Source of the DNA: Candidatus Omnitrophota bacterium
GTDB taxonomy: Bacteria > Omnitrophota > Gorgyraeia > Tantalellales > Tantalellaceae
Length of the DNA: 64,000 nucleotides
Reading direction: 5' to 3'
NCBI GenBank assembly: GCA_043812935.1
Contig: JBDRLO010000040.1
Location: forward strand, 7,779 to 71,778
The notes beneath the pieces are model-generated. The model saw nothing but the letters and a program-made list of their open reading frames with translations. It ran no database searches and was not told where the DNA came from. The translations under genes and the position numbers were made by a program. Below, one piece after another: positions 1-64,000 of the stretch (positions within the stretch are counted from its first letter, which is position 1; every line of letters begins with the position of its first letter).

Positions 1-210
1 CTCTTTTTTGATTTCTTTCATTTTAACTCCATTTTTTAAATTAGAGGTTTTAAAAAATAAAACAGAGTAAAAACCCCCCCTTGTTAAAGAATAATAATAC
101 AAGGCGCTAAGCTACGCGTCTTAGCTGTAAAAAGTATATTTTCAATATACGTGTTTGTCAATAGAAAAAAGTAAAAAAAAATTTTTTGAATAATTATCGG
201 GCTGAAATTT

Positions 211-299
211 TGGTGCCGGAGGTGGGAGTCGAACCCACACGGGGGTTAAGCCCCACTGGATTTTGAGTCCAGCGCGTCTGCCAGTTTCACCACTCCGGC
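211..299 (-). tRNA. tRNA-Leu (anticodon CAA), long variable arm, CCA encoded
   Basis: Reverse complement reads GCCGGAG...GGTTCGACTCCCACCTCCGGCACCA. It has a 7-bp acceptor stem, anticodon stem CTGGA/TCCAG with loop CTCAAAA, and a long extra arm; 89 nt. Confidence 0.9.
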
Positions 300-319
300 G
301 TTCTTTAAAGATGCAACCA

Positions 320-348
320 ATTTTATTATTGATACGGTTAATAGTCAA
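320..348 (-). promoter_or_regulatory. candidate sigma70-type promoter for tRNA-Leu
   Basis: Minus strand TTGACT (343-348), 17-nt spacer, TAAAAT (320-325), about 20 nt upstream of the tRNA 5-prime end. Confidence 0.45.
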
Positions 349-359
349 GCTAAAAACTG

Positions 360-389
360 TTGACAGTGTTTTTTCACTTGTGTTATAGT
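360..389 (+). promoter_or_regulatory. candidate sigma70-type promoter for tRNA-Ala
   Basis: TTGACA (360-365), 18-nt spacer, TATAGT (384-389), 22 nt upstream of the tRNA 5-prime end. Confidence 0.5.
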
Positions 390-411
390 TGGACGAAACA
401 CTTTATATTGT

Positions 412-487
412 GGGGCTGTAGCTCAGCTGGGAGAGCGCGTGCATGGCATGCATGAGGTCAGGGGTTCGATCCCCCTCAGCTCCACCA
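412..487 (+). tRNA. tRNA-Ala (anticodon GGC), CCA encoded
   Basis: GGGGCTGTAGCTCAGCTGGGAGAGCG...GGTTCGATCCCCCTCAGCTCCACCA. Anticodon stem CGTGC/GCATG with loop ATGGCAT; G3:U70-type Ala acceptor; 76 nt. Confidence 0.9.
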
Positions 488-629
488 ACCTTCGCTTTCA
501 GCGAAGGTTGTCTCGCCGAAGCCAGATAAGCTCTCGCAATAGTTCGGCGAAGGCGGACTTATTTTACTTAATTCAATTCAATTTAAAAGATTTTATTTCT
601 AACCATAAAAAGAAATGTTCCTCGCTTCT

Positions 630-658
630 TTGTCATGCCGGACTTGATCCGGCATCTC
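630..658. repeat. 29-nt hairpin repeat, left copy of the inverted pair flanking the SIR2-like gene
   Basis: TTGTCATGCCGGACTTGATCCGGCATCTC. Internal hairpin GCCGGA-CTTGA-TCCGGC. Its reverse complement recurs at 1721-1749 with 2 compensatory changes. Confidence 0.8.
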
Positions 659-702
659 CATCGTAAGATTCCTTTTTTCATAGGGTCTGCCATCTATAAC
701 TC

Positions 703-1692
703 TTATCGATATATTTTATCCGCGTCTTCTTCTGTTATATTTTCAATTTCCTTTTTTATCTTTTCAATGGGTTGAGAACGATTTTGGATAAACCCCCATA
801 AGTTGTCTTTTACTTTACACGCATTTGGATCAATAATGATAACTTTTGCTTTTTTATTAAGCATAGATATCAATACCCGCAACAAATAATCTTCAGGCCT
901 TAAGCTTACTCCCATAATAACAAAAACATCCGCTTTTATCAGTTTATGTACAGCGTTTCTCCAAAAATTAAGCATGTTTTGATACTCAAGCTGTTTTATA
1001 TACGAAGGAGCAACAACATATCCTATTTTGTTCTTACACGCTTCTCTTCCGATTATGTCTTTATGTTTACAAGATACCGCAAATTGTTCTTTTTTACCTT
1101 GCGGGTTAATTTCATAGTCAACCGAGCTTATTCCAGTACACTCTTCCGTACATAAAACAAAATTAATGGAACCATGTAATTTCAATATTCTGATATTCAT
1201 AGGGTTGTCCTTCAGAGGATACTTTTGCCAGGCATCACATTCATAACCGCCGTCTGGGCGCCATTTTCCCTTTTCCCATAACACATTTTCAAGATAACAA
1301 TCATAATTCAGGGTTATTATTCTATCGTTCTCTTTAAACAAAAGTTTCGTTAAGTTATCGGCAGTATCAGATATTTTAACAGCCCCATTTCCATCCCAAG
1401 GTTCACATAATTTAGATAAACTAAATATTCCCAAGATTTGATCAGTTACTTTTTTGCGATAACTGATCAACTCATAATCTTCTGGCTTCTCTAGTAGTCT
1501 CATGTCTATTTTTGTTAAAAATAATTCAATATTTTCCGGAGAAAAGTTTAATTTCTGTTTTAAGTCCTTTGGGAATATTTGACCTAGCTCTTCGCCCAGT
1601 TTTTTAGTTAAAGGCGCGCTATTATTTGGAGTAATAGCGTGACTAAACCCTGCTCCGGTTAGATATACTATGTTTTTATTATTGTTCTGCAT
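703..1692 (-). CDS. SIR2-like (SIR2_2 family) protein, putative NAD-consuming enzyme, single domain
   Basis: 329-aa ORF with N-terminal IVYLTGAGFS glycine loop, ITLNYD and ILKLHGSINF motifs, and C-terminal VFVIMGVSLRPED. These are typical of SIR2_2 / defence-type sirtuins. Confidence 0.7.
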   Translation of the reverse strand: MQNNNKNIVYLTGAGFSHAITPNNSAPLTKKLGEELGQIFPKDLKQKLNFSPENIELFLTKIDMRLLEKPEDYELISYRKKVTDQILGIFSLSKLCEPWDGNGAVKISDTADNLTKLLFKENDRIITLNYDCYLENVLWEKGKWRPDGGYECDAWQKYPLKDNPMNIRILKLHGSINFVLCTEECTGISSVDYEINPQGKKEQFAVSCKHKDIIGREACKNKIGYVVAPSYIKQLEYQNMLNFWRNAVHKLIKADVFVIMGVSLRPEDYLLRVLISMLNKKAKVIIIDPNACKVKDNLWGFIQNRSQPIEKIKKEIENITEEDADKIYR

Positions 1693-1720
1693 CAGATTAT
1701 TTCTGGCTTTTTTATGTTTT

Positions 1721-1749
1721 GAGATCCCGGATCAAGTCCGGGATGACAA
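1721..1749. repeat. 29-nt hairpin repeat, right (inverted) copy
   Basis: GAGATCCCGGATCAAGTCCGGGATGACAA is the reverse complement of 630-658 except for a G/C swap at two positions that pair in the hairpin. An additional half copy GGGATGACAAT lies at 1790-1800. Confidence 0.8.
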
Positions 1750-1806
1750 TGAGAAAATACGTCAAGGATGACTTTTTTATATTCGGCCGGGATGACAATA
1801 AACAAA

Positions 1807-1867
1807 CGTGAAACATGCGGCATGTTTCGTGTAACACATCCTTAGAGCTAACTAACATCCTAACCAC
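1807..1867 (-). repeat. post-stop composite element: GTTAG-rich short array plus palindrome
   Basis: Directly after the gpmI stop, the minus strand reads GTGGTTAGGATGTTAGTTAGCT, then GTGTTACACG, then the palindrome GAAACATGC-C-GCATGTTTC (1810-1828). Confidence 0.5.
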
Positions 1868-3496
1868 CTATTTAAATTCTATCAACGACGGATCGTAATC
1901 TTCAACGTTTTCAAACCCTAGTAAGTTTAAAATTGTACCCGCTACATTAGACAAGCCCCGTTTAGGTAAATTTGCCATTTCGTATTCACCATTATACTGG
2001 GGATCATAAATAATAAACGGCACAGGATTTAGTGTATGCGCTGTTTTCGGCACTTTCTTACCATTAACCACCGTAAACATTTCGTCGGAGTTGCCATGAT
2101 CAGCGGTAATCAAAGCTATTCCGCCTATTTGTTTCACAACGTCTAAAAGGCTCTGCACACAACCATCAACTGTTTCCATGGCTGTTATAACCGCCGGGAC
2201 AACCGCAGTATGCCCTACCATATCTCCATTAGCAAGGTTGAGCCGTCCAAAAGCAAAACGACCGCTTTTTAGAAGTTCAATGGTTTTCTCCGCGATTTCT
2301 AGCGCTTTCATTTTAGGAGCTTTATCAAACTGTATTTTATCAGAAGGGATTTCAACGTATTCTTCAAGTTCTTTTGAAATATATCCGGATTTGTTTCCGT
2401 TCCAAAAATAGGTTACATGCCCAAACTTCTGCGTTTCAGAAATCGCAAACATTTTTACACCTTCTGCGCATAAATATTCACTGACTGTTCTGTCTATTTC
2501 CGGCGGATCAACAAGATAATATTTAGGTATATGCAAATCCCCGTCATATTCCATCATTCCGGCAAAAAACACATCCGGAACTCTTTCTCTATTAAATTCT
2601 GTAAAGTTTTTTTCTTCAAACGCGCGTGAAATTTCTATTGCCCTATCCCCTCTGAAATTAAAAAATACAACAGAATCTCCATCTTCGATACAGCCGACTG
2701 GTTTTGAATTTTCCGCAACCACAAAGGGGTTTAAATACTGATCTGTTATTACGGGATCCTCTTTATAATATGTTTCTATTGCCTCTTTTGCTGATAAAAA
2801 TTGACGCGCTTTACCAAGAACATGCGCGTCCCAACCGCGTTTAACAACATCCCAGTCAGCATTATAACGATCCATTGTTGTAACCATTCGCCCGCCGCCC
2901 GATGCTATACGATAATCATAGGTTTTCTCTGAAGATATTTTTGACAACAATTTTTCAGTTTGTTCAATATATAACAAAGCTGATTTTTCTCCCACATCAC
3001 GCCCATCCAAAAGAACATGAATACGCACACGTTTAACTCCTTCTGCTGCAAGACGGTTAATCATGGCAAATAACTGATCTATATGAGAATGCACGTTTCC
3101 ATCGGATAAAAGCCCTATAAAATGAAAAGTTCCGTTGGATTTTTTTACCTGTTCAACAAGACTTTTCCAGTTTTTATTCTGAAAAATAGATCCGTCCGAA
3201 ATAGCACTATCAACTCTCTTGGCGCCTTGCGCAAAAACTCTCCCGGCACCAAGCGCATTATGCCCTACTTCACTATTTCCCATATCATCATCCGACGGTA
3301 ATCCTACGGCAGTTCCATGCGCGGCTAGAGTTGTGAACAATTTACTCTTAAACAATTTATCCAAACATGGGGTTTTAGCCATATAAACCGCATTGGATTC
3401 ATCCTGTCTGCCGATACCTACCCCATCCATTATTATAAGCAAAAGCGGTCCTTTTCGCGGCGAAAAATTCTTAAGTTTTTTTAGTTTAAGTTCCAT
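1868..3496 (-). CDS. gpmI: 2,3-bisphosphoglycerate-independent phosphoglycerate mutase
   Basis: 542 aa; LLIIMDGVGIG, NSEVGHNALGAGR and ITADHGN motifs of iPGM. Confidence 0.93.
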   Translation of the reverse strand: MELKLKKLKNFSPRKGPLLLIIMDGVGIGRQDESNAVYMAKTPCLDKLFKSKLFTTLAAHGTAVGLPSDDDMGNSEVGHNALGAGRVFAQGAKRVDSAISDGSIFQNKNWKSLVEQVKKSNGTFHFIGLLSDGNVHSHIDQLFAMINRLAAEGVKRVRIHVLLDGRDVGEKSALLYIEQTEKLLSKISSEKTYDYRIASGGGRMVTTMDRYNADWDVVKRGWDAHVLGKARQFLSAKEAIETYYKEDPVITDQYLNPFVVAENSKPVGCIEDGDSVVFFNFRGDRAIEISRAFEEKNFTEFNRERVPDVFFAGMMEYDGDLHIPKYYLVDPPEIDRTVSEYLCAEGVKMFAISETQKFGHVTYFWNGNKSGYISKELEEYVEIPSDKIQFDKAPKMKALEIAEKTIELLKSGRFAFGRLNLANGDMVGHTAVVPAVITAMETVDGCVQSLLDVVKQIGGIALITADHGNSDEMFTVVNGKKVPKTAHTLNPVPFIIYDPQYNGEYEMANLPKRGLSNVAGTILNLLGFENVEDYDPSLIEFK

Positions 3497-3585
3497 GTTT
3501 TCCCTTCCTTTTAAAATTCATGATATCTTTGTAAAAATGCGGCCCGCGAGTTCAACACAGGCCGCAATCTGTTTTACCACACACA

Positions 3586-4944
3586 CTAAGTACATACCAC
3601 TATAACTGTAATATCATCATGCTGAGCAGCTTTACCGGTAAAATCTGCGACAGCTTTATGTAATGCCGCAACAACCTGTCTGGAATTGCAATTTTTTAAA
3701 TTTTTAACCAAATCAAGTATTCGTTCCTGCCCAAACATCTCTTCTCTTGTGTTCATAGCTTCTGTTATGCCGTCAGTATATAAAAGAAACATACTTCCTT
3801 TTTTATATTTTTTAGTGTTTTCAGAGAAATTCCCCTTCATCAGCCCCAGAGGCATCCCCTCTTTTGTATTAAGCAGTTCAACATTTCCGTCAGGTTCCAC
3901 AAGAATGGCAGGCAAGTGTCCCCCAACAGCATAAGTAACGCTGCCGGCAACAACATCAAAAATCATATACGTCAATGTTACAAAAAGATTATTCCCGCTG
4001 TTTTCAGAAATAAGGCGTTCGTTGACATTTTTTAAAATTTCTCCGGCTGAAATATCTCTGATAAAAGTTTTAAACACGCTTACAACTCTTGCCATATAAA
4101 GAGCCGCGGGAACTCCTTTACCCGATACATCGCCTATCATAATTCCAACTTTATTGTCTTTAAGCGGCACAATATCATATAAATCTCCGCCTACCTGACG
4201 TGCTGTCGCCATTTCAACATCTATATCCATCCCTGTAATCACCGGAATCTCTTTAGGCAAAAAGCTTCTCTGAATATCTTTCGCGATATTAAGTTCTTTT
4301 TCTATTAATTCCCGCTTTTGGATTTCAGTTACGTATTTTTTAAAAGTAAATATAACATAAATCACAACCACGCTAATTAAAGGAAAAAAAACATCTACCC
4401 ATATTCCAAACGGATAAAAAAGTGCCATAGCGATTACAATATAGCCCGCTATAATAAAAAAAATAGATAATACTCCAAACCGTTTACGAACCCGTCCGGT
4501 AATATAGGCCGTGCATCCCCATAAAAGAATGAGAACCGCAAGATTCCACCATCTATTTAAACGTTTCAAAAAATTATGACCGGCAATACTGTTATACACG
4601 CTGGCGTTAATGCCAACCCCAGGATAAAGAGTCTGCATAGGCGACGGATTTGTATCCGGAACAGTACTTGCCGTTAACCCGATAAAACACTTTTTGCCCT
4701 TGAAATCGTCTAAATTTACTTCCGGTTTCTGGCCTGTAACTTCAGCTAAATATGACTGTAGAATTTGCACATAAGAATACCGCTTAAAGGATTTTTCCCA
4801 CTTTGAAGGATAATTAATAATCATGGATGAATCTTCATTTAACGGAATAACAAAATCATCAGCGACTATCATTCTTTTTCCGGAAACAATCTCAATCTGA
4901 TCAAAACGATATCCAAGGTCATTAATCGCGGCAAGTACGGCCAA
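3586..4944 (-). CDS. C-terminal fragment of split sensor: end of CHASE2, TM helices, PP2C/SpoIIE-type serine phosphatase
   Basis: GGDLYD, MIGDVSGKGVPAALYMA and LLYTDGITEA phosphatase motifs. The listed start is an internal TTG; the frame stays open upstream to 5052. Confidence 0.8.
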   Translation of the reverse strand: MAVLAAINDLGYRFDQIEIVSGKRMIVADDFVIPLNEDSSMIINYPSKWEKSFKRYSYVQILQSYLAEVTGQKPEVNLDDFKGKKCFIGLTASTVPDTNPSPMQTLYPGVGINASVYNSIAGHNFLKRLNRWWNLAVLILLWGCTAYITGRVRKRFGVLSIFFIIAGYIVIAMALFYPFGIWVDVFFPLISVVVIYVIFTFKKYVTEIQKRELIEKELNIAKDIQRSFLPKEIPVITGMDIDVEMATARQVGGDLYDIVPLKDNKVGIMIGDVSGKGVPAALYMARVVSVFKTFIRDISAGEILKNVNERLISENSGNNLFVTLTYMIFDVVAGSVTYAVGGHLPAILVEPDGNVELLNTKEGMPLGLMKGNFSENTKKYKKGSMFLLYTDGITEAMNTREEMFGQERILDLVKNLKNCNSRQVVAALHKAVADFTGKAAQHDDITVIVVCT

Positions 4945-5038
4945 CTGGGGATAATTCTTTCCCTCATATTTAATATATGGAAGTATATTACGAATTTTAC
5001 CGTCAGAATCCTGAACTAAATTTATAAAGCCAGTGCCT

Positions 5039-5506
5039 TTAGCATTTTTTTTTCAGGATTTCAACCAAAGGAGCGACATATCCTACGGCAAAAATTTTCT
5101 CATTTTCAAAACCGCCTTTTTCCAGATCAAAGATATAAGGTAAATATACTATCCCCGCGTTTTTTACGGCTTTCGCTAATTCTTCATCTTCCTTCTTGTC
5201 TTCGCTGAAAAATACATCAAAAACAATTGTATTTGCTCCGGAAACACCTAAAATTTTTACTAAAAGCGCGTGATAGTTACGAATAAAAGGCCATCTTCCC
5301 AATTTTTTTATCGAACTATCATCTATTTCAATTACAACGATATCCTCATTAACTTTTTGCAAAGGCCGTAACCTGTACCTAAAATCAAGCATGCTGTATT
5401 CAAAGTCATCAAACGTCCGAAAATAAGACATACATAACAAAAGCCCTGCTATAAATGTTATTAAGCATACATATTCTATTTTCGCCTTGTTAAAACGTTT
5501 TAACAT
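5039..5506 (-). CDS. N-terminal fragment of the same sensor: signal-anchor TM plus start of CHASE2 domain
   Basis: IVVIEIDDSSIKKLGRWPFIRNYHALLV is a typical CHASE2 start. The ORF ends in an A9 tract (5045-5053); removing one A fuses it to 3586-5052. Confidence 0.75.
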   Translation of the reverse strand: MLKRFNKAKIEYVCLITFIAGLLLCMSYFRTFDDFEYSMLDFRYRLRPLQKVNEDIVVIEIDDSSIKKLGRWPFIRNYHALLVKILGVSGANTIVFDVFFSEDKKEDEELAKAVKNAGIVYLPYIFDLEKGGFENEKIFAVGYVAPLVEILKKKC

Positions 5507-5529
5507 ATTAATATTTGTCCGGGATAAAT

Positions 5530-6123
5530 TTATTCGCCTTTAAATAAAAGTTTCCATGGATGTGTTTTTACATCTTCGCTAAACTCTTTAAAATTTGCAG
5601 TAGTAGCTTCAAGATTCCCAACTATGTTATTCAACCCTTGCCTGTTGTCAGTTACAATATCCTTCACTTCTACTAAAATCTGATCAAGATTATTAGCAAT
5701 AGCATCGGCTTTTTTCATCAAAAGACGCATCTGTATGGGGTCTTCACTTTGAATAACATCGTTGTTTTTGCAAAACTCATTTGAAAGTCCCGGCGTTAAT
5801 CCGAGATACGCGTCACCAACAAATCCAGCTGTCCCAATGTACGCAATTGAATCTTTACGTATTTTTGTACCAGAGGCGATTTCAAGCGTGCAAACCACAG
5901 TTGTTTCCGGAGTATAGCTGAACTCCGCCCTTTTTAACCTTCCGACTTCTATCCCTGAAAGTTTTACAACAGCGTTAGGTTTAAGATCCCCGGCATATTT
6001 GAAAGATGTTTTAACATCATAAGTTCTTGTATTAAAATTAGCTGTCTTTACATAAAAGATTACTCCAATAGCAATCGCTACAATTATAACTAATCCAGCC
6101 TTAATTTCATTAGAAAATTTCAT
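5530..6123 (-). CDS. mlaD: MlaD-like MCE-domain protein (outer-membrane lipid asymmetry ABC system, substrate-binding component)
   Basis: N-terminal TM followed by an MCE fold (VKLSGIEVGRL). Start chosen at the ATG preceded by AGGGAGA. Confidence 0.8.
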   Translation of the reverse strand: MKFSNEIKAGLVIIVAIAIGVIFYVKTANFNTRTYDVKTSFKYAGDLKPNAVVKLSGIEVGRLKRAEFSYTPETTVVCTLEIASGTKIRKDSIAYIGTAGFVGDAYLGLTPGLSNEFCKNNDVIQSEDPIQMRLLMKKADAIANNLDQILVEVKDIVTDNRQGLNNIVGNLEATTANFKEFSEDVKTHPWKLLFKGE

Positions 6124-6171
6124 ATAATTCTCCCTTTTTTTAATAATACTCACTACCTCTAATGCGCTGGT

Positions 6172-6999
6172 TTACCTTATTAAATGTTCCAAATAATCAT
6201 CTCTTTGCTGAAAAAAACGTATCGGGCCATCGTGACTGCCGGTTATAAACTGACGAATTACTGGATTTTCCGATTTTTTAATTTGAACCGGAGTACCAAT
6301 TTCCAATATCTTTCCGTCATACAGCATCGCAACCCTGTCTGCAATGGACATAGCGCTCTTCATATCATGCGTAACAACAACACTTGTAATTGAAAGTTTT
6401 TTGGAAAGATCTATAATAAGCTTATCAATCACTGCGGCTACTATGGGATCTAACCCTGATGTAGGTTCATCATAAAAAATAATCTGGGGATCCATTGCTA
6501 TTGCCCGCGCAAGCCCGACTCTTTTACGCATACCTCCGGAAAGTTCACTGGGCATAAGATCTTCAAACCCGCGAAGACCGACAAGTTCCAATTTCATCCT
6601 GACAATAATATCAATAACGCTTTTCTGAAGTTTCGTATGCTCTTTCAATCCTAATGCAACATTCTCCGCAACGGTCATGGAATCAAATAAAGCCGAGGAC
6701 TGAAATGACATACCTATTTTTTTACGAACATTATCCAAATCATCGCCGAAAAGATCGGTTATATCTTCTCCAAGCAAAAAAACTCTGCCGGAATCAGCTT
6801 TAAGCGTCCCTATCATATGTCTTAAAAGTGTGCTTTTCCCGCACCCGGATCCCCCCATCACAACAAAGGTTTCCCCTCGATATATTTCAAGATTTACACC
6901 GTCCAGCACATTTCGTCCGGCAAATTGTTTCACAAGATTTTTGGTTTGTATTACAACTTCTCGTTTTCCCATAAAAATTGTTCCAATACTTTTATACAT
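6172..6999 (-). CDS. mlaF: Mla-type ABC transporter ATP-binding protein
   Basis: Walker A GGSGCGKST, signature LSGGMRKRV, Walker B IIFYDEPTSGLD. Confidence 0.88.
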   Translation of the reverse strand: MYKSIGTIFMGKREVVIQTKNLVKQFAGRNVLDGVNLEIYRGETFVVMGGSGCGKSTLLRHMIGTLKADSGRVFLLGEDITDLFGDDLDNVRKKIGMSFQSSALFDSMTVAENVALGLKEHTKLQKSVIDIIVRMKLELVGLRGFEDLMPSELSGGMRKRVGLARAIAMDPQIIFYDEPTSGLDPIVAAVIDKLIIDLSKKLSITSVVVTHDMKSAMSIADRVAMLYDGKILEIGTPVQIKKSENPVIRQFITGSHDGPIRFFQQRDDYLEHLIR

Positions 7000-7789
7000 T
7001 GGAGAAATAAAAAAGCCCTGTTAAAATACAATCAAAAATAACAATAAGTATAAAACTTATTACAACACTCAAAGTTGTAGCTCTACCCACACCCTCTGCC
7101 CCTCCACGAGTGTTTAATCCTACATGACAGGCTATCATAGAAATAATAATTGAAAAAACCACGCTTTTCGCTAAACCTGTCCATACATCTTTCCAGGTTA
7201 AGAAATCAAAAGAAAAAGATACATACCGGTAAGGATTAAGCTGAAGATTAAACACTCCGACGATAAGTCCGCCGAGAATGCCAACAATATCACTCATCAC
7301 AGTAAGACACGGAAGCATGATAAGCAGCGCCAAAAACCGCGGAACCACTAAAAACCGCACAGGGTTAAGCGCCATGGTTTCTAATGCCTCTATTTGCTCA
7401 GAAACCTGCATAGTCCCTATTTCAGCGGTTATCGCCGACCCCACCCTGCCGGTAACAACAAGCGCCGCAAAAACAGGCCCAAGTTCCCTAGCCATACTTA
7501 TACTTACCATTGGAGCGACATAAATTACTGCACCCAGCTGTTTAAGCTGATATGCGCTTTGCATTGCAATAACGATACCTGTAAAAAGAGAAATAAAGAA
7601 GACAATAACTACGGACTGAACACCAGCAAACACCATTTGATGAAAAATACTCTGACGGCCGGCTGATTTACCTTTAAACGGTCCGACTATAGCCCACCAA
7701 AGCGTGTCAACAAAAAGTGACAACACATCAACCGTATTTCTGGCAAAATTAAACGCTATTACGCCGATAACATTGACAGGATTTTTCAT
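6992..7789 (-). CDS. mlaE: Mla-type ABC transporter permease
   Basis: 265-aa polytopic protein with the MlaE/YrbE pattern (GPVFAALVVTGRVGSAITAEIGTMQVSEQIEAL). Confidence 0.88.
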   Translation of the reverse strand: MKNPVNVIGVIAFNFARNTVDVLSLFVDTLWWAIVGPFKGKSAGRQSIFHQMVFAGVQSVVIVFFISLFTGIVIAMQSAYQLKQLGAVIYVAPMVSISMARELGPVFAALVVTGRVGSAITAEIGTMQVSEQIEALETMALNPVRFLVVPRFLALLIMLPCLTVMSDIVGILGGLIVGVFNLQLNPYRYVSFSFDFLTWKDVWTGLAKSVVFSIIISMIACHVGLNTRGGAEGVGRATTLSVVISFILIVIFDCILTGLFYFSNV

Positions 7790-7818
7790 TATCTGTTCTT
7801 TTTAGGGTTACGTTATTA

Positions 7819-8157
7819 TTACATATCAAAAGAGTTCATTGCTTCGTCTTCTTTATCTAAAATATCGAATAATTGTGTTAATTTTGTAATCTCAAAAAGG
7901 CCTTTAACTTTAACAGATAAATTAGTAAGTTTTAGTTTACCGCCATGTCTATTTAAATTCTTCAAAATTTCAACCAGCGTAGCAAGCCCTGAACTATCAA
8001 TATAATCCACCCCTTTTAGGTCTATTAGAATGTATATTTTCTCATTTTTTATTACTGCCTCTAAAGAATCTTTTAAAGCCGGAGCTGTATTAATATCAAT
8101 ATCACCAGCCATCCTAAGAATTGATATCCCGCTTTTTTCTTCCATCCTTATATCCAT
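7819..8157 (-). CDS. STAS-domain protein (anti-sigma-factor antagonist type; possibly MlaB-like)
   Basis: 112 aa; LIDLKGVDYIDSSGLATLV carries the conserved phosphorylatable DSSG motif. Confidence 0.85.
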   Translation of the reverse strand: MDIRMEEKSGISILRMAGDIDINTAPALKDSLEAVIKNEKIYILIDLKGVDYIDSSGLATLVEILKNLNRHGGKLKLTNLSVKVKGLFEITKLTQLFDILDKEDEAMNSFDM

Positions 8158-8187
8158 TCTACTCCTTACGTTACGTTATAAATATTT

Positions 8188-8595
8188 TCAATCCAAAAAT
8201 TTTATCATCACTATTCGCTTGCCGCCTTTTTCAAAAGTAACTCTATCCATCAGATGTTTAATTAAATATACACCACGGCCGTTTTCTTTCAAAAGATTTT
8301 CATCAAGAGTTGGATCCGGAAGATAGGAAAAATTAAAACCTTCTCCTTCATCTTCAACACATATTGTCATTTGGCCGTTTAATATTTCGGCTTCCACTAT
8401 AATTTTTTTTCGCATATCCAATTTATTGCCATGGATCATGGCGTTACGCAAAGCTTCTTCCAAACTTACGTAAATATCAAAAATAATTTCTTCATCAATT
8501 TTGGACTTTTTTAAATTTTTAATCAGTTTTTTACTGATTTTTTTTAATAACCGGCTATTCGTAGGGATCACGTTTCTAACCACTCTCATCATCAC
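8188..8595 (-). CDS. RsbW/SpoIIAB-like serine kinase (HATPase_c_2)
   Basis: N-box [13 protein letters not shown]1 VEDEGEGF, G2 [14 protein letters not shown]-type 4-nt overlap with the accA stop. Confidence 0.82.
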
Positions 8596-9548
8596 CCTTC
8601 GTTATAGACACCTATATCCCGATATTTTTTATATCGCATAGACACAAGTTCGTCTTGTGAAAGTTCTAAAAGTTCTCCAAGATTTTTTATTATCGCGCTT
8701 TTAATTTCATCGGCTGCATTTTGCGGATTTCGATGCGCCCCGCCTAACGGCTCTTTAATTATACCATCAATAATACCCAACTTTAAAAGTTCGGGCGCTG
8801 TAAGTTTTAAAGCTTCCGCGGCAGAAGGGGCTTTTGCACGTTCCCGCCAAAGAATTGCCGCGCATCCTTCCGGAGAAATTACAGAATAATATGCGTTTTC
8901 TAAAACAAAAATGCGATCGCCCACGCCTATACCCAAAGCTCCGCCTGAACCTCCTTCGCCAATAACAAAAACAACAATAGGCACTTTCAGGCCTGCCATT
9001 TCTCTTAAGTTATAGGCAATGGCTTCAGCCTGGCCCCGTTCTTCCGCGCCTATACCGGGATAAGCACCAGGAGTATCAATAAAAGCCACTATCGGAAGAT
9101 TATACTTTTCCGCCATGCGCATAACTCTCATGGCTTTTCGGTATCCTTCCGGGTGCGCACATCCGAAATTCCGTTCCATGTTTTCATTCATATCACGGCC
9201 TTTTTGATGTCCCAAAATTACTATTTTACAGCCGTTGACACGAGCTAACCCTGTTATTAACGCCCTATCATCGTAAAAATGACGATCACCATGGATTTCC
9301 ATAAAATCTTCCATGATCATATTGATATAATCTAATGTATAAGGCCTATCCGGGTGACGCGACAATTGAACTTTCTGCCAAGATGTCAGTTTATGAAAAA
9401 TCTCTTTTTTTAGGGTTTCCAGTCTTTCGTTAAGCCGTTGAATTTCACTGGAAAAATCAATTTTTTCATCTTTTGTGAACTTTTTTAGCTCTTCAATTTT
9501 ATTTTCCAGCTCTATTATCGGTTTTTCAAACTCAAGTACAATAGCCAT
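8592..9548 (-). CDS. accA: acetyl-CoA carboxylase carboxyltransferase alpha subunit
   Basis: 318 aa; [20 protein letters not shown] and GEGGSGGAL motifs. Confidence 0.93.
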
Positions 9549-9586
9549 GTTTTATCACTACCCCTGTATTGTTTTGCTGATTAAAA

Positions 9587-10555
9587 CTAGTTTACTATCG
9601 TTACCTTTGTTCCGCTTGGAATAATAGTAAATAATTCGACAACATCATCATTCCGCATTCTTACGCATCCATGAGTTACCTGCTGTCCAATAGTGCTTTC
9701 GTCAGAAGTCCCATGTATCCCATACCCTTCAACTGAAAGCCCCATCCATCTGGAACCCAACTCATACTCTTCGCTGTCTGGAGCGACAACAGATCCGATT
9801 TTATACCAAACCGGCTGTACCATTTTTTCTTCAACTCTAAAAATGCCTACCGGCGTACTGTTATTTTTTCCCGTAGAAACCTTATAGGACTTAATGATTT
9901 CATCCATGTTTTTCAAAAGAAGCATATTTTCAGATTTATCCACAAAAACCGAAAACTCTGAAACAATAATCTTTAACCTTTGTCCCGGCCTTATTAAATC
10001 TTTTTCAAGCCCGTTAGTTTTTTTTATCAACTCAACCGTTGTATTAAAATTTTTAGCAATTTTATAAAGTGTGTCCCCTGGTAAAACTTCATATTCAACG
10101 CTATTTTCAGCTATAGCCGGCGAAAATATAATTGTAATATTCAAATCTTCAATTATCGCATTTACTTCCGCTGAGTCCGCTATGTCGGGAAACTCCGCTA
10201 TAAGACGCTTATAGTTATCTCTCACTCTCTTATAATCTTTATTTTCGCGATATATTTCTATAAGATTTCTTATCGATTTCTCAGCGTAAATTGATTCAGG
10301 ATAATTATTTGCAACTGCCAAAAACGCATTTTCAGCTTTATAATATTCTCCATTTCTTACAAAATTTTCTGCTCGTCTATATATTGGTGTAGCCTTATCA
10401 TATTCCGCGACAGGAGATGCAGCAACAGTAACTTTCCGCATTATAAAAAATGATACCGTAACAACTAAAAACGTCACCAAAACAATTATTACCCAGACTA
10501 TATTTTTCTTCACTGCCAATTTGTCCTTCTTACTTTCCAATAAGGTATAAACCAA
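9587..10555 (-). CDS. membrane-anchored TPR-like / LysM / L,D-transpeptidase (YkuD) protein
   Basis: LysM YEVLPGDTLYKIAKNF...IRPGQRLKI; YkuD catalytic HGCVRMRNDD. Confidence 0.85.
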   Translation of the reverse strand: MVYTLLESKKDKLAVKKNIVWVIIVLVTFLVVTVSFFIMRKVTVAASPVAEYDKATPIYRRAENFVRNGEYYKAENAFLAVANNYPESIYAEKSIRNLIEIYRENKDYKRVRDNYKRLIAEFPDIADSAEVNAIIEDLNITIIFSPAIAENSVEYEVLPGDTLYKIAKNFNTTVELIKKTNGLEKDLIRPGQRLKIIVSEFSVFVDKSENMLLLKNMDEIIKSYKVSTGKNNSTPVGIFRVEEKMVQPVWYKIGSVVAPDSEEYELGSRWMGLSVEGYGIHGTSDESTIGQQVTHGCVRMRNDDVVELFTIIPSGTKVTIVN

Positions 10556-11003
10556 ACGCTACAATCAGGCCTATTAATATTCCGGCCAACACCTGAATGG
10601 GAGTATGCCCCAGCAATTCTTTTAATTTATCCTCTTGTATCTTTTTTTTCCAATATATGTCATCCATTATTGTATTTAATATCTCCGCCTGCTTTCCCGC
10701 CGATCGGCGGACTCCCTGCGCGTCACATATAACTATAATACAAAACATGAGTGTCACGCAAAAAAGAGCAGTCCCGACACCTTCATATAACCCAACGCTG
10801 GTTGTAAGCGCTGTCACTCCAGCGGCATGCGAACTCGGCATTCCGCCTGTCCCGACAAACCATTTGAAATTAAAACGTTTTTCTCTTACAACCCCTCTGA
10901 TTACTTTTATGATTTGAGCCGCAAACCACCCTGTGAAAGTAGCTATTACAACCTTATTATGTATAAACTGCCAAAAAATCCCGTTTTTTATCATTCCTAT
11001 CAC
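10530..11003 (-). CDS. divergent PAP2 / DUF212 family membrane protein
   Basis: GGMPSSHAA motif and 4 TM segments. Confidence 0.75.
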   Translation of the reverse strand: MIGMIKNGIFWQFIHNKVVIATFTGWFAAQIIKVIRGVVREKRFNFKWFVGTGGMPSSHAAGVTALTTSVGLYEGVGTALFCVTLMFCIIVICDAQGVRRSAGKQAEILNTIMDDIYWKKKIQEDKLKELLGHTPIQVLAGILIGLIVAFGLYLIGK

Positions 11004-11136
11004 CCTGTTTTATTATAGCGGCACACCCTCTGCAAAGAACTAATACAGCTCTGCCTGAAATTTAGATATAATTATATTATATATATAAACAAAAATCAAA
11101 CAAATCCGCCCTACGAACTGAATTTTTAAACTATTG

Positions 11137-11700
11137 CTACCTATAATGGCGAATAAGAGACAACGCTTCTGACCGGGTTTTTTGACTTGTACGAAATACC
11201 CCTCTTACTGCACTGGTTGTAGTAAGAATCCCCGGTTTCTTCACGCCCCGCATACTCATGCAAAGATGCTCCGCTTCAATAATTACAAGTACACCCTGCG
11301 GTTTAAGTTTTCGCATAAGAACTTCCGCTATTTCAGTAGTAAGCCGTTCCTGCACCTGTAACCGCCTTGCGAATGTATCTACAACCCTTGCAATTTTACT
11401 TAAACCGGTAATTCGATTATTATCCGGAATATACGCAACATGCGCTTTCCCGATAAATGGAACCATATGATGTTCACACACCGAATATAACGGAATATCT
11501 TTGAGCAGAATTATCTCATCATGTTCTTTCTCAAAAAAAACTTCGATATCATCATCCGCGTTTCTATTCATACCGCCTAAAATCTCTTCATACATTTCCG
11601 CGACTCTTTTAGGAGTATTTTTTAATCCCTCACGCGCGGGATCTTCTCCGATAGCTTCCAAAATATCTTTTACTGCTTTCTTTATTTTTTCTTTGTCCAT
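11137..11700 (-). CDS. folE: GTP cyclohydrolase I
   Basis: [13 protein letters not shown] and [11 protein letters not shown] motifs. Start set at the ATG preceded by GGAGG. Confidence 0.92.
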
Positions 11701-11756
11701 TTTCGCCTCCATAATAAATTGTGTCATTTGCTAGTTCCTTCATTAAACATAGAATA

Positions 11757-11786
11757 AACCAGCTAACCGGCCAACTGGCTAACCAA
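11757..11786 (-). repeat. 8-nt-periodic GGTTAGCC-type array directly after the mnmE stop
   Basis: Minus strand TTGGTTAG CCAGTTGG CCGGTTAG CTGGTT. Confidence 0.6.
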
Positions 11787-11788
11787 AT

Positions 11789-13180
11789 TTATTTTCCGAT
11801 ACAAAACTGTGAAAATATTCTGTCCAGAACAGCAGCTTCGGCTGTTTCGCCGACAATCAGGCCCAGCTGATAAACCGCTTCATTCAAATCACTCGCTAAA
11901 AGTTCCGCGTTATAATTTCCTTCAACTATCTCGATTGCTCTTTTAACGCTTTCAGCACATTTTTCCAGAATATTTTTGTGGCGGATATTTGTTATCATCG
12001 GCCCATCCGGCATTGCCATATTATTCTTAAACAACTTCTTCGCAACCGCATCCTCGATTTCTTCCAACCCTTTCTTTTTCAAAATAGATACACTTAATAT
12101 TTCTTCATTTCCAAAATATTTTTTCGTTTCGACAATATTTAGTTTATGCGGCAAATCGCTTTTATTCACGGCAATTACTATCTGTTTATTTTTAATTTTT
12201 TCAAAAATTTCTTTATCTCGGATAGACACCGGCCGGCTATAATCCAACAGAAAAATTACAAGATCAGCTTTGGATAATTTCTCAAGAGATCTTTTAATCC
12301 CTTCTTTCTCAACTTTGTTTCGAGTTTCAATTATTCCGGCTGTATCTGATACCCGGATTTTAACTCCGCGGATGTTTATATATTCTTCTATAATATCTCT
12401 CGTAGTTCCGGCTAACGGCGCAACGATTACACGTTCATGCCTAAGTAAAGCATTCATTAAACTTGATTTACCAACATTCGGCCGACCGCATATGACCACA
12501 CTTGCCCCTTGGCGAAAAATCATCCCTTTATCCGCAGTATTTAAAATATCTGTTATCAATCTATATACTCTCTTTGTCTTTGCGGTAATTTCGGATTTTT
12601 GGGGAAACTCTACATCTTCCTGTGAAAAATCTATAGTAAGTTCCGTTAAAGCCAGCACCTCCTGTATCGCGCACCTAAAGTTTCGGATTTTCTCTGAAAA
12701 TTCACCCCTTAACTGTCGAGCGGCTATTTCAGCAGACACATTTGTTTCAGCCTGAATAATATCTAAAACCGCTTCGGCCTGTGATAAATCTATTCTACCA
12801 TTTAAAAACGCCCTTTTCGTGAATTCTCCCGGTTCCGCCAACCGGGCACCGTGTTTTATACAAAGCTGCAGAACCCTTTGAGCTGAAACCATCCCACCAT
12901 GACAATTAATTTCAACAACATTTTCGCGCGTATAAGTTTTCGGAGCCCGCATAACCATAACTAAAACTTCATCAATTATTTCTTCCGTCCCAGGCACTTT
13001 GATAACACCATAATGAACACTATGGCTTAATGCTTTTGATAATTTCTGGTTTTTAAACGGAATGAAAACCTTGTCCGCCACATTAAGCGATTCATTCCCG
13101 CTTAACCGGACTATACTTATACCTCCTTCACCCAAAGGAGTTGCAATCGCCGCAATTGTTTCATTATTTCTAAAAAACAT
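11789..13180 (-). CDS. mnmE: tRNA uridine-5-carboxymethylaminomethyl modification GTPase
   Basis: 463 aa; G1 GRPNVGKSS, DTAGI, and the C-terminal FCIGK signature. Confidence 0.93.
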   Translation of the reverse strand: MFFRNNETIAAIATPLGEGGISIVRLSGNESLNVADKVFIPFKNQKLSKALSHSVHYGVIKVPGTEEIIDEVLVMVMRAPKTYTRENVVEINCHGGMVSAQRVLQLCIKHGARLAEPGEFTKRAFLNGRIDLSQAEAVLDIIQAETNVSAEIAARQLRGEFSEKIRNFRCAIQEVLALTELTIDFSQEDVEFPQKSEITAKTKRVYRLITDILNTADKGMIFRQGASVVICGRPNVGKSSLMNALLRHERVIVAPLAGTTRDIIEEYINIRGVKIRVSDTAGIIETRNKVEKEGIKRSLEKLSKADLVIFLLDYSRPVSIRDKEIFEKIKNKQIVIAVNKSDLPHKLNIVETKKYFGNEEILSVSILKKKGLEEIEDAVAKKLFKNNMAMPDGPMITNIRHKNILEKCAESVKRAIEIVEGNYNAELLASDLNEAVYQLGLIVGETAEAAVLDRIFSQFCIGK

Positions 13181-13181
13181 A

Positions 13182-14495
13182 TTATATATCTATCCTTTCA
13201 CATCTAATAATTTTCCGGACTTCGCTAATAACAAAAAAAGATCCTGTTGCCAATATCATATCATGTTTTCCCGCGGAACTAAAAGCAAGACCAAGCGCTT
13301 CTTTCACACTACCGGTTACACGGGTTCTTTTCCCCCGGATATACCCTCTTATCAAAAAAGGATCCGCAGCACGCGAAACCGAAGCCCGCGTAAGAATAAC
13401 TTCATCCGCAACAGATACCAAATTACGGCAGATACCTTCTATATCTTTATCTTTCGAGATGCCCAATACAAGGATTAATTTATTATAATCAAAAAATTGT
13501 TCAATAGATTTTTTCAAATTCATCGCGCTATCTGCATTTTGCGCACCGTCTATTAAAATATAAGGTTTCTCTGAAAGAACCTCCATTCTCCCGGGGATAA
13601 ACGTATCTGCCAGGCCTTTTTTAAACAGGTTTTCACTGTTTTGCGCGCTTCCCATAATATATTCGCATATTCCTAAAGCTACTGCACAGTTGGAAACTTG
13701 AAACCCCCCGGGCATACTTATCCTGCAATTCTTATAATTTGAATTTTTCCCGTAAAAATCAAAACTAGCTCCTGTTTGATCTATACGTTTAATTTCATAA
13801 TTTATATTCTGCCCGACAACTGACAATACAGCGTCATTTTCCGCGCATTTCTTTCGTATAATTTCCATAACTGTTTCTTTTTGCGGCACAGTTACACAAT
13901 ACGCGTTCTTTTTAATAACCGCTGCTTTCTCAGCCGCTATTTCAGAGAGTGTTTCACCTAAAACATTCATATGATCGTAGCTAATAGAACTTATGCCGCA
14001 TATTTTCGCGTCTATTATGTTAGTAGCATCTAATCTCCCGCCTAACCCGGCTTCAATAACGGCAAAATCTACTTTTTTTATACTGAACCATACTAGTGCA
14101 ACAAGTGTATATATTTCAAAAAAAGTAAATTTTTTTTCAGGTTCTTTTCCCAAATACTCTCGAAGCCTATTAAACGCATCTTCAAAATCTGATTCACTTA
14201 TAAGTTTGTTGTTAAACTGAATTCTCTCCCTTGCACAAGCCAAGTGCGGCGAAGTAAAAAGCCCGACTTTATACCCAGCTTCACGCAGAATAAAGGATAC
14301 AAAGGTACTTATGGATCCTTTCCCCTTTGTCCCGACAACATGAATGGACCTATAACTATTTTGAGGATTTTCAGCTTTTTTTAAAACTTGGACTAACTTT
14401 TCCAGATATAAACTGTTCTTAATTTCATTAAATCCAATATTTTCATAATTTATAAAAGATTGAAGATAATCAATAATTTGGCTATAAGGCTTCAT
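13182..14495 (-). CDS. folC: bifunctional folylpolyglutamate synthase / dihydrofolate synthase
   Basis: HVVGTKGKGS P-loop and the Mur-ligase pattern. The start is uncertain (the ORF is open to 14540). Confidence 0.88.
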   Translation of the reverse strand: MKPYSQIIDYLQSFINYENIGFNEIKNSLYLEKLVQVLKKAENPQNSYRSIHVVGTKGKGSISTFVSFILREAGYKVGLFTSPHLACARERIQFNNKLISESDFEDAFNRLREYLGKEPEKKFTFFEIYTLVALVWFSIKKVDFAVIEAGLGGRLDATNIIDAKICGISSISYDHMNVLGETLSEIAAEKAAVIKKNAYCVTVPQKETVMEIIRKKCAENDAVLSVVGQNINYEIKRIDQTGASFDFYGKNSNYKNCRISMPGGFQVSNCAVALGICEYIMGSAQNSENLFKKGLADTFIPGRMEVLSEKPYILIDGAQNADSAMNLKKSIEQFFDYNKLILVLGISKDKDIEGICRNLVSVADEVILTRASVSRAADPFLIRGYIRGKRTRVTGSVKEALGLAFSSAGKHDMILATGSFFVISEVRKIIRCERIDI

Positions 14496-14724
14496 GTAAC
14501 TACTTTTCTCCATTGAATTCTTGCTGAGCCATTTTAGCAATTATTTTTTCATATTTACTCATAATGTATCCACATCCTGATGATTTTTATAGTTTTACAT
14601 CTCTTCATTATTTGATAACACTTTAAAGATATTGTTGGTTTTTATTTCAAAGGCAAGAAAACCGGTCGTCGCTAAACTATCTTAATAGAGTAATGCATTT
14701 TGTCCGGCTCATGTAGAATACTGA

Positions 14725-14766
14725 AAACAGGCATACCTGCTTCCTATAAATCAAACGGCTAACCGG
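14725..14766 (-). repeat. weak copy of the post-stop composite (one GGTTAGCC unit plus imperfect palindrome with U-tract)
   Basis: Minus strand CCGGTTAGCCG ... AAGCAGGTATGCCTGTTTTCAG, downstream of purH. Confidence 0.4.
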
Positions 14767-14857
14767 CATCATCTCCTTGTAAAAAAATGTTTGGATTTTT
14801 AGGCGATATATGATGTACTACATACTATATTACCAAATAACCGGACAACAAATACCA

Positions 14858-16420
14858 TCAATGTCGAAAATGCCTAACACCCGTAAAAACCATCGGAAGA
14901 TTGAACTTATTGCACGCGTCAATTACTTCGTTATCGCGGATGGATCCGCCAGGCTGTATAATAGCGGCAATACCGGCTTTATATGCCTCTTCGATCGAAT
15001 CTATTTTCGGGAAAAACGCATCACTCGCAAGAATAGCCTCTTTTGTTCTTGCCCCAGCTTTACGCATGGCAATTATGACCGAATCCACACGAGACATCTG
15101 CCCCGCGCCTATACCCACGGTTTTCGTCCCCTTACACAACACAATTGCGTTACTCTTTACATATTTAACAACCTTCCATCCAAACATCAAAGCGTTCCAC
15201 AATTCTTCTGAAGGCTGCGCTTCTGTAACAACTTGCATATCGGCTCTTTTTGTGTCTTTTACGTCAGAGTCCTGCACCAGCATGCCGCCGGAAACTTTTT
15301 TAAAATCCTTATCGTTTTTTAAAACACTTTTAATTAAAGGCAATTTTAAAAGCCGTAAGTTCTTTTTTACGCTAAATATCTCTTTGGCCTCAACATCATA
15401 TTCTGAAGCGATAATACATTCCACAAAATCCGATTCTTTCAAGATTATTTGCGCCATTTTTCCATCAATAGATCGGTTAAAAGCCATAATCCCGCCGAAA
15501 GCACTTAACCGGTCGCAGTCAACTGCGTCAATAAAGGCTTTCTGCAAATTATCCGCAACCGCAATCCCGCAAGGATTGTTATGTTTTACTATACTTACAG
15601 CCGGCTGGCTGAAATTTGTTACCATTTCATATGCCGCGCTAAGATCCAGTATATTATTAAATGACAATTCTTTCCCCTGTAATTGTTCCGCATCGGCTAT
15701 CCCCTGAGCTTTAGACGATAAATCTTTGTAAAATGCCGCTTTTTGATGCGGATTCTCACCATATCGCAATTCTTTTATTTTATTCATTCTCATTTTCATT
15801 ATATTCGGAAACCCATCATTTTCTTCCTGCCCGCGCTTTCCTGCCAAATAATCAGCAATTATAGCGTCATAATATGAAGTTTTTTTAAAAACTTCTTTAG
15901 CTAAATTTTCTAAAATCCCCTTATTAATGTTTCCGTCACTATTTTCAAGCTCTTCTATTATCATCCCATACTGCGTTATTGAACTTACAACAGCAACTGA
16001 CTTAAAATTCTTAGCGGCACTCCGCATCATTGCCGGGCCGCCAATATCTATATTTTCAATGGCTTCTTCAAATGACACATTGGGTTTTGCTATTGTTTTT
16101 TCAAAAGGATACAAATTCACAACCAGCATATCTATCGGGAAAATAGCGTTTTCTTCAAGGCATTTCATATGCTTTTTGTTATTCCGCAAAGCTAAAAAAC
16201 CCGCATGAATCTTAGGATGAAGCGTCTTCACCCTGCCGTCAAGCATCTCCGGGAAATCTGTATAAGAAGAAACTTCCCGCACAGTAACTCCATACGAAGC
16301 GATTTCTTCCGCAGTACCACCGGTGGACATTATTTCTACTCCGTATTTATTTAAAACTTCAACGAGTTCCCTCAATCCGGTCTTATCCGAAACACTTATT
16401 AATGCCCTTTTAATTTCCAC
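14858..16420 (-). CDS. purH: bifunctional AICAR transformylase / IMP cyclohydrolase
   Basis: 520 aa; ALISVSDKTG, VKTLHPKIH and the C-terminal FTGVRHFRH. Confidence 0.94.
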   Translation of the reverse strand: MEIKRALISVSDKTGLRELVEVLNKYGVEIMSTGGTAEEIASYGVTVREVSSYTDFPEMLDGRVKTLHPKIHAGFLALRNNKKHMKCLEENAIFPIDMLVVNLYPFEKTIAKPNVSFEEAIENIDIGGPAMMRSAAKNFKSVAVVSSITQYGMIIEELENSDGNINKGILENLAKEVFKKTSYYDAIIADYLAGKRGQEENDGFPNIMKMRMNKIKELRYGENPHQKAAFYKDLSSKAQGIADAEQLQGKELSFNNILDLSAAYEMVTNFSQPAVSIVKHNNPCGIAVADNLQKAFIDAVDCDRLSAFGGIMAFNRSIDGKMAQIILKESDFVECIIASEYDVEAKEIFSVKKNLRLLKLPLIKSVLKNDKDFKKVSGGMLVQDSDVKDTKRADMQVVTEAQPSEELWNALMFGWKVVKYVKSNAIVLCKGTKTVGIGAGQMSRVDSVIIAMRKAGARTKEAILASDAFFPKIDSIEEAYKAGIAAIIQPGGSIRDNEVIDACNKFNLPMVFTGVRHFRH

Positions 16421-16465
16421 TTCTTCTCCTTCATCTCTTTATTCCGCTGGAAACAACCGTCTATA

Positions 16466-17041
16466 TTAATTAAAAACCTTTATTTTTAGCTTTGTTATCT
16501 CTATTTCTTTTTTAAGTTTGTTTTTTTCAGAAATTTGAGCTTCTTTTTTTTCAACAAGCATTGACAGCCTGTCATTCCATACTTTCATTTCTTCCGGAGT
16601 TAACGCTAGAACATCCTTTTTTTTCATTAAAGAATTAATTTCTTTTATATCATTTTCTATACTGCGTAAAGTTTCTTTTTTTTGTTTGTAGCTATACTCC
16701 AACTCAATAATACTTTTTTGAAAAACACGCTTTTCCGGCTGGATTTGACACTTAACATCATCCGTCTGTACCGAATATTCATTCTCAAGCTGACGTTTTT
16801 GTTCCTGTAAAATATTTATGCGGACATCTATTTCTTCTTTTTTCTTAAGAAATTCCGTTCTCTTCTCATCTAATCTTTTATGAAGACCATTCCTTTTATC
16901 CAAAATCTTTTGAAAAGAAGGATCATGTTCCAAAATTGTTTTCTCTATTTCTCCGGTATCAGAACTACATCCTTGAAATAAAAAAGTTGTAAGAATAATT
17001 ATACAAACTAAAAATTTCGTCTTGCTTAAATGTAAAAACAT
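16466..17041 (-). CDS. coiled-coil lipoprotein, unknown function
   Basis: Lipobox LFQGC after a hydrophobic segment. The remainder is K/E-rich with heptad character. Start chosen at the ATG with AAGGAA. Confidence 0.6.
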   Translation of the reverse strand: MFLHLSKTKFLVCIIILTTFLFQGCSSDTGEIEKTILEHDPSFQKILDKRNGLHKRLDEKRTEFLKKKEEIDVRINILQEQKRQLENEYSVQTDDVKCQIQPEKRVFQKSIIELEYSYKQKKETLRSIENDIKEINSLMKKKDVLALTPEEMKVWNDRLSMLVEKKEAQISEKNKLKKEIEITKLKIKVFN

Positions 17042-17180
17042 AGCGTTTTTCCTTCTTTGTTTTTCCATAAAAAGACAAAAGCAAAAAAGAAAACATCTTA
17101 ATTTAACACCTTCTCCGCCAATTTCCCATTTTGCCTAAAATAATTCCAAAGTACCGATGCTGAAACTTAAGTTTATATTA

Positions 17181-17378
17181 CTATTTCTTTATTTTATTTT
17201 TCATAACATCTTTAAATTCGCTAATACCAGCGGCAACCGCAATTATTCCAGCCATTATTAAAAACAATGGCAGAATACTTCTTAACATAAAAAGAACCTC
17301 ATACGACCATACAAATAAAAGTACAATCCCGGCTGTTACCATTAATCCGCCGATTAAAAGGCTGAAAATCTTACCCAT
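17181..17378 (-). CDS. small two-TM membrane protein
   Basis: 65 aa from the ATG preceded by GGAGGTGTAAA; two hydrophobic helices. Confidence 0.55.
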   Translation of the reverse strand: MGKIFSLLIGGLMVTAGIVLLFVWSYEVLFMLRSILPLFLIMAGIIAVAAGISEFKDVMKNKIKK

Positions 17379-17410
17379 TTTACACCTCCGCGTAATACTC
17401 TGGAAAATTG

Positions 17411-17440
17411 AGTATAACACAAATTTTTTAATAATGTCAA
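17411..17440 (-). promoter_or_regulatory. candidate promoter for the small membrane protein
   Basis: Minus strand TTGACA (17435-17440), 18-nt spacer, extended -10 TGTTATACT. Confidence 0.45.
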
Positions 17441-17480
17441 TGACCCGGCCCTATGCCGTGATATGCTCATTAACATCAAT

Positions 17481-18848
17481 TTATGAGAGAAATATACTTG
17501 CAGTAGTTAAGTAAATAAACACACCAATAACATCATTAAGAGTGGTAATAAGCGGCCCGGAAGCTATTGCCGGATCTATCCGCATTTTTTTAAAAATAAC
17601 AGGGATTACAACCCCGACAAAATTAGACCACACTACAACTAAAAAGATTGAAAGCCCCACAATCATACCGACTACACTGTTTTTCATCCAGATATTCGCC
17701 AAAAAAGTTAATACCGTGCCGCAAACAAGACCTAATCCCAAGGCTATCTTTAACTGACGCCACACCTCATCCAAAACATGAGAATATACCATATGCCCTA
17801 AAGCTATTCCACGAACAACAACCGTTGAGGCCTGCACTCCGCTATTACCGCCTGTTGCCGTAATTACCGGAATAAAAGAAACAAGCGCAATAGTTTCCGT
17901 GAGAGTTACTTCATAAAGCTGTATTACAAGACCGGTAATAATGCTTCCTACCATACATGTAATAAGCCATGGAAGCCTGTTTTGAGTGGCTTTTAAAGTA
18001 GATTCTGTTCCCTGTTCCTCTTCAATCGTACCAGTCATCCTGCTAATATCTTCAGCATGTTCTTCATCAACAACATCCATAATATCGTCCACTGTTATAC
18101 GCCCGACTAAACAACCTTCATTATTAATGACCGGCAAAGAAAAAAGATCATATTTTTTCATAATTAGGGCCGCTTTTTCCTGATCTGCATCAACCAGAAT
18201 AGAATGAATGTCTCTTTCCACGATATCTTTAATCAGAGTACCCTTATTAGCGGTTAATAATTTCCAAATTGTAACCGCCCCCTGAAGTTTCATGTTTCCA
18301 TCAACAACATAGACATATATAAACTTTTCTTCTACTTCAAAATTTCTCATATGCCGGACGGCATCTTCAACATCATTATTTTCACGGACAAAAATAAACT
18401 CCGGATTCATAACACGGCCTGCGCTGTCCTCCGGATAACTAAGAATTTCCTCTACCTCTTCCGCGTCTTTCTCTTCCATCAAATCAAGAATATCCTCACG
18501 ATTCTCTTCCGGAACTTCTTCGACAACATCCGCCGCTTCATCAACAGGCATCTCATCTAATACTCTTGCCAGTTTATCATTATCAATTTTCTGCAGGATC
18601 TGCAGCCGGGTTTGAGGATCGGTATCATCAAGCACAACCGCAGCATTTTCCGCGGGAAGCGCATTAAATATATGTATTTTTTCTTTACTGCTAAACTCAC
18701 CCAGGATTTCGGCAATATCTTCGGGTTCTGTGGATTCTAAAAATGCTTCCAGTTCCGCGGAACGGTCTTCTTTTAAAAAACTCTTTACATTTTTAACAGC
18801 ATCTTCTCTGTTCCAAAATTCCTTATTATTTTTTTTACCATTTTTCAT
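17481..18848 (-). CDS. mgtE: magnesium transporter MgtE
   Basis: N-domain, tandem CBS, and a TM domain with GGNSGVQ and PLITTLNDV motifs. Start at the ATG with GGTGA. Confidence 0.92.
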   Translation of the reverse strand: MKNGKKNNKEFWNREDAVKNVKSFLKEDRSAELEAFLESTEPEDIAEILGEFSSKEKIHIFNALPAENAAVVLDDTDPQTRLQILQKIDNDKLARVLDEMPVDEAADVVEEVPEENREDILDLMEEKDAEEVEEILSYPEDSAGRVMNPEFIFVRENNDVEDAVRHMRNFEVEEKFIYVYVVDGNMKLQGAVTIWKLLTANKGTLIKDIVERDIHSILVDADQEKAALIMKKYDLFSLPVINNEGCLVGRITVDDIMDVVDEEHAEDISRMTGTIEEEQGTESTLKATQNRLPWLITCMVGSIITGLVIQLYEVTLTETIALVSFIPVITATGGNSGVQASTVVVRGIALGHMVYSHVLDEVWRQLKIALGLGLVCGTVLTFLANIWMKNSVVGMIVGLSIFLVVVWSNFVGVVIPVIFKKMRIDPAIASGPLITTLNDVIGVFIYLTTASIFLS

Positions 18849-19138
18849 AACTATCACCTATTACTTGATATATTACATTAAAAAACAAAAAAATACTTTT
18901 CATCCGGTTTTTGCCATTTAACTATTAAACTATTATACGTCTAAATACTGAAATGCCAATCAAATTTTTATGTTTGTATATCTCTATCTATTTATATGTA
19001 CTAGATTTTCGTTAACAATATATCAATATAATAATCTTCCTGCACCTGAATTAAAACCTACGGGACTATTTACCAACATAACGTCCGGACAAAAAAACAG
19101 TAGCTCTCCGGATTTTAGTATGATACAATCTTCACACT

Positions 19139-20032
19139 ATGAAAAAATTCGGGTTTGTATCTATCTCAGGACAGCCAAATGTCGGCAAATCTACTATATT
19201 AAACGGTATTTTAAAGGAAAAACTTGCAATTATAAGCAAAAAACCTGAAACTACACGTGATAATATACGCGGCATACTCACTCAAAAAGATTCTCAGATT
19301 GTATTTATTGACACACCCGGTATACATAAACCGCACGATCTTCTAGGTAAAATAATGCTTACTCGCGCGCAATCTTCACTTATGGAATCTGACATCATCT
19401 TGTTTGTTACTGAAAAAAATTACGCTTTCAAATCCGAAGACCAAAACATAAGAAACCGTCTTCCTGCCCCGAACGAAGGCAAAAAAGTTATCCTTGTAAT
19501 AAATAAAATTGATAAATTGAAAGACAAACGCCTTCTTCTCCCGTTAATTGAACAAGCTTCGGAATTCTATCCCTTTGATGAAATTGTCCCTATTTGCGCT
19601 TTAAAAGCCACAGATTTAGACAAACTGTTAAAAATAATCATAACACATTTATCTGAAGGCCCTTTTCATTATCCGGAAGAAGAATTAACCGACAAAACCG
19701 AAGACTTTTTAATAAGTGAAATTATACGTGAAAAAATATTGTCTTTAACATATGAAGAAGTTCCTCATTCAATTGCCGTAGCGATTGAAGACATCCTGGA
19801 AAACAAAAACAACACTTTAAGTGTCCATGCCGTAATTTACGTAGAACGCACATCTCAAAAATCTATTATCATAGGTTCGGGCGGCAATATGATGAAAAAA
19901 ATTAAAAAATCCGCGCGTACGGATATCGAACGTATATTGTCAAAAAAAATATCACTAAACCTATGGGTCAAAGTCTACGACAAATGGAAAAAAGACCCTG
20001 CCGCGCTTCAAGAACTGGGATATTCAGACTAA
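19139..20032 (+). CDS. era: GTPase Era
   Basis: GQPNVGKST, DTPGIH and NKID G-motifs, plus a C-terminal KH domain. Confidence 0.93.
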   Translation: MKKFGFVSISGQPNVGKSTILNGILKEKLAIISKKPETTRDNIRGILTQKDSQIVFIDTPGIHKPHDLLGKIMLTRAQSSLMESDIILFVTEKNYAFKSEDQNIRNRLPAPNEGKKVILVINKIDKLKDKRLLLPLIEQASEFYPFDEIVPICALKATDLDKLLKIIITHLSEGPFHYPEEELTDKTEDFLISEIIREKILSLTYEEVPHSIAVAIEDILENKNNTLSVHAVIYVERTSQKSIIIGSGGNMMKKIKKSARTDIERILSKKISLNLWVKVYDKWKKDPAALQELGYSD

Positions 20033-20047
20033 GCTACCGGCTTAAAC

Positions 20048-20665
20048 CTATACATCTATTTCATACTTTAAAAGTTTTTCACGAAGAGCTTCGTGATCAG
20101 TAAACTGAAACGCACGTATGCCCATAACCCTGGCAGCATCTATTAAATCCGCGCGGTCATCAGTATAAAAAGTTTCCTTCGGCAAACTGCCGGCAAGCTT
20201 TAAAGCTCTAACAAATATTTCAGTGTCTGGTTTCTGCACACCCTCTTCATGTGAAACAATATGCCCGTCTAAAAGATCAAGTATTTTGTACTGTTTTCTG
20301 ACATATTCGTAATGAACCTCATTGGTATTTGAAACCAATATCAGCTTAATATCAGGATACCCATTCTTAATGTTTTTTATTAGACCTTCCATTTCCGGAT
20401 ACGGACTAAGCACTTCGTTCCATAATTTGTAAAATTCCGAAAATTTAATATCCAACTTAAACAATCTTTTAGTTCTGGAAAAAAACTGCGAAGAAGTTAA
20501 TTTACCTTCCATATATTTATTCGCATTATCCGAATCCATAAAATAATCAATAACTGCACCCGGTTTAAACCTCCCGCAAGCTCGAACTCCGTCTTCCAAA
20601 ACTTCAGGATGCACTTTAACAATAACATTCCCCAAATCAAAAAATATAGTTTTAATTTTTTTCAT
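20048..20665 (-). CDS. HAD-superfamily hydrolase (subfamily IA-like)
   Basis: Motif I FFDLGNV; C-terminal YTDDRADLI. Start at the ATG with GGTGGA. Confidence 0.75.
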   Translation of the reverse strand: MKKIKTIFFDLGNVIVKVHPEVLEDGVRACGRFKPGAVIDYFMDSDNANKYMEGKLTSSQFFSRTKRLFKLDIKFSEFYKLWNEVLSPYPEMEGLIKNIKNGYPDIKLILVSNTNEVHYEYVRKQYKILDLLDGHIVSHEEGVQKPDTEIFVRALKLAGSLPKETFYTDDRADLIDAARVMGIRAFQFTDHEALREKLLKYEIDV

Positions 20666-20899
20666 AATTCCACCTGTCTGTTTTACCCCATTATCTGCAT
20701 AACCAAGCATACGGTCAAGAACTACTTTTTAAATTAGGACTCTATATTGTTTATTCATATTGCGAAAATTTATTTTCTTAATATTTCACCATTTTGCCGG
20801 TTCCGTATTTTTCAATAGCTATTTTTAGCTAAATTTGCTATAATTATCTGACTTTTTAAAATATAACCACCACTGGGAACCATTGATGAAAGCAAACTG

Positions 20900-23800
20900 A
20901 TGAAAAGAATAAGCAAACTAATATCAATTTTACTGTCTTTTATTTTTTTAACTGGGCAGGTGCACCCTTCTTATGCTGGGCACAACCTTGCAATATGGTC
21001 CGCACATGATGCCGCGCCAATGAACAAGACAACTAACAACATCGTAAAAAGGCTAAAACCACACGCGGTCGGAAATGGTATACCTCTATTGAATTTGGTA
21101 CAAGGCACTCTTCCGGAACAAATGAAACTCGGCTCAAGTCCCCAGAAAGATATTATTAACAAAATACAAAAGGCAATAGAACTAGCCATAGCACTTCATA
21201 TAAAGAATCGTCATAAAATACCCTCAAAACACAAATTGAGAGCAGAAGAAACTTTAAAAAATTTATTTTTGTTTCAAGCACATCTCAAAGATAACTTATA
21301 CATGTATAACGCGTCAGAAACAGTAACAAGCCCTGAAGATTATTTGTTAGGCTTCATATGGCCGCACCAGATTCCCGGGTTTACAGGTTCTAAAGCATTG
21401 GGCAAAGACCCGGTCATCCTAAACAGACTGTATTCCGAATCCGTGCGCCTTTTAGCACAGGATATCTATCATGACTGTATTCCTGAACATCTCAAAATTG
21501 TAGACGGAAAACATGGTGAAGAAGTAGACCGTACAGATCACAAAATAAATTACCAGGAAATTCAAAGAGCTATCTTCAACGAAACAGATGAATCCGGAAG
21601 AACAATCAAAGATGAAGTAAAAGAATTAGGGGATTTTTACCGCAACATTATTGATGAACAGGTATTCTTACACCATGACATAGGCACTGTGCTCCAAACT
21701 ATATTAAAAAAACAGGCAAAAGAGCCTGCAGATTTACAGCCTGTGTTACAACATATTATGGATAACACCTTAAATCCAATAGTGTTAACAATAGTTTCCG
21801 GAGTAAAATATATTACAGCAGAAGCAAATACTACTTCTTTTCAAATGGAATTTACGTACCTACAAAAAAAAGCTCAAGATGACAAAGAATCAGACATTGA
21901 AAGAACATTGGCATATAGCGCTTTATATCTCAGAAATACAAATTATTCACGCACAAAAGCAATAAGTTTTTTTGAAACCATACGAAACCCCTCTGCTAAA
22001 AAAATAGCCCAGGAAACATTAAACAATCAGGGGCATACTTTATGTGAAATATTATTTAAAACACGCCGCGAGATATTTGAAAAAAAATATGATTATTTTA
22101 TTCAATTTTTGTCCGATGAAAAAAAATTAAAAATATCTACGGACATAAGTTATTCTATTTCTCAAATATGGAAAAATATTGATCAAAAGCAGCCTTTTTC
22201 AGATAAAACTCAGAACGAATTAAAAAAAATTGTGGGATTAGATAAATTTTTAAATAAAAATAATTTAACACTTGTTGCAGCAGCCTGCTACCCTGTATGT
22301 TTTGCGAGATTGTTTTATGAAGAAAATTCCGGCTACATTATTAATTTTATAAAACAGGTTAGAAAAATTCCGGACAAAGATGAAAAAATGGCAAGATTCC
22401 GTGAACATGTCTTGAATCATCCCAATTTTTTAAGCTTGTATTTTACCAGCATCTTCTTAAACCCGAAGTTTTTTTTACAAGCGAAAAAAGAACAAAAAAA
22501 GCGATTTGCTTTAGGCGTTGAGAGCCTTTATAGCCCCGCCAAGCAACTTCCAGATACACTTTTAAAAAACGGGGTGCGCATTGTCTTTGATGGTTCAAAC
22601 AGAATCGAACAATTTGTAACATTTTACCGCAGGACTAAACAATATGAAAAAGCACTGAAAATTGTGGATATAAGCATTCAAGGCTCTAAACACATTCAAC
22701 AACTTACACCTTCACAAAATCACATAGAAAGAATTGATAAATTAACAAGCGAAAAAGCCGCTATCATAAAAGAACGAAACAAATCTTCTGTTTTGATAGC
22801 ACATTTAAAAAATCTCCTGCAGGATCCTGACTCTATAGAGTATAATTCGCGAATTAACAAAATTATAGAAAAGATTAGTTCCGATACTAATAGAACAAGG
22901 CTTGACGGATACAATGAGTTATTACGGATACCTAATATTTTGCAAAGTATCAACAACAACAAAAAAATACCAGCATTCGATTTGGTTTATGAAGAAGTTT
23001 CTTCGCTTTTTGAAGTTTTATACGCGGAAAACCATGAAACAGACGTGACCGACTTAGGCCTATGCTCGCTTCTTTTGATGCACATTGCATATATTCATAC
23101 ACAAAAAAAAACTAACCAAAAAAGGATAAAAGAAATCATCGACACACTTAAAAAAAAGGCAAAAGTATATAATGATAACGGCCTTTTTACAGCTATATCA
23201 AATATTTTACTGATTAGAAAACAATATAAAGAAGCTGAAAACTTTATTAACCGGATAGAAAATACAGTCGCAAAAGCGGGAGAATTGCAACATTTAGCGG
23301 AAACATATTTAATGAACGGTAATCCCCAAGAAACTCGCCGAATTATTGATAAAATTAGCGATCATATCCTAATTTTATCTGCTCAAGAATTTCCTAACTC
23401 ATGTGATAAAAGGATTGTATCTGCCATAAAAATGTTTACATCCGAAACTTTAAAAAAATTACACCAAATGCTGCCTGAAACTAAAGAAAATCAACCGTCC
23501 CCTAAAAACCTTGAACCTGACCTAACATACAATGCCGAACTTTTTAAATACAATTTAACAGAATGGCGAAGAAAACATCCAAATGAGATGTTACTCTTAG
23601 CATTTGATACGGATATTGGACAAGATCAAAAAAATCATCTGATGCCAGTATGGAAAATTGTAGATGAAGTTAAAAAAATGAGAGATTCTGAGGGAAAGCT
23701 ATTGTTCCCCAAAGATAAATTTAAAGTCATAAGGCGGGATGGTTCAACGGGACGCTTAATGCAGGAAATAAACACGTTTTTAGATAATAAAAAGGTTCTC

Positions 23801-24151
23801 AAACAAAACATTTTTCTGATCGGCCGACAAACAAATATAAAAGCTGGGCAATTTGATAGCCTGAAAGGCGCGTCATGGATAACCGCAATAGATGACGTCT
23901 TAACAAAAGATGCAGTATATATCCCGGTATTTGAAGCCCTTATACTAACTATGATGACAGCATTTAACGCCGACTCTGACAGCATAAAAAGATTTTATGA
24001 TAAAATTTCATATGAATCTGCCACATTAGAGGAAATAGAGAAAATGAAGATCTCACAATTGATATATATCCTGCCAAAAATGATTAAAAGAAGCCCTCGA
24101 GAACTGAAAAAGATATATGAATTGGAATTTGATATCTACTCAGCAGTTTAA
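20900..24151 (+). CDS. large secreted/periplasmic protein of unknown function (1083 aa), helical-repeat rich
   Basis: Signal peptide MKRISKLISILLSFIFLTGQVHPSYA followed by an LAIWS box. TPR-like helical middle; C-terminal alpha/beta-looking module. No enzyme motif recognised. Confidence 0.7.
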   Translation: MKRISKLISILLSFIFLTGQVHPSYAGHNLAIWSAHDAAPMNKTTNNIVKRLKPHAVGNGIPLLNLVQGTLPEQMKLGSSPQKDIINKIQKAIELAIALHIKNRHKIPSKHKLRAEETLKNLFLFQAHLKDNLYMYNASETVTSPEDYLLGFIWPHQIPGFTGSKALGKDPVILNRLYSESVRLLAQDIYHDCIPEHLKIVDGKHGEEVDRTDHKINYQEIQRAIFNETDESGRTIKDEVKELGDFYRNIIDEQVFLHHDIGTVLQTILKKQAKEPADLQPVLQHIMDNTLNPIVLTIVSGVKYITAEANTTSFQMEFTYLQKKAQDDKESDIERTLAYSALYLRNTNYSRTKAISFFETIRNPSAKKIAQETLNNQGHTLCEILFKTRREIFEKKYDYFIQFLSDEKKLKISTDISYSISQIWKNIDQKQPFSDKTQNELKKIVGLDKFLNKNNLTLVAAACYPVCFARLFYEENSGYIINFIKQVRKIPDKDEKMARFREHVLNHPNFLSLYFTSIFLNPKFFLQAKKEQKKRFALGVESLYSPAKQLPDTLLKNGVRIVFDGSNRIEQFVTFYRRTKQYEKALKIVDISIQGSKHIQQLTPSQNHIERIDKLTSEKAAIIKERNKSSVLIAHLKNLLQDPDSIEYNSRINKIIEKISSDTNRTRLDGYNELLRIPNILQSINNNKKIPAFDLVYEEVSSLFEVLYAENHETDVTDLGLCSLLLMHIAYIHTQKKTNQKRIKEIIDTLKKKAKVYNDNGLFTAISNILLIRKQYKEAENFINRIENTVAKAGELQHLAETYLMNGNPQETRRIIDKISDHILILSAQEFPNSCDKRIVSAIKMFTSETLKKLHQMLPETKENQPSPKNLEPDLTYNAELFKYNLTEWRRKHPNEMLLLAFDTDIGQDQKNHLMPVWKIVDEVKKMRDSEGKLLFPKDKFKVIRRDGSTGRLMQEINTFLDNKKVLKQNIFLIGRQTNIKAGQFDSLKGASWITAIDDVLTKDAVYIPVFEALILTMMTAFNADSDSIKRFYDKISYESATLEEIEKMKISQLIYILPKMIKRSPRELKKIYELEFDIYSAV

Positions 24152-24576
24152 TTGTGATTGTTCGGGATAATTTTATAAGTTTTCTCAAAAATCTCTTTTG
24201 AACCTTTGTACTGTATGGTTTCTAGGGCTTGTTCCGGAGTATACCATTTCGCGTCGCTTATTTCCTGTGTTTGTATTTTTAACGGTTCTTCCCCTAGAAA
24301 TCTTATTAAAAAGATATGTACCGTCTTAAATATTGTTTTTCCATCATGTTCGAAATTATACTCCTGTTTTCCTACTTCACACACTACTTCAAGTTTTTTA
24401 AGGCCTGTTTCTTCTCGTATTTCCCTGATAGCAGCCTGTTCTCGAGTCTCACCTTCCTCAACATGCCCTTTAGGCCAAGTCCAATAACCAAACCTGTCTT
24501 TTATTAAAAGAATTTTTAAATCTGACTTTTCACCTTTTATTACTATCCCGCCCGCTGAAAACTGTTTCTCAGCCAT
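24148..24576 (-). CDS. NUDIX hydrolase
   Basis: Nudix box GHVEEGETREQAAIREIREETG. Its stop overlaps the stop of the convergent 1083-aa gene (TTAA). Confidence 0.88.
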   Translation of the reverse strand: MAEKQFSAGGIVIKGEKSDLKILLIKDRFGYWTWPKGHVEEGETREQAAIREIREETGLKKLEVVCEVGKQEYNFEHDGKTIFKTVHIFLIRFLGEEPLKIQTQEISDAKWYTPEQALETIQYKGSKEIFEKTYKIIPNNHN

Positions 24577-24615
24577 AACTCCCTCCATTTAATGGTTAAT
24601 GGGGACTGGTTAATG

Positions 24616-24690
24616 GGGACAGCTACCATTTATTAAACAACAAAAAGCGGGAAACTAAGTTTTCTATTTTTAATAAATGGTAGCTGTCCC
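24616..24690 (-). repeat. 19-bp perfect-stem hairpin downstream of helicase copy A
   Basis: GGGACAGCTACCATTTATT (24616-24634) pairs with AATAAATGGTAGCTGTCCC (24672-24690); 37-nt loop. The minus-strand head reads TAGGGACAG, like the REP heads. Confidence 0.8.
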
Positions 24691-24693
24691 TAT

Positions 24694-26151
24694 TTATAAT
24701 TCTATAACCGGTTCATTTTCTGAATCGAATTCAGAATCAAGCATGCGGGAACTTGCCTGCCAGACTTCATAATCTTCGTCGGCAAGTTCTTCTAAAAACC
24801 GGCTTCGCGGCGCGCTTACAGCGCCTAACTGATAATCATAACGCATAGCGGGATGCACCATATATAAATATTTTCTAGCCCGTGTAACAGCAACATAAAA
24901 AAGACGTCTTTCTTCTTCCATTTCAGCTTCGCTATTCGATGATTTTGAATGAGGAAACTGCCCGTCACAAAGCCCTATAAGAAATACTGCATCCCACTCC
25001 AACCCTTTTGCCTGGTGAATAGTTGAAAGCACAAGTTGTCCGGTCTCTTCAGAAAATGAAAAAGCGTTTGTCTCCCCGCGGAAACCTTCCTGAAGAGACG
25101 TATCGTTAACAAAATCCTTAACTGTTTCATAATCATGTGAAAAATTCACAAGTTCGCGAATATCTTCAATTCGTTCTTTAGCATTTTCATACGCCGCTAA
25201 AACATGCATTTCATATCCTGAATCCAATATTCGTTCCACAATATCAGCAATGTTTGTTTCACCGCGAATATCCGAAGTTATTGCCCGCATTATTTTCTGA
25301 AAAACCGAATATCCTGCCTGCACTTTTGAGGGGAACACTCCAGACACATCATCAGAAACAAACTGGTTTATACTTTTACCTTCCTTTTTAAAACGTTCAT
25401 AAATCTTTGCGGCATATCCCGGACCGATACCAGGCCAAAGCGTCAAGGCCCTGATCCAGGAAGTTTCATCCAAAGGATTAGCCAGAATTTTCATGTATGC
25501 TAATACGTCTTTTATATGCGCTTGTTCAAAAAAACGAAGCCCCCCGCGAACAACATAAAAAATCCCTCGTTTAACCAGTTCCATTTCAAGTTCCGCAGAT
25601 TGATAATGCGCTCGAAAAAGAACAGCAATATTTTTTATATCAACACCTTCGTCCAAAAGCTCTTTTATCCTTTGGACGACAAAAGATGCCTGGGAATACA
25701 AATCTCTAACTTCAACAAGAGCGGGCATTGAAAGAGATTCATTCACGGTTTTCAGTTCTTTTTGAAACTGGTTATCATTATTTAAAAGTGAATCATTTGC
25801 AAGAGCAACAATTTCAGGAGTAGAACGGTAATTTGTTTCCAGTTTAAATACTTTTACATTATCAAACTTTTCAGGAAATTTAAGTATATTTTCGACTCGC
25901 GCGCCCCGGAAGGAATAAATAGACTGCGCGTCATCGCCCACTGCCAGAATATTTTTGTGTTTTTCGCCGAGAATATCAATTATTTCCGCCTGCAGATAAT
26001 TCGTATCCTGATATTCGTCAACCATTATATATTTAAACTTGTCACTAAACTTCTCTCTTACTTCTTTTACATTTTCCAGCAAATATTTCCAGTTAATCAA
26101 AAGATCGTCATAATCCATATTTTCTGTTTCGCGTTTTTTCTTTTCATACAT
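24694..26151 (-). CDS. UvrD/PcrA-family helicase, N-terminally truncated paralogous copy (lacks the Walker A domain)
   Basis: 485-aa intact ORF starting at MYEKKKRETENMDYDDLL, which aligns to about residue 195 of the upstream copy. Contains VDEYQDTN, TNYRST, TIHQAKGLEW and VAVTRA motifs. Confidence 0.75.
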   Translation of the reverse strand: MYEKKKRETENMDYDDLLINWKYLLENVKEVREKFSDKFKYIMVDEYQDTNYLQAEIIDILGEKHKNILAVGDDAQSIYSFRGARVENILKFPEKFDNVKVFKLETNYRSTPEIVALANDSLLNNDNQFQKELKTVNESLSMPALVEVRDLYSQASFVVQRIKELLDEGVDIKNIAVLFRAHYQSAELEMELVKRGIFYVVRGGLRFFEQAHIKDVLAYMKILANPLDETSWIRALTLWPGIGPGYAAKIYERFKKEGKSINQFVSDDVSGVFPSKVQAGYSVFQKIMRAITSDIRGETNIADIVERILDSGYEMHVLAAYENAKERIEDIRELVNFSHDYETVKDFVNDTSLQEGFRGETNAFSFSEETGQLVLSTIHQAKGLEWDAVFLIGLCDGQFPHSKSSNSEAEMEEERRLFYVAVTRARKYLYMVHPAMRYDYQLGAVSAPRSRFLEELADEDYEVWQASSRMLDSEFDSENEPVIEL

Positions 26152-26224
26152 ATCTTTAATTGTTTTAATTTCATTGAAAAATTTAAAAAAATAAGGAAAT
26201 CGTTCATCTAATACTTTTTAATGG

Positions 26225-26299
26225 GGGACAGCTACCATTTATTAAACAACAAAAAGCGGGAAACTAAGTTTTCTATTTTCAATAAATGGTAGCTGTCCC
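26225..26299 (-). repeat. second copy of the 19-bp-stem hairpin (downstream of helicase copy B)
   Basis: Same arms as 24616-24690 and the same 37-nt loop with one difference. Confidence 0.8.
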
Positions 26300-26321
26300 T
26301 ATTTATATACGTGGAACGCAT

Positions 26322-28365
26322 TCACAACTCTATTATGGGTTCTCTTTCTGAATCAAATTCTGGATTCAACATCTGGGAACTTGCCCGCCAGACTTCATAA
26401 TCTTCACCTGAAAGTTCTTCTAAAAACCGGCTTCGAGGCGCGCTTACGGTTCCCAACTGGTAATCATACCGAGTACACGGATGCATCATATATAGGTGTT
26501 TTTTTGCTCTTGTCACGGCAACATAAAAAAGACGTCTTTCTTCTTCCATTTCAGCGTCACTATTCGCTGACTTTGAATGCGGAAACTGTCCATCGCAAAG
26601 ACCGATGAGAAATACCGCATCCCATTCCAATCCTTTTGCCTGGTGTATGGTTGAAAGTACTAGCTGACTGGACTCTTCTGAAAACGAAAAAGCGTTTGTT
26701 TCGCCACGAAACCCCTTCCTGGAGAGAAGTATCACTCACAAAATCTTTAATCGTTTCATAATCGTGCGAAAAATTTACAAGTTCCCGAATGTCATCAATT
26801 CGTTCTTTCGCGTTTTCATACGTTGCTAAAACATGTGTTTCATACCCTAAATCTAATATGCGTTCCACTATGTCCGCTATATTTGTTTCGCCGCTTATGT
26901 CCGAAGTTATTGCTCTCATTATTTTTTGAAAGATTGAATACCCCGCGCGAACTCTTGCAGGAAACGCGATAGACACATCGTCCGAAACAAACCGGTTTAT
27001 ACTTATGTCTTGTTTTTTAAAAAATTCATAAATTTTCGAGGCATATCCCGGGCCGATCCCCGGCCAAAGGGTTAATGCCCTTATCCATGAAGTTTCATCC
27101 AGCGGATTAGCCAGAATCTTCATGTACGCTAACACGTCTTTTATGTGCGCTTGCTCAAAAAAACGCAGTCCCCCGCGAACAACGTAAGAAATCCCGCGTT
27201 TAACCAATCCCATTTCCAATTCCGCAGATTGATAATGTGCCCTAAAAAGAACGGCAATGTTTTTTATATCAACTCCCTCGTCCAAAAGTTCTTTTATTCT
27301 TTGGACAACAAAAGACGCCTGAGAATATAGATCTCTAACTTCAACAAGAGCAGGCATTGAAAGAGATTCATTCACTGTTTTTAATTCTTTTTGGAACTGG
27401 TTATCATTATTTAAAAGCGAATCATTAGCAAGCGCTACAATTTCAGGGGTAGACCTATAATTAGTTTCTAATTTAAATATTTTTACGTTATCGAATTTTT
27501 CGGGAAACTGTAATATGTTTTCGACCCGTGCCCCTCGAAAAGAATAAATAGATTGCGCATCGTCACCTACGGCCAAAATATTTCGATGTTTTCCGCCAAG
27601 AATATCAACTATCTCAGCCTGCATATAATTTGTGTCCTGGTACTCATCAACCATTATATACCTAAATTTGTTACTGAATTTTTCTCTTACTTCTTCTACG
27701 TTCTCAAGTAAATACTTCCATCTAAACAAAAGATCGTCATAATCCATGTTTTCTGTTTCGCGTTTTTTCTTTTCATACATATCTTTTATTTTGTTTATTT
27801 CGTCCTTGAATTTAAAAAAATAAGGATATCGCGCATCTAATACTTTTTCCAAAGTTCTTTTTGTGTTTACCGAAAGGCTTATTATCGCTTGCATCACAGA
27901 CGCCTTCGGAAACTTTTCGCCTTTAGGCAAGGCTTTAACAACTGTCTTCGTACAACTTTTTATCAAGTCACGTGAATCCTGCTGGTCTAAAATACCAAAA
28001 TCTCTTGTAAACCCTATCTTTTCAGCGTACATTCTGAGGGTTCTATTACCTACATGATGAAACGTTCCGCTCCACAACCCTTTCGGGCTATACCTTAAGA
28101 GTCTCTCCGTCCGTTCCCGCATTTCCCGAGCGGCTTTATTCGTAAAAGTCATAAGAAGTATATTTTGAGGAGGGACTCCCCGTTCTAAAAGATAGGCCAA
28201 CCTGTAAATCAAGGTTCTAGTTTTACCGCTTCCGGCACCCGCAAGGACAAGACAAGGCCCTTCCGCCTGCGTAACAACTTCATACTGTTGTTCGTTAAGG
28301 CTCTCCGCAAAATTTATGTGCGTTTCTATGGTTTCTGAACTTTCGTTTAGGATATATCTCTTCAT
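26322..28365 (-). pseudogene. UvrD/PcrA-family ATP-dependent DNA helicase, full length but interrupted by a 1-nt frameshift
   Basis: Walker A AGAGSGKT, VDEYQDTN, and so on. ORFs 26560-28365 and 26322-26735 overlap. Relative to copy A there is one extra C in the run at 26712-26715 (minus strand CAGGAAGGGGTTT versus CAGGAAGGTTTC). Confidence 0.8.
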
Positions 28366-28373
28366 GGTGAAAT

Positions 28374-28401
28374 ATTATAACGCATTCGAGCTTTTAGGCA
28401 A
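28374..28401 (-). promoter_or_regulatory. candidate promoter giving a near-leaderless helicase mRNA
   Basis: Minus strand TTGCCT (28396-28401), 16-nt spacer, TATAAT (28374-28379), only 8 nt before the ATG at 28365. No Shine-Dalgarno sequence. Confidence 0.4.
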
Positions 28402-28430
28402 AGTTATTTCATGCGCAATGTCAACCACAT

Positions 28431-28473
28431 TTAGAAATGTCCTATTTTCTCACACTTAGAAATGTCCTATTTT
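28431..28473. promoter_or_regulatory. 18-bp direct repeat pair in the divergent intergenic region
   Basis: TTAGAAATGTCCTATTTT at 28431-28448 and again at 28456-28473 (25-bp period). Confidence 0.6.
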
Positions 28474-28507
28474 GAACGATATGCCAGCTATGTTAAGAGA
28501 ATAAAAG

Positions 28508-28536
28508 TTGACAGAACATTAGCGAAAGGCTATATT
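28508..28536 (+). promoter_or_regulatory. candidate sigma70 promoter of the 858-aa secreted protein gene
   Basis: TTGACA (28508-28513), 17-nt spacer, TATATT (28531-28536); about 150-nt leader to the ATG at 28687. Confidence 0.55.
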
Positions 28537-28550
28537 GGTACCTGCAAAGT

Positions 28551-28566
28551 ATGCAAACGTTTGCAT
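28551..28566. promoter_or_regulatory. perfect 16-bp palindrome, LacI/GalR-family-operator-like
   Basis: ATGCAAACGTTTGCAT with a central CG, 15 nt downstream of the -10 element. Confidence 0.55.
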
Positions 28567-28686
28567 TTGCTTTGCCCTTGGAGATCAAAAAGTTTTATAA
28601 GTTCTCCTAAAATAAGAACGGCATCGCAATAAAAATCGTTGAGTTTGAAATTAACCAGCTTATAACTAAAATAAGGGAGACGGCTT

Positions 28687-31263
28687 ATGTTAAAGAAAAT
28701 TATTTCAATACTACTTGTTTGTGCGTTTTCATTAAATACATTGGCATTTGCAAATAGCGGAGAAATGTTGGCCGCTTGGTCAATGTTTGATAATCCGCAG
28801 GATGAGCAATTGATTAGGATAGGAATTTTAAATTTAATGGAGCAGTGGAAAGAATATCCATGGGCATTCAGTACAGGAATGCCGGTAGACATTGAAACTT
28901 CCGTCAACGGCAAAAAACTGGTTGTATGTCTATCCTATCCGATAAAGATGAGCGACACAGCTGCTGGTTCTATATTCCAGTGTTTAATTGGGCAAAATAA
29001 ACGTAAATATTTTGTGTTTATTGATCCGTTGACTGAAAATCCTAATATTCATGATCGACGAATTCATGTTTTTAATTATTTGGAAAATTTAGAAAAATTC
29101 GAACCGCAAAATATAGAGAAATACGTACTGCATGAAATATGTAAAGATAAGCTTCTTCGAGAATTACATGAAAAATCTGTTGATGGGAAACGTTCTGACC
29201 TGATAAGACTTGGAGCAGAAAGTATTCCTATGCGTAACGTCATTGACTTCGTCGATGCGCTCGAGCATACATTATTAAAAATGAATCCGATAGATCACCA
29301 GTGGGGTCCTATTACCACTGAATTGATTCAGTTTTGCAACGGAAACTTGAAACATGGAAAGATTACCGGCGTATTTAAAGTTACCGGGCATGATGATCTT
29401 CCTTCCGGCGAGATTGACCATGCTTCAAATATTGCTATCCATGTGAAAGACAGAGTGGACAAAACCAAATTGGAATTAGCAATCTTACATGAGGTATTTG
29501 CTAAACTCGGAATTCCGGATTTTATCAACAATACCCCGGAACTCGCATATCTATTGAGGGACGAATATATAAATTGGAAAAATAAGGCAAAGTTTTATCC
29601 TGAAAAAATAAGAGACAAGATCGGAGTGCTTTCAAGATGGAAAATAGAACTTGAAAATAGCCGGTTTGTGGATATGGATACCCTAAGAAACAGAGATTTG
29701 GCAATGCCTGACAACCCGCGCCAACATACATCTGATAATTGGGAAGACGTGAAAGTTTCTTCCGATCCGCCTGAGTCTTTAATGGATGCCTTCAATTGCA
29801 CCAATCTTGATGATATTCTTTGGCTTTCTGCTCATGATGCGAATCACCTTCAGAATTATATGACCACAAGTACCGATAAAACTGCGGACATTTCTGCGTT
29901 ATTAAGCTATATCACAGGGAGAAATCACACTGTAATGGATAAATGTGTCTCCGCTAATGGAGATTTCTATATTTTTACCGAAAGTAGAAATAACTTTGGT
30001 AATAGTGATTTAGTCTTGTGGAGGTTACTAGATAATGGGGAAAGGATTCTTATCCCAAAGATCAATAAAGGATGGGCATTCAGGAGTACTCGTCCGAACA
30101 TAACACGTAACGCAAGTTTAGCTGTTCATAAAAATGGATCAGTTATAGTGGGAACAGTTGACGATGGATTTGTGAGGATTTATAGCAATGGGTACATGGT
30201 TAACGCGTTACGAGTAGATAATGGATCAGTCAATGTACAAATAACAAGAAATGGGGGAATTGCAATTGCTACGGGGAATGATGTTAACGGAGACGGCATA
30301 ATTTATTATGTACGATTCAATACTTCCGACACAGAAACTGTAGCAAAACATTTTCAAATCACAGATAAAGAGGTCAATATAGAAAATGTCATAACATGTG
30401 ATGACGGCAGAATCTTCATAACGGGAGTTTCAGATGATGGAATGATAAAAGTGTGGAGAATCGAAAAAGATGATACGATACATTCTATAGAGTTCAATCA
30501 CGCAGAAGCGAAAATTAAGGAAATTAAGCCGTTTATTAACGATAAAGGCATTTTCTGCATATCATTCAAAAATGTAAAAAACAATCATACATATCTATCA
30601 CGTATAGACAAAACAGGTGAAGTGACTTCATCTTTGAAAGAGGAGGTTATCGCAGAACAGATACATAGAAAGAACATTGAGATTGGACGTGAGATTGCCC
30701 CAAGTATCGGAGAAAAACAAGTACTTTGCCACATTATTGCAGATTCAATTATTCCAGGCGAACTCGAAAAACAAATGCTACAGAAGCTTGAACAGGAAAC
30801 AAGGAAAGATAAATATAGCGAAAAGATATTCCGGCTGGAAGTTAAAGATACTGAGGATTTTGTAGAGAAATTGACAAAAGAAATGAACGATCTGAGAAGC
30901 AATTATAAGGAAAAAGGGATTGAGGTTATATTCGATGTGGCTGTACCCGACACAGGTATCAATAAGAAAATAGAGAAAAAACTAAAGACAAAAGTGCTGG
31001 CGTTCCGGGTGAATAAAAAAAGTTTTGTGTATGTAGAAAGTATTCTCCTGGCTCTTCGAGCTTTACATTCGAACAGTCTGAATAGACTTTATGAAGTACA
31101 TAAATTGATAACGGGCACAGAATTAAAACCTTCAAAAGACATCACCAATATACAGGATTTTATGAGAGAAGTGGTTTTTGACCTGCCATATTGCCGATAT
31201 CTTGACTATGAGATCCGAATAAACTTAAATAACAATATCAAGGAAATGATAAAACATGCGTAG
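28687..31263 (+). CDS. large secreted protein of unknown function (858 aa) with a beta-propeller-like middle region
   Basis: Signal peptide MLKKIISILLVCAFSLNTLAFA followed by an LAAWS box. Repeats such as DGFVRIYSNG and DDGMIKVWRI; C-terminal alpha/beta-looking module. RBS AAGGGAG. Confidence 0.7.
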   Translation: MLKKIISILLVCAFSLNTLAFANSGEMLAAWSMFDNPQDEQLIRIGILNLMEQWKEYPWAFSTGMPVDIETSVNGKKLVVCLSYPIKMSDTAAGSIFQCLIGQNKRKYFVFIDPLTENPNIHDRRIHVFNYLENLEKFEPQNIEKYVLHEICKDKLLRELHEKSVDGKRSDLIRLGAESIPMRNVIDFVDALEHTLLKMNPIDHQWGPITTELIQFCNGNLKHGKITGVFKVTGHDDLPSGEIDHASNIAIHVKDRVDKTKLELAILHEVFAKLGIPDFINNTPELAYLLRDEYINWKNKAKFYPEKIRDKIGVLSRWKIELENSRFVDMDTLRNRDLAMPDNPRQHTSDNWEDVKVSSDPPESLMDAFNCTNLDDILWLSAHDANHLQNYMTTSTDKTADISALLSYITGRNHTVMDKCVSANGDFYIFTESRNNFGNSDLVLWRLLDNGERILIPKINKGWAFRSTRPNITRNASLAVHKNGSVIVGTVDDGFVRIYSNGYMVNALRVDNGSVNVQITRNGGIAIATGNDVNGDGIIYYVRFNTSDTETVAKHFQITDKEVNIENVITCDDGRIFITGVSDDGMIKVWRIEKDDTIHSIEFNHAEAKIKEIKPFINDKGIFCISFKNVKNNHTYLSRIDKTGEVTSSLKEEVIAEQIHRKNIEIGREIAPSIGEKQVLCHIIADSIIPGELEKQMLQKLEQETRKDKYSEKIFRLEVKDTEDFVEKLTKEMNDLRSNYKEKGIEVIFDVAVPDTGINKKIEKKLKTKVLAFRVNKKSFVYVESILLALRALHSNSLNRLYEVHKLITGTELKPSKDITNIQDFMREVVFDLPYCRYLDYEIRINLNNNIKEMIKHA

Positions 31264-31439
31264 TCAATGCAACTAAACCGTTAACTCCAGACTATAAAAA
31301 ACAAGTTATACGGCATAAATACAATACAAACTTTAACGTCTAATAAATCTATAGCTAGATTTCCGTACACCTAGTTATAAATTTTGAGGCATTGATTCTT
31401 GTTTGCAACTTGTCGGCAAGATTCTTTTCATTGTTAAAG

Positions 31440-33926
31440 CTAAACGTTTATGCCCCAAATCTCGTTTGAGTATTCAGCCACTGTCCTGTCACTGGAAAAC
31501 TTTCCGGAATTAGCGGTATTCATGATTGATTTTTTTGTCCAACCAGTAGGATTGTTATAAGCTTGTGACACTTTCTCCTGTGTAAAAATATAATCTTCAA
31601 AATCGGCAAATACCATATAGGGATCATGCCATATCAAACTCTCACATATTGCCTTAAATATTCCAGGTTCAAACTGTGAAAAAAAGTCTTCCTGCAAAAG
31701 ATTGAGTGCCTCTTTTAAAAGAGGGTTTCTATTCAAATATTCGCGCGGGACATATCTTTCGGATTTAAGCTTTACAATCTCTTCAGCTTTAAGTCCGAAA
31801 ATAAAAATGTTTTCTTCGCCGACAGCTTCAGCTATTTCTATATTAGCCCCGTCCCATGTCCCGATAGTCACCGCACCATTAAGCATAAACTTCATATTAC
31901 CCGTTCCGGAAGCTTCTTTCCCAGCGGTAGAAATTTGTTCGGATAAATCGCTTGCCGGAAAAATTTTCTCAGCAATTGACACACAATAATCTTCAAGAAA
32001 AACTATTTTGAGCTTATCTTTAACATCCGGATCCTTATTAATAACCCTTGCTATGTTGTTTATAAGTTTTATCGTCAATTTGGCCATTCCATATCCCGGA
32101 GCGGCTTTACCCGCAATAATAGCAGTTTTGGGAACAATATTATGAGTCAGATTACTTTTTATATTTAAATACTGCGCGATAAGATATATAGCAAATAAAA
32201 CCTGCCGTTTATATTCATGAATACGTTTCACCTGTACATCAAACATCGAGTTTGGATCTACCGTTACTCCGGCACGGCTTTTAATAAACTCAGCAAGCCT
32301 GATTTTGTTTTGTTTTTTAATTGATTTCCACTTACCCCTAAAAGCACTGTCAGGAATAAATGTTTCCAGTTTTTTAATTTGGGAAAGATTTCTTATCCAT
32401 TCATCGCCTATTGTTTGCGTAATAAAATCAGACAAAAGGCTATTGCTCTTTTTAAGCCATCGCCTTTGAGTGATACCGTTTGTTTTTGTATTAAATTTAT
32501 TCGGAAAAAAATCGAAAAAATCTTTAAAAATCGTCGTTTTTAAAAGTTCTGCGTGAAGCTCTGAAACACCGTTTACTGAATGGCTCCCCACAATCGCCAG
32601 ATAACTCATACGAATTTTCTGATCTATACCTTCTTCTATAATAGACATTCGGCGAAGCCTGGCCTGGTCATGCGGATAATGAACGGCAATATCACGTAAA
32701 AACCTCATGTTTATCTCATAAATCAGTTCTAAATGCCGCGGCAATAGCCTGCCGAAAAGCGCTACAGACCATGTTTCTAAAGCTTCCGGCATAATCGTAT
32801 GATTCGTATACGCAAAGGTTTTTGTGGTAATTCCCCAGGCATCATCCCAACCTAAATTTTCTTCATCAATTAAAATCCGCATTAGCTCTACTATGGCAAC
32901 AACCGGATGAGTGTCATTAAGCTGAATAGCAACTTTATCAGGGAAAACTTTAAAATCAGAGTTATGCATCTTAAATCTGCGTATAATGTCCTGAATAGAA
33001 GCTGACGTAAAAAAATATTCCTGTTTTAATCGTAATTCAAGGCCTTTATAAAGATCGTCTCTTGGATACAGTACGCGTGACACGTTTTCTGAATTAATTT
33101 TACTCTCACACGCGCGGATATAATCCCCGTCATTGAAATATTCAAAATCAAATTCGTCCGTACTTCTTGCCGACCAAAGCCTCAAGTTGTTGACAATATC
33201 ATTTTTATAACCCGCAACCGGAACATCAAAGGCTATTGCCAGCATATCCCGGGTATCTATCCAATCCACATAAAACTTACCGTTTTTATCAGTATTCCTG
33301 ACGATTCTCCCGTAAAACTTAACTTCAATTGAATATTCCGGACGTTCAAATTCCCAGGGGTTTCCAAGTTTCAGCCATTCATCCGGAAGTTCAATTTGAT
33401 AACCATTTTTTATTTTTTGCTTAAAAATACCATAATCATATCTTATGCCATACCCCGCGGCCGGAATGCCCAAAGTAGCCATTGAATCCTGAAAACACGC
33501 GGCAAGCCGGCCTAACCCTCCATTACCCAACCCAGGATCAGCTTCCTCCTGATAAATGTCCTGAAGATTCAAACCTAATGACTCCATAGCTTTCTGACAT
33601 TCATCCGTAATGCCCAAATTTATTATATTCTGTTCCAAAAAACATCCCGGTAGAAATTCAAGAGAAAAATAATAAACACGTTTACGGTTCTCATCATGAT
33701 ATCTTTGTTGGGTAAGAATCCATTTCTCAACTAAACGTTTACGGATAGTCATGGCCAAAGCTGTATAGTTATCATAAGCTGTGGCAGTATATATATCTTT
33801 TGCCAAACAATATTTACGGTTGTAAAAAAAATCGCTTTTTATTTCTTCTATCACGATTTCTTTATCTTTAACCGCTTTATCCTGAATATCTTTTTTAGTT
33901 TTTTTAACGCGCACACTAACCTCCAT
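31440..33926 (-). CDS. glgP: glycogen/starch/alpha-glucan phosphorylase
   Basis: 828 aa; LGNGGLGRLAACF, TNHT, and the PLP-site EASGTGNMKFMLNGA. Confidence 0.94.
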   Translation of the reverse strand: MEVSVRVKKTKKDIQDKAVKDKEIVIEEIKSDFFYNRKYCLAKDIYTATAYDNYTALAMTIRKRLVEKWILTQQRYHDENRKRVYYFSLEFLPGCFLEQNIINLGITDECQKAMESLGLNLQDIYQEEADPGLGNGGLGRLAACFQDSMATLGIPAAGYGIRYDYGIFKQKIKNGYQIELPDEWLKLGNPWEFERPEYSIEVKFYGRIVRNTDKNGKFYVDWIDTRDMLAIAFDVPVAGYKNDIVNNLRLWSARSTDEFDFEYFNDGDYIRACESKINSENVSRVLYPRDDLYKGLELRLKQEYFFTSASIQDIIRRFKMHNSDFKVFPDKVAIQLNDTHPVVAIVELMRILIDEENLGWDDAWGITTKTFAYTNHTIMPEALETWSVALFGRLLPRHLELIYEINMRFLRDIAVHYPHDQARLRRMSIIEEGIDQKIRMSYLAIVGSHSVNGVSELHAELLKTTIFKDFFDFFPNKFNTKTNGITQRRWLKKSNSLLSDFITQTIGDEWIRNLSQIKKLETFIPDSAFRGKWKSIKKQNKIRLAEFIKSRAGVTVDPNSMFDVQVKRIHEYKRQVLFAIYLIAQYLNIKSNLTHNIVPKTAIIAGKAAPGYGMAKLTIKLINNIARVINKDPDVKDKLKIVFLEDYCVSIAEKIFPASDLSEQISTAGKEASGTGNMKFMLNGAVTIGTWDGANIEIAEAVGEENIFIFGLKAEEIVKLKSERYVPREYLNRNPLLKEALNLLQEDFFSQFEPGIFKAICESLIWHDPYMVFADFEDYIFTQEKVSQAYNNPTGWTKKSIMNTANSGKFSSDRTVAEYSNEIWGINV

Positions 33927-34061
33927 TAATACACAATGCCAAAGTTCCGCACAATATTAAGTTTTTTTCATCTCTTACTTGATATAAGATATCCAAGTTA
34001 AACGGCAAAAACAACAAGCAGGATAAAACTTATCCATTTTTCAAAACTATTATAGCGTATT

Positions 34062-34982
34062 CTATTTAAAAATTTTAAGAATATCTTTTATTTTGGCAGT
34101 CGCAACGCAAACTACCGTATCTGCACCACCGTAATACAAAAATAATGTATCATCGATAACAACCGCTCCGCAGGTAAACGTAACATTCGGAACAACACCA
34201 TAAATCTCATAGTCTGTTTCCGGTTCCAGAAACGGTTTCTCATACCGGCCGATAACTTTTCCCGGATCTTTCAGGTCTAAAAGCGCAACGCCTAAACGAT
34301 ACTGCATTTTTCTATCTACGCCATGATAAATTAATATCCACCCGTCTTCGGTTTTTATTGGAGGAGCACCTCCTCCGATTTTAAAATATTCCCATTCAAA
34401 TTTAGGGCTCAAAAGCACTTTCTGGTTTTCCCAATTTATCATATCCTCTGAATACGCTATCCACATATGCGGCGGAATACGATGAACCAAAACATATTTA
34501 CCGTTAATTTTTTCAGGAAAAAAGAAAGAGTTTTTGTTATCCACACTCGGAAACGGATAAATCCTTTTTGACCAATTCCATTTTTTATTTAAAAAATCCT
34601 GAACTGAAATAGACGTAATGCCTATTTGTACGCCTTTCATAGGAAATACCATTCCCATACCTGTCCCATAAGCGGAATAATTCAGGAAAATTTTGTCATC
34701 GATTCTTGTTAACCGCGGATCTTCCGTACCCGCGCTTTCCAAATCACTTGCCGGATCCGGCCCGAAAATAGGATAATCTAACCGTTCGTCTATATTAAAT
34801 CCATCACAAGAAGAAGCATATCCTATTCTTGAAACTCCAATTTTAGAGCCCTGCGCCCTGTAAAGAATATGAACTTTACCCCCCTCATAAATAGCCGCGC
34901 AATTGTACGTCATAACGGATTCCCACCCATTTCCCGCCTTGGGAGAAATAATCGGGTTACCTCTAAATCTTTTCAGTACCAT
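34062..34982 (-). CDS. GH130-family glycoside phosphorylase/hydrolase (beta-mannoside type)
   Basis: 306 aa; NPIISP, TEDPRLTRIDDK and the five-bladed-propeller pattern typical of GH130. Confidence 0.75.
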   Translation of the reverse strand: MVLKRFRGNPIISPKAGNGWESVMTYNCAAIYEGGKVHILYRAQGSKIGVSRIGYASSCDGFNIDERLDYPIFGPDPASDLESAGTEDPRLTRIDDKIFLNYSAYGTGMGMVFPMKGVQIGITSISVQDFLNKKWNWSKRIYPFPSVDNKNSFFFPEKINGKYVLVHRIPPHMWIAYSEDMINWENQKVLLSPKFEWEYFKIGGGAPPIKTEDGWILIYHGVDRKMQYRLGVALLDLKDPGKVIGRYEKPFLEPETDYEIYGVVPNVTFTCGAVVIDDTLFLYYGGADTVVCVATAKIKDILKIFK

Positions 34983-35000
34983 TTTACACCCCTTTCAACC

Positions 35001-36077
35001 TTATCCTTTTTTTAAAAGATCTTCAAAAAGCTCTAAAAACCTTTCTGCTGTCGGTTCAGCGGAATAATCTTCCAAATATCTCCGCATATATTTCTGTTGT
35101 TCCTGATATTTTTTACCTTTTTCAAACACATCCACAAGGTTTTCTTCTAAATCGTAAAAATCATGATGTTTTATAATTTCGTTACTAAAAGAATACGTAA
35201 AATTCGAATCCAGGGCAAGAATCGGACAACCGGATCCTAAACATTGAAAAATCGTACTGCCGACTACAACCGTAGGTTTTGACTCTTTATTGTAAATCAT
35301 ACAATCCGAAGCGTAAAGATAATCATACAATAAATCCAGATCCGGAGACTTTTCAATAATTTTAAAATCAAACTTTATCTTATTCTGAATTCGTTTAAAA
35401 GCTTTTAAAACATTTTCTACTTCCGTCACTAAAAGCAGTGTAATATCATATTTGTCTGCCAGTCGATCTAAAACCATTGTGGTATTTATGGCATGTTCCG
35501 CGGCCTGACCGAATAGAAGCACAATTTTCCTGTCTTTGGGAAGATTTAATTTTTCACACGCCTTATTCTTGTTACCCAGCTTTAATGAAAACGACGGATA
35601 AGGAATAATACTTAGTTTTCCTTCAGGATAAGCCTCTTTCAAGAATTTCTGATACCTCTCATCAAAACACACTACATGATCCCATTCAAATTTAAAAAAT
35701 TCAGGTTTGGTCGAAAGTTCGCCGTCATGAACAATATTAACAGTTTTAGCCTTTTTTCTTATTTCAGGAAATATTGCCAACAATTGTCGCATAGGAATCA
35801 TTCCGAGATCCTCGACAACAAAAATATCAAAATCTGATTCCAGTATAGGCGCAATATCTATTTCCGGATTCGGCACACCATAAACAGTAAAACAACGCTT
35901 CACATAACTCTCTTCTTCATCAGCTTTCTTTGTCAGCGCCGTACCATGAAAACTGTGCCGATAAAATGAAAACACTTTCAGATCAATGCCTTTTTCAACC
36001 CAAGCTCTGCCGATAAGTTCCGCATGTATTGATGCGCCGGAATCTGTGTTCCAGGCACACATCATTCCAATCTTCAT
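35001..36077 (-). CDS. putative GT-B-fold glycosyltransferase, family unclear
   Basis: 358 aa with two Rossmann-like halves; no canonical E-x7-E seen. The call rests on the pattern and gene context only. Confidence 0.45.
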   Translation of the reverse strand: MKIGMMCAWNTDSGASIHAELIGRAWVEKGIDLKVFSFYRHSFHGTALTKKADEEESYVKRCFTVYGVPNPEIDIAPILESDFDIFVVEDLGMIPMRQLLAIFPEIRKKAKTVNIVHDGELSTKPEFFKFEWDHVVCFDERYQKFLKEAYPEGKLSIIPYPSFSLKLGNKNKACEKLNLPKDRKIVLLFGQAAEHAINTTMVLDRLADKYDITLLLVTEVENVLKAFKRIQNKIKFDFKIIEKSPDLDLLYDYLYASDCMIYNKESKPTVVVGSTIFQCLGSGCPILALDSNFTYSFSNEIIKHHDFYDLEENLVDVFEKGKKYQEQQKYMRRYLEDYSAEPTAERFLELFEDLLKKG

Positions 36078-36375
36078 AACAACTCTCCTTTATTTTACCG
36101 ATTATAGCACAATGATTTTTGCATCTTACGACAAATATATTCTCAAGTTGTTTCAGAATTTGAACACGCATATTTGAAATTTCTTGAACAGTTGTAAAAA
36201 CAAAAAATGTTTCTCATAAAAAGAGGAAGGTCTTTCATGCCCTTTTTGCACAGATAGAAAGTCCTTGCAATTATGGCGATATTAAGTAATATTATACTGA
36301 ATATTCATAGTTTGTGGCAATGAAAATCGTTATATATATCTTTTGCTTTTTATTTTTAGATTAAGGAATACTGCT

Positions 36376-38280
36376 ATGCATGGAGATGTTTTATTAACAA
36401 GAGCATACCATAAAAAATCAGCACAAAAAATATCAAAATTTTTAATCCCAAAAATATTATCTACTTCTACAAAATGCGTCATTTCCATCTGCGGAGAATC
36501 CGGATCCGGGAAAACAGAAATAACTGAAGAATTGTACAAAATTCTAATTAAAAACAACATTAAAACCATATCACTTCACCAAGACGATTATTTCCGGTAT
36601 CCGCCTAAAACAAACCATAACTTGCGTCGAAAAGATTTATCTCTCGTAGGACTCTCTGAAGTAAAACTGCATTTGCTGAATAACAATATTAAGCGTTTTA
36701 AAGACATTACAACCGTTAAATTTCAAAAACCGCTTGTGTATTTCAACGAAAACAGGATAGGCAAAGAAACTCTAAAGTGCCATGATGCCAAAGTTATGCT
36801 TATAGACGGAACTTATACCGGTTTTCTTAAACACGTTGATAAAAAGATTTTTCTTACCCGGTCATACAAAGATACTGCCCGCACGAGAGTAATAAGAAAA
36901 CGGGATGCTATTGATAGTTTCACCAACAAAATCCTCGCAATTGAACATAAAATTATTCCTCAACAGAAAAAACTGGCTGACATTATCGTCAAAAAAGACT
37001 ACAAAGTAAAGTTTCGTGCCAAACCAAAAACAAAAAAACATATTAAACGAATCTGTATGCTTTCGATACACGGATACGTTGATGCTCATCCTACACTTGG
37101 GAAAACCGATACTGGAGGTCAAGTTACCTACGTACTGGAACTGTCAAAAGCTTTAGCCCAAAAAGGCATCAAAGTTGATATTTATACCCGTCAATTTCAG
37201 AACAAAAGAACTACCGAACATGTATGCCGTAACGTACGCATCATAAGAATACCCTGCGGTGGAAAAAAATTCATCCCCAAAGAAAAACTTTTCCCGTTTC
37301 TGGACACTTTTATGAAAAATATGGAAAAATTTATAAAAAAAGAACAGCTTAACTATGACATCATCCATTCTCACTATTGGGATGCCGGATATGTAGCCAT
37401 GAAACTTTCCGAACGTACAGGTTACTTTTTCGTTCACACTTTTCACTCCCTCGGCGCATGGAAAAAAGAACTCATGGGCGGTAATTCCGAAAAAATGGAA
37501 AAACTTTATCGTTTTCGCCAACGCATAAAGCATGAAAAAACAATATTTAAAAAAGTTAAAGGCTTAGTTATGACAAGCCGTGAAATGATTAATATATCTA
37601 AACGGTTTTACAAATACACCGGCAAAAACAATATTGTTTTACCGGCCGGTGTAAACACAAATTTTTTCCATCCGCTTAAAAAAAATGAAACCAATAAAAA
37701 AATAGACGTTCCACAGAATTATATTTTCTGGGTCGGCAGGTTTGACACAAATAAAGGTTTACTTTATCTTTTACGCGGCTTTACAAAAACAATAAAAAAA
37801 GCCAAAGACTTGTTTCTTGTAATCGGCGGCGGATCTCAGACACCTAAGCCAACTGAAAAACGCTTAAAAAATGAACTAAACAAATTTATTGCTGAAAACC
37901 ATATTAAAAACCGTATTTTTTTCACAAGGCATATCAAAGATGAGCTTATGCCTTCATATTACCGTAAAGCTAAATTTTTTGTTTTACCGTCAACATTTGA
38001 ACCCTTTGGCATGACTGCCGCCGAAGCCATGGCATGCGGAACCCCATTGATCGTGTCAGACCAAGCAGGGATTATAAAATACCTGCGGAATAAACATAAC
38101 TGCATTATCGTTAACCCGGCAAATAGCCAAGGATTAAGTAACTCTTTCCTTTTACTTAATCACAATCAAAATCTTCGTTCAAAAATAGCTAAAAACGGGT
38201 TAAAAATCGCAAAGAATGAATTCAGTTGGCACAAAATAGCAGAAAAAAGTCTGTTGTTTTATTCTACACTTTTAAAATAA
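36376..38280 (+). CDS. fusion protein: N-terminal uridine-kinase/PRK-like P-loop domain plus C-terminal sucrose-phosphate-synthase-like GT4 glycosyltransferase
   Basis: P-loop ICGESGSGKTE and HQDDYF. SPS-like LSIHGYV..GKTDTGGQVTYVLELSKALAQKG and EPFGMTAAEAMACGTP. Start at the ATG with AAGGAA (the ORF is open from 36343). Confidence 0.75.
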   Translation: MHGDVLLTRAYHKKSAQKISKFLIPKILSTSTKCVISICGESGSGKTEITEELYKILIKNNIKTISLHQDDYFRYPPKTNHNLRRKDLSLVGLSEVKLHLLNNNIKRFKDITTVKFQKPLVYFNENRIGKETLKCHDAKVMLIDGTYTGFLKHVDKKIFLTRSYKDTARTRVIRKRDAIDSFTNKILAIEHKIIPQQKKLADIIVKKDYKVKFRAKPKTKKHIKRICMLSIHGYVDAHPTLGKTDTGGQVTYVLELSKALAQKGIKVDIYTRQFQNKRTTEHVCRNVRIIRIPCGGKKFIPKEKLFPFLDTFMKNMEKFIKKEQLNYDIIHSHYWDAGYVAMKLSERTGYFFVHTFHSLGAWKKELMGGNSEKMEKLYRFRQRIKHEKTIFKKVKGLVMTSREMINISKRFYKYTGKNNIVLPAGVNTNFFHPLKKNETNKKIDVPQNYIFWVGRFDTNKGLLYLLRGFTKTIKKAKDLFLVIGGGSQTPKPTEKRLKNELNKFIAENHIKNRIFFTRHIKDELMPSYYRKAKFFVLPSTFEPFGMTAAEAMACGTPLIVSDQAGIIKYLRNKHNCIIVNPANSQGLSNSFLLLNHNQNLRSKIAKNGLKIAKNEFSWHKIAEKSLLFYSTLLK

Positions 38281-38298
38281 CATCCATAGACGTTCTAA

Positions 38299-38340
38299 AC
38301 AACAAAAAGCCTCAGAGGTATTTCTGAGGCTTTTTGTTGT
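38299..38340. terminator. bidirectional Rho-independent terminator between convergent genes
   Basis: 17-bp perfect stem ACAACAAAAAGCCTCAG / CTGAGGCTTTTTGTTGT with an 8-nt loop. The GC core is flanked by A5 and T5. Confidence 0.8.
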
Positions 38341-38360
38341 CAATAATGGGAGTTCTAATA

Positions 38361-38603
38361 TTATTTGTTTTTTGGTTTAGCCGTTTTTTTAATTTTTGCG
38401 CTTGTTGTTTTTTTTACCGGCTTTACAGTTTTTTTCTTTGCCGTTTTCTTTAAAAGTTCTCTGATTTCAACGGTATTCATTTTATCCAGCTTTTCTTTAG
38501 CACAGCCTGCAACTACAAGTCTTCTCTTCTGTGAGGCCACCTTCTGTTTCTTTTTAGCTCCGCTTTTTTTTGGACGAGAACGGTAATTTTTGCGCGGTTT
38601 CAT
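38361..38603 (-). CDS. small lysine-rich basic protein with a central HeH/SAP-like motif (nucleoid-associated candidate)
   Basis: 80 aa from the ATG with AAGGAGA. Central LDKMNTVEIRELLKK is flanked by K-rich tails (KKTAKKKTVKPVKKTTSAKIKK). Confidence 0.6.
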   Translation of the reverse strand: MKPRKNYRSRPKKSGAKKKQKVASQKRRLVVAGCAKEKLDKMNTVEIRELLKKTAKKKTVKPVKKTTSAKIKKTAKPKNK

Positions 38604-38667
38604 ATCTATCTCCTTATTACTCTTAAAGTTAAGCCATTTACACAAAGAACCGGCTTTTAATCTCATT

Positions 38668-38682
38668 ATCACAAATTGTGAT
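38668..38682. promoter_or_regulatory. 7-1-7 perfect palindrome abutting the -10 of the basic-protein promoter
   Basis: ATCACAA-A-TTGTGAT. Confidence 0.5.
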
Positions 38683-38683
38683 T

Positions 38684-38711
38684 ATTATACCCAAATTCCA
38701 TCCCTTTGCAA
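38684..38711 (-). promoter_or_regulatory. candidate sigma70 promoter of the basic-protein gene
   Basis: Minus strand TTGCAA (38706-38711), 16-nt spacer, TATAAT (38684-38689). Confidence 0.55.
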
Positions 38712-38733
38712 CACATTTTTTTCTCTCTTCCAA

Positions 38734-38782
38734 CGTACAACGTGTTCCGTGTTGCGTGTAGCGTGTTTCGTGTGACGTGTAA
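38734..38782. repeat. heptanucleotide tandem array (CGTGTNN) x7
   Basis: CGTACAA CGTGTTC CGTGTTG CGTGTAG CGTGTTT CGTGTGA CGTGTAA. Confidence 0.85.
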
Positions 38783-38824
38783 CACAATTATATATTGCCT
38801 GTTAATTAGACTTATGCTAAAGTA

Positions 38825-39661
38825 TTGAGCATGATTAAAAGACTTAAAAATGATATAGATACTGAACTTAAAGCTTTTTTAAAAGAAACCGAAGCTGATT
38901 TTGCGCTTAAATCTTCTTCTCGTCTTCTTTACTCCGCAATTACAAATTTCCTTGTCCGTGACGGCAAAAGAATACGTCCTATCTTATTTATTTTAAGTTA
39001 TTTAGGGTACACAAAAAAGCGTACAATACTGCATAAAAACCTGCTTCGCGCTTCCCTTTCATTTGAACTTTTACATGATTTTTTACTTATACACGATGAC
39101 ATCATAGATGAATCTGATTTAAGACGAGGCAAACCCTCCATGCATAACCTTCTTAACCGTAGTTTAAACATCTCCCCTAAACATAAATTGGGCGCTAATT
39201 TAGGCATTGTAACCGGAGACATTTTATTTGCCTTAGCTACAAAAGCGCTGCTGTCGTTTAACGAAAAACCTCTGCGGAAAGAAAATGCCCTTAAAATGTT
39301 TACAGACATAACAACATATACCGGAATAGGAGAATTCATTGATGTCCTAAACAATATATCCAACATTGATAAAATTTCTAAAAAAGATATTAACCTTACA
39401 TACTCTCTTAAAACATCAAAATATACCTTTGAAGGCCCCCTGGTAATTGGAGGAATATTATCCGGCGCTCAAAAAAAAGAAATCAATAACCTTTCAAAAC
39501 TGGGATGCATTCTAGGACAGGCTTTTCAGATACAAGATGATCTTCTTGATATATTCGGCGCAGTTAAAAAAACCGGTAAACCTGTTTTTTCGGATATTGC
39601 CGAATCAAAAAAAACTCTTTTAATTTGGCAGACATATAAAAGAGCCCTGAAAAAAGGATAA
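38825..39661 (+). CDS. polyprenyl diphosphate synthase (short-chain trans-IDS, GGPP/FPP synthase-like), truncated by a frameshift
   Basis: FARM LIHDDIIDESDLRRGKPS and SARM FQIQDDLLD. The stop follows an A6 run (39650-39655). Confidence 0.85.
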   Translation: MSMIKRLKNDIDTELKAFLKETEADFALKSSSRLLYSAITNFLVRDGKRIRPILFILSYLGYTKKRTILHKNLLRASLSFELLHDFLLIHDDIIDESDLRRGKPSMHNLLNRSLNISPKHKLGANLGIVTGDILFALATKALLSFNEKPLRKENALKMFTDITTYTGIGEFIDVLNNISNIDKISKKDINLTYSLKTSKYTFEGPLVIGGILSGAQKKEINNLSKLGCILGQAFQIQDDLLDIFGAVKKTGKPVFSDIAESKKTLLIWQTYKRALKKG

Positions 39662-39896
39662 AGAATTTATTAAAAGAATTCTAAAAAAGAAACACAAAAA
39701 TAAAAACGAATTATTTAAAATACAAAATCTGATAAAAACAACCGGTACAGGAGAATATTATAAACAACAAATACTGACATCGGTTAAAGAATCTATTTCT
39801 GTAATCCAGTCACTTCACATGAAAAATAAACTTAAAAGGGTTCTGGAAAATTTTATAAACAACTCATATTCAGGCATTTTCAGCCTGGATATTTAA
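39654..39896 (+). CDS. C-terminal remainder of the polyprenyl synthase in the +1 frame
   Basis: KKDKEFIKRILKK...KNKLKRVLENFINNSY is open for 80 codons to the TAA at 39894. It is joined in frame if the A6 run is A5. Confidence 0.55.
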   Translation, partial: KDKEFIKRILKKKHKNKNELFKIQNLIKTTGTGEYYKQQILTSVKESISVIQSLHMKNKLKRVLENFINNSYSGIFSLDI

Positions 39897-39915
39897 CCTA
39901 ACAATAATCCTAAAT

Positions 39916-40758
39916 ATGAAAATAAACATAGCTAAAAGTTCCGGTTTTTGTTTCGGGGTAAGACGCGCAATCAATATCAGCAGAAGTGTTGCGGATAAAA
40001 AGAAAAAAGCATACGTCTTAGGCGACATAGTACATAACTCTTTTGTTGTTAATGACTTAAAAAAAGAAGGTATAAAGAAAATAGCTTCTATACGGCACAA
40101 TCCTAATTCCACTCTTATTATAAGAGCTCATGGAGCTCCAAAAAAAGTTTTCCAAAAAGCCCGGTCATCCGGATATAAAATAGTTGATGCCACTTGCCCT
40201 AAGGTAAAGGAAATTTACCTTAGGGCAAAACGTCTTGAAAAAACGAATAAAATCATTATTATCGGCGATAATAACCACGCGGAAGTTAAAGGTATTGCCG
40301 GACAGCTTAAAACAAGACCAATAACAATTGACTCAGTAAAAAGTATCGCTAAAAAAAAACTGTCACGGATAAAAAAAGCTGCCGTAATTACACAATCAAC
40401 TCAAACAATAGACAACATAAACGAAATAATGACACGTCTGGAACAAATAATACCAAAAATTAAACTTTATGATACTACTTGCCGCACAACGCGGATAAAA
40501 CAAAAAGAAATAAAAATTTTGCCGAAAAAAAATGATATTATGCTTATTATCGGATCAAAAACCAGCGCCAACACCAAAAGGTTATATCAGATATCAAAAA
40601 GTTTAAATAAACAGACTCATTGGATAGAATCTGCGGGGGACTTAAATGTTAAGTGGTTTAAAAATGCCGGGAACACAGGCATTATGGCAGGGGCATCAAC
40701 ACCTGATTATATAACTAATAAAGTTGTGGAAAGGATTAACCGGCTGGCTAAAAAATAA
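39916..40758 (+). CDS. ispH: 4-hydroxy-3-methylbut-2-enyl diphosphate reductase
   Basis: SGFCFGVRRAI, ATCPKV and ITQSTQ motifs. Confidence 0.92.
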   Translation: MKINIAKSSGFCFGVRRAINISRSVADKKKKAYVLGDIVHNSFVVNDLKKEGIKKIASIRHNPNSTLIIRAHGAPKKVFQKARSSGYKIVDATCPKVKEIYLRAKRLEKTNKIIIIGDNNHAEVKGIAGQLKTRPITIDSVKSIAKKKLSRIKKAAVITQSTQTIDNINEIMTRLEQIIPKIKLYDTTCRTTRIKQKEIKILPKKNDIMLIIGSKTSANTKRLYQISKSLNKQTHWIESAGDLNVKWFKNAGNTGIMAGASTPDYITNKVVERINRLAKK

Positions 40759-40792
40759 ATCAGCGGAATAAAAGTCAACCGGTTCGGGAATA

Positions 40793-41350
40793 ATGTATCT
40801 TATTATCGATAATTACGATTCATTCACTTATAATTTGTATCAATATTTTGCGGAACAAAATATTCAGGTCTTGATAAAACGAAATGACAAGATTTCCTTA
40901 TCCGAAGTTGAAGCATTGAACCCGGCAAAGATCATTATATCTCCGGGTCCCAAAACCCCGGAAAACGCGGGAATATCTTTGAGTATTATAAAAAAATTCG
41001 GGCCAAAAATCCCTATATTAGGAATTTGTTTAGGCCATCAATGTATTGCAAAGGCTTTTGGCGGCAAAATTAAGCGCGTAAATAAAGTAGTTCATGGGAA
41101 AACTTCTTTAATACATCATAACGGGGCCGGGGTTTTTAAGGATGTGCCTCTTCCCTTCATGGGAGCTAGATACCATTCATTGGAAAGCTTTAATCTCCCG
41201 CAATGTTTAGAAATAACAGCCGCAACTGAAGACAACATTATAATGGGCATAAAACATAAAACCTATCCCCTAACCGGACTACAGTTTCATCCCGAATCGT
41301 TTCTTACAGCACATGGCAAAAAAATGATAAAAAATTTTATAGAGTTTTGA
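40793..41350 (+). CDS. pabA: aminodeoxychorismate/anthranilate synthase component II (glutamine amidotransferase)
   Basis: ILGICLGHQ catalytic Cys and LQFHPES. The stop is 1 nt before the component I start. Confidence 0.88.
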   Translation: MYLIIDNYDSFTYNLYQYFAEQNIQVLIKRNDKISLSEVEALNPAKIIISPGPKTPENAGISLSIIKKFGPKIPILGICLGHQCIAKAFGGKIKRVNKVVHGKTSLIHHNGAGVFKDVPLPFMGARYHSLESFNLPQCLEITAATEDNIIMGIKHKTYPLTGLQFHPESFLTAHGKKMIKNFIEF

Positions 41351-41351
41351 A

Positions 41352-42659
41352 ATGAAAAATTACCTTCCAAAAATAAATAGAGTTCCTATTATTGAAAAAA
41401 TCAAATTTTCATATCCAATAGAACATTTATATAAACAATTCTCTCAAAGTTTAAACACGGCTTTTCTGCATAGTTCTTTAAAAAGCGATTCGGGCAGGTA
41501 TTCCTTTATCGGCATAGCCCCTTTCATTATATTAACTGCAAAAAATTCCATATCTAATTTAAAAATTAAAAACCATAAAATAACTTTAAAGCGTCCTGTT
41601 TTTGACTGCTTAAAATCTATCTTAGACTCGTACCAAATTTCATGTCCTGAAAACATTCCTTTGGCGGGCGGCGGAATAGGATATTTTTCTTATGACCTGA
41701 AAAACTCTATTGAAAATTTTCAAAAAAAAGCAAAAAATGATTTAAACCTGCCTGAAATGTATTTCGTTTTTTACCAAGCTCTTATTATCCAGGATAACCT
41801 TGCGCCTGAAGAATTATATATAAGCGTACTAGACCCGCAATCACACAATCTTTCATCCGCTACTCATTTGATGAAAACCATAAAAAATACTATCAGTTCC
41901 TACCGTCCGAACTCATTGCCTGATCAACAAATCGTAAAAGCGGGTTCAAAATTTATATTGAAATCAAATTTTTCAAAAAAAAACTACATCCGTATTCTGG
42001 AAAAGGCAATTAACTATATCTATGCCGGAGACATCTACCAGGTATGCCTTTCGCAAAGGTTTCAAACAAAATCACCATTAACTCCGTTTAGATTATATCA
42101 GAAATTAAATAAAATAAACCCGGCACCTTTCAGCGCGTTTTTGAATTTTGCGCCATGCAAAATTATCTCATCATCCCCTGAACTTTTTCTCAAAGTTAAT
42201 AAGGACACACTTGAAACAAGACCGATGAAAGGAACCCGGCCGCGCGGTAAAAATAAAAATGAAGATAAATTCTATAAGACTGACCTGCAAATGAACGATA
42301 AAGAAACCGCGGAACTATCCATGATTGTGGATTTATTAAGAAATGATATCGGAAAAATCAGTGTCCCAGGATCAGTTGAGGTCACTGAACACAGAAGAAT
42401 TGAAACTTATCCAACGGTTTTTCAGACAATATCCATCATCAGGGGAAAAATTGCTCAAGAAATCAGCTTAATCGACGCCATAAAAGCCGCTTTTCCCGGA
42501 GGGTCTATTTCCGGCTGCCCTAAAATTCGAGCTATGGAAATCATCGAAGAACTGGAACCAATAGCGCGCGGCATTTATACCGGTGCCATAGGCTACATAA
42601 GTTTTCATAACACTATGACTCTTAATATGGCGATACGAACAATGATAATGAAAAAATGA
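41352..42659 (+). CDS. pabB: aminodeoxychorismate (or anthranilate) synthase component I, truncated by a frameshift
   Basis: SSPELFL, TRPMKGT and [20 protein letters not shown] motifs. The stop follows an A6 run (42651-42656). Confidence 0.85.
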
Positions 42660-42768
42660 AAACGTTTATTTTCATTCGGGCGGCGGCATTACAGCAGATT
42701 CTGATCCCGAAAAAGAATACGAAGAAACCATTATTAAAGCCCGCGCTTTGGTCAAAAGTTTACAATAA
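42655..42768 (+). CDS. C-terminal remainder of component I in the +1 frame
   Basis: [37 protein letters not shown] is the conserved chorismate-binding C-terminus. Confidence 0.6.
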
Positions 42769-42812
42769 ATAACCATTTCTGCGCTTGCTAGATATTCACG
42801 TCTATTTGTAAC

Positions 42813-42882
42813 GGACAGGCACAAGGACCTGTTCCTACATATTTATTTTTAGGTCCCGGACAGGGACAAGCCCTGTCCCTAC
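42813..42882 (-). repeat. two adjacent REP-like palindromes
   Basis: GGACAGGcacaaggaCCTGTTCCTAC (42813-42838) and GGACAGGGacaaGCCCTGTCCCTAC (42858-42882). The GTAGGG head is on the minus strand. Confidence 0.8.
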
Positions 42883-42929
42883 GTTATTTTCATCAATTTT
42901 TAAAAATATATTCTCTCGATCTTTGAAAG

Positions 42930-43394
42930 TTACTTTAACTGCAAATGTTCATTAATCACTTTCCTCAGTTCATCAACTGAAGAAAGTTTTATTACTCCGG
43001 GAATATCCCACGAAGAAAATCCATAAACTGTTTTTTTTGAAACAAGCGCGAATCCAATTTCCGAAAGAGTTCCATATTCGCCGGGTAAAGCAATTACAAT
43101 GTCTCCCGCTGAAGCTACCAGAACATTTCTGGAATATCCCATACCGGTTGGGACAACAATATCAATAAAATCATTTGCAGATTCTTTATCCTCCCCCGGA
43201 ATTATTCCAAGTGTGGTTCCACCGGCGTGTTTAGCCCCTTTTGCCGCAGATTCCATTACTCCGCCTAATCCCCCGCATACCAAAACCGCTCCTGACTCAC
43301 CTACAACACGTCCAATTTCTTCAGCCAACGCTGAAACCGATTCATCTTTTTTATGCCCGCCTATTACTGATACTAAAAACTTTTTATTTTTCAT
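42930..43394 (-). CDS. TIGR00725-like LOG/DprA-type Rossmann protein
   Basis: VLVCGGLGGVMESAAKGA and ALPGEYGTLSEI motifs. Start at the ATG with GAGGAG. Confidence 0.7.
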   Translation of the reverse strand: MKNKKFLVSVIGGHKKDESVSALAEEIGRVVGESGAVLVCGGLGGVMESAAKGAKHAGGTTLGIIPGEDKESANDFIDIVVPTGMGYSRNVLVASAGDIVIALPGEYGTLSEIGFALVSKKTVYGFSSWDIPGVIKLSSVDELRKVINEHLQLK

Positions 43395-43420
43395 CTTACT
43401 CCTCAGCATTCCACACTATT

Positions 43421-43535
43421 ATATTGATTTGGCATATCACACCATTTTTTCGATAATCTTACCAATTATTGATGATTTTGTATTTTTTATCTGTTCTCAC
43501 AACACTACTCGAAATCACCAGTCCATATTTTACTT
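43421..43535 (-). pseudogene. second, more decayed relic of the RAYT-like gene
   Basis: About 80 percent identical by eye to 45236-45310 (CACTATTATATTGATTTGGCATATCACACCATT...CCAATTATTGATGATTTTGTA). It translates in broken frames to SIIGKIIEK / WCDMPNQYNSVE. Confidence 0.5.
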
Positions 43536-43547
43536 CAATGATCCTCT

Positions 43548-43571
43548 GTAGGGGCAAGGCATGCCTTGCCC
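43548..43571 (+). repeat. REP-like palindrome
   Basis: GTAGGGGCAAGGCATGCCTTGCCC. Confidence 0.8.
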
Positions 43572-43588
43572 TTCTAAATACGTCATAG

Positions 43589-44716
43589 TTAAATTAATTT
43601 ACTGATAATATTTTTTACTGTTTTCGCAATTGCAGGCGACGCGGTTAATCCGGGAGACTCTATGCCAATAAGATTAACAAACCCTTCAAATCCAAGAGAT
43701 GCTTCATGTTTAATAACAAAATCACGAAACCCTTCACCCTTTTTCTGCAGTTTCGGCCTTATCCCGGAAGTATCAACTGAAAGGTCATCTTTTTCAAGAA
43801 ACGGTAAAAAAGTTTTAGTGTCCGCATAAAACAAATTACTTTTATCGGGATTAATAGCGTAATCCATATTTCTATTGTTTACATATTCCGCGTCCGGGCC
43901 AAGCCTCACTCCACCGGTTAAATCCGGGGTAACATGTATCCCCAAAAATGTGTCATCAGCATTAGCTACCGGATATATTAATCGTTTAACCATTAAATTT
44001 TTTCTGTTTCCAACACGAAAATAGTCTCCTTTACAATAAGACAATTTATAATCCTTATTTTTGATTCCAATCATCTCGGAAATAACGTCCGCCTCTAATC
44101 CGGCACAATTAATCACTATCCTGGACAAAAACGCCATTTCTTCGTTTGTATTGGACATAATTGTTACTTTATATCCATCCGGAACTTTTTCTATACTTTT
44201 AATTTCAGAATCATAAACTATATCAGCCCCGTTTGATTTGGCTTTTAACAAGAAATACTCCATTAAAGAATGGGAATCAATTATCCCGGTCATAGGAAGA
44301 TATATAGCCCGGCACGCTCTTATATTGGGCTCTAATTCTGCTATTTCTTTTTTATCCAACATTTTTAACCCCTGCAGGCCGTTTTCCATTCCCTGCCTGA
44401 ACAATTTTTCCAGGCCTTCAAGATCTGAATTATCGCGCGCTATAATCATTTTTCCTATTTTTCTATGCGGAATCTTTCCCTGCCGACAAATATCGTACAG
44501 TAATTCATTGCCTTCTACACACGTTTTTCTTTTAAAAGAATCTTTCGGATAATAAATTCCGGAATGAATAACTTCACTATTGCGGGAACTGGTTTCCTGT
44601 CCAAACGAAAAATGTTTTTCAAAAATGAAAATATCTTTATCTTTTTCAGCAATGCTAGCAGCAACCGCTAACCCAACAACACCACCGCCTATAATCGCGA
44701 CATCTATTTTATCCAT
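43589..44716 (-). CDS. FAD-dependent oxidoreductase (DAO family, L-2-hydroxyglutarate/glycerol-3-P oxidase-like)
   Basis: DVAIIGGGVVGLAVA dinucleotide fold; 375 aa. Confidence 0.75.
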   Translation of the reverse strand: MDKIDVAIIGGGVVGLAVAASIAEKDKDIFIFEKHFSFGQETSSRNSEVIHSGIYYPKDSFKRKTCVEGNELLYDICRQGKIPHRKIGKMIIARDNSDLEGLEKLFRQGMENGLQGLKMLDKKEIAELEPNIRACRAIYLPMTGIIDSHSLMEYFLLKAKSNGADIVYDSEIKSIEKVPDGYKVTIMSNTNEEMAFLSRIVINCAGLEADVISEMIGIKNKDYKLSYCKGDYFRVGNRKNLMVKRLIYPVANADDTFLGIHVTPDLTGGVRLGPDAEYVNNRNMDYAINPDKSNLFYADTKTFLPFLEKDDLSVDTSGIRPKLQKKGEGFRDFVIKHEASLGFEGFVNLIGIESPGLTASPAIAKTVKNIISKLI

Positions 44717-44754
44717 TTTACTCCTATTTGACCGGCAAACATAATCTGTTTATT

Positions 44755-45159
44755 TTATGTAGTTAAATATGTAATACACATTGGAGACGCATCATCGCTA
44801 ACCGTAAAACCACATTTTGTATAAAATCCAATTTCTTTATTATAGGCAATCACGACTTTTCTAGCGTAGCTTTCATAATTCACTAATATCTTTTCTACAA
44901 GTTTTTTTCCAATACCTTTTGACTGATAATCAGGGTTCACTAATAAATAATGAAAATAAGCAGTCATGCTGCCATCAGATAACGCGTTAATTAAACCAAC
45001 TAACTTATCCCCGTCCCATGCAGACACAACACAATCCGAATTTTTCATCGCTAAAACCAGTTTATCCGGATATTTCCCCGAAGACCATTCGACCGAAAGA
45101 AAAAGATCTTCAAGTTCTTTTTTTTCAAATTCCTTAGTCATTTTATACTCTATCCCCAT
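44755..45159 (-). CDS. GNAT-family N-acetyltransferase
   Basis: YQSKGIGKKLVE acetyl-CoA motif A. Confidence 0.82.
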   Translation of the reverse strand: MGIEYKMTKEFEKKELEDLFLSVEWSSGKYPDKLVLAMKNSDCVVSAWDGDKLVGLINALSDGSMTAYFHYLLVNPDYQSKGIGKKLVEKILVNYESYARKVVIAYNKEIGFYTKCGFTVSDDASPMCITYLTT

Positions 45160-45468
45160 TTATTCCCCCTTCAATTTATGCATAAATACAATACCATGCA
45201 CCTGGTTAGGCATGACAATATATTTATCCAATTCGACATTATTATATTGTGTTGGTATATTACACCATTGTTTATCAATAATTTGACCAATTATTGATAA
45301 TTGTACATCATTACGGGAGGACGCCCCTCGGGTATACTCAGGATTTCCTTCGGTCTCAAAGCCCTCCCCTACGTTATTTTTATATTCACCGAATATATTT
45401 TGTCTGTTTTCTGAACACACGATTACAAAATAATAACCGTTTAACGAATAATCGTAATTTTTTAATCA
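45160..45468 (-). pseudogene. relic of a REP-associated tyrosine transposase (RAYT; IS200/IS605-like Y1 HUH family), truncated at both ends
   Basis: In-frame peptide LKNYDYSLNGYYFVIVCSENRQNIFGEY...LSIIGQIIDKQWCNIPTQYNNVELDKYIVMPNQVHGIVF matches the RLKxYDYS..YFxTxCT..R..FG...W..IP......LDxFVVMPNHxHGIV pattern. A stop lies just upstream of LKNYDYS, the HUH motif is degraded to QVH, and the catalytic-Tyr C-terminal half is absent. Confidence 0.7.
45315..45372 (-). repeat. long-loop REP-like element lying inside the RAYT relic
   Basis: GGGAGGacgcccctcgggtatactcaggatttccttcggtctcaaagCCCTCCCCTAC. It encodes the extra GEGFETEGNPEYTRGASSRND segment. Confidence 0.7.
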
Positions 45469-45520
45469 GATATGTTTTCTTATTATTAATTTTTCCATAT
45501 AATTGCATGCACTTGAACTC

Positions 45521-45550
45521 TTGAAATTACCAGTCCCCTTATTATATAAT
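45521..45550 (+). promoter_or_regulatory. candidate promoter giving a leaderless GT2 mRNA
   Basis: TTGAAA (45521-45526), 18-nt spacer, TATAAT (45545-45550), 6 nt before the ATG at 45557. No Shine-Dalgarno sequence. Confidence 0.4.
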
Positions 45551-45556
45551 AAAGTT

Positions 45557-46402
45557 ATGAACAAACAAATACTCTTTTCAGTAATAATCCCGGCTTTTAA
45601 CAGAAAAAATTTCCTCAAAAAAGCTGTAACTTCTGTATTAAACCAAAGTTATGTCAACCTGGAACTTATTGTCGTTGACGATGGTTCTTCTGACGGCACA
45701 GATTTATTTATTAATTCCATTAAAGACAATAGATTGTTGTTTCTGAAACAATCCAACCATGGCGTATCTCACGCGCGAAATACCGCTATACGCATGGCAA
45801 AAGGAGACTTTTTTGCTTTTCTGGATTCTGATGATTATTGGATTGAAAAAAAATTAGAAGAAACAGTTAAATATATTGAGAATTTTCCTGAAATATCAAT
45901 TTTTCACACAGAAGAAGTCTGGTATAGAAACGGTAAGCTTTTAAATCAAAAGAAAAAACACAAAAAACCTACAGGTTTTGTTTACAACAACTCACTGCCT
46001 CTTTGCTGTATAAGCATTTCAACGGCAGTAGTAAAAAAACAAGTTTTCGAAAATGTAGGAATATTTGATGAACAGTTACAAGCATGCGAAGATTACGATT
46101 TCTGGCTTCGGGCAACAAACAAATATGAAGTAAAACTTATTCCTGAATATTGCACAATAAAAGACGGAGGACGGCCGGACCAGCTTTCCTCAAGCATATG
46201 GGGGCTTGACCGGTTTCGGATACAATCTTTAGAAAAAATGCTTTTATCCGGAAATTTAAATTCTGAAAATTATAACGCCACATTAAAAGAATTCCAAAAA
46301 AAATGCCGGATTTTCGCTCTTGGCGCAAAAAAAAGGGGAAAAGCCGCGGAAAGTGATTCCTATAACAAACTCGCGTCCAAATACTTAATAAAGAATTGTT
46401 AA
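45557..46402 (+). CDS. family 2 glycosyltransferase
   Basis: FSVIIPAFNR, VVDDGSSDGT and LDSDD motifs. The ORF is open from 45503; the start was chosen at MNKQILF. Confidence 0.85.
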   Translation: MNKQILFSVIIPAFNRKNFLKKAVTSVLNQSYVNLELIVVDDGSSDGTDLFINSIKDNRLLFLKQSNHGVSHARNTAIRMAKGDFFAFLDSDDYWIEKKLEETVKYIENFPEISIFHTEEVWYRNGKLLNQKKKHKKPTGFVYNNSLPLCCISISTAVVKKQVFENVGIFDEQLQACEDYDFWLRATNKYEVKLIPEYCTIKDGGRPDQLSSSIWGLDRFRIQSLEKMLLSGNLNSENYNATLKEFQKKCRIFALGAKKRGKAAESDSYNKLASKYLIKNC

Positions 46403-47475
46403 TTATTAGAAATTTTTAATGCTTCAGAACCGGCATTCCAGTCTAATGTACTGATAGGAAACGGTATAACAATACCTTCCTCTTTATACCGTTTATGTAA
46501 GCGTTTAATAAACTCATGTTTTATTAAATAATTGTCGACAAATTCTTTCGCGCGCAGAATAACCGTAAAATCAATACTAAAATCGTTAAATGTATGATAC
46601 CGGATAAAAGGGGTAAAATCAGCAACGCCTCCTTGTACGGTTTTAAGAACATTTTTTGCTACTTCAATTGTAACTTTTTCGACATGTTCAAGATCTGAAT
46701 CATAATGAACACCAACCTGCACTAAAACTGCCAATTCTGTCTGCGGATAATAGTAATTCAGCACTCGCGAATTAACTAAAAGTTTATTTGGCAAAACAAC
46801 AACATTATTGGGAAGCATTCTTACCCATGTTGACCGCCATCCTATCTTTTCCACATAACCTTCTTCTCCAGACTCAAGTTTAATAAATTGGCCTACGCTA
46901 ACAGGTTTATCTACAACTATCTGAATACCTGAAAAAAAGTTTTCCAATGTAGGTTGAAGCGCAAGCGCGACTGCCAAAGAACCTATACCTAACGATGCAA
47001 GTATCGGCGTTATTGAAATACCGAAATTATCCAAAAGAATCAATACCCCAAGGCCCATTACAATCGCACGGACAACAACATGAATAACTCCGCTTGAACC
47101 GCGTAAAACCGGGAATCTCTCCGAATATGAATTGATAATCCCCCTAAAAAGACGGTCCGCAAACATTATTACAGCGATTATTGCCGTAACTTTAAAAGCA
47201 ATATCAATAAACTTCAGAAGATCACTGTCTGTCCCGAATTGAAATACATTGTCCAAGACAAAGGCACCGCTCACAAAAATCAAAAGTATAAGCGGGAAAT
47301 CCAATGCTTCAACAAAAATATCATCAATTTTTGTTTTGGTTTTTGAGGCAAGATTATGTATTTTGCGAAAGAATACTTTTTTTAATATCACAAAACATGT
47401 TACCCACAAAAAATACAATATCGGGATATAAATCGCCGGCGTAATAGCTATTCCAAAAATCTCTATCTCTTTCAT
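46399..47475 (-). CDS. MscS-family mechanosensitive channel
   Basis: TM3 region GIGSLAVALALQPTLENFFSGI followed by the beta-domain VGQFIKL..GYVEKIGWRST. Confidence 0.88.
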   Translation of the reverse strand: MKEIEIFGIAITPAIYIPILYFLWVTCFVILKKVFFRKIHNLASKTKTKIDDIFVEALDFPLILLIFVSGAFVLDNVFQFGTDSDLLKFIDIAFKVTAIIAVIMFADRLFRGIINSYSERFPVLRGSSGVIHVVVRAIVMGLGVLILLDNFGISITPILASLGIGSLAVALALQPTLENFFSGIQIVVDKPVSVGQFIKLESGEEGYVEKIGWRSTWVRMLPNNVVVLPNKLLVNSRVLNYYYPQTELAVLVQVGVHYDSDLEHVEKVTIEVAKNVLKTVQGGVADFTPFIRYHTFNDFSIDFTVILRAKEFVDNYLIKHEFIKRLHKRYKEEGIVIPFPISTLDWNAGSEALKISNN

Positions 47476-47523
47476 GAAAACTTTTTCTCCAAATAATACA
47501 ATTCCAATATTTTATAACACAAA

Positions 47524-47589
47524 AGCGGGACAGGCATGCCTGTCCCCTACATCAATTAACCGACTAACCGGCTAACTGGCTAACCAAAA
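47524..47589 (-). repeat. composite post-stop element: 8-nt array plus REP palindrome acting as the fba terminator
   Basis: Minus strand after the stop: TTTTGGTTAG CCAGTTAG CCGGTTAG TCGGTTAA TTGATGTAGGGGACAGGCATGCCTGTCCCGCTTTTGTG. Confidence 0.8.
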
Positions 47590-48561
47590 CTACGCTTTCC
47601 CTGCGCTGCCAAGCACGTTTTCATTCTTATGCTTATACATTTTGATAAGTTCGTCCCGCGCAGGGCCAAGATATTTTCTCGGATCGAATTCTTTTGGACT
47701 AGTCGCAAAAACTTCTCTTATCTTCGCGGTCATGGCAAGCCGGCCGTCACTATCAATATTGATTTTACATACTGCAGATTCCGCGGCTTTGCGAAGCTGA
47801 TTTTCCGGAACACCTACGGCATTTTCCAAATTTCCGCCGTATTTATTTATCATTTCTACATATTCCGGCATAACAGAACTCGCGCCATGCAAAACTATCG
47901 AAAACCCCGGAAGCCTTTTTTCAACTTCGTACAAAATATCAAATTTTAACGGCGGAACTTCTTCACCTGGAGCAACTTTGAACTTATAAGCGCCATGCGA
48001 TGTTCCAATAGATATGGCTAAACTATCTACCCCGGTTTTTCCGACAAATTCTTCGACTTCTTCGGGTTTAGTATAATGTGTTTCTTCATGGCTAACCTCA
48101 TCTTCTATCCCTGCTAAAACACCAAGTTCACCTTCAACCGTAACATCATGCTGATGCGCATACTCAACAACTTTTTTAGTAAGCGCAATATTATCTTCAA
48201 AAGAAAGGCCTGATCCGTCTATCATAACCGAAGAAAATCCGGATTCTATACAAGAAACGCAAAGTTCATAAGAATTGCCATGATCAAGATGTAAAGCAAC
48301 CGGAATATTAGAACCAGCATCTTTAATTATATCAATTGCGCCGTGAGCCATATGCCGCAACAAAATCTGATTCGCGTACTTCCGTGCGCCTGAAGAAACC
48401 TGCAAAACAACAGGAGAATTTGTTTCTATACAAGCAGTGATAATAGCCTGCAGCTGTTCCATATTATTAAAATTATATCCGGGAATTCCATATTTCCCTC
48501 CAATAGCTTTTGAATACATATCCCTAGTATTAACTAATCCTAAATCTTTGTAACTATGCAT
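47590..48561 (-). CDS. fba: class II fructose-1,6-bisphosphate aldolase
   Basis: LHLDHG, GELG and IGTSHGAYKF motifs. Confidence 0.93.
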   Translation of the reverse strand: MHSYKDLGLVNTRDMYSKAIGGKYGIPGYNFNNMEQLQAIITACIETNSPVVLQVSSGARKYANQILLRHMAHGAIDIIKDAGSNIPVALHLDHGNSYELCVSCIESGFSSVMIDGSGLSFEDNIALTKKVVEYAHQHDVTVEGELGVLAGIEDEVSHEETHYTKPEEVEEFVGKTGVDSLAISIGTSHGAYKFKVAPGEEVPPLKFDILYEVEKRLPGFSIVLHGASSVMPEYVEMINKYGGNLENAVGVPENQLRKAAESAVCKINIDSDGRLAMTAKIREVFATSPKEFDPRKYLGPARDELIKMYKHKNENVLGSAGKA

Positions 48562-48672
48562 ATCCCGCTCCTCTTTTTTTTGTTGTTAAAACCTATAATT
48601 AACCATACTTTTATACAATAAAAGCATTTTATCAAGTTTTAGTAACAATACAAGACAAAAAAAGCATTTATT

Positions 48673-48719
48673 AAAAAAAAAACGAGGCCGGATCAGAACT
48701 TGTTACTGATCCGGCCTCG
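48673..48719 (-). terminator. Rho-independent terminator ending the redox supercluster
   Basis: 14-bp perfect GC-rich stem CGAGGCCGGATCAG / CTGATCCGGCCTCG, 9-nt loop, followed on the minus strand by U10. Confidence 0.88.
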
Positions 48720-48753
48720 GGCTCTTTGAGTTAACATATTATATTTACAACAG

Positions 48754-49044
48754 TTAAGTCTCTTCAGTATACCATATATTGCTTAAATATTTGTCGGGAT
48801 TCTCATCAAATTCTTCAATAGCGTCCGGAGAAGAAAACCCTATGGTTTTGCCGTTATACTCTGTCCGGTAAGGTGTACATTTATCAACAGCCCCTCCAGT
48901 AACCGGACAAAAATCATTATCCACATCCTCTGTATAAACATCTTCATCAAGTGATGCCTGTAACTGGTCATCCGCGAAACATGCCGGAGATAAACAAAAC
49001 CCCGTCAAAACCATACTTAGAACCAGCAGTTTGATTATACGCAT
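48754..49044 (-). CDS. small secreted protein with a YHS/TRASH-like metal-binding domain
   Basis: Signal peptide, then CPVTGGAV...YNGKTIGFSSPDAIEEFDENPDKYL, resembling a YHS domain. Confidence 0.55.
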   Translation of the reverse strand: MRIIKLLVLSMVLTGFCLSPACFADDQLQASLDEDVYTEDVDNDFCPVTGGAVDKCTPYRTEYNGKTIGFSSPDAIEEFDENPDKYLSNIWYTEET

Positions 49045-49071
49045 ATACCACTCTCCTTAATTTACAAACCA

Positions 49072-49560
49072 TTAGAATCCTACTTTGTTTTCCAAATCAA
49101 CTATACTTGTACCTCTATATAAAACTTTTTTATTTTTATCTATCGCAATTACGGTTGGAATCCCGCTTACACCATAATTATTGCTTACTGCCGCGGTAGA
49201 ATCAATCACAACAGGGTATTCAACTCTTCTTTTTCTCATAAAACTCTCAACTTTTTCTCTAGGTTCCTGTATATCAATTGCAATTACTGAAACTTTATCT
49301 TTATTTTTCAAATAAAAATCATTTACCTGCGGAACTGATGATACACAATGCGGGCACCATGTAGCAAAAAAGACTAAAACAACTTTTTTTATTTTAAGTT
49401 CATCTGCCAAAGTTATTCTATCACCTTTCAACGTTTCTAATGTAAAATCCGGAGCATTCTGCCCCGGAGAAACAGGCTGCGCGCATACCGAAATGCATAG
49501 AGTTAAAATAAAAACCGTTATTACACCCGATACGAATCTTCTAATATTTATTCTTTTCAT
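49072..49560 (-). CDS. TlpA/ResA-like periplasmic thiol-disulfide oxidoreductase
   Basis: Signal anchor plus FFATWCPHC thioredoxin motif. Confidence 0.85.
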   Translation of the reverse strand: MKRINIRRFVSGVITVFILTLCISVCAQPVSPGQNAPDFTLETLKGDRITLADELKIKKVVLVFFATWCPHCVSSVPQVNDFYLKNKDKVSVIAIDIQEPREKVESFMRKRRVEYPVVIDSTAAVSNNYGVSGIPTVIAIDKNKKVLYRGTSIVDLENKVGF

Positions 49561-49584
49561 TATTCTTCCTTTCTGCTTATCACA

Positions 49585-50286
49585 TTATAAACTTAAAATA
49601 CCTGCCTTAAATATAAAATACTCTCCTACCAGAATCATAACAAAAGCAAATACTTTTTGTACAGCTTTCATTATTTTTTCTGAACGCGGAATTGACGCAA
49701 GAAGCCCGCTAAACGTTCCAATAATTACGAGAAGCGTTCCCAGCCCCATCGCATAAACAAAAAGTAACGACGCGCCTAAACCCACGTTTTGCGTAGTCGC
49801 TACAAAAGCTAATAAAGCCCCCAAAATAGCCGCCGCGCAAGGAGAAGCAATCAGACCGGAAATCATCCCCATAAATAACACGGAAAAAACACCATGACTT
49901 TTAGTGATTTTTCCAAGACCGACTCTGCTTAATAAAAATATAGGCAAATGTATTACATCTAGAAGAACCAATGCGAAAAAAATAATCACATTTCCTACAA
50001 TTAAACAAGTAATGGGGTTGGACTGCACTTGTCCAAAGAGCCTACCGGTTACTGCGGCAATGGTTCCAAGAACGGAAAAAGTAATAGCCATGCCAAAAAC
50101 ATATATTAGTGAAAGCAAAAAACCCCGCAAACGCGATTTGCCTCCCTGCACACCTCCGATCACACTGGCAACAATAGGAATAAGCGGGAAAATACACGGC
50201 GTAAAAGAAGTCATAACTCCGGCTAAAAAAACAACTATATAAGTCAATAACGATATATTATTTAAATAATACGCGATATCTTCCAT
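49585..50286 (-). CDS. ccdA: CcdA/DsbD-type transmembrane thiol-disulfide electron transporter
   Basis: FTPCIFPLIP and SPCAAAIL Cys motifs; 6 TM segments. Confidence 0.85.
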   Translation of the reverse strand: MEDIAYYLNNISLLTYIVVFLAGVMTSFTPCIFPLIPIVASVIGGVQGGKSRLRGFLLSLIYVFGMAITFSVLGTIAAVTGRLFGQVQSNPITCLIVGNVIIFFALVLLDVIHLPIFLLSRVGLGKITKSHGVFSVLFMGMISGLIASPCAAAILGALLAFVATTQNVGLGASLLFVYAMGLGTLLVIIGTFSGLLASIPRSEKIMKAVQKVFAFVMILVGEYFIFKAGILSL

Positions 50287-50304
50287 GAAATACCCTCTCT
50301 TTGT

Positions 50305-51345
50305 TTATAACATACGTTTTGAATTACTAAAAAGATTATATCCTATCAAGAGCAATAAAACTATACTTGAAATCATACGAACTTCAGCCGGAATTAATAT
50401 ACGATGGTGCAGCATTAATTTAAATAATTCTTCTTTATAAAAATAAAAATAGATTTTGTTAAGAACAATTCCTAATACAATGCTACTCACAATTATAGAC
50501 CCTAAATACACGATAAGCGCTTTGATCCCCATGTTTTTAGCTACAACCGTCATTGTCACAATATTGGTAGCCGGACCCGCGACTAAAAAAACAAAAGCCG
50601 CGCCGGGATCCATACCTTTTATCATAAGCGCAGCGGCTATCGGGATTGAAGCTGTCGCGCATACATACATAGGAATGCCTACAAGAAGCATAACAAACAT
50701 CGCTTTAAACCCTGACCCTAAATATGTATTTATAAATGTTTCCGGAACAAAATAAGTAATAATTCCTCCGATTAATATACCTGCCAATAACGCTTTACCG
50801 CTGTCCTTTAGGAGATCTCCAAACGCGTAACTAAATACACCTTTTAGTTTGTATCCCAAACCATGCGAATGAATATCTTCTGTTCCGCAAATTTTACAAA
50901 CGGTATTATTCTTTTCAAATGGAGCATCTGTCTCTTTTATCAATAAATTGGCCGCAACTCCTGACAAGACTCCTGTAACAAACGATGCAATGATTCTATA
51001 CAACGTAAAAAATCCCCCTAAAAGAGAATATGTCGCGAAAATAGAATCAACTCCCGTTGTCGGCGTTGAAATAAGAAACGATAATACCGCTCCCCTTGCC
51101 GCACCTTCCTTCCTTAGCGACATTGCCGCGGGAATAACTGAACAGGAACAAAGCGGAAGCGGAATCCCGAACAAAGAAGCTTTTATTACCGCTAAAAAAC
51201 TATTATGCCCTAAATGGCGGCTTATGGATTTGGTATCAATAAACACATGCAAAATTCCGGCAAAAATAAAACCGAACAAAAGATACGGTGACATTTCGTT
51301 AAACAAAATATACGCTTCTCTTATTATTCCCAGAAGTGTTTTCAT
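50305..51345 (-). CDS. DUF318/ArsP-like permease with vicinal cysteines
   Basis: FGIPLPLCSCSVIP motif, a CKICGTEDIHSHG loop, and a two-repeat polytopic topology. Confidence 0.7.
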   Translation of the reverse strand: MKTLLGIIREAYILFNEMSPYLLFGFIFAGILHVFIDTKSISRHLGHNSFLAVIKASLFGIPLPLCSCSVIPAAMSLRKEGAARGAVLSFLISTPTTGVDSIFATYSLLGGFFTLYRIIASFVTGVLSGVAANLLIKETDAPFEKNNTVCKICGTEDIHSHGLGYKLKGVFSYAFGDLLKDSGKALLAGILIGGIITYFVPETFINTYLGSGFKAMFVMLLVGIPMYVCATASIPIAAALMIKGMDPGAAFVFLVAGPATNIVTMTVVAKNMGIKALIVYLGSIIVSSIVLGIVLNKIYFYFYKEELFKLMLHHRILIPAEVRMISSIVLLLLIGYNLFSNSKRML

Positions 51346-51378
51346 GGCATCCTTTGGCGTTACTGTCCTTTTTGTCCT

Positions 51379-52020
51379 TTATTTAAAGATACTACCCGTT
51401 TCATTAGACCAAAACAAAAGATCAAGCTCATCCGGAGGAATCTTAATACTTTTTGAGAATCTAATGAATTTTTCTTCCAGTTTTAGATATGCCTTTTTTG
51501 AAATAGTTTTAGGAGTTTTATTAATAACTTTATATTTTTCCAGGTTCCGTAATACATGAACATCTAATATCGCTAGTTTTTTCCCAAACCCAATATTTCT
51601 CAAAAAATGACTTGCTTCCTTAAACCCAATTCCTTTAACATTCTTCACAAACCATTCTCTTGTTGCCGGAATATTATTTATGTTCACTTTATCTTTTATT
51701 TTCAATTTTCCATTAACATTAAAAAGTTTTCGCGATTCAAAGATATAACCGGCTTTGTTAGTAGGAAACCTTACGCCCCTCAACCCTGCCTTAAGTTCCC
51801 GTAGAGTCCCATTAAAAAGAATTCTTTTTCTTGTCAGCGTTTGAACCGCTTTATCACACTGCGCCGCTCTTGACTGGGGCGTACATATACAGAAACATAA
51901 TTCGCTAAATACTGCCTCATCCGGCTGTTTCCACTTATTTTTAAACTCTTTTAACCGTTTTTGTATTTCACTTTTCTTTTTTTTATATTTCCCTGTTAAA
52001 TCTTTTGTTATTTCAGGCAT
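51379..52020 (-). CDS. ogg: 8-oxoguanine DNA glycosylase/AP lyase (Ogg2-type HhH-GPD)
   Basis: ELCFCICTPQS, GVRFPNKAGYI-like, and HhH GIGFKEASHFLRNIG with downstream ILDVH. Confidence 0.8.
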   Translation of the reverse strand: MPEITKDLTGKYKKKKSEIQKRLKEFKNKWKQPDEAVFSELCFCICTPQSRAAQCDKAVQTLTRKRILFNGTLRELKAGLRGVRFPTNKAGYIFESRKLFNVNGKLKIKDKVNINNIPATREWFVKNVKGIGFKEASHFLRNIGFGKKLAILDVHVLRNLEKYKVINKTPKTISKKAYLKLEEKFIRFSKSIKIPPDELDLLFWSNETGSIFK

Positions 52021-52196
52021 TCTATAAGTTCCTCGGCAATTTTAATATGTTCAATTTCATCGTCGCGTATTTCTATTAACTGTTCTTTTATATCTTCCGT
52101 TTCTACTTGTTCTATATAGTGATCATAAAAATATTTGGCTCTTCTTTCCATCTCTAATATTTCTTTAAACTGTTTTAAAAGCATTTCAGTAGTCAT
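52008..52196 (-). CDS. small two-helix protein with an ExxH half-site (ferritin-like half domain?)
   Basis: 62 aa; EMERRAKYFYDHY and DDEIEHIKIAEEL. Overlaps both neighbouring genes (translational-coupling type overlaps). Confidence 0.5.
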   Translation of the reverse strand: MTTEMLLKQFKEILEMERRAKYFYDHYIEQVETEDIKEQLIEIRDDEIEHIKIAEELIECLK

Positions 52197-52428
52197 TTTT
52201 TGTGTCCTTTTCTATTCTATCCGCGATCTTCTCAATAATTTCTCCATGGCGGGATGAATCCTTATACAACTTGGTTAAGCTTTTTCGTATTTTACTTTTA
52301 GCCTCTTCGCTTAAACTCTCAGTTTCATTTACTACAGCTTTAGAAAAATTAGCAAAAAAAGTAACCATGCTTTCTTCCACATGTTTCATCTCGTTTATCC
52401 CGGCAAGCAATCTTTGTTTGCTTATCAT
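52186..52428 (-). CDS. small helical protein, unknown function
   Basis: 80 aa, predicted all-helical (HVEESMVTFF, SSRHGEIIEKI). 11-nt overlap with the next ORF. Confidence 0.45.
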   Translation of the reverse strand: MISKQRLLAGINEMKHVEESMVTFFANFSKAVVNETESLSEEAKSKIRKSLTKLYKDSSRHGEIIEKIADRIEKDTKNDY

Positions 52429-52432
52429 TTAT

Positions 52433-53344
52433 CTATCCTCTTTTATTTAAAAATCTGAATACTTCAAGCGCGGCTTTCGCGCCTTCACCCGCGGCAATAA
52501 TTATCTGTTTTTGAGCGACATTAGTAACGTCACCTGCCGCGAAAATTCCGGGAACACTTGTTTCAGTCCGGCAATTAACAACAATTTCACCATGTTTATT
52601 CTTTTCTATATCTTTTATAAATTCAGAATTCGGAATAAGGCCAATCTCCACGAAAACCCCTTGTACCGACAATTCTTTTTGAGACCCGTTCTTTCTATAC
52701 TTTAATCCTTGAACCAGTTTCTGCCCAAAAATTTCCGTTACTTCCGCGCTGTTTATTGCCGAAAACCTATCTGCTTTCATTAGTTTTTCCCGCATAACAG
52801 CGTCACCACCAAGTTCTGACGTAATATTTATAACATAAACTTTTTTCGCGATTTTTACAAGCTGTAACCCGGCATCAAGCGCAGAATTGCCTCCTCCTAT
52901 CACAGCAACGTCTTTGGATTCAAAAAGCGGACCGTCACAAGTAGCGCAATATGTTAAACCTTTATTTTTAAACTCTTTTTCGCCCGGAACCCCAAGTTCT
53001 TTCGACTTTTTGCCTGAAGCTATTATTGCTGTTTTAGCAAAATAGGTATTTTTATTCGTTTGGACGCAAACAACTTCATCTTCTTTCCACAATTTTATTA
53101 CAGGTTCATTTTCTTTCACCTCAATAGCGTATTTTTTCATATGTTCTTCAAACTTAGACGCTAGTTCAATTCCTGTAATAAACTGATATCCCGTATAGTT
53201 TTCAATATCACCGCTCCATGCCGTCTGCCCGCCTATATCACCTGTAACAACAAGACAATCCATCTTTTTCCGGGAAGCATAAACCGCCGCGGTTATACCC
53301 GCAGGCCCTGCTCCTAGAATAATTAAATCATATATTTTTTTCAT
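52433..53344 (-). CDS. trxB: thioredoxin-disulfide reductase-like flavoprotein
   Basis: LIILGAGPAGITAAVYA, redox CATCDGPLF, VIGGGNSALDAG and AAGDV motifs. Confidence 0.85.
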   Translation of the reverse strand: MKKIYDLIILGAGPAGITAAVYASRKKMDCLVVTGDIGGQTAWSGDIENYTGYQFITGIELASKFEEHMKKYAIEVKENEPVIKLWKEDEVVCVQTNKNTYFAKTAIIASGKKSKELGVPGEKEFKNKGLTYCATCDGPLFESKDVAVIGGGNSALDAGLQLVKIAKKVYVINITSELGGDAVMREKLMKADRFSAINSAEVTEIFGQKLVQGLKYRKNGSQKELSVQGVFVEIGLIPNSEFIKDIEKNKHGEIVVNCRTETSVPGIFAAGDVTNVAQKQIIIAAGEGAKAALEVFRFLNKRG

Positions 53345-53427
53345 ATTTATCTACATTTCAGGTTCCACGCCACACACTACACGTTTTGCATCCAGTACAA
53401 CCCCGGGGATTGTCTTACAAATTGTCC

Positions 53428-53493
53428 GGGCGGGGAAACCCCGCCCCTACACTACAAAAACGGCTAACCGGCGAACCAATCAACCAGCCAGCC
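53428..53493 (-). repeat. composite post-stop element (8-nt array overlapping the grx 3-prime end plus REP palindrome)
   Basis: Minus strand GGCTGGCT GGTTGATT GGTTCGCC GGTTAGCC G TTTTTGTAGTGTAGGGGCGGGGTTTCCCCGCCC. Confidence 0.75.
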
Positions 53494-53719
53494 CTAATGC
53501 TTGTTTAATTTTATCTTTATCAAAACCTACGATAATTTCACCTTCAATATCTATAACCGGCACTCCCATTTGCCCGGTTTTTTCAACGACTTCCTGAAGC
53601 CGAGCCTGGTCCGCGGCAACATCTATATCTTCAAAAGGTATATTTTGATCCTTAAAAAACTGTTTTGCTTTTACGCAAAACGGACATGCTGCCGTTCCGT
53701 ATACTTTAACATTCTTCAT
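53480..53719 (-). CDS. glutaredoxin-like protein (YruB/NrdH type)
   Basis: 79 aa; VYGTAACPFC active site and GVPVI motif. Confidence 0.85.
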   Translation of the reverse strand: MKNVKVYGTAACPFCVKAKQFFKDQNIPFEDIDVAADQARLQEVVEKTGQMGVPVIDIEGEIIVGFDKDKIKQALGLAG

Positions 53720-54191
53720 TTCTCCCCCTTAATTCACAAAGTTTTTTTAAATGATTTTTTTCCTCTTGAACAAGCTTATCTATAAGCCTCCGGTCATTTT
53801 CCGAAACCATTTGACGCATACCTTCATAGAAAAGAATCGAATCCTTTTCAAACCCAATACCCAGTTTCAATGCCTCATCAGAGTTTTTCAACTTTTCTGC
53901 AACTGTTTTTCCTGTATTTTTCCGGGTAAAAACATATTGCGATGCTAACGCGTTCATATACGCGAAATATTCGTCAGGATAGGCTTCTTTAGGAACATAG
54001 CTGCATGCTGTCGCAAAAATATCATTAAATATTTCTACGTGTTTTTCTTCTTCAGTCTCGAGGCATTTAAAAACTTCTCCTGCGGGTTCCTTTTTAAACT
54101 TCTCTGAAAGTTCCGAATAAAACTCTTTCCCGTTTTTTTCTATCTGTATTCCCATTTCAATTATTTCACACCCTGAAAAATGTTTTTGCAT
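53706..54191 (-). CDS. ferritin-like diiron protein (rubrerythrin-type domain without the rubredoxin tail)
   Basis: Ligand pattern E..., EEEKHVEIF, FEKDSILFY, EEKNHLKKL. Confidence 0.75.
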   Translation of the reverse strand: MQKHFSGCEIIEMGIQIEKNGKEFYSELSEKFKKEPAGEVFKCLETEEEKHVEIFNDIFATACSYVPKEAYPDEYFAYMNALASQYVFTRKNTGKTVAEKLKNSDEALKLGIGFEKDSILFYEGMRQMVSENDRRLIDKLVQEEKNHLKKLCELRGRNEEC

Positions 54192-54226
54192 TTATGTCTC
54201 CGTTTCTTTTCAAAAACAAACATTTA

Positions 54227-54802
54227 TCAATACGTTTCACAGAAAACTTCATAATAACTCTGCGGATGCGCGCATGCAGGACACTCTTCCGGAGCTGCTT
54301 TTCCTGTATGTATATACCCGCAATTCCGGCACTTCCATTTTACTACGGTATCTTTTTCAAAAACCTTGTTTTCTTTAACATTTTTCAATAATTTACGATA
54401 CCTTGCTTCGTGCTGTTCTTCAACTTCCGCGATTTCTTTAAAAACATCCGCGATTTCCGTGAATCCTTCTTCTCTGGCAATACTCTCGGCATTCTTATAA
54501 AGAGTTGTCCATTCCAGGTTTTCACCATTTGCCGCGGCTTTAAGATTTGCAGGTGTATCTCCTATAACACCTGCCGGATACGCCGCCTGTATTTCGATTT
54601 CTCCGCCTTCCAAAAATTTAAAAAACCTTTTTGCGTGTTCTTTTTCATTGTCAGCTGTCTCAAGAAATATAGCCGCAATTTGTTCATATCCGGCTTTACG
54701 CGCCACACTGGCAAAATAAGTGTATCTGTTTCTTGCCTGTGATTCCCCGGCAAAAGATGCAAGAAGGTTTTTTTCTGTTTTTGTCCCTTTTATGCTGTTC
54801 AT
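54227..54802 (-). CDS. rbr: rubrerythrin
   Basis: KGTKTEKNLLASFAGESQARNRY, EKEHAK, and the C-terminal CRNCGY...CPACAHP rubredoxin-like domain. Confidence 0.93.
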   Translation of the reverse strand: MNSIKGTKTEKNLLASFAGESQARNRYTYFASVARKAGYEQIAAIFLETADNEKEHAKRFFKFLEGGEIEIQAAYPAGVIGDTPANLKAAANGENLEWTTLYKNAESIAREEGFTEIADVFKEIAEVEEQHEARYRKLLKNVKENKVFEKDTVVKWKCRNCGYIHTGKAAPEECPACAHPQSYYEVFCETY

Positions 54803-54823
54803 AATCGCACTCCTTTATTTTAT

Positions 54824-54837
54824 GTTGTATGTACAAC
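54824..54837. promoter_or_regulatory. 6-2-6 palindrome just upstream of the rbr ribosome-binding site
   Basis: GTTGTA-TG-TACAAC, 22 nt from the rbr ATG. Confidence 0.35.
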
Positions 54838-54845
54838 CTTGTACC

Positions 54846-54993
54846 GGACAGGCTCGGGGGCCTGTCCCTACACTAACTAACTGGATCGGCGTCGAAGGAC
54901 AGGCTCGGGGGCCTGTCCCTACACTAACTAACTGGATCGGCATCGAAGGACAGGCTCGGGGGCCTGTCCCTACATCAATTAACTAGCTAACTG
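54846..54993 (-). repeat. three tandem REP units (51-bp period) plus GTTAG-type tail, between dfx and rbr
   Basis: GGACAGGCTCGGGGGCCTGTCCCTAC at 54846, 54897 and 54948. The 25-nt linker ACTAACTAACTGGATCGGC(G/A)TCGAA is repeated. The tail reads ATCAATTAACTAGCTAACTG. Confidence 0.9.
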
Positions 54994-54997
54994 TTTT

Positions 54998-55375
54998 TTA
55001 TACTTTCCAGAGGCCATGCACTGTACAGAATTCTCTGACTTCCTGTATTTCTGATTTCAAAAGGCAAACTTCGGCTTCCGGAGCCTGCCCGGGTTTTAAC
55101 TCTACACGTATAACTCTATCGTCACTTAAAACCTCTATGAACTTTATATAATGTTTTTCTTCCATCGGATGCGGCACACTCCCGATTTTTACCTTTGTTC
55201 CGGCATCTGTTTCTTCCATCACGGGAACGTGTTTTTCTTTTCCTTCGTCTTCTGTTTTTGCTTCTAACTTTTTCATTGGCTCATCACAACACACCAAGGA
55301 AGGCGCACCTTCATGAGTTATTTCAACCACATTTCCGCAAATTTCACATCGATACAATTCTCTAAGCCGGGTCAT
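54998..55375 (-). CDS. dfx: desulfoferrodoxin (2Fe superoxide reductase)
   Basis: N-terminal desulforedoxin YRCEICGNVVEI...VCCDEPM. Centre II ligands KHVPV, HPMEEKHYI and CTVHGLW. Confidence 0.92.
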   Translation of the reverse strand: MTRLRELYRCEICGNVVEITHEGAPSLVCCDEPMKKLEAKTEDEGKEKHVPVMEETDAGTKVKIGSVPHPMEEKHYIKFIEVLSDDRVIRVELKPGQAPEAEVCLLKSEIQEVREFCTVHGLWKV

Positions 55376-55390
55376 AATCCCCTCCCTTTT

Positions 55391-55885
55391 TTAATCCATC
55401 GTTCGTTTTGCCAACTCTTTATCAATTATCATTAATTTCTCATTATCTTTATCAGCAGATTTAATTTTATTTAACACTGCTGCTGCATTGCTCTCTTCTT
55501 CAACCTGTTCTTTCACAAACCACTGTAAGAAATCTTCCGCGGCTTTATCGTTCTCCATCTTAGCGGTATTAATAAGATTATCTATAAGTTTTGTAACTTT
55601 TTTTTCATGACTTAAAGTTTTTTCAAAAAGATCAGTTGCAGAAGTAAAATTTTGCGGAGGCTCATCTACTGTTTTAAATATCACTCTTTCCTCTTTCGCA
55701 TTCACATACTCATATAGCTTCCTCGCATGGGCCAATTCTTCCCGTACCTGCACATTAAACCAGTTAGCTATCCCTTCTAAGCCCTTGGATTTAGCATAAC
55801 TTGCCATTGCCAAATATAAATAGGCAGAATATATCTCTTTATTTATCTGATCATTAAAATTAGCTAACAATTCAGGGCTTAACAT
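55391..55885 (-). CDS. ftn: non-heme ferritin
   Basis: LNDQINKEIYSAYLYLAMASY, EELAHARK and FLQWFVKEQVEEE motifs. Confidence 0.9.
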   Translation of the reverse strand: MLSPELLANFNDQINKEIYSAYLYLAMASYAKSKGLEGIANWFNVQVREELAHARKLYEYVNAKEERVIFKTVDEPPQNFTSATDLFEKTLSHEKKVTKLIDNLINTAKMENDKAAEDFLQWFVKEQVEEESNAAAVLNKIKSADKDNEKLMIIDKELAKRTMD

Positions 55886-55949
55886 AATAACCTTCCTTAT
55901 CCTCTATTTACTCCATATTCCCGCATTCCCGAGATTGAAGCATTATTTG

Positions 55950-56087
55950 TTACATTTCTTCAAACTGATCTTTCCCCGCACCGCATTCAGGACAAACCCA
56001 GTCTTCAGGAAGATCCGCAAATTCGACATTATCATTTTCTGATGGGTCATATACATACCCGCACACTATACATTTATATTTTTTCAT
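55950..56087 (-). CDS. rd: rubredoxin
   Basis: [15 protein letters not shown]...[16 protein letters not shown]. The listed ORF is extended to 56141, but the SD AAGGAT sits before the ATG at 56087. Confidence 0.9.
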
Positions 56088-56106
56088 AACTTTTATCCTT
56101 TTTTTT

Positions 56107-56151
56107 TGCGGAAAAACTGATACCGGGCGGTTAACTTGCACCCGGCATCAG
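56107..56151 (-). terminator. intrinsic-terminator-like hairpin about 20 nt upstream of the rubredoxin start codon
   Basis: Minus strand CUGAUGCCGGG-(13-nt loop)-CCCGGUAUCAG followed by UUUUU. Confidence 0.65.
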
Positions 56152-56181
56152 CCCCATTAAAGTTTAATAGACAGTTTAGCG

Positions 56182-56259
56182 TCATATCCTGGACAAGATA
56201 GAACAACCTTCTTTGCAGTGCGCAACAGGGCGCAGCATATACCTCACTATAACTTTCAT
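56182..56259 (-). CDS. 25-codon ORF with a strong SD (leader peptide or small Cys-containing protein)
   Basis: AAAAGGAGGAGCAAATG, then MKVIVRYMLRPVAHCKEGCSILSRI. It lies between a REP and the terminator hairpin. Confidence 0.4.
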   Translation of the reverse strand: MKVIVRYMLRPVAHCKEGCSILSRI

Positions 56260-56304
56260 TTGCTCCTCCTTTTAATGAGACCATAACGTACACGACTGTA
56301 CGCC

Positions 56305-56329
56305 GTAGGGGCGAGGCATGCCTCGCCCC
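56305..56329 (+). repeat. REP-like palindrome
   Basis: GTAGGGGCGAGGCATGCCTCGCCCC. Confidence 0.8.
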
Positions 56330-56479
56330 TATATGGTCGAATTAACCTCAACCCCCTTTTATGGGATGAGAGGTTATATGCTTTTTTTATAGCTTCCCTT
56401 TCTTAAGAGATACTGATTTAAAAAGCTTTGTCAAGTCTAGCGGTAATATTAATAATAAAAAAAGAGGGTGGGGACAGCT

Positions 56480-56528
56480 AAAAAACAACAGCTGCCATTT
56501 AATTGTTTTTCAATTAAATGGCAGCTGT
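56480..56528 (-). terminator. Rho-independent terminator of gdhA
   Basis: 18-bp stem ACAGCTGCCATTTAATTG / CAATTAAATGGCAGCTGT with a 5-nt loop, then UGUUUUUU on the minus strand. Confidence 0.85.
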
Positions 56529-56555
56529 ACCTGTTTTAGCACTCAATACAAAAGT

Positions 56556-57905
<1,350 letters not shown>

Positions 57906-57941
57906 TTACCTCCAGTTTTGCAATTTTATTTTTCCTGCCAT

Positions 57942-57995
57942 AAAACAAAAAAGGCGTTCTTTCTCCTATATCAAGAAAGAACACCTTTGTTCTTT
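57942..57995 (-). promoter_or_regulatory. terminator with competing upstream hairpin in the gdhA leader (attenuator candidate)
   Basis: RNA AAAGAACA-AAGG-UGUUCUUUCU-UGAUAUAGG-AGAAAGAACGCC-UUUUUUGUUUU. The 12-bp terminator stem (GGUGUUCUUUCU/AGAAAGAACGCC) shares its left arm with an 8-bp alternative hairpin. Confidence 0.5.
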
Positions 57996-58060
57996 AGCAT
58001 CAATCTGCCTTGGCTGCTCCTGTTGCAGCAAAGGCATTATCCCTTATGCCGCTATTTAAG

Positions 58061-58429
58061 TCAAGAAAAAAATACTTCTTCGTCTTTAACAGCCCATGGC
58101 GGATCCACAATACACAAAAATACTAATTTTTCTTCGCCAATATTTTCAATAAACTGTACTGCCTGCGGCGGAATGTAAACAACCGATTCTGCCCTGACTT
58201 TTTGAGATTCGTCATTTATATGCATTAGCCCTTTTCCGGATAAAATATAGTATACCTCCGATGCCTTTTTAAGCTTATGTTTGGTCGATTTCTCTCCTGG
58301 CCCAAGAACCGCATGAGCCAAGCTATAGCGTATACTTAAATTTTCTTTATCCGGATGTAAAATTTCACGTAAAACTGTTTTGTCGCCCGCAACAAACTCT
58401 TCACATTTTGATAATTGTTTTATCATCAT
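58061..58429 (-). CDS. cupin-domain protein
   Basis: 122 aa with a small beta-barrel pattern (HKLKKASEVYYILSGKGLMHINDE...VYIPPQAVQFIEN). Confidence 0.65.
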   Translation of the reverse strand: MMIKQLSKCEEFVAGDKTVLREILHPDKENLSIRYSLAHAVLGPGEKSTKHKLKKASEVYYILSGKGLMHINDESQKVRAESVVYIPPQAVQFIENIGEEKLVFLCIVDPPWAVKDEEVFFS

Positions 58430-58441
58430 AATTCCAACTTT

Positions 58442-59752
58442 TTATAATGAAAATAAAAGGGTTTTTCCTGTAAAAAAAACTCCCGCGACACAAGCTGTCA
58501 TTAAACAAGCCAAAGTAGCGCCTAATAACGCTCTTAATCCTAAACTTCCTAAGATACGTGTTTTTTCAGGAACAATAGCAACAATCCCTCCGATAAATAT
58601 TGCCAACGAAGCTATATGCGCAAAACCGCATAAAGCATAAGTGGCAAGAACGGCTGAACGTGGATGAGCCAAAAGACCTTCTTTCAATATTCCCGCAAGA
58701 TCCTGATAAGCTACAACCTCTGTAAGAATAGTTCTTTCTCCTATAATTTGAGAAATAATCCCGGCATCTTCTACCGGAACCCCTATTATTAAAGTAAATG
58801 GATAAAAAATGTAACCTAAAATATTTTTTAAAGACCAATCAAATTGACAATTAAAAAAAACGTTAATCTTGCTGCCGATTCCACCCAAGAAAAGGTCAAA
58901 TAAGGCAACAAGACCTAAAACCGCTAAAAGTAAAGCCGCGATACCAAATATCATTTTTATTCCGCTATTCGCCCCATTAATTATAGATTCAAACAAATTA
59001 TTTTCCTTTTCATAATGCGCCTTTACATTTCCACTTATTGTTACAGGAACTTCGGATTCAGGCATAATAAGCTTTGACATAACAATTGCCGCGGGAACGG
59101 ATAATAATGACGCGGAAATTAGATGTCCCGCAATAGTCGGAAAATGGGTTTTTAAACTAAATACGTACACAGCTAAAATATTGGATGCCACTGTTGCCAT
59201 CCCACAGGTTAAAACAGTACATAATTCTGAAGAAGTCATAGTTCCTAAATAAGGCTTCGCCGTAAGAGCGGATTCTACTCCCACAAAGATATTACTCGAA
59301 GCAACTAGCGATTCCGCGCCCGAAATTTTCATTAATCTTGTAAAAACACGGGAAAATAGTCCTATAATTTTAGGCATTATTCCACAAAAATACAGAATTG
59401 ACATCATCGCCGAAAAAAACACTATCGTAGGCAACGCTTGAAACGCAAGAATAAACCCTAACGAAGTTTCTCCGTTAGCACCAGTCATGCCCGGCGCTAA
59501 ACTCAACCTTCCGAAAAGAAACTTTGTACCAGCCATAGCCGAATCTAAACCTTTTACGACTACCCCGTTAATGATTAAAAACACCTTTTCACCTACCGGG
59601 ACAATAAAAATAAATACTGCTATAAAAACTTGAATAGCAATACCCCAAATAACAACTTTCCAGTTTATATTCCGTTTATCCGGTGAAAAACTCCATGCAA
59701 AAACTAAAAGAATAAAAATCCCTGCCAAACTAACAAAATTATACACATCCAT
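58442..59752 (-). CDS. nupC: NupC/NupG-family concentrative nucleoside transporter
   Basis: 436-aa polytopic protein with CNT-type motifs (GTKFLFG, GFILAFQALPTIVFFSA, LCGFAHIASL). Confidence 0.82.
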   Translation of the reverse strand: MDVYNFVSLAGIFILLVFAWSFSPDKRNINWKVVIWGIAIQVFIAVFIFIVPVGEKVFLIINGVVVKGLDSAMAGTKFLFGRLSLAPGMTGANGETSLGFILAFQALPTIVFFSAMMSILYFCGIMPKIIGLFSRVFTRLMKISGAESLVASSNIFVGVESALTAKPYLGTMTSSELCTVLTCGMATVASNILAVYVFSLKTHFPTIAGHLISASLLSVPAAIVMSKLIMPESEVPVTISGNVKAHYEKENNLFESIINGANSGIKMIFGIAALLLAVLGLVALFDLFLGGIGSKINVFFNCQFDWSLKNILGYIFYPFTLIIGVPVEDAGIISQIIGERTILTEVVAYQDLAGILKEGLLAHPRSAVLATYALCGFAHIASLAIFIGGIVAIVPEKTRILGSLGLRALLGATLACLMTACVAGVFFTGKTLLFSL

Positions 59753-59792
59753 TTGTATTTTATCTCTTTATTTGTACTCTGCCACGTGTTAC

Positions 59793-59902
59793 GGACAGGC
59801 ACAGGAGCCCTATACCACGCAGGGTATAGGGCAAGACCTGTCCCTACCGGCAAACCAACCAGCAAAACAGCAAACCGGCTAACTGGCCAACCGGCTAACC
59901 AA
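59793..59902 (-). repeat. composite post-stop element: seven 8-nt units plus nested-hairpin REP
   Basis: Minus strand after the stop: TTGGTTAG CCGGTTGG CCAGTTAG CCGGTTTG CTGTTTTG CTGGTTGG TTTGCCGG TAGGGACAGGtcttgCCCTATACCctgcgtGGTATAGGGctcctgtgCCTGTCC. Confidence 0.85.
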
Positions 59903-62900
59903 TCACCCCGCCACCTTCACTCCGTTACGGCCGCTTTCTTTAACGTCATATAACGCTTTATCCGCTTCTTCCAAAAGTTTTATCCGGTCTGTGCCGTCTT
60001 CCAGTTCTGAAATGCCTATACTTACCGTCACTTTTAATTCTTCTTCTCCGCTCCGGCCCGCGTATTTCACCTTATGTATTTCAACTGCCCGTCTTATACG
60101 GTCAGCAATCCTTCGGCTGGCCTCTTTTCCGGTTTCCGGCATTACTGCCACAAATTCATCTCCACCGTATCTCGCGGACAAATCGCTTTTTCTCAAGTTG
60201 TTCATAATCAAATCAGATACGCTTCTTATAACCAAATCTCCCACTTGATGCCCATACCGGTCATTAAAATCTTTAAAATGATCTATATCTATCATCATTA
60301 CACTTAATCGTTTTCCATATCTTTTTGCCTGTTCAACGCTTTTCATTAAATAGTTTTCAAAAAATACGTGGTTATATAATCCCGTCAATCCGTCCGTAAC
60401 GGCTCTCTTATATAATCTCGCGTTTTCGATTGATACTCCTGCCTGGCTTGCAATTAAATGCAGCACCCATAAATCTTCCCGGGTAAATAGCCCCTTAACT
60501 AAATGGTTATCAAGATATATTACTCCTATCATTTCTCTTCTGGCTTTTATGGGCACGCATAATACCGACCTCAATCCTGACCTGACTACACTTACTTTAT
60601 TCTTCAGCTCTTCATCTGCTGACGCGTCTTCTATTATCACAGCTTCTTTTTGCCTCTCCACGCGTTCTATAACACTTCGGCTCACCTCAAAAGAGTCAGC
60701 ATTATGCCTTTCTGATTCTATATTTTTTACTACTTTTATATCTAATTCCCGTTTCGCTGTTTTTTCTTCGGGATACATTAAAAGTATCCCCCGTTCCGCG
60801 CCCACCAACTCAATTGTCTTCTCCATTATCTTCTCTAAAAGCTCATCCATATCCAACACAGAACTGATATACCTGCTTGTATCCAATACGGCTATCATTT
60901 TTCGTTCAGTTTCCAACTTCTCCTGCTGTGTTAACGCTTTCTGTTCTTCTATTATTACTTCTTCTTTTGTGCCTAAAAACACCTGTGTTTTATCTTCATA
61001 AAGTTTCGCTCCGATTTCTTTGAATATATCGTAAGCTTCCCTAACTCGGGTTCTTGACTCGTCTTCCCTCCCAACCTTTTTCAAAAACCTGCCGTACTCA
61101 TACATGGTTCTTGCTTCTTCAAATCTACGTCCAATACGACTCGTATGCGCGATACTTTTTAGAAAATAGTTTTCTGCCGTCCGGTTTTTTTCGAGTAACG
61201 AATAATACTCTCCTGCGGCTCTTAACGCGCCGCCATAATGGTTTATCCATTTACTGGTTTTCCGTAACGCAGCTTCAACTGCTTTTTTAATTTTTCTTAA
61301 TTGTTCTTTCGGATCTTGTCCGGTGCTATTTTTATACTGTTCTATATATGCTTCCGCTAAATAAACATAAAGATACGTTGTATAATTTTTAAGAAAATTA
61401 TTTTCCTCCCTTAATTTTCTGCCTTTTTCCAATAATTCTATTGCTTTTTCCCAATTACCTGCCATGTATTCCGCGTATCCCAAATTAATGGCAGTGAAAC
61501 AAAATATAAACCAGATTTTTTCCGTACGGCTCAATTCAAGAGCTTTTTCACCATATTCCCGAGATTTTTGGATATCCCCTTTCTCCGCGTAAATAAGGCA
61601 TAACCAGCCTTGAGCATCGCTAATACCATAATTATCGTTTGTTTTATAGACTTCTCTGAAAAATTCCAGAAAAACAAGCAATGCCTTATCATGCAAACCG
61701 TTAAAAAAATAACTATGCCCCAGGCCCTGAACTGCTAAACTCAATTCCCACATATCTCCGATCTTTTTAAAAATATCCCTGCTTTCCTGAAAATACCTGC
61801 AGCTTTTCCGGTATTCCCCTGTCCATTGAAACAAATAACCCATAAACCTTAACGACTGTCCCAGACCTCTTTCATCTCTCATTTCTTTGGCAATAGCTAA
61901 AGCTTTTTTCTGATAACGCATAGCACGTTTAAAAAACGGAATCGTTGAGCAAGCCGCGGAATAGAAACTGATACTTGTCTGCAAGAGTGATGATTTAAAA
62001 AGTTTTGCTTCACTCAGGTTAAGAACTCTTAAAACCACCCATAAAAGACGCGTTATATCGCTGAAAACATATGTCCAGCCCAAAGCTATGTATCCTTTAA
62101 GTGTTTCTATATATTTTTCCTGAACAATTTTGTCTTTTTTCGAAACAAAAACTATGGGGAAAACACAATGAAGAATATGAACAAACAATTCTTTCGCCAA
62201 AAAACCCATCAACATAGATTCAGTAACGGGAAGTTTTTCGCCTAAATAAGAAAACCCTGCCGCAATATTTTTCTCGCAATTCTCCCAATCACCTTTTTTC
62301 CAATAAGCTTCACCGATTCTTCGATAAATAGTATTCTTTTCCAAAGGGTTTGTTTTAAGAGGCAATATCTGTTTAGAAATATTAATAGCTTCATCATTTT
62401 TTCCGATAATTAAATAAACTTCAGTTAGGCCCTCTTTCGCTTTTATCCATTTAGCCTGGCCCTCTAATTTTTTTTCTTCTAAAATTTTTAATACGATTTG
62501 ATAATATTTTATCGCCTCTTCATTTGCATAATCTTCTTTAGCTTTTTCGGCTGCCGGCAAACAATACTCCAGCATTTTTTCATTATCGCCGCCTTCAACA
62601 TAATGATGCGTCAAATCAAACAAAATCTCTTCTTTGTCTCCTCTGTGTAATTTTTCCAGAACTTTTGCCACTTTTAAATGCAATTCTCTTTTTTTTCTGT
62701 CGCCTATTTCTTTATAAAAAGCGTCTTTTATCCTGTCATGCACAAAAAGTATCTCGCCGCGCCATGTACTTTTCTCCAAAAGCTGCAATTCTACTGCTTT
62801 ATCCACCAATGTTATTATTTCTTCCATGGGTTTCCCTATCAGCGCATACAAAAGTTCCATCTTAAATTTTCTACCGATTACCGCGGCCGCTGACAATAAC

Positions 62901-64000
62901 TCTATCTGATCTTCGCTTATCAGTTCGATCCTTTTAAGTAACACCTCCACTATTGTTTTGGGAATTGCTATAACCGAGAGTTTCTTGAGATCCACATGCC
63001 ATTTACCGGTTTTATTCCCTAAAGCTTTTTCTTCGACCAATTGTCTTACGATTTCTATGCTAAAAAACGGATTCCCCTTGCTTTTACCGTGAATATACCG
63101 GCTTAAATCATACATTTTGCTCTCTTCTTCCAGCAAAAGCTCACTTACGAAATAATTTAATTTTGGTAAATCAAAATTCTTTAGGGCTATTTCTTCGACC
63201 GGCAAGTTTCTTTCTTCCGAATTCTTTAACAATTCGTTTAAGCTGTCCCCTTCTTTTACTTCATTATCCCGATAGGTACCTAAAATTAAAACCGGTTTAT
63301 TTCTTATTCCTTCAGCCATTTTCCCCAAAAGTTTTACGGAACCTTCATCCGCCCATTGCAAATCATCCAGTACCAGTACTACTGGTTTACCTTTTTCTCC
63401 TAATTCCAGAAAAAAACCTGCCGTAACCATTAAAAACCGTTGATTCTCCCGTTCAGGATCCAATTCTATCAGTTTCGGCATTTCTCCCAAAATATCCCGC
63501 ATCACAGGATTCAACCGGCAGACTATCTCTCCCAATTCTCCTACACTTAGCCTCATCTGTTCTTTTCGTAAATTTCTCTCTTGTTTTTGCAATCGCCCTG
63601 TGCGGGTTATATATTCGTTCAGCGCTTCCTTAAAAACCTGATACGGGATCTTATTTTCCTGCGCAAAACATTTTCCGCCGACAAACTCTCCGCCTTCTTC
63701 ATATACATACCCTCTAAGTTCATCCACCAAACGGCTTTTTCCTCTGCCGGCTTCTCCTGTTACAAAACATATTTTTCCCCTGCCGATTTTAGCTTCTTCA
63801 TACAGCGCTTTTAATCGGTTCAACTCTTCCTCTCGCCCGATTAACTTTGTCCTGTACGTAAGTTTCGTCAAGCGGTCTTCTCTTCCTAATATAAAATCTT
63901 TTTCTCCTCTTTTATACAATTCTAAATCCGCTATTAATCCTTTTGCCGTTTGATACCTCTCCTCTGGGTCCTTTTTTAATAGTTTTAGCACTATTCTTTC
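59903..64000 (-). CDS. giant signalling protein (partial, N-terminus beyond the window): Ser/Thr-kinase tail, AAA_16/STAND ATPase, TPR-like array, GAF, GGDEF diguanylate cyclase
   Basis: DPEERYQTAKGLIADL (end of the kinase domain; frame open to base 64000). Walker A GEAGRGKSRLV and Walker B VLVLDDLQWAD. GAF region; GGDEF site RYGGDEFV with a preceding RxxD-like motif. Confidence 0.85.
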   Translation of the reverse strand, partial: ERIVLKLLKKDPEERYQTAKGLIADLELYKRGEKDFILGREDRLTKLTYRTKLIGREEELNRLKALYEEAKIGRGKICFVTGEAGRGKSRLVDELRGYVYEEGGEFVGGKCFAQENKIPYQVFKEALNEYITRTGRLQKQERNLRKEQMRLSVGELGEIVCRLNPVMRDILGEMPKLIELDPERENQRFLMVTAGFFLELGEKGKPVVLVLDDLQWADEGSVKLLGKMAEGIRNKPVLILGTYRDNEVKEGDSLNELLKNSEERNLPVEEIALKNFDLPKLNYFVSELLLEEESKMYDLSRYIHGKSKGNPFFSIEIVRQLVEEKALGNKTGKWHVDLKKLSVIAIPKTIVEVLLKRIELISEDQIELLSAAAVIGRKFKMELLYALIGKPMEEIITLVDKAVELQLLEKSTWRGEILFVHDRIKDAFYKEIGDRKKRELHLKVAKVLEKLHRGDKEEILFDLTHHYVEGGDNEKMLEYCLPAAEKAKEDYANEEAIKYYQIVLKILEEKKLEGQAKWIKAKEGLTEVYLIIGKNDEAINISKQILPLKTNPLEKNTIYRRIGEAYWKKGDWENCEKNIAAGFSYLGEKLPVTESMLMGFLAKELFVHILHCVFPIVFVSKKDKIVQEKYIETLKGYIALGWTYVFSDITRLLWVVLRVLNLSEAKLFKSSLLQTSISFYSAACSTIPFFKRAMRYQKKALAIAKEMRDERGLGQSLRFMGYLFQWTGEYRKSCRYFQESRDIFKKIGDMWELSLAVQGLGHSYFFNGLHDKALLVFLEFFREVYKTNDNYGISDAQGWLCLIYAEKGDIQKSREYGEKALELSRTEKIWFIFCFTAINLGYAEYMAGNWEKAIELLEKGRKLREENNFLKNYTTYLYVYLAEAYIEQYKNSTGQDPKEQLRKIKKAVEAALRKTSKWINHYGGALRAAGEYYSLLEKNRTAENYFLKSIAHTSRIGRRFEEARTMYEYGRFLKKVGREDESRTRVREAYDIFKEIGAKLYEDKTQVFLGTKEEVIIEEQKALTQQEKLETERKMIAVLDTSRYISSVLDMDELLEKIMEKTIELVGAERGILLMYPEEKTAKRELDIKVVKNIESERHNADSFEVSRSVIERVERQKEAVIIEDASADEELKNKVSVVRSGLRSVLCVPIKARREMIGVIYLDNHLVKGLFTREDLWVLHLIASQAGVSIENARLYKRAVTDGLTGLYNHVFFENYLMKSVEQAKRYGKRLSVMMIDIDHFKDFNDRYGHQVGDLVIRSVSDLIMNNLRKSDLSARYGGDEFVAVMPETGKEASRRIADRIRRAVEIHKVKYAGRSGEEELKVTVSIGISELEDGTDRIKLLEEADKALYDVKESGRNGVKVAG

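Follow-up and report, generated by a model that had tools for sequence, protein, structure and literature searches.

A partner-switching module in the mla operon of Omnitrophota, with the Mla transporter as its possible output

Organization of the locus

The window analysed here is a 64-kb stretch of DNA from a MAG of Candidatus Omnitrophota, an uncultivated bacterium. Pfam and NCBIfam models place on its minus strand, in this order, accA, the genes for an RsbW-like kinase and a STAS protein, mlaE, mlaF, mlaD, and a gene for a CHASE2-PP2C phosphatase. The original prediction of six gene products, from the kinase to the phosphatase, in this minus-strand order is borne out, except that the phosphatase, predicted as a single open reading frame (5506-3586), is split by an extra A. 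The features are as follows:

8592..9548, minus strand: accA, acetyl-CoA carboxylase carboxyltransferase alpha (PF03255, 498 bits; NF004344, 500 bits)
8188..8595, minus strand: RsbW/SpoIIAB-like serine kinase (GHKL, HATPase_c_2), 134-135 aa (PF13581, 83.7 bits)
7819..8157, minus strand: single-domain STAS protein, 112 aa, with a putative phospho-Ser55 in Y-I-D-S55-S-G-L (PF01740, 88.7 bits)
6992..7789, minus strand: mlaE, permease of an Mla/MCE-type ABC transporter (PF02405, 266 bits; TIGR00056, 246 bits, cut-off 212)
6172..6999, minus strand: mlaF, ABC ATPase carrying the LSGGM signature and, at the C-terminus, a "handshake" extension (PRK11831, 248 bits)
5530..6153, minus strand: mlaD, short MCE-domain protein with one TM helix (PF02470, 54 bits; TIGR04430, 78.8 bits, below the cut-off of 135)
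5039..5506, minus strand: N-terminal fragment of the phosphatase, comprising a TM helix and the beginning of the periplasmic CHASE2 domain (PF05226, 76.5 bits, profile positions 2-99)
5045..5053, minus strand: A9 homopolymer (T9 on the plus strand) with a +1 insertion splitting the phosphatase gene, from alignment to the closest relative, L004
3586..5052, minus strand: remainder of the phosphatase, with the C-terminal portion of CHASE2, followed by three TM helices and a cytoplasmic PP2C (SpoIIE) domain (PF07228, 159 bits)
3538..3566, minus strand: terminator-like hairpin 20 nt past the phosphatase stop, of 11 pairs (8 of them G-C), with a T run behind it

The genes are tightly packed: the accA stop codon overlaps the kinase start, mlaE and mlaF either overlap or are 19 nt apart, depending on the choice of start codon, and the remaining gaps in the cluster are 23-30 nt long. 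The kinase likely starts with the ATG at 8592 (its NCBI protein record is 134 aa long), while the true starts of mlaF and mlaD are probably the ATGs at 6972 and 6123, respectively; in relatives, mlaD begins at an MK(L/F)SNE motif. In this genome the operon probably ends at the hairpin, which L004 shares and most other relatives lack.

The best NCBIfam match of mlaF is the MlaF model PRK11831, yet its score lies below the equivalog cut-off of 441 bits; the best PDB matches are the MlaF chains of A. baumannii, P. aeruginosa, and E. coli (E 1e-70 to 1e-61), with the C-terminus included in the alignments. Unlike in the proteobacterial MlaFEDB locus, neither mlaC nor mlaA was found in the 64-kb window.

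The kinase and the STAS protein

The kinase aligns with RsbW of B. subtilis (6m36_A) over the N box, G1 (EDEGEGF), and G2 (GRGVYL), and 76-78 of 78 relatives retain residues E46/E47, H55, and G106-R107-G108; as read from this alignment, all three boxes are intact. The STAS protein scores 95.7 bits against TIGR00377 (cut-off 53) and 36.7 bits against the MlaB equivalog model NF033618, below the cut-off of 90. Its AF2 model (pLDDT 92.9) has the topology b1 b2 a1 b3 a2 b4 a3 b5 a4, a full SpoIIAA-type fold whose strand b5 and helix a4 are absent from MlaB, a minimal STAS protein. Foldseek places SpoIIAA, TM1442, and RsbV on top (TM 0.88-0.91) and MlaB at rank 44-50, and the family profile retrieved no MlaB chain from the PDB at E<=0.01. 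Membership of the MlaB family, or orthology with MlaB, is not supported by the equivalog model, the PDB profile search, the fold, and the Foldseek rank, and the protein is, by sequence and predicted fold, of the canonical SpoIIAA/RsbV type, i.e., the anti-sigma-antagonist type.

Nevertheless, it resembles proteobacterial MlaB (E. coli YrbB; PDB 6XGY, 6XBD) in being a single-domain STAS protein encoded in an mla operon, in passing the threshold of Pfam STAS_2 (PF13466, 50.5 vs 29.2 bits), and in starting helix a2 with a Ser/Thr residue: S55, within a YxDSSGL motif invariant in 78/78 relatives, aligns with T52 of E. coli MlaB (query sequence identical to 6xbd_K), the overall identity of the two proteins being 26%. 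T52 sits centrally in the MlaF-MlaB interface, and binding is weakened by the T52E substitution; regulation of MlaB by phosphorylation was described by the authors of the structure as an open question without evidence (PMC7367683). Of the idea that the STAS protein is an MlaB equivalent, the positional match of Ser55 and Thr52 is supported, and assignment to the MlaB family by sequence or fold is not. The two also differ in the location of the gene, which lies upstream of mlaE here and at the end of mlaFEDCB in the MlaB system, and in the presence here of a dedicated kinase and phosphatase, neither of which is reported for MlaB in the work cited (PMC7367683).

The partner ATPase shares with its counterpart in the MlaB system a C-terminal extension, in which Y269, L273, and I274 correspond to Y261, L265, and L266 of E. 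coli MlaF in an ungapped alignment. Y269 is invariant and L270 and L273 are kept in 56/58 relatives, so that, at the level of sequence, the extension with its Y/L/L docking residues is conserved. In most phyla MlaFED functions with no MlaB, and MlaF can have a short C-terminal extension even where MlaB is absent (PMC10665443).

The closest relatives of the module in sequence and structure are the RsbU-RsbV-RsbW and SpoIIE-SpoIIAA-SpoIIAB families of Bacillus, with which it shares the three protein types, the DSSG phospho-serine motif, and the kinase N/G1/G2 boxes. It differs from them in that neither the operon nor its neighbourhood has a sigma-factor gene, the order is kinase-STAS instead of STAS-kinase-sigma, an inserted ABC lipid transporter separates the kinase-STAS pair from the phosphatase, and this phosphatase is a membrane protein whose sensor is a periplasmic CHASE2 domain.

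Conservation of the gene order and candidate outputs

The gene order was surveyed in 80 species-level Omnitrophota genomes, with counts limited to loci where the contig allows. The core is invariant: the kinase gene precedes that for STAS in 80/80, mlaE directly follows STAS in 73/73, and the mlaEFD order is kept in 65/65, with median gaps of 1-33 nt within the conserved cluster, while the CHASE2-PP2C gene lies downstream of the core in 31/35. Metagenome contigs agree with the gene order of the genomes (62/64 and 46/49). The phosphatase gene directly follows mlaD in 27 loci and is separated from it by intervening genes in 28; the number of these accessory genes varies from 0 to 4, the phosphatase remaining at the cluster end. 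The embedding of the module in the mla operon across Omnitrophota is a real, phylum-wide, and previously undescribed arrangement. The STAS gene beside mlaEFD in Ca. Omnitrophus magneticus has already been tabulated in a published survey as "MlaB_Cluster" (PMC10665443, Suppl. Data 1).

Synteny is not specific evidence of a functional link, because unrelated housekeeping and other flanking genes, i.e., purH, folC, mnmE, folE, DUF212, ykuD, accA, and gpmI, are equally syntenic. This is one of the points in favour of a conventional partner switch with an unlinked target, in which the kinase would be an anti-sigma factor or another inhibitor and STAS its antagonist, the mla genes merely sharing the array. 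The closeness of both proteins to RsbV/SpoIIAA and RsbW/SpoIIAB in sequence and fold fits such a switch, and the search of this genome for sigma and MlaB genes spans the 64-kb window. Moreover, in Chlamydia, a member of the same PVC group, an Rsb module without a dedicated adjacent sigma gene reportedly acts on the primary sigma factor, sigma-66 (PMC4552016, PMC11619594).

Several observations speak against an unlinked target. As claimed, the operon contains no sigma or anti-sigma target gene, and the same is true of the whole window, in which Pfam (on about 50 ORFs) and phmmer detected no sigma-70-family gene; nor was one detected at a distance of 10 kb or less from STAS in any of 83 related loci. 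Classical partner-switching modules adjoin their sigma gene, and here the mla genes, flanked by the kinase-STAS pair on one side and the phosphatase on the other, occupy the very slot where that gene would be expected. The phospho-acceptor of STAS is exactly the MlaB interface residue. Finally, in a mirror-tree analysis (n=78) with AccA as control, the evolutionary rates of STAS co-vary with those of MlaF at least as much as with those of the kinase (0.27 and 0.21), the values for MlaD and MlaE being 0.10 and 0.07. The STAS-MlaF value exceeded STAS-MlaE in 97.7% and STAS-MlaD in 98.5% of bootstraps, and MlaF was the first-ranked STAS partner in all three AccA-controlled data sets. It was not separated from the kinase (bootstrap fraction 0.31), and with all other families as background the kinase outranks MlaF (0.32 vs 0.20); residue-level MI/APC for STAS-MlaF was not above the AccA control. 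Taken together, an unlinked target seems to us rather unlikely.

Considerably less probable is an action of the module on another product of the operon, be it binding of AccA or of MlaE/MlaD, or direct phosphorylation of a transporter subunit by the kinase, which would mean a link to lipid synthesis or to a different transport step and not an MlaB-like contact with MlaF. It would be in line with the translational coupling of accA to the kinase gene (accA precedes it, with a median gap of 1 nt, in all 68 related loci having sufficient upstream sequence), with the weak co-variation of kinase rates with MlaE and MlaF (0.19-0.21), and with the envelope-related functions combined in the operon, comprising DUF212/PAP2-like, L,D-transpeptidase, accA, and mla genes. 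It is opposed by the near-zero co-variation of STAS with MlaE and MlaD and by the invariant STAS phospho-site, which makes STAS the likely substrate of the kinase. To our knowledge, there is no precedent for an RsbW-type kinase acting on AccA or ABC subunits, and literature searches likewise returned none.

The proposed switch and the phosphatase gene

The best reading, tentative and at a little under even odds, is a partner-switching module whose output is the Mla transporter and not a sigma factor. The conserved order, the absent sigma gene, the match of Ser55 with Thr52, the MlaF extension, the mirror-tree signal, and the PF13466 hit suggest it, as do the tabulated STAS gene of Ca. Omnitrophus magneticus and the known switches with other outputs. 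The canonical SpoIIAA-type STAS, the syntenic housekeeping genes, the working of MlaFED in most phyla with no MlaB, the MI/APC result, and the failure of the mirror-tree to separate the kinase speak against it. The module appears complete, with intact kinase boxes, an invariant DSSG serine, and a PP2C domain intact in relatives, and the arrangement points, without proof, to switching of lipid trafficking by phosphorylation.

We infer that unphosphorylated STAS would bind the helical subdomain of MlaF via its helical face a1-a3, centred on Ser55, as MlaB does in Proteobacteria, and would stabilise or activate the MlaFED complex. The co-encoded kinase would bind the same face and phosphorylate Ser55, thereby blocking MlaF binding, and CHASE2-PP2C would remove the phosphate once its periplasmic domain senses a presumed envelope signal. 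In about half of the relatives, FecR-like periplasmic proteins and an outer-membrane barrel encoded nearby may help in the sensing.

There is precedent for partner switches with non-sigma outputs (bioRxiv 10.64898/2026.04.08.717354). As proposed for the module described here, the phosphorylatable STAS protein or its kinase has a target other than a dedicated alternative sigma factor in Vibrio SypE/SypA, Bordetella BtrU/V/W, Pseudomonas HsbR/HsbA, Anabaena HenR/All4160, and Chlamydia RsbU/V/W. In the literature on such switches none was found linked to an Mla/MCE transporter or any ABC ATPase, and MlaB goes unmentioned in a 2021 review of STAS-only proteins.

In this MAG the two pieces of the phosphatase gene lie in different frames, parted at the A9 run, and the frameshift reflects either recent inactivation or an error made in sequencing or assembly. 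The downstream piece, listed as an ORF at 4944-3586, has its frame open from 5052; it covers positions 2-190 of the 192 in PF07228 and 150-255 of PF05226 (54 bits), and the GDLYD, GDVSGKG, TDGITE, and DDITV motifs are visible in its translation. Were the frameshift real, the switch would be broken here, with STAS locked in the phosphorylated form, or the A-run could serve as a slippage-prone on/off switch. The single +1 insertion in the A9 run would fit this, as would a second split gene in the window, that of a UvrD-like helicase, which has no long homopolymer at the split. We nevertheless regard a broken or slipping switch as doubtful: indels in homopolymers typically arise as errors of assembly or sequencing, the catalytic motifs are all intact, and the gene has no further defect. 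L004 reads CTG-AAAAAAGATGCT at the A-run, and the extra A is the only gap in an alignment of 1907 nt with 84% identity. Deletion of one A restores an intact ORF of 639 aa, and the gene is a single intact ORF in all 57 relatives carrying it.

Organization of the operon

Nine minus-strand ORFs lie between positions 11003 and 3586 of the window, all strongly scored by Pfam and NCBIfam models.

Genes of the operon, in order of transcription
11003-10530, minus strand: DUF212/PAP2-like protein (Pfam/NCBIfam)
10555-9587, minus strand: LysM-YkuD L,D-transpeptidase (Pfam/NCBIfam)
9548-8592, minus strand: accA (Pfam/NCBIfam)
8595 or 8592 to 8188, minus strand: HATPase_c_2 kinase (PF13581, 83.7 bits)
8157-7819, minus strand: STAS protein, 112 aa (PF01740, 88.7 bits; TIGR00377, 95.7 bits)
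7789-6992, minus strand: mlaE (TIGR00056, 246 bits, cut-off 212)
6999-6172, minus strand: mlaF (closest to solved MlaF chains, E 1e-70; LSGGM in the translation)
6153-5530, minus strand: mlaD (MCE domain PF02470, 54 bits)
5506-5039 and 4944-3586, minus strand: CHASE2-PP2C phosphatase, two ORFs (PF07228, 159 bits; PF05226)

The original prediction of a partner-switching module wrapped around mlaEFD, with the genes in this order, on one strand and tightly spaced, is correct according to the ORF calls and the Pfam and NCBIfam matches, except for the phosphatase ORF. The kinase gene overlaps accA and the remaining junctions measure 23-30 nt, apart from that of mlaE and mlaF, which is either an overlap or a 19-nt gap, depending on the start codon. 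The stop codon of accA overlaps the start codon of the kinase gene (window 8592-8595), and the coupling is conserved, with a median gap of 1 nt between the two genes in 81 loci; thus fatty-acid synthesis, through its first committed enzyme, and the module, through its kinase, are translationally coupled. A strong terminator-like hairpin (3566-3538, minus strand; 11 pairs, of which 8 are G-C, and a T run) lies just 3' of the phosphatase stop codon. The hairpin is common to the window and its closest relative, locus L004, but only 7 of the 27 corresponding gaps in relatives look terminator-like, and in several relatives the gap between the phosphatase gene and gpmI is merely 10-15 nt. A terminator at this point is thus not general, and gpmI may be co-transcribed with the operon in many relatives.

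The phosphatase gene (5506-3586), originally taken for a single ORF, consists in the window of two pieces in different frames, which meet at a run of nine A residues (5045-5053). It is 84% identical to the L004 gene over 1907 nt, the sole gap being an extra A, the removal of which restores an intact protein of 639 aa. In all 57 relatives carrying the gene it is one ORF of about 640-660 aa. The PP2C domain encoded in the window covers the SpoIIE profile (PF07228) end to end.

UvrD-like genes lie at 26322-28365 and 24694-26151, both on the minus strand, and one such helicase gene is also broken into two ORFs that overlap and differ in frame. One piece (601 aa) comprises the UvrD N-terminal domain and UvrD_C profile positions 2-253, the other (137 aa) UvrD_C positions 282-346, and there is no long homopolymer at their junction. 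The next ORF codes for a second UvrD-like protein, starting at profile position 176. Together with the phosphatase split, these indicate that the metagenome-assembled genome contains more than one frameshift or truncation; the frameshifts in the phosphatase and helicase genes may be errors or genuine.

Conservation of the module in Omnitrophota

A pattern scan with one genome per species found a relative of the window STAS protein in 531 genomes, and the best 80 loci were annotated with phmmer. All 80 belong to Omnitrophota, some of them labelled 'uncultured Planctomycetia', as do the best 120 proteins of each search. The order kinase, STAS, mlaEFD, PP2C recurs in these relatives.

Gene neighbourhood in the best 80 of 531 loci, counted where enough sequence is available
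Kinase directly 5' of STAS: 80/80
mlaE directly 3' of STAS: 73/73
mlaE-mlaF-mlaD present: 65/65
accA 5' of kinase: 68/68
CHASE2-PP2C downstream: 31/35

The same gene order was found in 80 independent metagenome contigs, out of at least 459 matches, and the STAS gene adjoins mlaE in 46 of 49. The arrangement is phylum-wide and previously undescribed. Synteny of the housekeeping genes purH, folC, mnmE, folE and the downstream gpmI equals that of the module, which points to a gene order that is generally stable in the phylum, and so the conserved neighbourhood of the STAS and mla genes is weak evidence of a functional link.

The distal part of the operon is more variable. The phosphatase gene lies immediately 3' of mlaD in 27 loci, while in 28 of the 55 loci in which it was found one to four genes are placed between the two, coding for periplasmic proteins with a FecR domain and an outer-membrane barrel of the BBP2 type. 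Locus L001 (10739-13499) encodes at this position, as do about half of the loci L003-L163, between one and three FecR-domain proteins that are secreted and carry a highly charged tail at the C-terminus, and the BBP2_2-type beta-barrel beside them ends in YYSF. The FecR-domain proteins and the barrel, of which none is encoded anywhere in the 64 kb window, could serve as a trans-envelope input to CHASE2. In a small clade (L031, L040, L046 and L049) leuS and a competence-protein gene follow mlaD in place of the phosphatase gene. These loci retain the kinase and the STAS protein with invariant catalytic and DSSG motifs, and their MlaF has a C-terminal motif of its own, FFM..(E/D)(G/N)YLEELT.

The STAS protein and its candidate partners

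Judged by motifs and profiles, the parts of the operon look functional. The alignment of the kinase with B. subtilis RsbW (6m36_A) extends over the N, G1 and G2 boxes, which are conserved in relatives. All 78 of the 78 sequences compared share the STAS motif Y-x-D-S-S-G-L, including D54-S55-S56-G57 with the putative phospho-acceptor S55. Helix a2 begins at residue 55 of the AF2 model, and there is hardly any variation in helices a2 and a3 within the family (mean column identity 70%). The MlaFED core is complete in one operon and comprises an MlaE-family permease, an ABC ATPase with the Mla-typical LSGGM signature and a C-terminal extension, and an MCE-domain protein, with MlaF and MlaD scoring below the E. 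coli-type equivalog models (248 vs 441 and 78.8 vs 135 bits, respectively). The six-component proteobacterial Mla system also has a periplasmic MlaC and an outer-membrane lipoprotein MlaA, whereas no MlaC or MlaA/VacJ domain was found among the Pfam-scanned ORFs of the window.

Orthology of the STAS protein to MlaB was considered and rejected, since sequence models, a PDB profile search and the fold are all against it. The protein scores 95.7 bits with the anti-sigma-antagonist model TIGR00377 and 36.7 with the MlaB model NF033618 (cut-off 90), and passes the broader PF13466 (STAS_2; 50.5 vs 29.2). Searched against the PDB, the STAS family profile finds SpoIIAA, RsbV and TM1442, and none of the MlaB chains at E<=0.01. 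In a Foldseek search with the AF2 model (pLDDT 92.9) the top match is SpoIIAA bound to SpoIIAB (TM 0.88-0.91), and MlaB comes at ranks 44-50 (TM 0.58-0.69). MlaB has a minimal STAS fold of a four-stranded sheet and three helices, without b5 and a4 (Kolich 2020, PMC7367683), whereas the model of the window protein has both, at residues 98-100 and 103-108, respectively.

The STAS protein could nevertheless act in the role of MlaB without being one by descent. As in the case of MlaB, its gene shares an operon with mlaF, mlaE and mlaD. MlaB itself contacts the helical subdomain of MlaF, whose stability and activity depend on it. In an alignment with E. coli MlaB (26% identity; MlaB sequence verified against 6xbd_K) S55 is opposite T52, a residue central in the MlaF interface, and the T52E substitution weakens binding (Kolich 2020, PMC7367683). 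The helical face with which MlaB binds MlaF is also the one with which SpoIIAA contacts its kinase (PMC7367683). On the MlaF side, the C-terminal extension aligns without gaps to MlaF of E. coli, P. aeruginosa and A. baumannii, with Y269, L273 and I274 at the positions of E. coli Y261, L265 and L266, which dock in the MlaB-MlaF groove of the crystal structure (PMC7367683). Among the Omnitrophota proteins Y269 does not vary, and L270 and L273 hardly do.

In the classical RsbU/RsbV/RsbW-type module the sigma-factor target is usually encoded adjacently. No sigma gene had been seen in the operon, and this was borne out: a Pfam scan of about 50 ORFs, which together make up almost the whole window, revealed neither a sigma domain nor a second STAS, second kinase or other PP2C, and phmmer with SigF and RpoE queries, a search of limited sensitivity, found no sigma factor in the window or within 10 kb of STAS in 83 loci. 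Nor were paralogues of the STAS protein, the kinase, the PP2C or the ABC ATPase found in the window. A conventional partner switch acting on an unlinked target encoded elsewhere is compatible with this result and has a parallel in Chlamydia, likewise a PVC bacterium, where no sigma gene adjoins the Rsb module, which reportedly acts on sigma-66 (PMC4552016); we regard it as a serious rival explanation, though a less likely one than control of Mla. Should the link to the transporter prove to be one of synteny, the genes would represent an orphan partner-switch module of the ordinary kind, situated within a conserved array of genes.

A second STAS protein of 122 aa is encoded in locus L076 (17505-17870, minus strand), about 5 kb downstream of the cluster and beside a TonB-dependent receptor gene, which indicates that Omnitrophota genomes can carry further STAS proteins outside the mla operon.

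The co-evolution tests together lend weak quantitative support, short of being decisive, to a STAS-MlaF link. In mirror-tree comparisons (Kimura distances, partial correlation controlling for the AccA protein) MlaF was the top partner of STAS in all three data sets, with a value that varied among them (0.47, n=51; 0.29, n=58; 0.27, n=78), and the kinase the second (0.21-0.25), while the values for MlaE and MlaD were near zero (0.07-0.18). In about 98% of bootstraps the value for STAS-MlaF was higher than those for STAS-MlaE and STAS-MlaD, and it was inseparable from that for STAS-kinase (n=78); when the average over all other families replaces AccA as the background, the kinase (0.32) ranks above MlaF (0.20). 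The known physical pairs MlaE-MlaD, MlaF-MlaD and MlaE-MlaF reach 0.43-0.59, so the method has some signal. Residue covariation (MI with APC, 78 paired sets, Neff 57) was uninformative: phylogeny dominates the top pairs, and STAS-MlaF does not rise above the control, with 0.52 per 1000 pairs at z>6 vs 0.70 for AccA; STAS G86 is coupled in the top pairs to every protein, the AccA control included.

A putative switch and other features of the window

MlaB-like binding of STAS to MlaF, controlled by phosphorylation, is in our opinion the best single explanation of the operon and a quite possible one, resting on gene context, positional equivalence and weak co-evolution. A SpoIIAA-type STAS protein would alternate between the kinase and MlaF, using one helical face for both; if it binds MlaF in the manner of MlaB, the two partners would be mutually exclusive and the system a literal partner switch. 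The phosphorylation state of STAS would be set by the CHASE2 membrane phosphatase reading the envelope, in many members possibly via a relay of FecR-like proteins and an outer-membrane barrel. That this whole scheme constitutes a phylum-wide post-translational gating of Mla is put forward slightly more tentatively.

The regulation of MlaB has been described as an open question, with phosphorylation an attractive, unsupported idea; T52 was recognized as the equivalent of a phospho-site, and no kinase, phosphatase or evidence of phosphorylation was presented for MlaB (Kolich et al. 2020, PMC7367683). Grasekamp et al. (2023) surveyed STAS-mla synteny over 1083 genomes and found MlaA, MlaB and MlaC to be mostly proteobacterial (PMC10665443). 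In their supplementary table an Omnitrophica STAS protein, KJJ84113.1, located beside KJJ84114-84116, is listed as 'MlaB_Cluster', an entry that carries no comment on a kinase or phosphatase (PMC10665443). Non-sigma outputs of partner switches are established, our literature search found no report pairing partner switching with MlaF or Mla, and MlaB goes unmentioned in a 2021 review of STAS-only proteins. If true, the proposed switch would provide the first example in nature of the phosphoregulation of MlaB hypothesized from the E. coli MlaFB structure and would be the first partner-switching module with an ABC transporter as its output, adding these transporters to the list of outputs and joining two literatures, on STAS partner switching and on Mla lipid transport, that do not at present cite each other. 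As STAS, its cognate kinase and a sensor phosphatase are encoded together with mlaEFD, the MlaB phosphorylation hypothesis is directly testable by heterologous reconstitution, which turns the question of Mla regulation into a concrete experiment.

Several other features of the window deserve a mention. An ORF of 1362 aa (59903-63991, minus strand), ending near the window edge, is recognizable from its architecture, AAA_16 (STAND-like ATPase)-TPR-GAF-GGDEF, as a large signalling diguanylate cyclase. An ORF of 1083 aa (20900-24151, plus strand), in which there are seven A-runs of at least 8 bases (21864-23157), has no Pfam match; the ORFs at 35001-36077 and 16466-17068 also have no Pfam match, and that of 858 aa at 28687-31263 has only a sub-threshold match to WD40. 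An oxidative-stress cluster typical of anaerobes (52433-55885, minus strand) codes for a thioredoxin-reductase-like flavoprotein, two rubrerythrins, a desulfoferrodoxin and a ferritin, and a peroxiredoxin/DsbD pair is encoded at 49072-50286.

What the first reader, a model, noticed from the sequence alone, without database searches (positions are those of the whole stretch)
24611..27848. Diverged 1.6-kb tandem duplication of the 3-prime two thirds of a UvrD/PcrA helicase gene plus its downstream hairpin
Unit A (24611-26219) and unit B (26220-27848) are collinear: a 19-bp-stem hairpin, then helicase codons from about residue 190 to the C-terminus. The junction (CATCTAATACTTTTT|AATGGGGGACAGC) places a TAA in the copy A frame. 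Copy A therefore lacks the Walker A domain and any visible SD, yet it keeps an intact 485-codon ORF. The copies are about 90 percent identical in protein (about 50 differences in 485 aa by my count). They are far more diverged at third codon positions. For example, 25808-25860 versus 27431-27483 differ at about 10 of 53 nt, yet both encode (V/I)FKLETNYRSTPEIVALA. This pattern indicates long purifying selection on both sequences, not a decaying relic. Paradoxically, the copy with the N-terminus (B) is the one carrying a frameshift. Possible explanations are an old functional duplication, recombination between diverged alleles, or two strain haplotypes laid in tandem by the assembler.
Basis: seen in the sequence. 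Interest (0 to 1): 0.65.

Follow-up and report, generated by a model that had tools for sequence, protein, structure and literature searches.

The report
Two diverged helicase alleles joined head-to-tail
A DNA-repair helicase gene in an uncultured Omnitrophota genome is followed by a second, headless copy of its last two thirds. The two copies are old alleles from different lineages brought together recently by recombination, or possibly by the assembler, so this is not an old duplication kept by selection.

Summary
Units 24610-26219 and 26218-27848 are collinear and 83% identical over 1631 nt. Each carries UvrD-like helicase codons 174 to stop plus a long hairpin. Copy A is an open but headless reading frame. 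Full-length copy B has a +1 G frameshift.

The interpretation needs revising. dN/dS is 0.05 (dS 1.14), but that selection did not act on tandem copies. Copy A is closer to the single-copy helicase of another Omnitrophota genome, GCA_043811395.1 (dS 0.65), than to copy B (bootstrap 994/1000). Its distance matches that of 13 flanking genes, and its own branch shows full constraint (pN/pS 0.07). A is therefore probably the resident gene's 3' part, and B a more distant incoming allele.

The two hairpins are about 99% identical, whereas the orthologous hairpin in that relative is only 69% identical. The joining event is therefore recent. The junction lies at the hairpin base and has 2-nt microhomology.

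The best reading is an allele-displacement scar: a homologous anchor plus an illegitimate end join. This resembles the orphan 3' fragments seen at Rhs, CDI and T6SS loci. An assembler chimera of two co-occurring alleles cannot be excluded without reads. None of 89 related loci shows the arrangement. Interest is modest.

The parts
26322..28365 (-). Copy B: a full-length UvrD/Rep/PcrA-like SF1 helicase gene (680 codons once the frameshift is removed). This is the more distant, probably incoming, allele.
   Evidence: ORFs of 601 and 137 aa. Pfam PF00580 and PF13361. NCBIfam PcrA 516 bits, below the 911 cut-off. B versus lineage C: dS 1.14 for codons 174-end and 0.96 for codons 1-173.
26712..26715 (-). 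G run (CCCC on the + strand) carrying one extra base. This is the +1 frameshift that breaks copy B.
   Evidence: Alignment of A and B: GAAGG-TTTC versus GAAGGGGTTTC. Removing one G restores ...LQEGFRGETN.... No other obviously split gene in the ORF tiling of the window.
26304..26321 (-). B-specific spacer between the stop codon and the hairpin. It is a 19-nt indel relative to A. Lineage C likewise has no such spacer: its stop codon also lies directly against the hairpin flank.
   Evidence: Alignment; lineage C sequence.
26221..26303 (.). Hairpin copy B. It is nearly identical to hairpin copy A.
   Evidence: 83/84 identity. The longest exact shared run is 56 nt.
26218..26220 (-). Junction. The hairpin base ...CCCCCATTAA is joined to AAAGTATTAGATG (codon 174), with 2-nt microhomology. 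It creates an in-frame TAA ahead of copy A.
   Evidence: Sequence, alignment and translation.
24694..26217 (-). Copy A: helicase codons 174 to stop, with no Walker A, no promoter and no SD. It is probably the resident gene's orphaned 3' part.
   Evidence: Open 507-codon frame. Pfam PF00580 covers only positions 168-270 of 271, while PF13361 is complete. A versus C: dS 0.65, matching the flank genes. A-specific branch pN/pS 0.069. No above-chance promoter match.
24612..24694 (.). Hairpin copy A, lying between the helicase stop codon and the NUDIX gene. The structure is conserved with compensatory changes in lineage C.
   Evidence: Fold -38.2 kcal/mol, z = -9.2. Compensatory pairs. A versus C hairpin identity only 60/87. 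No Rfam family. No U-tract terminator.
24591..24618 (.). 14-nt tandem repeat of the hairpin-base motif ((A/C)TGGTTAATGGGG on the + strand). The 1.6-kb junction falls in this same motif.
   Evidence: Family D16. Analogous stem-base duplications occur in lineage C and in other hairpins of this family.
24148..24588 (-). NUDIX hydrolase gene, the conserved downstream partner of the helicase.
   Evidence: Pfam PF00293. Helicase-NUDIX synteny in L001, L004, L091 and L095.
28374..28401 (-). Promoter-like site (TTGCCT-16-TATAAT) in front of copy B. The same region is conserved in lineage C.
   Evidence: alignment.
28687..31263 (+). 858-aa ORF of unknown function, inserted between the phosphorylase and helicase genes relative to three related lineages. 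It may belong to the same incoming block. The left boundary of that block is unresolved.

Best explanation
The structure is a recent recombination scar that places two anciently diverged alleles of one housekeeping helicase gene head to tail.

The resident gene is the A type, orthologous to the single-copy gene of GCA_043811395.1. It met DNA carrying a more distant B-type allele that already had, or acquired, the resident-type hairpin.

On the upstream side the incoming DNA paired by homology. On the downstream side its end, just past the long hairpin, was joined illegitimately to codon 174 of the resident gene through a 2-nt microhomology. This is a homology-facilitated illegitimate recombination type of event. 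A small circle closed at the same junction and integrated by a single crossover in the hairpin would give the same product.

The result has four consequences:
- The incoming full-length allele B, with its hairpin, now sits where the gene's 5' third used to be.
- The resident's codons 174 to stop, plus the resident hairpin, are pushed downstream as a promoterless, headless orphan.
- Copy A looks intact only because it is too young to have decayed. It is most probably non-functional.
- Copy B carries a +1 slip in a G run. If that base is real, the locus currently encodes no intact helicase.

Shown here: the anatomy, the tree ((A,C),B), the constraint on every branch, and the hairpin discordance. 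Inferred: the order of events, which copy is resident (moderately supported), the in vivo origin of the junction, and the lack of function of A.
For: 1. A and B are not each other's closest relatives. A-C dS is 0.65 (87.0% nt). A-B is 1.14 and B-C is 1.14. Informative sites: A=C 143, A=B 87, B=C 72. Four-point bootstrap for (A,C) is 994/1000.
2. Lineage C has one helicase copy followed by an orthologous hairpin and NUDIX, in three independent assemblies.
3. Thirteen flank genes on both sides differ from lineage C by pS 0.40-0.55. A-C is 0.436, inside that range. B-C is 0.586, above all thirteen.
4. Changes specific to A are 40.5 synonymous and 10.5 nonsynonymous (pN/pS 0.069). Intact full-length C gives 0.077. 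Polarised against outgroups, A has fewer derived amino-acid changes than B: 13 versus 20. The truncation is therefore recent.
5. Hairpins A and B differ by 1 substitution and 1 indel. Hairpin A versus the orthologous hairpin in C is only 69% identical, although their coding parts are closer than A and B. The hairpins therefore coalesce far more recently than the coding parts.
6. The junction is sharp and has 2-nt microhomology. It sits 5-6 nt beyond the stem, in the same motif that is locally duplicated (14 nt x2) beside hairpin A.
7. The mechanism and the resulting orphan 3' fragments are documented elsewhere. HFIR and orphaned 3' regions are discussed for T6SS and Rhs loci (PMC5361080). Partial duplications by single crossover of truncated circles are reported in PMC3240628.
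Against: - No reads are available, so the junction is not independently verified.
- Neither allele, nor the junction, was found in any other assembly.
- The scenario needs two events: introgression of allele B with a crossover at the hairpin, and then the illegitimate join.
- The 2-nt microhomology is shorter than is typical for reported HFIR junctions (from general knowledge, not tested here) and is compatible with chance.
- The assignment of A as resident rests on flank distances that vary from gene to gene. An independent calibration pair (L001 versus L095) shows that synonymous divergence around this locus is itself mosaic.
- The left boundary of the incoming block is unresolved.
Confidence: 0.55

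Rival explanations
1. Assembly chimera. The sample holds two co-occurring strains with the same flanks and hairpin but different helicase alleles: one resident A-type, and one with the introgressed B-type. The assembler, scaffolder or gap closer laid a contig ending just after the hairpin (...N-X_B-hairpin) end to end with a contig that starts inside the other allele (X_A-hairpin-NUDIX...).
For: - The structure is exactly what unrecognised overlap of two haplotigs gives: the duplicated unit equals the overlap.
- Near-identical hairpins and flanks, with a deeply diverged block between them, fit two alleles in one population.
- In the lineage C metagenome, the same gene is also an assembly-graph fork. 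Two contigs overlap there by exactly 141 nt.
- A Logan contig of lineage C breaks inside the hairpin.
- The arrangement is unique among 89 related loci and was seen in one MAG only.
Against: - The window contains no Ns.
- The sequences on the two sides of the junction share only 2 nt, so a de Bruijn graph path across it needs real reads containing it.
- Hairpin B is complete, with 5-6 nt beyond the stem. Graph breaks at palindromes normally fall inside them.
- The breakpoint lies in a motif that is independently duplicated in vivo beside hairpin A.
- The rest of the window is cleanly assembled, with no other broken genes.
Confidence: 0.27
2. Two-step in situ origin. A recent tandem duplication of [codons 174-stop + hairpin] arose in the resident genome by hairpin-provoked slippage. 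The first copy and the 5' third were then replaced by ordinary homologous recombination with a diverged allele, with the right-hand crossover at the hairpin.
For: - It explains the near-identical hairpins and the junction at the hairpin base.
- It explains the foreign ancestry of B, including its N-terminal part.
Against: - It needs two rare events at one site within a short time.
- Identical 1.6-kb tandem repeats are unstable.
- It is otherwise indistinguishable from the best explanation on the present data.
Confidence: 0.1
3. Old in situ tandem duplication, with both copies maintained by purifying selection because the headless copy A has a function of its own.
For: dN/dS between the copies is 0.05, and A has an intact 507-codon frame.
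Against: - A is sister to the full-length single-copy gene of another genome, not to B (994/1000).
- The hairpins are about 99% identical, against dS 1.14 for the coding parts.
- A lacks Walker A, a start context and a promoter.
- None of 89 related loci has a second segment.
Confidence: 0.03
4. Functional cassette. Copy A is a silent donor bounded by identical hairpins. It can recombine with the frameshifted expressed copy to restore or switch the helicase C-terminal two thirds, in the manner of pilE/pilS or Rhs orphans.
For: - The architecture resembles expressed-gene-plus-orphan arrays.
- The frameshift in B lies inside the region covered by A, so a B/A crossover upstream of 26715 would give an intact chimeric gene.
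Against: - There is a single orphan only.
- The arrangement does not recur in relatives.
- There is no diversifying selection (dN/dS 0.05; the highest windowed pN is 0.117 against pS 0.545).
- The gene is a housekeeping type.
- The longest exact coding match is 38 nt, which is poor substrate for recombination.
Confidence: 0.05

Closest known systems
Orphan 3' gene fragments left by allele displacement at Rhs, CDI and T6SS effector loci, proposed to arise by homology-facilitated illegitimate recombination (PMC5361080; de Vries & Wackernagel 2002 and Prudhomme et al. 2002, as cited there)
   Same: A full-length gene is followed directly by a 5'-truncated, diverged copy of its 3' part. The incoming allele is of foreign ancestry. 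There is a conserved 5' anchor and a non-homologous downstream join.
   Different: The gene here is a housekeeping SF1 helicase, not a polymorphic toxin. There is no immunity gene, only one orphan, no diversifying selection and no recurrence in relatives. The downstream join sits at a long hairpin.
Partial gene duplication by single-crossover (Campbell-type) integration of a circular molecule carrying a truncated homologous segment (PMC3240628)
   Same: The product is a head-to-tail partial duplication of the target gene, with one complete and one 5'-truncated copy.
   Different: No vector or foreign DNA lies between the copies. The circle would have to be a self-ligated 1.6-kb chromosomal fragment of a second allele.
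False (haplotypic) duplications in assemblies, where diverged haplotigs are placed in tandem because their overlap is not recognised
   Same: The duplicated unit equals the overlap of two alleles. The copies are diverged at allele level and the flanks are shared.
   Different: This artefact is known mainly from diploid long-read or scaffolded assemblies (general knowledge). Here there are no Ns, and the junction has no sequence overlap that a graph assembler could follow.
Hairpin/palindrome-stimulated illegitimate recombination and tandem duplication
   Same: The breakpoint lies at the base of a stem of about 30 bp. Short tandem duplications of the stem-base motif lie next to it.
   Different: The two copies are not recent duplicates of each other, so slippage alone cannot explain the structure.

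Membership tests
UvrD/Rep/PcrA (SF1A) helicase | UvrD N-terminal ATPase domain with Walker A, plus the UvrD_C domain | tested here: met
   Copy B: PF00580 positions 1-270 at 1e-77, PF13361, and the GAGSGKT motif. Copy A has only PF00580 positions 168-270 plus a complete PF13361 and no Walker A, so A alone does not meet the feature.
PcrA / UvrD / Rep equivalogs (NCBIfam) | Score above the curated equivalog cut-off | tested here: not met
   Frameshift-corrected B scores PcrA 516 bits (cut-off 911), UvrD 434 (cut-off 1144) and Rep 433 (cut-off 951). It is UvrD-like, but no specific orthologue is assigned.
In situ tandem segmental duplication followed by divergence | The two copies are each other's closest relatives, and non-coding parts are at least as diverged as synonymous sites | tested here: not met
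   The tree is ((A,C),B) with 994/1000 support. The hairpins are about 99% identical, against pS 0.586.
In situ tandem segmental duplication followed by divergence | Head-to-tail collinear units with a single novel junction | tested here: met
Allele displacement by homology-facilitated illegitimate recombination (orphan 3' fragment) | The incoming copy has a different ancestry from the displaced resident remnant | tested here: met
   A-C dS 0.65, equal to the flank background. B-C dS 1.14, above all 13 flank genes.
Allele displacement by homology-facilitated illegitimate recombination (orphan 3' fragment) | One junction is non-homologous with short microhomology, and the other end is homologous | tested here: inconclusive
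   The downstream junction is sharp with 2-nt microhomology. The upstream homologous crossover could not be located, because no B-lineage reference exists. The N-terminal dS is 0.61 in codons 1-40 and about 1.0-1.3 after that, which is not significant.
Allele displacement by homology-facilitated illegitimate recombination (orphan 3' fragment) | The event occurred in a cell: DNA uptake and recombination | not testable with these tools
   This needs reads or PCR on the source sample.
Assembly haplotig duplication | No reads span the junction, and depth per unit is about half that of the flanks | not testable with these tools
   No read data are available. Indirect evidence only: no Ns in the window, and only 2 nt shared across the junction.
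Silent-cassette / orphan-array variation systems (pilE/pilS, Rhs, CDI) | Recurrent arrays in related genomes, and diversifying selection on the variable part | tested here: not met
   None of 89 related loci has a second segment. dN/dS is 0.05 overall, and every window has pN far below pS.
Programmed ribosomal frameshift | The frameshift is conserved in homologues | tested here: not met
   Copy A and lineages C, P0002 and P0003 are all in frame at this site. The extra base lies in a G run.
Intrinsic terminator / known RNA family (for the hairpin) | GC-rich stem followed by a U tract, or a match to an Rfam model at gathering score | tested here: not met
   No terminator call at the hairpin. Only sub-threshold generic hairpin matches in Rfam.

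The most novel reading that the evidence does not exclude
The helicase locus carries a long-lived allelic dimorphism, for example one driven by conflict with plasmids or phages that hijack or inhibit PcrA/Rep-type helicases. The hairpin-bounded headless copy is then a usable reserve. Recombination between B and A upstream of the frameshift would restore an intact chimeric helicase, so the tandem pair would act as a crude allele switch or repair cassette for a housekeeping gene.
Probability: 0.05. Interest if true: 0.7.

Novelty: new member of a known kind. Interest (0 to 1): 0.33.

Why it matters
If the junction is real, this is a natural and datable example of allele displacement. An incoming diverged allele pushes the resident gene's 3' part downstream. 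It occurs at a housekeeping gene of an uncultured phylum, and so outside the toxin and immunity loci where such orphans are usually described. A structured hairpin marks both recombination boundaries.

The case also carries a methodological warning. A low dN/dS between tandem copies does not show that both are under selection in place. An outgroup genome can show that the divergence predates the juxtaposition.

If the junction is an artefact, it flags a type of strain-chimera misassembly in a deposited MAG that produced three separate helicase CDS annotations.

Tried and rejected
- **Exact-protein look-ups.** Look-ups of copy A and of P0001 found no contig on record.
- **Metagenome scan.** A scan with copy A found only relatives at 66% identity or less. 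No second A-like or B-like sequence and no second copy of the junction turned up.
- **Genome-collection scan.** The scan with the hairpin 19-mer did not retrieve the source genome. It revealed instead that the motif occurs in other phyla.
- **Hairpin identity.** There was no match in viral contigs, no paper containing the string, and no Rfam family.
- **Integron attC reading of the hairpin.** Considered by eye and dropped, because the R'/R'' core sites are not met at the boundaries.
- **Programmed frameshift.** Rejected, because the site is in frame in all homologues.
- **Calibrating the helicase's relative synonymous rate.** An independent lineage pair (L001 versus L095) was tried to decide which copy is resident. 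That pair is itself mosaic: upstream genes dS 1.2-1.6, helicase 0.85, downstream genes 0.5-0.6. The calibration is therefore unreliable.
- **Composition.** GC and GC3 do not separate A from B.
- **Gene conversion tracts between A and B.** None was clear. A=B sites number 87 against 72 for B=C. A-C identity is at least A-B identity in almost every window.
- **The 858-aa neighbour.** It has no Pfam hit and no homologue in the fetched loci.
Full report
**What is there**

The region lies on the minus strand of a contig from a Candidatus Omnitrophota MAG. NCBI proteins MFH1395079.1 and MFH1395081.1 come from it, and the contig is 80,639 nt long.

Read 5' to 3' on the minus strand, the order is as follows:
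- A promoter-like site (28401-28374).
- Helicase copy B (28365-26322).
- A 19-nt spacer.
- Hairpin B (26303-26221).
- A junction.
- Helicase copy A, codons 174 to stop (26217-24694).
- Hairpin A (24694-24612).
- A 14-nt tandem repeat of the stem-base motif.
- A NUDIX gene (24588-24148).

Self-BLASTN gives 24610-26219 versus 26218-27848 at 83% identity over 1631 nt. It is the only repeat of this kind in the 64-kb window.

Copy B has Walker A and both UvrD domains. One extra G at 26712-26715 breaks it. Copy A is open from an in-frame TAA that spans the junction. It lacks the first 167 positions of the N-terminal domain model.

The helicase is UvrD/Rep/PcrA-like but falls below every NCBIfam equivalog cut-off.

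**Checking the numbers**

- A versus B: 89% amino-acid identity and 83.1% nucleotide identity.
- Differences by codon position are 44/28/185.
- pS 0.586, dS 1.14, dN 0.061, dN/dS 0.053. pN is far below pS in every 150-nt window.

The hairpin element differs between the copies by one substitution and one base in a G run. That is wildly discordant with a synonymous divergence above 1.

**A closer relative changes the reading**

The NUDIX neighbour led to a closer relative, here called lineage C. It appears in three assemblies: GCA_043811395.1, GCA_018814505.1 and a Logan assembly.

Lineage C has the gene order phosphorylase, helicase, hairpin, NUDIX, with one helicase copy.

Over 496 shared codons the distances are:

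| Pair | dS | nt identity |
|---|---|---|
| A-C | 0.65 | 87.0% |
| A-B | 1.14 | 83.3% |
| B-C | 1.14 | 82.3% |

Informative nucleotide sites are A=C 143, A=B 87 and B=C 72. A four-point bootstrap with two outgroups supports (A,C) in 994 of 1000 replicates.

The headless copy A is therefore the orthologue of a normal full-length gene in another genome. B branched off earlier.

Changes specific to the A branch are 40.5 synonymous and 10.5 nonsynonymous (pN/pS 0.069). The intact gene of lineage C gives 0.077. Polarised by outgroups, A has fewer derived amino-acid changes than B, 13 versus 20. A has thus spent essentially its whole history as part of a working gene.

**Which copy is resident**

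Thirteen flank genes, five downstream and eight upstream, differ from lineage C by pS 0.40-0.55 (dS 0.58-0.99). One fast-evolving 1083-aa ORF was left out.

A-C (pS 0.436) lies inside that range. B-C (0.586) lies above every flank gene. The N-terminal third of B gives 0.54.

Both flanks therefore look like A's lineage, and B, including its 5' third, looks like an incoming allele.

This step is only moderately secure. Gene-to-gene scatter is large. An attempted calibration with another lineage pair showed that divergence around this locus is mosaic there too.

**The hairpin**

The hairpin is a real conserved structure. It folds at -38 kcal/mol with z = -9.

Lineage C has the orthologous hairpin with compensatory stem changes (GACAGCTACC to GACGTCACCC, both arms) and a different loop. 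Overall it is only 60/87 identical to hairpin A.

Because A-C coding sequence is closer than A-B, two hairpins that had diverged together with A and B should be at most about that similar. They are about 99% identical instead. Both are therefore of one recent, resident type.

The block of B-type divergence ends exactly at the left edge of the hairpin. The head-to-tail junction lies 5-6 nt past its right edge. Both recombination boundaries are thus at the hairpin.

The junction shares 2 nt between the partners (CATTAA|cc and gg|AAAAAGT). It falls in a motif that is also tandemly duplicated (14 nt x2) beside hairpin A.

**Mechanism**

The simplest biological account has two steps.

1. A diverged allele entered the population by ordinary homologous recombination, with one crossover at the conserved hairpin.
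2. DNA carrying it recombined with a resident-type chromosome. There was a homologous anchor upstream and an illegitimate join of its hairpin-proximal end to codon 174 of the resident gene.

A self-closed 1.6-kb circle integrated by a crossover in the hairpin would give the same result.

This is the logic of homology-facilitated illegitimate recombination, and of the orphaned 3' regions described at T6SS and Rhs loci. Partial duplications by single crossover are documented experimentally.

The orphan has no start context or promoter above chance and is probably inert.

The frameshift in B is the only broken gene evident in the window. The homologues are in frame at that site. It is therefore a simple slip or a base error, not a programmed event.

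**The artefact alternative**

The same population picture could also yield this contig as an assembler chimera. That picture is two alleles between shared flanks.

In favour of an artefact:
- The structure equals an unrecognised overlap of two haplotigs.
- It is unique to one MAG and absent from 89 related loci.
- The same gene is a graph fork in another metagenome, where two contigs overlap by 141 nt.

Against an artefact:
- The window has no Ns.
- Only 2 nt are shared across the junction, so a graph assembler would need reads that contain it.
- A complete hairpin precedes the break.
- The breakpoint motif is independently duplicated nearby.

I put the artefact at roughly one in four. Only reads can settle it.

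**Rejected readings**

- An old functional duplication is contradicted by the tree, by the hairpins and by its absence in relatives.
- A cassette or allele-switch system is not supported. There is one orphan, no recurrence, and dN/dS is 0.05. It is kept only as the low-probability novel case.

**Verdict**

This is a new instance of a known kind of event. It is of modest interest, and it has a useful methodological lesson.

Noticed in passing
window 24616-24634, 24672-24690, 26225-26243, 26281-26299; L005-L010: The 19-nt hairpin arm GGGACAGCTACCATTTATT occurs exactly in MAGs labelled Planctomycetia, Nitrospiraceae (two contigs), Syntrophaceae and two other Omnitrophota. In each case it lies in a long AT-rich hairpin with an unrelated loop. 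Short tandem copies of the stem-base motif (AATAGGGACAGC) often lie next to it. There is no Rfam family, no viral hit and no literature hit. It may be a cross-phylum hairpin family, such as a REP/MITE-like or protein-bound element.
   Followed up: partly
window 56470-56537: A variant hairpin of the same family: GGGGACAGCT..ACAGCTGCCATTTAATTG / CAATTAAATGGCAGCTGT. It lies in an intergenic region.
   Followed up: no
window 28687-31263 (+): An 858-aa ORF with a signal-peptide-like N-terminus and no Pfam hit. It is inserted between the phosphorylase and helicase genes relative to lineage C and the P0002 and P0003 lineages, where those genes are adjacent. It has no homologue in 97 fetched loci. Its N-terminus weakly resembles that of the fast-evolving 1083-aa ORF at 20900-24151, which lies on the other side of the helicase-NUDIX pair.
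   Followed up: partly
L001 vs L095 (P0003 and P0002 lineages): Synonymous divergence is mosaic across the same syntenic locus. Upstream genes have dS 1.16-1.60, the helicase 0.85, and NUDIX and HAD 0.52-0.62. This suggests recombination around the helicase in other Omnitrophota lineages too.
   Followed up: partly
L094 end / L091 start (GCA_043811395.1): The single-copy helicase of lineage C is split over two contigs that overlap by exactly 141 nt within codons 6-52. That marks an assembly-graph fork inside the same gene in an independent metagenome. It hints at allelic or structural variation there as well.
   Followed up: no
window 38299-38340: A perfect bidirectional terminator-like palindrome (AAACAACAAAAAGCCTCAGA...TCTGAGGCTTTTTGTTGT). 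Its 5' part, AAACAACAAAAAGC, also occurs in the loop of the helicase hairpin.
   Followed up: no
window 17181-17420 (-); L091 9391-9588: A small membrane ORF next to MgtE. Its orthologue in lineage C carries a Pfam MamI (magnetosome protein) hit.
   Followed up: no
protein cluster of P0003: Five unrelated 55-aa membrane peptides are listed as members of the 90%-identity helicase cluster. This is apparently a database indexing oddity, not biology.
   Followed up: yes

What the first reader, a model, noticed from the sequence alone, without database searches (positions are those of the whole stretch)
45160..45468. Decayed RAYT (REP-associated Y1 transposase) gene carrying a REP inserted in frame
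Minus-strand translation gives (stop)LKNYDYSLNGYYFVIVCSENRQNIFGEYKNNV[GEGFETEGNPEYTRGASSRND]VQLSIIGQIIDKQWCNIPTQYNNVELDKYIVMPNQVHGIVFMHKLKGE(stop). Outside the brackets it fits, residue for residue in length, the N-terminal half of the COG1943 REP-associated transposase family (RLKxYDYSxxGxYFxTxCTxxRxxxFGxIxxxxMxLNxxGxIVxxxWxxIPxxxxxxxLDxFVVMPNHxHGIV). The bracketed 63 nt is itself a REP-like hairpin (45315-45372). The first HUH histidine is Q, the extreme N-terminus is cut by a stop, and the Tyr-bearing C-terminal half is missing because the GNAT gene starts at the next base. This links the REP family physically to its presumed mobilising enzyme. It also shows the enzyme gene being hit by its own cargo.
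Basis: partly seen in the sequence, partly recalled or inferred. Interest (0 to 1): 0.6.

Follow-up and report, generated by a model that had tools for sequence, protein, structure and literature searches.

The report
Dead RAYT gene with inherited in-frame REP
This is the broken remnant of a REP-associated tyrosine transposase gene, and the palindromic repeat inside its reading frame was inherited: close intact relatives carry it too, as already published for this subclass, so the repeat did not kill the gene.

Summary
Window 45160-45498 (minus strand) is a pseudogene of a Y1/HUH REP-associated transposase (RAYT). It scores E 1e-22 to 1e-27 against homologues, two of which are intact 175-176 aa PF01797 proteins.

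It has four defects:
- a TGA stop where homologues have Arg
- HUH degraded to QVH
- everything after the HUH strand deleted, including the catalytic Tyr
- a GNAT gene abutting the stop codon

The bracketed 63 nt is an insertion relative to the family's insert-free state; removing it restores the basal 15-residue FG...G spacing. It carries a GTAG foot and a GC stem.

All 14 closest relatives, intact ones included, carry a 27-30 nt GTAG hairpin at the same codon and in the same frame. Intact ones also carry a second, inverted copy after HUH. The REP therefore predates the decay. Only a 33-nt expansion of its loop is specific to this copy, and that expansion removes the hairpin's stability (z +1.1).

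In-frame REPs inside tnpA_REP genes are a published hallmark of subclass 2.4 / RAYT group 4 (Quentin et al. 2018). This is an ordinary decayed member of that known kind.

Side observations: inverted identical REP pairs flank the HUH-coding segment, and some relatives have that segment precisely deleted.

The parts
45160..45498 (-). RAYT (TnpA_REP-like Y1 HUH transposase) pseudogene, from the original ATG (45496-45498) to the TAA (45160-45162). It corresponds to residues 1 to about 96 of the 176-aa intact homologues.
   Evidence: Translation; tblastn E 2e-39; the search for homologous proteins E 1.5e-27; DNA alignment with L001, L003, L005 and L006.
45466..45468 (-). In-frame TGA nonsense codon at codon 11, replacing the conserved Arg of the RLKNYDYS motif (AGA/CGN in homologues).
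   Evidence: TGA is an ordinary stop in this window: it ends 6 of 40 long ORFs.
45310..45372 (-). In-frame REP-derived segment of 63 nt (21 codons, VGEGFETEGNPEYTRGASSRN). It has a GTAG foot (45369-45372), a 5' arm GGGAGGGC, a 3' arm GCGTCCTCCC and a GTAAT tail.
   Evidence: The foot, stem and position are the same as REP1 of L003, L004 and L060. It occupies the same codon and phase as REP1 in L001, L005, L006 and L007.
45324..45356 (-). 33-nt (11-codon) expansion inside the REP1 loop (AGACCGAAGGAAATCCTGAGTATACCCGAGGGG). It is private to this copy and its origin is unknown.
   Evidence: Alignment with L003. No match elsewhere in the window or in 166 loci. It removes the hairpin's stability (z +1.1, against -1.7 to -2.0 for the 29-30-nt REP1/REP2 sequences folded from intact homologues).
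45196..45204 (-). Degraded HUH motif Q-V-H (CAG GTG CAT). Homologues have NH[IL]H.
45160..45175 (-). 3' breakpoint. Similarity to homologues ends after ...CAT AAA (45175), where intact genes begin their second, inverted REP (REP2). The remaining TTGAAGGGGGAATAA runs into the GNAT start.
   Evidence: DNA alignment.
43408..43545 (-). Second, more decayed RAYT relic. The core 43408-43477 is 82% identical to relic 1 positions 197-268. There are frameshifts and stops, the REP1 site and its flanks are deleted, and the relic is truncated by the SLOG-family gene start at 43409.
   Evidence: D7, D10; E 4e-13.
43548..43571 (+). Canonical GTAG REP (GTAGGGGCAAGGCATGCCTTGCCC) immediately upstream of relic 2 and inverted relative to it. 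This is the REPtron-like arrangement.
   Evidence: dG -8.9, z -3.4.
42868..42927 (-). Possible third RAYT fragment: about 45 nt resembling the FGEYKNN-coding flank, followed by most of the GTAG REP at 42858-42882 (GTAGGGACAGGGCTTGTCCCTGTCC); the aligned stretch covers its first 15 nt.
   Evidence: blastn E 0.008. The local alignment score beats 200 of 200 shuffles against relic 1, L001, L003, L005 and L007. Tentative.

Best explanation
The locus is a dead copy of a REP-associated tyrosine transposase gene (RAYT / TnpA_REP). Its nearest intact relatives carry the signature motifs of subclass 2.4 of Quentin et al. 2018, which equals RAYT group 4 of Bertels et al. 2017.

In that lineage an ancestral gene acquired a GTAG-footed REP hairpin in frame in the loop after strand beta-1 (site 1). 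It also acquired an inverted copy in the loop between the HUH strand and the following helix (site 2). Both sit in surface loops and are translated as short VGxG...R and ...APT peptides, so intact genes keep them.

The window copy inherited REP1 and then decayed through four changes:
1. An AGA-to-TGA nonsense mutation at codon 11.
2. His-to-Gln in HUH.
3. A 33-nt in-frame expansion in the REP1 loop.
4. A deletion or rearrangement whose left breakpoint lies at the position of REP2. This removed the W and catalytic-Tyr motifs and placed a GNAT gene against the remnant.

It cannot encode an active enzyme.

Shown: homology, the four defects, and the shared position and phase of REP1 in relatives. 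Inferred: the order of events, that REP1 is shared by descent rather than re-inserted, and that the REP2 site promoted the truncation.
For: Homology.

Closest relatives and their DNA:
- L001: GTAGGGGCCGCGCTTGTCCCGGCCCGTAAT
- L005: GTAGGGGCGCCGCTTGCCTGCGCCCG
- L006: GTAGGGGTGCCGCTTGTCTGCGCCCGTAAT
- L003: GTAGGGGAGGGCCTTGCGTCCTCCC...GTAAT
All sit at the window's REP site and in phase 0. The CTTG loop is conserved and the stems differ.

All 14 relatives with at least 48% identity to the relic have a site-1 insert.

REP2 (CGGGCGCAGACAAGC[AG]GCGCCCCTAC) follows HUH in L001, L005 and L006.

Motifs of subclass 2.4 in intact P0004: NHIH, WQ, YIANNP (against Table 1 of PMC6006769).

AlphaFold model of P0004: pLDDT 92. 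REP1-coded residues 42-51 are largely, and REP2-coded residues 97-105 entirely, loop (DSSP marks a short 4-residue helix at 49-52), with dips in confidence. Among the Foldseek hits, 4ER8 (E. coli TnpA_REP) has the best rmsd and query TM-score (3.1 A, TMq 0.59). It is also the best profile hit in PDB (E 3.5e-8).

Family-wide survey: 122 of 156 HUH-bearing ORFs carry a perfect-stem GTRG hairpin inside the ORF.

Literature: PMC6006769 sections 13 and 23.
Against: - The relic itself does not pass Pfam or NCBIfam thresholds. Assignment rests on pairwise homology to intact members.
- No formal phylogeny against the published subclass HMMs was made.
- Stems of REP1 differ between relatives, so gene conversion by, or replacement with, genomic REPs cannot be separated from simple descent.
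- The breakpoint at REP2 is a single coincidence, roughly 8% by chance for a 530-nt gene.
- The source genome could not be found, so an intact paralogue and the genome-wide REP census are unknown.
Confidence: 0.87

Rival explanations
1. One reading: an intact, insert-free RAYT gene in this genome was recently struck by a copy of the genome's own REP. The 63-nt insertion is part of, or the trigger for, its decay.
For: - Relative to the insert-free majority of the family, the 63 nt is an insertion of exactly 21 codons.
- The window holds a GTAG REP family.
- A 33-nt part of the segment is private to this copy.
Against: - The foot, stem and loop of the element are present at the same codon and phase in every close relative, including intact genes.
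- The stem GGGGAGGGC/GCGTCCTCCC matches the internal REP of a homologue from another sample (L003). It matches none of the other REPs in the window, whose stems are GGGACAGG, GGGGCAAGG, GGGGCGAGG and GGGGCGGGG.
- In-frame REPs are compatible with intact genes family-wide.
Confidence: 0.07
2. The 21 residues are just a variable protein loop. The resemblance to a REP is a coincidence of codon choice.
For: - The 63-nt sequence folds no better than shuffles (z +1.1).
- The site is a length-variable loop across the family.
Against: - A GC-rich GTAGGGG...CCC unit sits in a 34-38% GC context.
- The same unit recurs with perfect 6-12 bp stems inside 122 of 156 family ORFs.
- In 21 of 28 genes with hairpins at both sites, the two copies agree within two mismatches, while they differ between genes. 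Protein-level selection cannot produce that.
Confidence: 0.03
3. The remnant still works in a reduced form. Examples: the 86-aa ORF from GTG 45420 acting as a REP-binding protein, or the retained REP acting as an RNA or DNA element that affects expression of the downstream GNAT-DAO genes.
For: - The frame stays open for 101 codons after the TGA.
- The TAA overlaps a plausible AAGGGGG ribosome-binding site for the GNAT ATG.
- REPs can modulate mRNA stability in other bacteria (background knowledge; reviewed in PMC3733652).
Against: - No catalytic Tyr, and HUH is degraded.
- The hairpin is destabilised.
- No promoter-like site lies upstream on the minus strand.
- No conservation data exist for this locus.
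Confidence: 0.03

Closest known systems
TnpA_REP / RAYT subclass 2.4 (Quentin, Siguier, Chandler and Fichant 2018, BMC Genomics 19:475), equal to RAYT group 4 (Bertels, Gallie and Rainey 2017)
   Same: - Y1 HUH fold.
- Motifs NH[IFV]H, WQ and YIxNNP in the intact nearest relatives.
- GT[AG]G-footed long REPs whose stems begin with three G-C pairs, and 'double-foot' REPs.
- The subclass's stated unique feature: REPs inserted in frame inside the tnpA_REP gene.
- Low copy number and a scattered phyletic distribution.
   Different: - The window copy is a pseudogene (stop codon, QVH, no W or Y motifs).
[quoted passage not shown] Here the surviving REP is at the other site, between beta1 and alphaA, which the main text does not discuss for subclass 2.4.
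- The REP carries a private 33-nt loop expansion.
E. coli TnpA_REP (PDB 4ER8) and its REP/BIME substrates (Ton-Hoang et al. 2012; Messing et al. 2012)
   Same: - Best structural and profile match of the family.
- The same logic of a GTAG tetranucleotide at the foot of a hairpin recognised on single-stranded DNA.
   Different: - E. coli belongs to subclass 2.2 (DHLH, WE, YIHYNP). Its REPs flank the gene and do not sit inside it.
- Sequence identity is only about 18%.
Intragenic in-frame palindromic repeats: Rickettsia palindromic elements (Ogata et al. 2000) and intragenic GTAG/CGTC REPs (Di Nocera et al. 2013, PMC3733652)
   Same: A short palindromic repeat is inserted in frame, translated as a surface-loop peptide and tolerated by the host protein.
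   Different: - Here the host gene is the presumed mobilising enzyme itself.
- The sites are recurrent: two fixed loops.
- RPEs are longer (about 100-150 nt) and have no known transposase.
REPINs (Bertels and Rainey 2011)
   Same: Intact relatives carry two near-identical REPs in inverted orientation. A deletion derivative (L164) has them 33 nt apart, which is the REPIN architecture.
   Different: - In intact genes the 'spacer' is about 140 nt of coding sequence that includes HUH.
- The window relic retains only one REP.

Membership tests
Y1 HUH transposase (Pfam PF01797) / RAYT | Significant sequence similarity to bona fide family members | tested here: met
   E 8.5e-22 and 9.2e-22 to P0003 and P0004. 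Both pass PF01797 (34-41 bits against a cutoff of 23) and hit NCBIfam REP_Tyr_transpos at E about 1e-19.
Y1 HUH transposase (Pfam PF01797) / RAYT | The sequence itself passes the curated profile threshold | tested here: not met
   Pfam gives no hit at E up to 10. NCBIfam NF047646 gives 14.8-17.8 bits against a cutoff of 80. This is expected for an N-terminal fragment.
Y1 HUH transposase (Pfam PF01797) / RAYT | HUH metal-binding motif | tested here: not met
   The relic has N-Q-V-H (CAG at 45202-45204). Homologues have NHIH or NHLH.
Y1 HUH transposase (Pfam PF01797) / RAYT | Catalytic tyrosine (Y motif) | tested here: not met
   The region is absent: the ORF ends 10 codons after the H of the QVH motif and the GNAT gene follows. 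No other RAYT-like segment with a Y motif is in the window.
Y1 HUH transposase (Pfam PF01797) / RAYT | Y1 transposase fold resembling TnpA_REP | tested here: met
   Tested on the intact homologue P0004, not on the relic. AF2 pLDDT 92. Against 4ER8: rmsd 3.1 A over 158 columns, probability 1.0. The profile of A4 hits 4er8_A at E 3.5e-8.
RAYT (REP-associated) | GTAG-footed REP hairpins next to the gene and repeated in the genome | tested here: met
   At least 10 GTAGG-footed GC hairpins lie in the window (nine begin GTAGGG, one GTAGGA); the six folded have z from -3.4 to -5.3. One lies directly upstream of relic 2. Only 64 kb of the genome could be examined.
TnpA_REP subclass 2.4 / RAYT group 4 | Key motifs NH[IFV]H, WQ and YIxNNP (Table 1 of PMC6006769) | tested here: inconclusive
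   Met in the nearest intact homologue P0004 (NHIH, WQ, YIANNP); P0003 has NHIH and WQ but YISDNP, one residue off YIxNNP (table). In the relic only the HuH position survives, and it is mutated. No tree or subclass HMM was available.
TnpA_REP subclass 2.4 / RAYT group 4 | REP sequences inserted in frame within the tnpA_REP gene | tested here: met
   45310-45372 is in phase 0. Homologues carry one REP at site 1 and one at site 2.
GTAG-type REP (Di Nocera 2013; Quentin 2018 'long canonical') | 5' GT[AG]G at the foot of a stem whose base is three G-C pairs | tested here: met
   GTAG followed by GGG...CCC.
GTAG-type REP (Di Nocera 2013; Quentin 2018 'long canonical') | Stable short stem-loop (stems of 6-9 bp or more, small loop) | tested here: not met
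   The outer stem of about 7 bp encloses about 45 nt. dG -5.6 kcal/mol, z +1.1, and 168 of 200 shuffles fold at least as well. The 29-30-nt hairpins folded from intact homologues have z -1.7 to -2.0; the L003 version, from a truncated gene, has z -0.8.
GTAG-type REP (Di Nocera 2013; Quentin 2018 'long canonical') | Member of a multi-copy sequence family in the same genome | tested here: inconclusive
   The 63-mer and its stem sequence are unique in the window. Only the generic GTAGGG-plus-GC-stem design recurs. The whole genome is not available.
REPIN | Two REPs in inverted orientation | tested here: not met
   Only REP1 survives in the relic. The pair exists in intact relatives.

The most novel reading that the evidence does not exclude
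In this RAYT lineage the two in-frame REPs form an inverted, concertedly evolving pair that brackets the HUH-coding segment. That is an intragenic REPIN. The pair may be recombinogenic or a substrate of the enzyme itself. It would then produce precise in-frame deletions that give HUH-less proteins carrying a 'double-foot' REP (L165/P0017, P0031, P0037), short REPIN-like doublets (L164/P0005), and truncations at the REP positions such as the window relic. On this reading RAYT genes would be a birthplace of double-foot REPs and REPINs, and would carry a built-in self-inactivation route. [quoted passage not shown] It does not describe this happening inside the gene.
Probability: 0.2. Interest if true: 0.6.

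Novelty: new member of a known kind. Interest (0 to 1): 0.25.

Why it matters
For this window it settles an annotation question. The 86-aa ORF at 45160-45420 is a RAYT pseudogene remnant, not a gene. The REP inside it was inherited rather than acquired by recent self-insertion.

It ties the window's GTAG hairpins to a (now dead) RAYT lineage. It also shows that no active copy lies within these 64 kb.

More generally, the survey made along the way independently confirms the published claim that subclass 2.4 RAYT genes habitually carry their cognate REPs in frame. It adds that 43 of 156 genes carry one at a second site, before HUH, and that paired copies are usually near-identical. This could be followed up as a question about how REPs and REPINs arise.

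Tried and rejected
1. Pfam on the relic, with and without the bracket: no hit.

2. Rfam on the whole window: only two tRNAs.

3. Finding the source genome or an orthologous locus:
- Exact-protein look-up of the GNAT: not on record.
- Metagenome-contig scan: best hit 44%.
So 'search the rest of the genome for an intact paralogue' could only be done for the window, where there is none.

4. Using relic 2 as the uninserted allele. Its deletion spans the REP plus flanking codons and the boundaries are ambiguous in A-rich sequence.

5. Searching for the private 33/36-nt loop sequence elsewhere: no match in the window or in 166 loci.

6. The hypothesis that site 1 is a hotspot because insert-free genes carry a GTAG there (Val-Asp codons). 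Rejected: only 3 of 85 have GTAG and 8 of 85 have GTGG.

7. An alternative genetic code rescuing the TGA. Rejected: TGA ends 6 of 40 long ORFs, and long ORFs cover 80% of the window under code 11.

8. Promoter and terminator scan around the relic: nothing on the minus strand upstream of it.

9. Assembly artefact as the source of the HUH-less variants. Judged unlikely, because REP1 and REP2 share only about 6-nt direct words on one strand and P0017 occurs in two samples. Not formally excluded.

Full report
**1. Observation**

The frame continues upstream. An ATG at 45496-45498 opens MEKLIIRKHI. A TGA follows at 45466-45468, then LKNYDYS.... In homologues the TGA position is the Arg of the conserved R-L-K-N-Y-D-Y motif, coded AGA or CGN.

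TGA is a normal stop in this window. It ends 6 of 40 ORFs of at least 200 codons, and such ORFs cover 80% of the window under code 11.

The ORF ends at TAA 45160-45162. The next base starts a 134-aa GNAT acetyltransferase ORF.

**2. Homology**

The relic does not reach Pfam Y1_Tnp. It touches NCBIfam REP_Tyr_transpos only weakly: E 0.019, or 0.0023 once the bracket is removed.

A search of 5.8 billion proteins returns five relatives at E 1.5e-27 to 9.6e-10 and 49-61% identity. Two are intact 175-176 aa proteins carrying PF01797. These also score E about 1e-19 on REP_Tyr_transpos.

tblastn of these proteins back onto the window gives E 2e-39 for 45498-45175. It finds no other substantial RAYT-like segment, so there is no intact paralogue in the 64 kb.

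phmmer of P0004 against 1.84 billion cluster representatives finds 25,436 relatives at E up to 1e-3.

A profile of 50 full-length members has E. coli TnpA_REP (4ER8) as its best PDB hit (E 3.5e-8). An AlphaFold model of P0004 (pLDDT 92) superposes on 4ER8 at 3.1 A. That is the best rmsd and query TM-score among the Y1 transposase hits.

**3. Is the bracket an insertion?**

Yes, relative to the family's basal state. In 85 of 156 HUH-bearing family ORFs recovered here, the segment from the FG after strand beta-1 to the G of the next helix is exactly 15 residues, for example FGEIVDGEMRLNEAG (protein view). The window without its 21-residue bracket gives 15 residues.

By DNA the unit is 45310-45372. 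Its parts are:
- GTAG foot
- GGGAGGGC arm
- TTTG
- 33 nt
- CGTCCTCCC arm
- GTAAT

**4. Was it a recent hit on this copy?**

No. I fetched the DNA of the closest relatives. Each has a GTAG-footed GC hairpin at the same codon and in the same phase:
- L001, two intact copies: GTAGGGGCCGCGCTTGTCCCGGCCCGTAAT
- L005, intact: GTAGGGGCGCCGCTTGCCTGCGCCCG
- L006: GTAGGGGTGCCGCTTGTCTGCGCCCGTAAT
- L007, intact: the same as L005 plus a partial duplication
- L003/L004: GTAGGGGAGGGCCTTGCGTCCTCCC, followed by a 15-nt partial duplication and GTAAT

The L003 version has the very stem of the window element. None of the window's other REPs do; their stems are GGGACAGG, GGGGCAAGG, GGGGCGAGG and GGGGCGGGG.

All 14 proteins with at least 48% identity to the relic have a VG.../V.EG... 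insert here.

The window element is therefore the clade's inherited 30-nt REP1 plus a private 33-nt insertion in its loop (45324-45356). That 33-mer matches nothing else in the window or in 166 fetched loci.

The expansion removes hairpin stability. The 63-mer folds at -5.6 kcal/mol with z +1.1. The REP1/REP2 sequences folded from the intact genes of L001 and L005 have z -1.7 to -2.0; the L003 version, from a truncated gene, has z -0.8. The window's intergenic REPs have z -3.4 to -5.3.

**5. The second REP and the truncation**

Intact relatives carry a second hairpin in inverted orientation right after the HUH strand...AAT AAT CGGGCGCAGACAAGCGGCGCCCCTAC..., read as RAQTSGAPT.

In the model, REP1-coded residues 42-51 are largely, and REP2-coded residues 97-105 entirely, loop (DSSP marks a short helix at 49-52), with local dips in confidence. 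This explains why they are tolerated.

In the window, similarity to the relatives stops after ...CAT AAA (45175). That is where REP2 would begin. The deletion that removed the W and Tyr motifs therefore has its breakpoint at the REP2 site. This is one coincidence, about 8% by chance, and I treat it as suggestive only. L003's gene is likewise disrupted about 20 nt after its REP2.

**6. Already known**

[quoted passage not shown] P0004 has NHIH, WQ and YIANNP.

Subclass 2.4 equals RAYT group 4 of Bertels et al. 2017. In-frame REPs in other genes were catalogued by Di Nocera et al. 2013.

**7. Independent survey**

I examined 156 HUH-bearing family ORFs from 161 non-duplicate ORFs in the fetched loci.
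- 122 carry at least one perfect-stem GT[AG]G hairpin inside the ORF.
- 43 have a forward copy 25-60 codons before HUH (site 1).
- 88 have a reverse copy after HUH (site 2).
- 28 have both. In 21 of those 28 the two copies agree within two mismatches, while they differ between genes.

The metagenome scan used one pattern that includes the start of the REP (EYKNNVGE). This inflates the site-1 frequency somewhat. The genome scan patterns were neutral.

**8. Other relics and the REP family**

Relic 2 has a core at 43408-43477 that is 82% identical to relic 1 (E 4e-13). It is frameshifted and lacks the REP site together with neighbouring codons, so it is not an empty-site allele. A canonical REP lies immediately upstream of it at 43548-43571 on the plus strand.

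A possible third fragment (42868-42927) combines about 45 nt resembling the FGEYKNN-coding flank with a REP. L001 has an analogous 91-nt fragment.

The window holds at least ten GTAG-footed GC hairpins. Only about 0.1 GTAGGG-plus-6-bp-stem sites would be expected by chance. That figure is my estimate, from about 12.6 random GTAGGG sites multiplied by the chance of a 6-nt complement nearby.

**9. Verdict**

This is a correctly observed but ordinary decayed member of a known RAYT subclass, and its in-frame REP is inherited. The 'hit by its own cargo' event is real in evolutionary terms, but it is old, shared with intact genes, and already published.

The inverted REP pair and the precise HUH-segment deletions lie outside the finding. 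Examples are L165, with junction GTAGGGGCGCCGCTTGTCTGCGCCCCTAC; L164, with REP1, a 33-nt spacer and REP2; and P0031 and P0037. These are the only parts that might repay further work.

Noticed in passing
L165 200-571 (P0017); L164 199-489 (P0005); also P0031 and P0037: Relatives in which the segment between the two in-frame REPs, including HUH, is deleted in frame. L165 is left with a single 'double-foot' REP, GTAGGGGCGCCGCTTGTCTGCGCCCCTAC. L164 keeps REP1, a 33-nt spacer and an inverted REP2, which is a REPIN-like doublet. P0017 occurs in two samples.
   Followed up: partly
L001-L163, family-wide: In 21 of 28 RAYT genes with hairpins both before and after HUH, the two copies are inverted and agree within two mismatches, while they differ between genes. 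This points to concerted evolution or repeated replacement by the genome's current REP.
   Followed up: partly
window 42868-42927 (-); L001 13113-13203: Small isolated fragments made of about 45 nt of the coding flank 5' of REP1, then the REP itself (plus 17 nt in L001, which is 91% identical to its RAYT gene). They occur in two unrelated genomes next to unrelated genes. This may be a recurrent relic type or a mobilisable unit.
   Followed up: partly
window 59788-59847 (-): A 60-nt nested double hairpin. A GTAG REP with stem GGGACAGG/CCTGTCC encloses a second perfect 10-bp hairpin, GCCCTATACC...GGTATAGGGC. dG -15.6 kcal/mol, z -5.3.
   Followed up: partly
window 54846-54998 (-): Three tandem 51-nt units, each made of a GTAG REP (GTAGGGACAGGCCCCCGAGCCTGTCC) plus a 25-nt spacer. 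This resembles a BIME-like cluster.
   Followed up: no
window 11753-11787, 47554-47588, 53446-53488, 59853-59903: Arrays with an 8-nt period (GGCTAACY / GTTAGCCR). Three of the four arrays lie directly 5' of the GTAG foot of a REP (47550, 53450, 59847); none was seen next to 11753. Similar GGCTAA-rich tracts flank RAYT genes in L001 and L164. Significance unknown.
   Followed up: no
window 24615-24698 and 26224-26307; 24692-25384 against 26320-27013: Two 99%-identical 84-nt near-perfect palindromes (GGGGACAGCTACCATTTATT...AATAAATGGTAGCTGTCCC), each preceding one copy of a tandemly duplicated segment of about 0.7 kb (80-82% identity, 1.6-kb spacing).
   Followed up: no
L001 8100-8180, 8760-8840, 10800-10880; L005 830-905 and 1445-1510; L006 150-225; L003 9050-9125: Close relatives' RAYT genes are flanked on both sides by a different structured repeat: a long imperfect hairpin followed by ACGTTATA(G/A)A just before the ATG. 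This motif is absent upstream of the window relic.
   Followed up: no
L003 9551-9613: The nearest relative (P0001) is itself a truncated gene. It is disrupted about 20 nt after its REP2. An ORF whose opening residues (MKKKKYPKEFKARVAMEAIKE) look to me like an IS3-family OrfA (not tested with any tool) starts at the contig end about 60 nt further on, which may indicate IS insertion near an intragenic REP.
   Followed up: no

Follow-up and report, generated by a model that had tools for sequence, protein, structure and literature searches.

The 25-codon open reading frame (ORF) that precedes the rubredoxin gene in a 64,000-nt stretch of Candidatus Omnitrophota DNA (the whole of this stretch is called the window here) is, judged by its substitution pattern in related genomes, a genuine protein-coding micro-gene under strong selection at the level of the peptide. 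The micro-gene family to which it belongs is unannotated and, going by the loci recovered, distributed across Candidatus Omnitrophota. At its 3' end the ORF is, by the conservation of its nucleotides, constrained as RNA and not as protein, and this part appears to form an H-type pseudoknot of 27 nt that surrounds the stop codon. In the protein, RNA and structure libraries and in the literature that were searched, this predicted phylum-wide gene with dual constraint is unannotated and has no match. The explanation that we prefer, and for which we see about an even chance, is a new micro-protein gene of the redox/Fe-S stress regulon of Omnitrophota, with a product that would act in trans, a pseudoknot acting in cis and then a leaky terminator. 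Conserved bacterial micro-ORFs and regulatory uORFs are the known kind to which the element belongs.

Organisation of the locus

The initial annotation had described a 25-codon ORF with a strong Shine-Dalgarno (SD) sequence, a hairpin, a UUUUU run and then rubredoxin, and all of these elements were found on the minus strand at the coordinates given below. The upstream gene gdhA (57902-56556, minus strand) is followed by a strong bidirectional terminator (56528-56488) that was detected in the terminator scan. Further downstream lies the block CAGACTTGACAAAGCTTTTTAAATCAGTATCTCTTAAGAAAGGGAAGC (56392..56438, minus strand), which by comparison with the sister genome L001 would serve as promoter/operator. 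On the minus strand it carries the -35 element TTGACA (56434-56429) and, after a 16-nt spacer, a -10-like TATCTC (56412-56407). The next approximately 113 nt of the micro-ORF 5' UTR (56279..56391, minus strand) are a lineage-specific insertion, which is missing in L001 in the pairwise alignment and which contains the REP-like GC palindrome GGGGCGAGGCATGCCTCGCCCC (56329-56308). A palindrome related to GGGGCGAGGCATGCCTCGCCCC is found at 43551-43572 in the window. The genome is rich in GC-rich intercistronic palindromes, with three tandem units between dfx and rbr.

The micro-ORF itself (56259-56182, minus strand) consists of 25 codons and a TGA, encodes MKVIVRYMLRPVAHCKEGCSILSRI and is followed by a second in-frame stop codon, TAA (56178-56176, minus strand). 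Its SD sequence AGGAGG (56270-56265, minus strand), read directly, is located 5 nt ahead of the ATG, where the family consensus has a purine-rich GGAGG-like block. Nucleotide conservation and covariation place a candidate H-type RNA pseudoknot at 56169..56195 (minus strand). Downstream of it follow a GC-rich hairpin with a stem of 14-17 bp and a 9-nt loop (56151-56117), a U5 tract directly 3' of the hairpin (56116-56112) and the SD sequence AGGA of rubredoxin (56099-56096), all on the minus strand. The rubredoxin gene (rd; 55950..56087, minus strand, ATG at 56087) was identified by Pfam (PF00301, E 8.9e-15) and is the first large cistron downstream of the micro-ORF. The rest of the stress cluster on the same strand (51379..55885, minus strand) encodes, according to Pfam, ferritin, desulfoferrodoxin, rubrerythrin, a rubrerythrin-like protein, glutaredoxin, a thioredoxin-reductase-like protein, two small proteins of 80 and 62 aa, one of which is a weak match to DUF2383, and 8-oxoguanine glycosylase.

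The micro-ORF as a protein-coding gene

Dozens of short ORFs are listed in the window, and a length of 25 codons alone is not above chance. The ORF is judged to be real because of the comparison with other genomes and not because of its length. The related Omnitrophota MAG L001, whose ferritin is 80% identical, has the same gene order of gdhA, ORF, hairpin, rd, ftn, dfx and rbr. Compared to the window, its ORF carries seven synonymous changes, one conservative replacement (V-to-I) and a stop-to-Gly change that leads to two extra codons. In a metagenome scan with the peptides of the window and L001, 345 loci were found to encode a relative of the peptide; 80 of these were fetched, and 78 distinct loci were analysed for codon entropy.

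The residues Y7-C19 are invariant apart from A or T at position 13, giving the core Y-M-L-R-P-V-[A/T]-H-C-K-E-G-C, where the invariance of residues 9-16 is partly due to ascertainment as these residues formed one search pattern, while Y7, M8, E17, G18 and C19 are unaffected. Across the 13 codons of the core the entropy in the 78 distinct loci amounts to 1.9, 0 and 14.4 bits for the first, second and third codon positions, respectively. Third positions are saturated in these loci, and Leu and Arg each appear with the full set of six codons and Pro, Val and Ala with the full set of four. For Ser20 both AGT and TCT occur, and the protein-constrained part of the micro-ORF extends over about codons 1-20. 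The ORF was also present in four out of four loci that were reached via the Rrf2 neighbour rather than via the peptide, one of them with the variant residues A13T and S20P. All named relatives of the neighbouring genes belong to Candidatus Omnitrophota.

That ORF and hairpin both arose by chance and have no function can practically be neglected. Short ORFs are abundant in the window, but the 345 homologous loci with their synonymous-only substitution pattern rule out a chance ORF, and the z-scores of the hairpin (-4.3 and -5.9) together with its orthologous conservation speak against a chance structure.

Searches with three variants of the peptide gave no match in Pfam (E cut-off 0.01), NCBIfam, PHROGs or PDB (E cut-off 10), and the exact peptide was not found in a collection of about 15 billion proteins. 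No description of the peptide or the element was found in a full-text literature search. Neither the 64-kb window nor four 20-kb clusters contain a second copy of the ORF. Two further roles were considered and rejected. Selenocysteine insertion via a SECIS element does not agree with the codons found at position 26, where UGA is exchanged for the Arg codons CGA and AGA and not for Cys codons. A peptide supplying missing Fe-S ligands to Rrf2 does not agree with the neighbouring Rrf2 proteins, which retain C92, C99 and C105.

Predicted promoter region upstream

The block at 56392..56438 is the same as in L001 in 46 of 47 nt, while the synonymous sites of the ORF differ between the two genomes. 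In its geometry it matches the TTGACA-N16-TATCAT promoter found at related loci. The sequence cTTGACAAATGATACnnnnaTGGTATCATT, a 10-3-10 palindrome that extends over the spacer and the -10 element, is common to most loci that have a promoter of their own and is a likely Rrf2 operator. The window and L001 have neither an adjacent rrf2 nor the cTTGACAAATGATACnnnnaTGGTATCATT palindrome and share the 46/47-nt block instead. In the lineage of the window the micro-ORF has its own predicted promoter and, from this arrangement, is placed at the head of rd-ftn-dfx-rbr.

Genomic context of the micro-gene

Going by its neighbours, the micro-gene is a floating cistron of a supercluster for Fe-S, oxidative and nitrosative stress, which comprises rrf2, hcp, fprA, rd, ftn, dfx, rbr, grx, trxB, ogg, nifSU and msrAB. 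This context of Fe-S and oxidative stress genes fits the redox or metal link that had been suspected from the His and Cys residues of the peptide. Mostly, the gene immediately downstream of the ORF encodes a three-Cys Rrf2 regulator (at least 43 of 82 pattern-ascertained and 4/4 Rrf2-ascertained loci), and behind ORF-rrf2 there usually come genes for a Fer4 protein, a Zn-ribbon, Hcp and a reductase. Rubredoxin is the next gene in the window and in L001, L050, L056 and L061. In other loci the ORF is found immediately downstream of rrf2, with a Tpx-like peroxiredoxin as the next gene (L076), right after hcp (L027), right after nifS-nifU (L073, L077), or after a YHS gene within an msrA-msrB-YHS-ORF-rrf2 operon (L087). 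In a whole clade it directly follows ogg and precedes a GH5 gene, and in L016 it is the last cistron after ogg and is followed by a terminator, with nothing on the same strand beyond it. The large clusters L083 and L086-L088 have a single copy of the ORF before rrf2, and their rd is located kilobases downstream without its own ORF copy. As the ORF can be found before rrf2, after rrf2, hcp, ogg or nifU, or in last position, it is not a dedicated rubredoxin leader, and the proposal of a leader that belongs to the rd operon is not supported in this respect.

The distance between the stop codon of the ORF and the next start codon has a median of 41 nt and a minimum of 14 nt in 76 distinct loci. 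In about 10 loci the next start is located 14-21 nt after the stop, several of them lacking an obvious SD sequence. In most loci the downstream SD sequence is not part of the pseudoknot.

A candidate pseudoknot at the 3' end of the ORF

The last approximately six codons of the ORF and 7 nt of the 3' UTR are conserved at the nucleotide level. From codon 22 onwards the codons TCC, nGG and GnA have invariant third positions, codon 24 alternates between R and W and codon 26 between R and stop with the neighbouring bases fixed, and UAAACUGCCC is conserved 3' of the stop. The conserved bases can be arranged in two interleaved stems. S1 pairs 56195-56192 with 56183-56180 (nt 65-68 with 77-80, counted from the ATG) and S2 pairs 56189-56185 with 56173-56169 (nt 71-75 with 87-91). 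The resulting 27-nt candidate pseudoknot encloses both the TGA (56184-56182) and the in-frame TAA (56178-56176).

Covariation was evaluated in a gapless alignment of 73 distinct loci with 500 shuffles. For S1 and S2, 94.7% of the cells are paired and six of the nine pairs are changed on both sides (32 cells). These values were reached by none of the 500 shuffles, and sliding of the partner strand lowers the paired fraction to 30-49%. An unbiased all-against-all mutual-information scan ranked the pair 66:79 first (G:C in 60 loci, C:G in 13, no exception) and also recovered 71:91 and 73:89 as fully complementary. The 66:79 signal comes largely from one clade and about eight independent compensatory events are counted overall, so that support for the pseudoknot is moderate. 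The copy in the window is itself weak, with three G-U, three A-U and three G-C pairs. In nested folding the region is not thermodynamically distinct, as is expected for a weak pseudoknot. A nested helix of nt 51-54/88-91 and 58-60/85-87 was tried instead and rejected, as it has 88.8% of its cells paired with covariation no better than that of shuffles (429/500).

The spacing between the core and the pseudoknot is fixed, with no indel from the core up to nt 91 in any locus, and the position of the stop codon moves. It is found at codon 22 in L073 and at codon 26 or 28 in most loci and is lost in L043, and both L073 and L043 keep the pseudoknot bases. Four loci have an insertion right after UAAAC, and the 3' strand of S2 reappears beyond the insertion. 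In 510 kb all 86 pseudoknot-like sites are attached to the ORF and free-standing pseudoknots were not found. No Rfam 15 family matched the element, neither in a scan of the whole window at gathering thresholds nor at relaxed E-values (10 for 55900-56600 of the window, 0.1-1 for 20 related loci). The most unusual feature of the element, this conserved candidate pseudoknot across the end of the ORF, was not visible in the single sequence on which the initial annotation was based. A product of -1 frameshifting or read-through was considered separately and rejected: the upstream sequence GAG GGC UGC AGU contains no slippery heptamer, nothing is conserved in the extended frame beyond nt 91, and the spacing to the following gene varies modulo 3.

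The main alternative, which we consider about half as probable as the preferred explanation, is that nascent peptide and pseudoknot form a translational sensor in cis, with the peptide acting inside the ribosome exit tunnel. The pseudoknot would pause the ribosome with G18 and C19 in the P and A sites, and an oxidant, NO, a metal or a thiol metabolite would modulate the pause. As a result, the cistron that follows, in most cases rrf2, would be expressed differently or, in the window, read-through of the terminator would change. With 21-35 aa the peptide is still within the tunnel at release, and the 13 contiguous residues that are invariant across a phylum end at codon 19-20. Action within the ribosome fits a very short, invariant peptide at a fixed spacing to an RNA structure, a spacing that tolerates no indel although the stop position varies. 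Codon 19 is separated from the beginning of S1 (nt 65) by 7 nt, which corresponds to the canonical spacer of pseudoknot-induced pausing, which is known from -1 frameshift signals. The position directly upstream of rrf2 in most of the loci, even inside operons such as YHS-ORF-rrf2, and the short distances of 14-21 nt to the next start, several without an obvious SD sequence, point in the same direction. However, a sensor of this kind is difficult to reconcile with L016, where the ORF is the last cistron, with the heterogeneity of the downstream genes (GH5, Fe-ADH, cupin, DsbD-like), or with the downstream SD sequence lying outside the pseudoknot in most loci at the median spacing given above, and the peptide has no known arrest motif.

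On the same observations peptide and pseudoknot might be read as one translational stress-sensor device that sets the Rrf2 stress regulon across Omnitrophota, which we consider unlikely. The ribosome would then meet the pseudoknot exactly with ...AHCKEG-C at the peptidyl-transferase centre, and the response to oxidant, NO or metal would come either from the nascent chain with its His and Cys residues or from the peptide of 25-27 aa after its release, when it has bound back to the RNA that encodes it.

The hairpin in front of rubredoxin

The hairpin between the micro-ORF and rd has a minimum free energy of -26.3 kcal/mol, compared to -14.8 +/- 2.7 kcal/mol for 200 shuffles (z -4.3; no shuffle was as good). 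It is missed by the built-in terminator scan, as the loop limit of the scan is 8 nt and the loop of the hairpin has 9 nt. The orthologous hairpin of L001 has -28.6 kcal/mol and is followed by a U4 tract; at the place of the U5 tract of the window, L001 has AGUUUUCU. Both hairpins have the outer stem GAUGCCGGG/CCCGGxAUC in common; between the window and L001 one G-U pair is exchanged for G-C, and the inner pairs and the loop are replaced. A GC-rich stem-loop followed by a U tract of at least four residues (U5 in the window, U4 in L001) is the structure of an intrinsic terminator, and together with the compensatory changes in L001 this makes the hairpin a credible, lineage-specific intrinsic terminator, as had been predicted. 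The U tract ends just 24 nt before the ATG of rd. This leaves no room for a separate rd promoter, and transcription of rd-ftn-dfx therefore has to cross the terminator-like signal; both points agree with the initial annotation. Conservation of ORF and hairpin in relatives, which should accompany a leader of rd, was confirmed for the ORF in L001 and in the 345 loci. The hairpin is likewise conserved in L001, but after the ORF a hairpin plus U tract is found in only 5 of 76 distinct loci (the window, L001, L061, L016 and L027).

The hairpin could also be a REP-type intercistronic stabiliser or processing hairpin and not a terminator, in which case it would protect the mRNA of the upstream micro-gene or the 5' end of a processed rd mRNA. 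This alternative, which concerns the hairpin only, is improbable. It would suit a genome with many GC-rich intercistronic palindromes (three between dfx and rbr, one in the micro-ORF 5' UTR), and L056 has a strong hairpin at the same place without a U tract. However, the sequence of the hairpin does not belong to any dispersed repeat family, a U5 tract (U4 in L001) follows as in canonical terminators, and hairpin plus U tract are also present in L061, L016 and L027. Sites of the form ATGCCGG..CCGGYAT were found only here, at the orthologous site in L001 and at one unrelated site (635-655). A dispersed REP or MITE was thus rejected, the motif not being present in multiple genome copies.

From the series of promoter, short ORF with strong SD sequence, terminator-like hairpin and first structural gene, which leaves no room for a second promoter and recurs in L001, a classical leader-peptide attenuation of rd-ftn-dfx had been proposed, in which the position of the ribosome would select between terminator and antiterminator. 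This mechanism is very improbable for rd-ftn-dfx. In folds of the nascent leader no alternative pairing of the 5' arm of the terminator is common to the window and L001, and a mutually exclusive antiterminator is thus not conserved between them; a 6-bp long-range pairing in the window, the only candidate, is missing in L001 and was rejected. The stop codon of the micro-ORF is located 31 nt upstream of the hairpin, which is thus out of reach for a ribosome that terminates there. The ORF lacks tandem regulatory codons and the downstream genes are ROS and Fe-S genes. Unlike codon-counting leaders, the peptide is conserved as a sequence, and among the 76 loci the terminator is confined to the five named above. 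The independent micro-protein gene, which the initial annotation had mentioned as a fallback, fits better than the attenuator.

Discussion

In the explanation that we prefer, the peptide with its core YMLRPVAHCKEGC and the residues H14, C15 and C19 would be the product that matters. It would act in trans as a redox- or metal-related micro-protein that is co-expressed with the stress regulon. The pseudoknot would tune the translation of the micro-gene, its termination or the fate of its mRNA, and in some lineages it may couple translation to the next gene, where this starts 14-21 nt downstream. The hairpin would act as a leaky intrinsic terminator and thereby provide a high ratio of the short micro-gene transcript to the read-through rd-ftn-dfx mRNA.

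The element can be compared to several known systems. Regulatory nascent peptides, also called arrest peptides, are known from TnaC, SecM, MifM, SpeFL and the Erm leaders. Like these, the micro-ORF is very short (~20-35 codons), has a strong SD sequence and a conserved amino-acid sequence, and is located on the transcript of the following genes with an RNA structure beside its 3' end. Unlike them, it has no known arrest motif (RAGP, RAPP, W-x3-D-x7-P and the like), the candidate pseudoknot overlaps the end of the ORF and is not a hairpin masking the next SD sequence or a rut site, and the micro-ORF can be an internal or the last cistron.

Leader-peptide/pseudoknot translational coupling is known from the replication genes of IncI/IncB plasmids (repY-repZ, repB-repA), where translation of the leader and its termination remodel the pseudoknot and thereby affect the next cistron. 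A short leader ORF and a pseudoknot near the stop codon are features that are found here as well. However, the pseudoknot of the plasmids involves the region of the downstream RBS and the sequence of their leader peptide is unimportant, whereas the micro-gene has an invariant peptide and a local 27-nt pseudoknot that is usually 30-50 nt away from the next SD sequence.

In its architecture the candidate pseudoknot resembles the luteoviral -1 frameshift pseudoknots of the BWYV type and the preQ1-I aptamer. It is of similar size (27 nt versus 28-34 nt) and has two short interleaved stems (4 and 5 bp), a 2-nt loop 1, a 1-nt junction and an A-rich loop 3 of 6 nt (UUAAAC), which might run along the minor groove of stem 1. 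In contrast to the BWYV type, a slippery heptamer (GAG GGC UGC AGU is found instead) and a conserved extended frame are both missing from the micro-ORF. In contrast to preQ1, there is no Rfam match and the downstream genes are unrelated to queuosine.

On the protein side, rubredoxin (about 45-54 aa) and the homodimeric desulforedoxin (36 aa) are the smallest iron-Cys proteins of anaerobic ROS defence. Like these, the micro-gene encodes a tiny Cys-containing product and lies among rd, dfx and rbr genes. By analogy, a metal site formed by H14, C15 and C19 and shared between two chains is conceivable. However, the peptide has no sequence similarity to these proteins, and its two Cys and one His are arranged with a C-x3-C spacing and not as C-x2-C knuckles. 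The hairpin, finally, resembles the attenuating intrinsic terminators within operons in having a GC-rich stem with an immediate U tract after a short, highly expressed first cistron and before the longer genes downstream, but differs from them in that the predicted terminator is restricted to this lineage and a small number of further loci.

The phylum Omnitrophota consists of uncultivated anaerobes with a global distribution, many of which have very small cells. Here, a peptide of 25-27 residues that is more conserved than almost any protein is found together with a covarying candidate pseudoknot within the main ROS/Fe-S stress cluster of the phylum and beside an Rrf2 regulator. The element is a concrete handle on the sensing and survival of oxygen, NO and iron stress in Omnitrophota and is small enough for synthesis. 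Such genes are systematically missed by gene callers, and a part of this gene is under constraint at the protein and the RNA level alike. With an action in trans, the peptide may rank as the smallest representative of the rubredoxin/desulforedoxin world. With an action in cis, it would stand for a new type of regulatory nascent peptide, and should peptide and pseudoknot indeed form a single sensor device, the device would represent a new class of redox-stress co-sensor made of nascent peptide and RNA.

Promoter and probable operator elements of the micro-ORF operons

The sequence cTTGACAAATGATACnnnnaTGGTATCATT is a highly conserved promoter/operator at the head of most operons that combine the micro-ORF (25 codons, preceding rubredoxin in the window) with the regulator gene rrf2, and forms a 10-3-10 palindrome spanning the spacer and the -10 element. 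It lies ~50-90 nt upstream of the micro-ORF in the related loci L003-L082, was also located at L083:9810-9840 and L087:8118-8146, and also heads an msrA-msrB-YHS-ORF-rrf2 operon. The palindrome is likely the operator for the adjoining Rrf2 regulator.

This promoter/operator is absent in the window and in its sister genome L001. Both species share a block around TTGACA-N16-TATCTC (window 56392-56438; L001:1633-1679), in which 46 of 47 nt are identical, a conservation far above that of nearby synonymous sites. The AT-rich motif TTATTAATAxT is found directly upstream. Judged by its composition, the block is probably an operator for a PerR/Fur-like regulator. Within the micro-ORF, codons 3-5 read GTT ATA GTG in the window and GTT ATA ATA in L001 (1706-1714), creating TATAGT (window site at 56246-56275, minus strand) and TATAAT, respectively. 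These sites are limited to this lineage and involve a change of Thr4 to Ile. The window site was flagged as -10-like by the built-in scan and could represent an internal rubredoxin promoter.

Insertions, repeats and RNA genes

In L020, L027, L045 and L062, MITE/REP-like insertions of ~55-80 nt follow just past the micro-ORF stop, exactly 3' of the UAAAC in the loop of the candidate pseudoknot. They are accompanied by TTAAAC-like duplications, and the 3' strand of pseudoknot stem S2 recurs beyond the insertion.

The window itself carries three tandem REP-like units of 51 nt between the desulfoferrodoxin (dfx) and rubrerythrin (rbr) genes (54846-54998), each containing the palindrome GGACAGGCTCGGGGGCCTGTCC, and related GC palindromes are located at 56308-56329 and 43551-43572. 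Intergenic runs of 8-nt-periodic repeats resembling GCTAACCGG/CCAACTGG occur at 11753-11787, 47554-47588, 53446-53488 and 59853-59903. A tandem duplication of ~1.6 kb with 80-82% identity (24615-27013) is bordered by 84-nt units, which are 99% identical to each other and each form a long AT-rich hairpin with the cap GGGGACAGCTACC/GGTAGCTGTCCC.

The sole gathering-level Rfam matches within the window are two tRNA genes (214-299, minus strand; 412-484, plus strand). In L035, Rfam detected a c-di-GMP-I riboswitch (RF01051, 58.7 bits; 168-255, minus strand) ~250 nt upstream of the micro-ORF and on the opposite strand.

A GH5 gene downstream of the micro-ORF

In one Omnitrophota clade (L038, L046, L052, L054, L063, L067, L070, L078) a GH5 cellulase-family gene is located downstream of the micro-ORF. 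Its start follows the micro-ORF stop by 14-23 nt in most members and lies farther away, ~45-55 nt, in L054 and L067. The GH5 gene has no obvious SD, and the arrangement suggests that a glycoside hydrolase is obligatorily coupled in translation to the stress-cluster micro-ORF.
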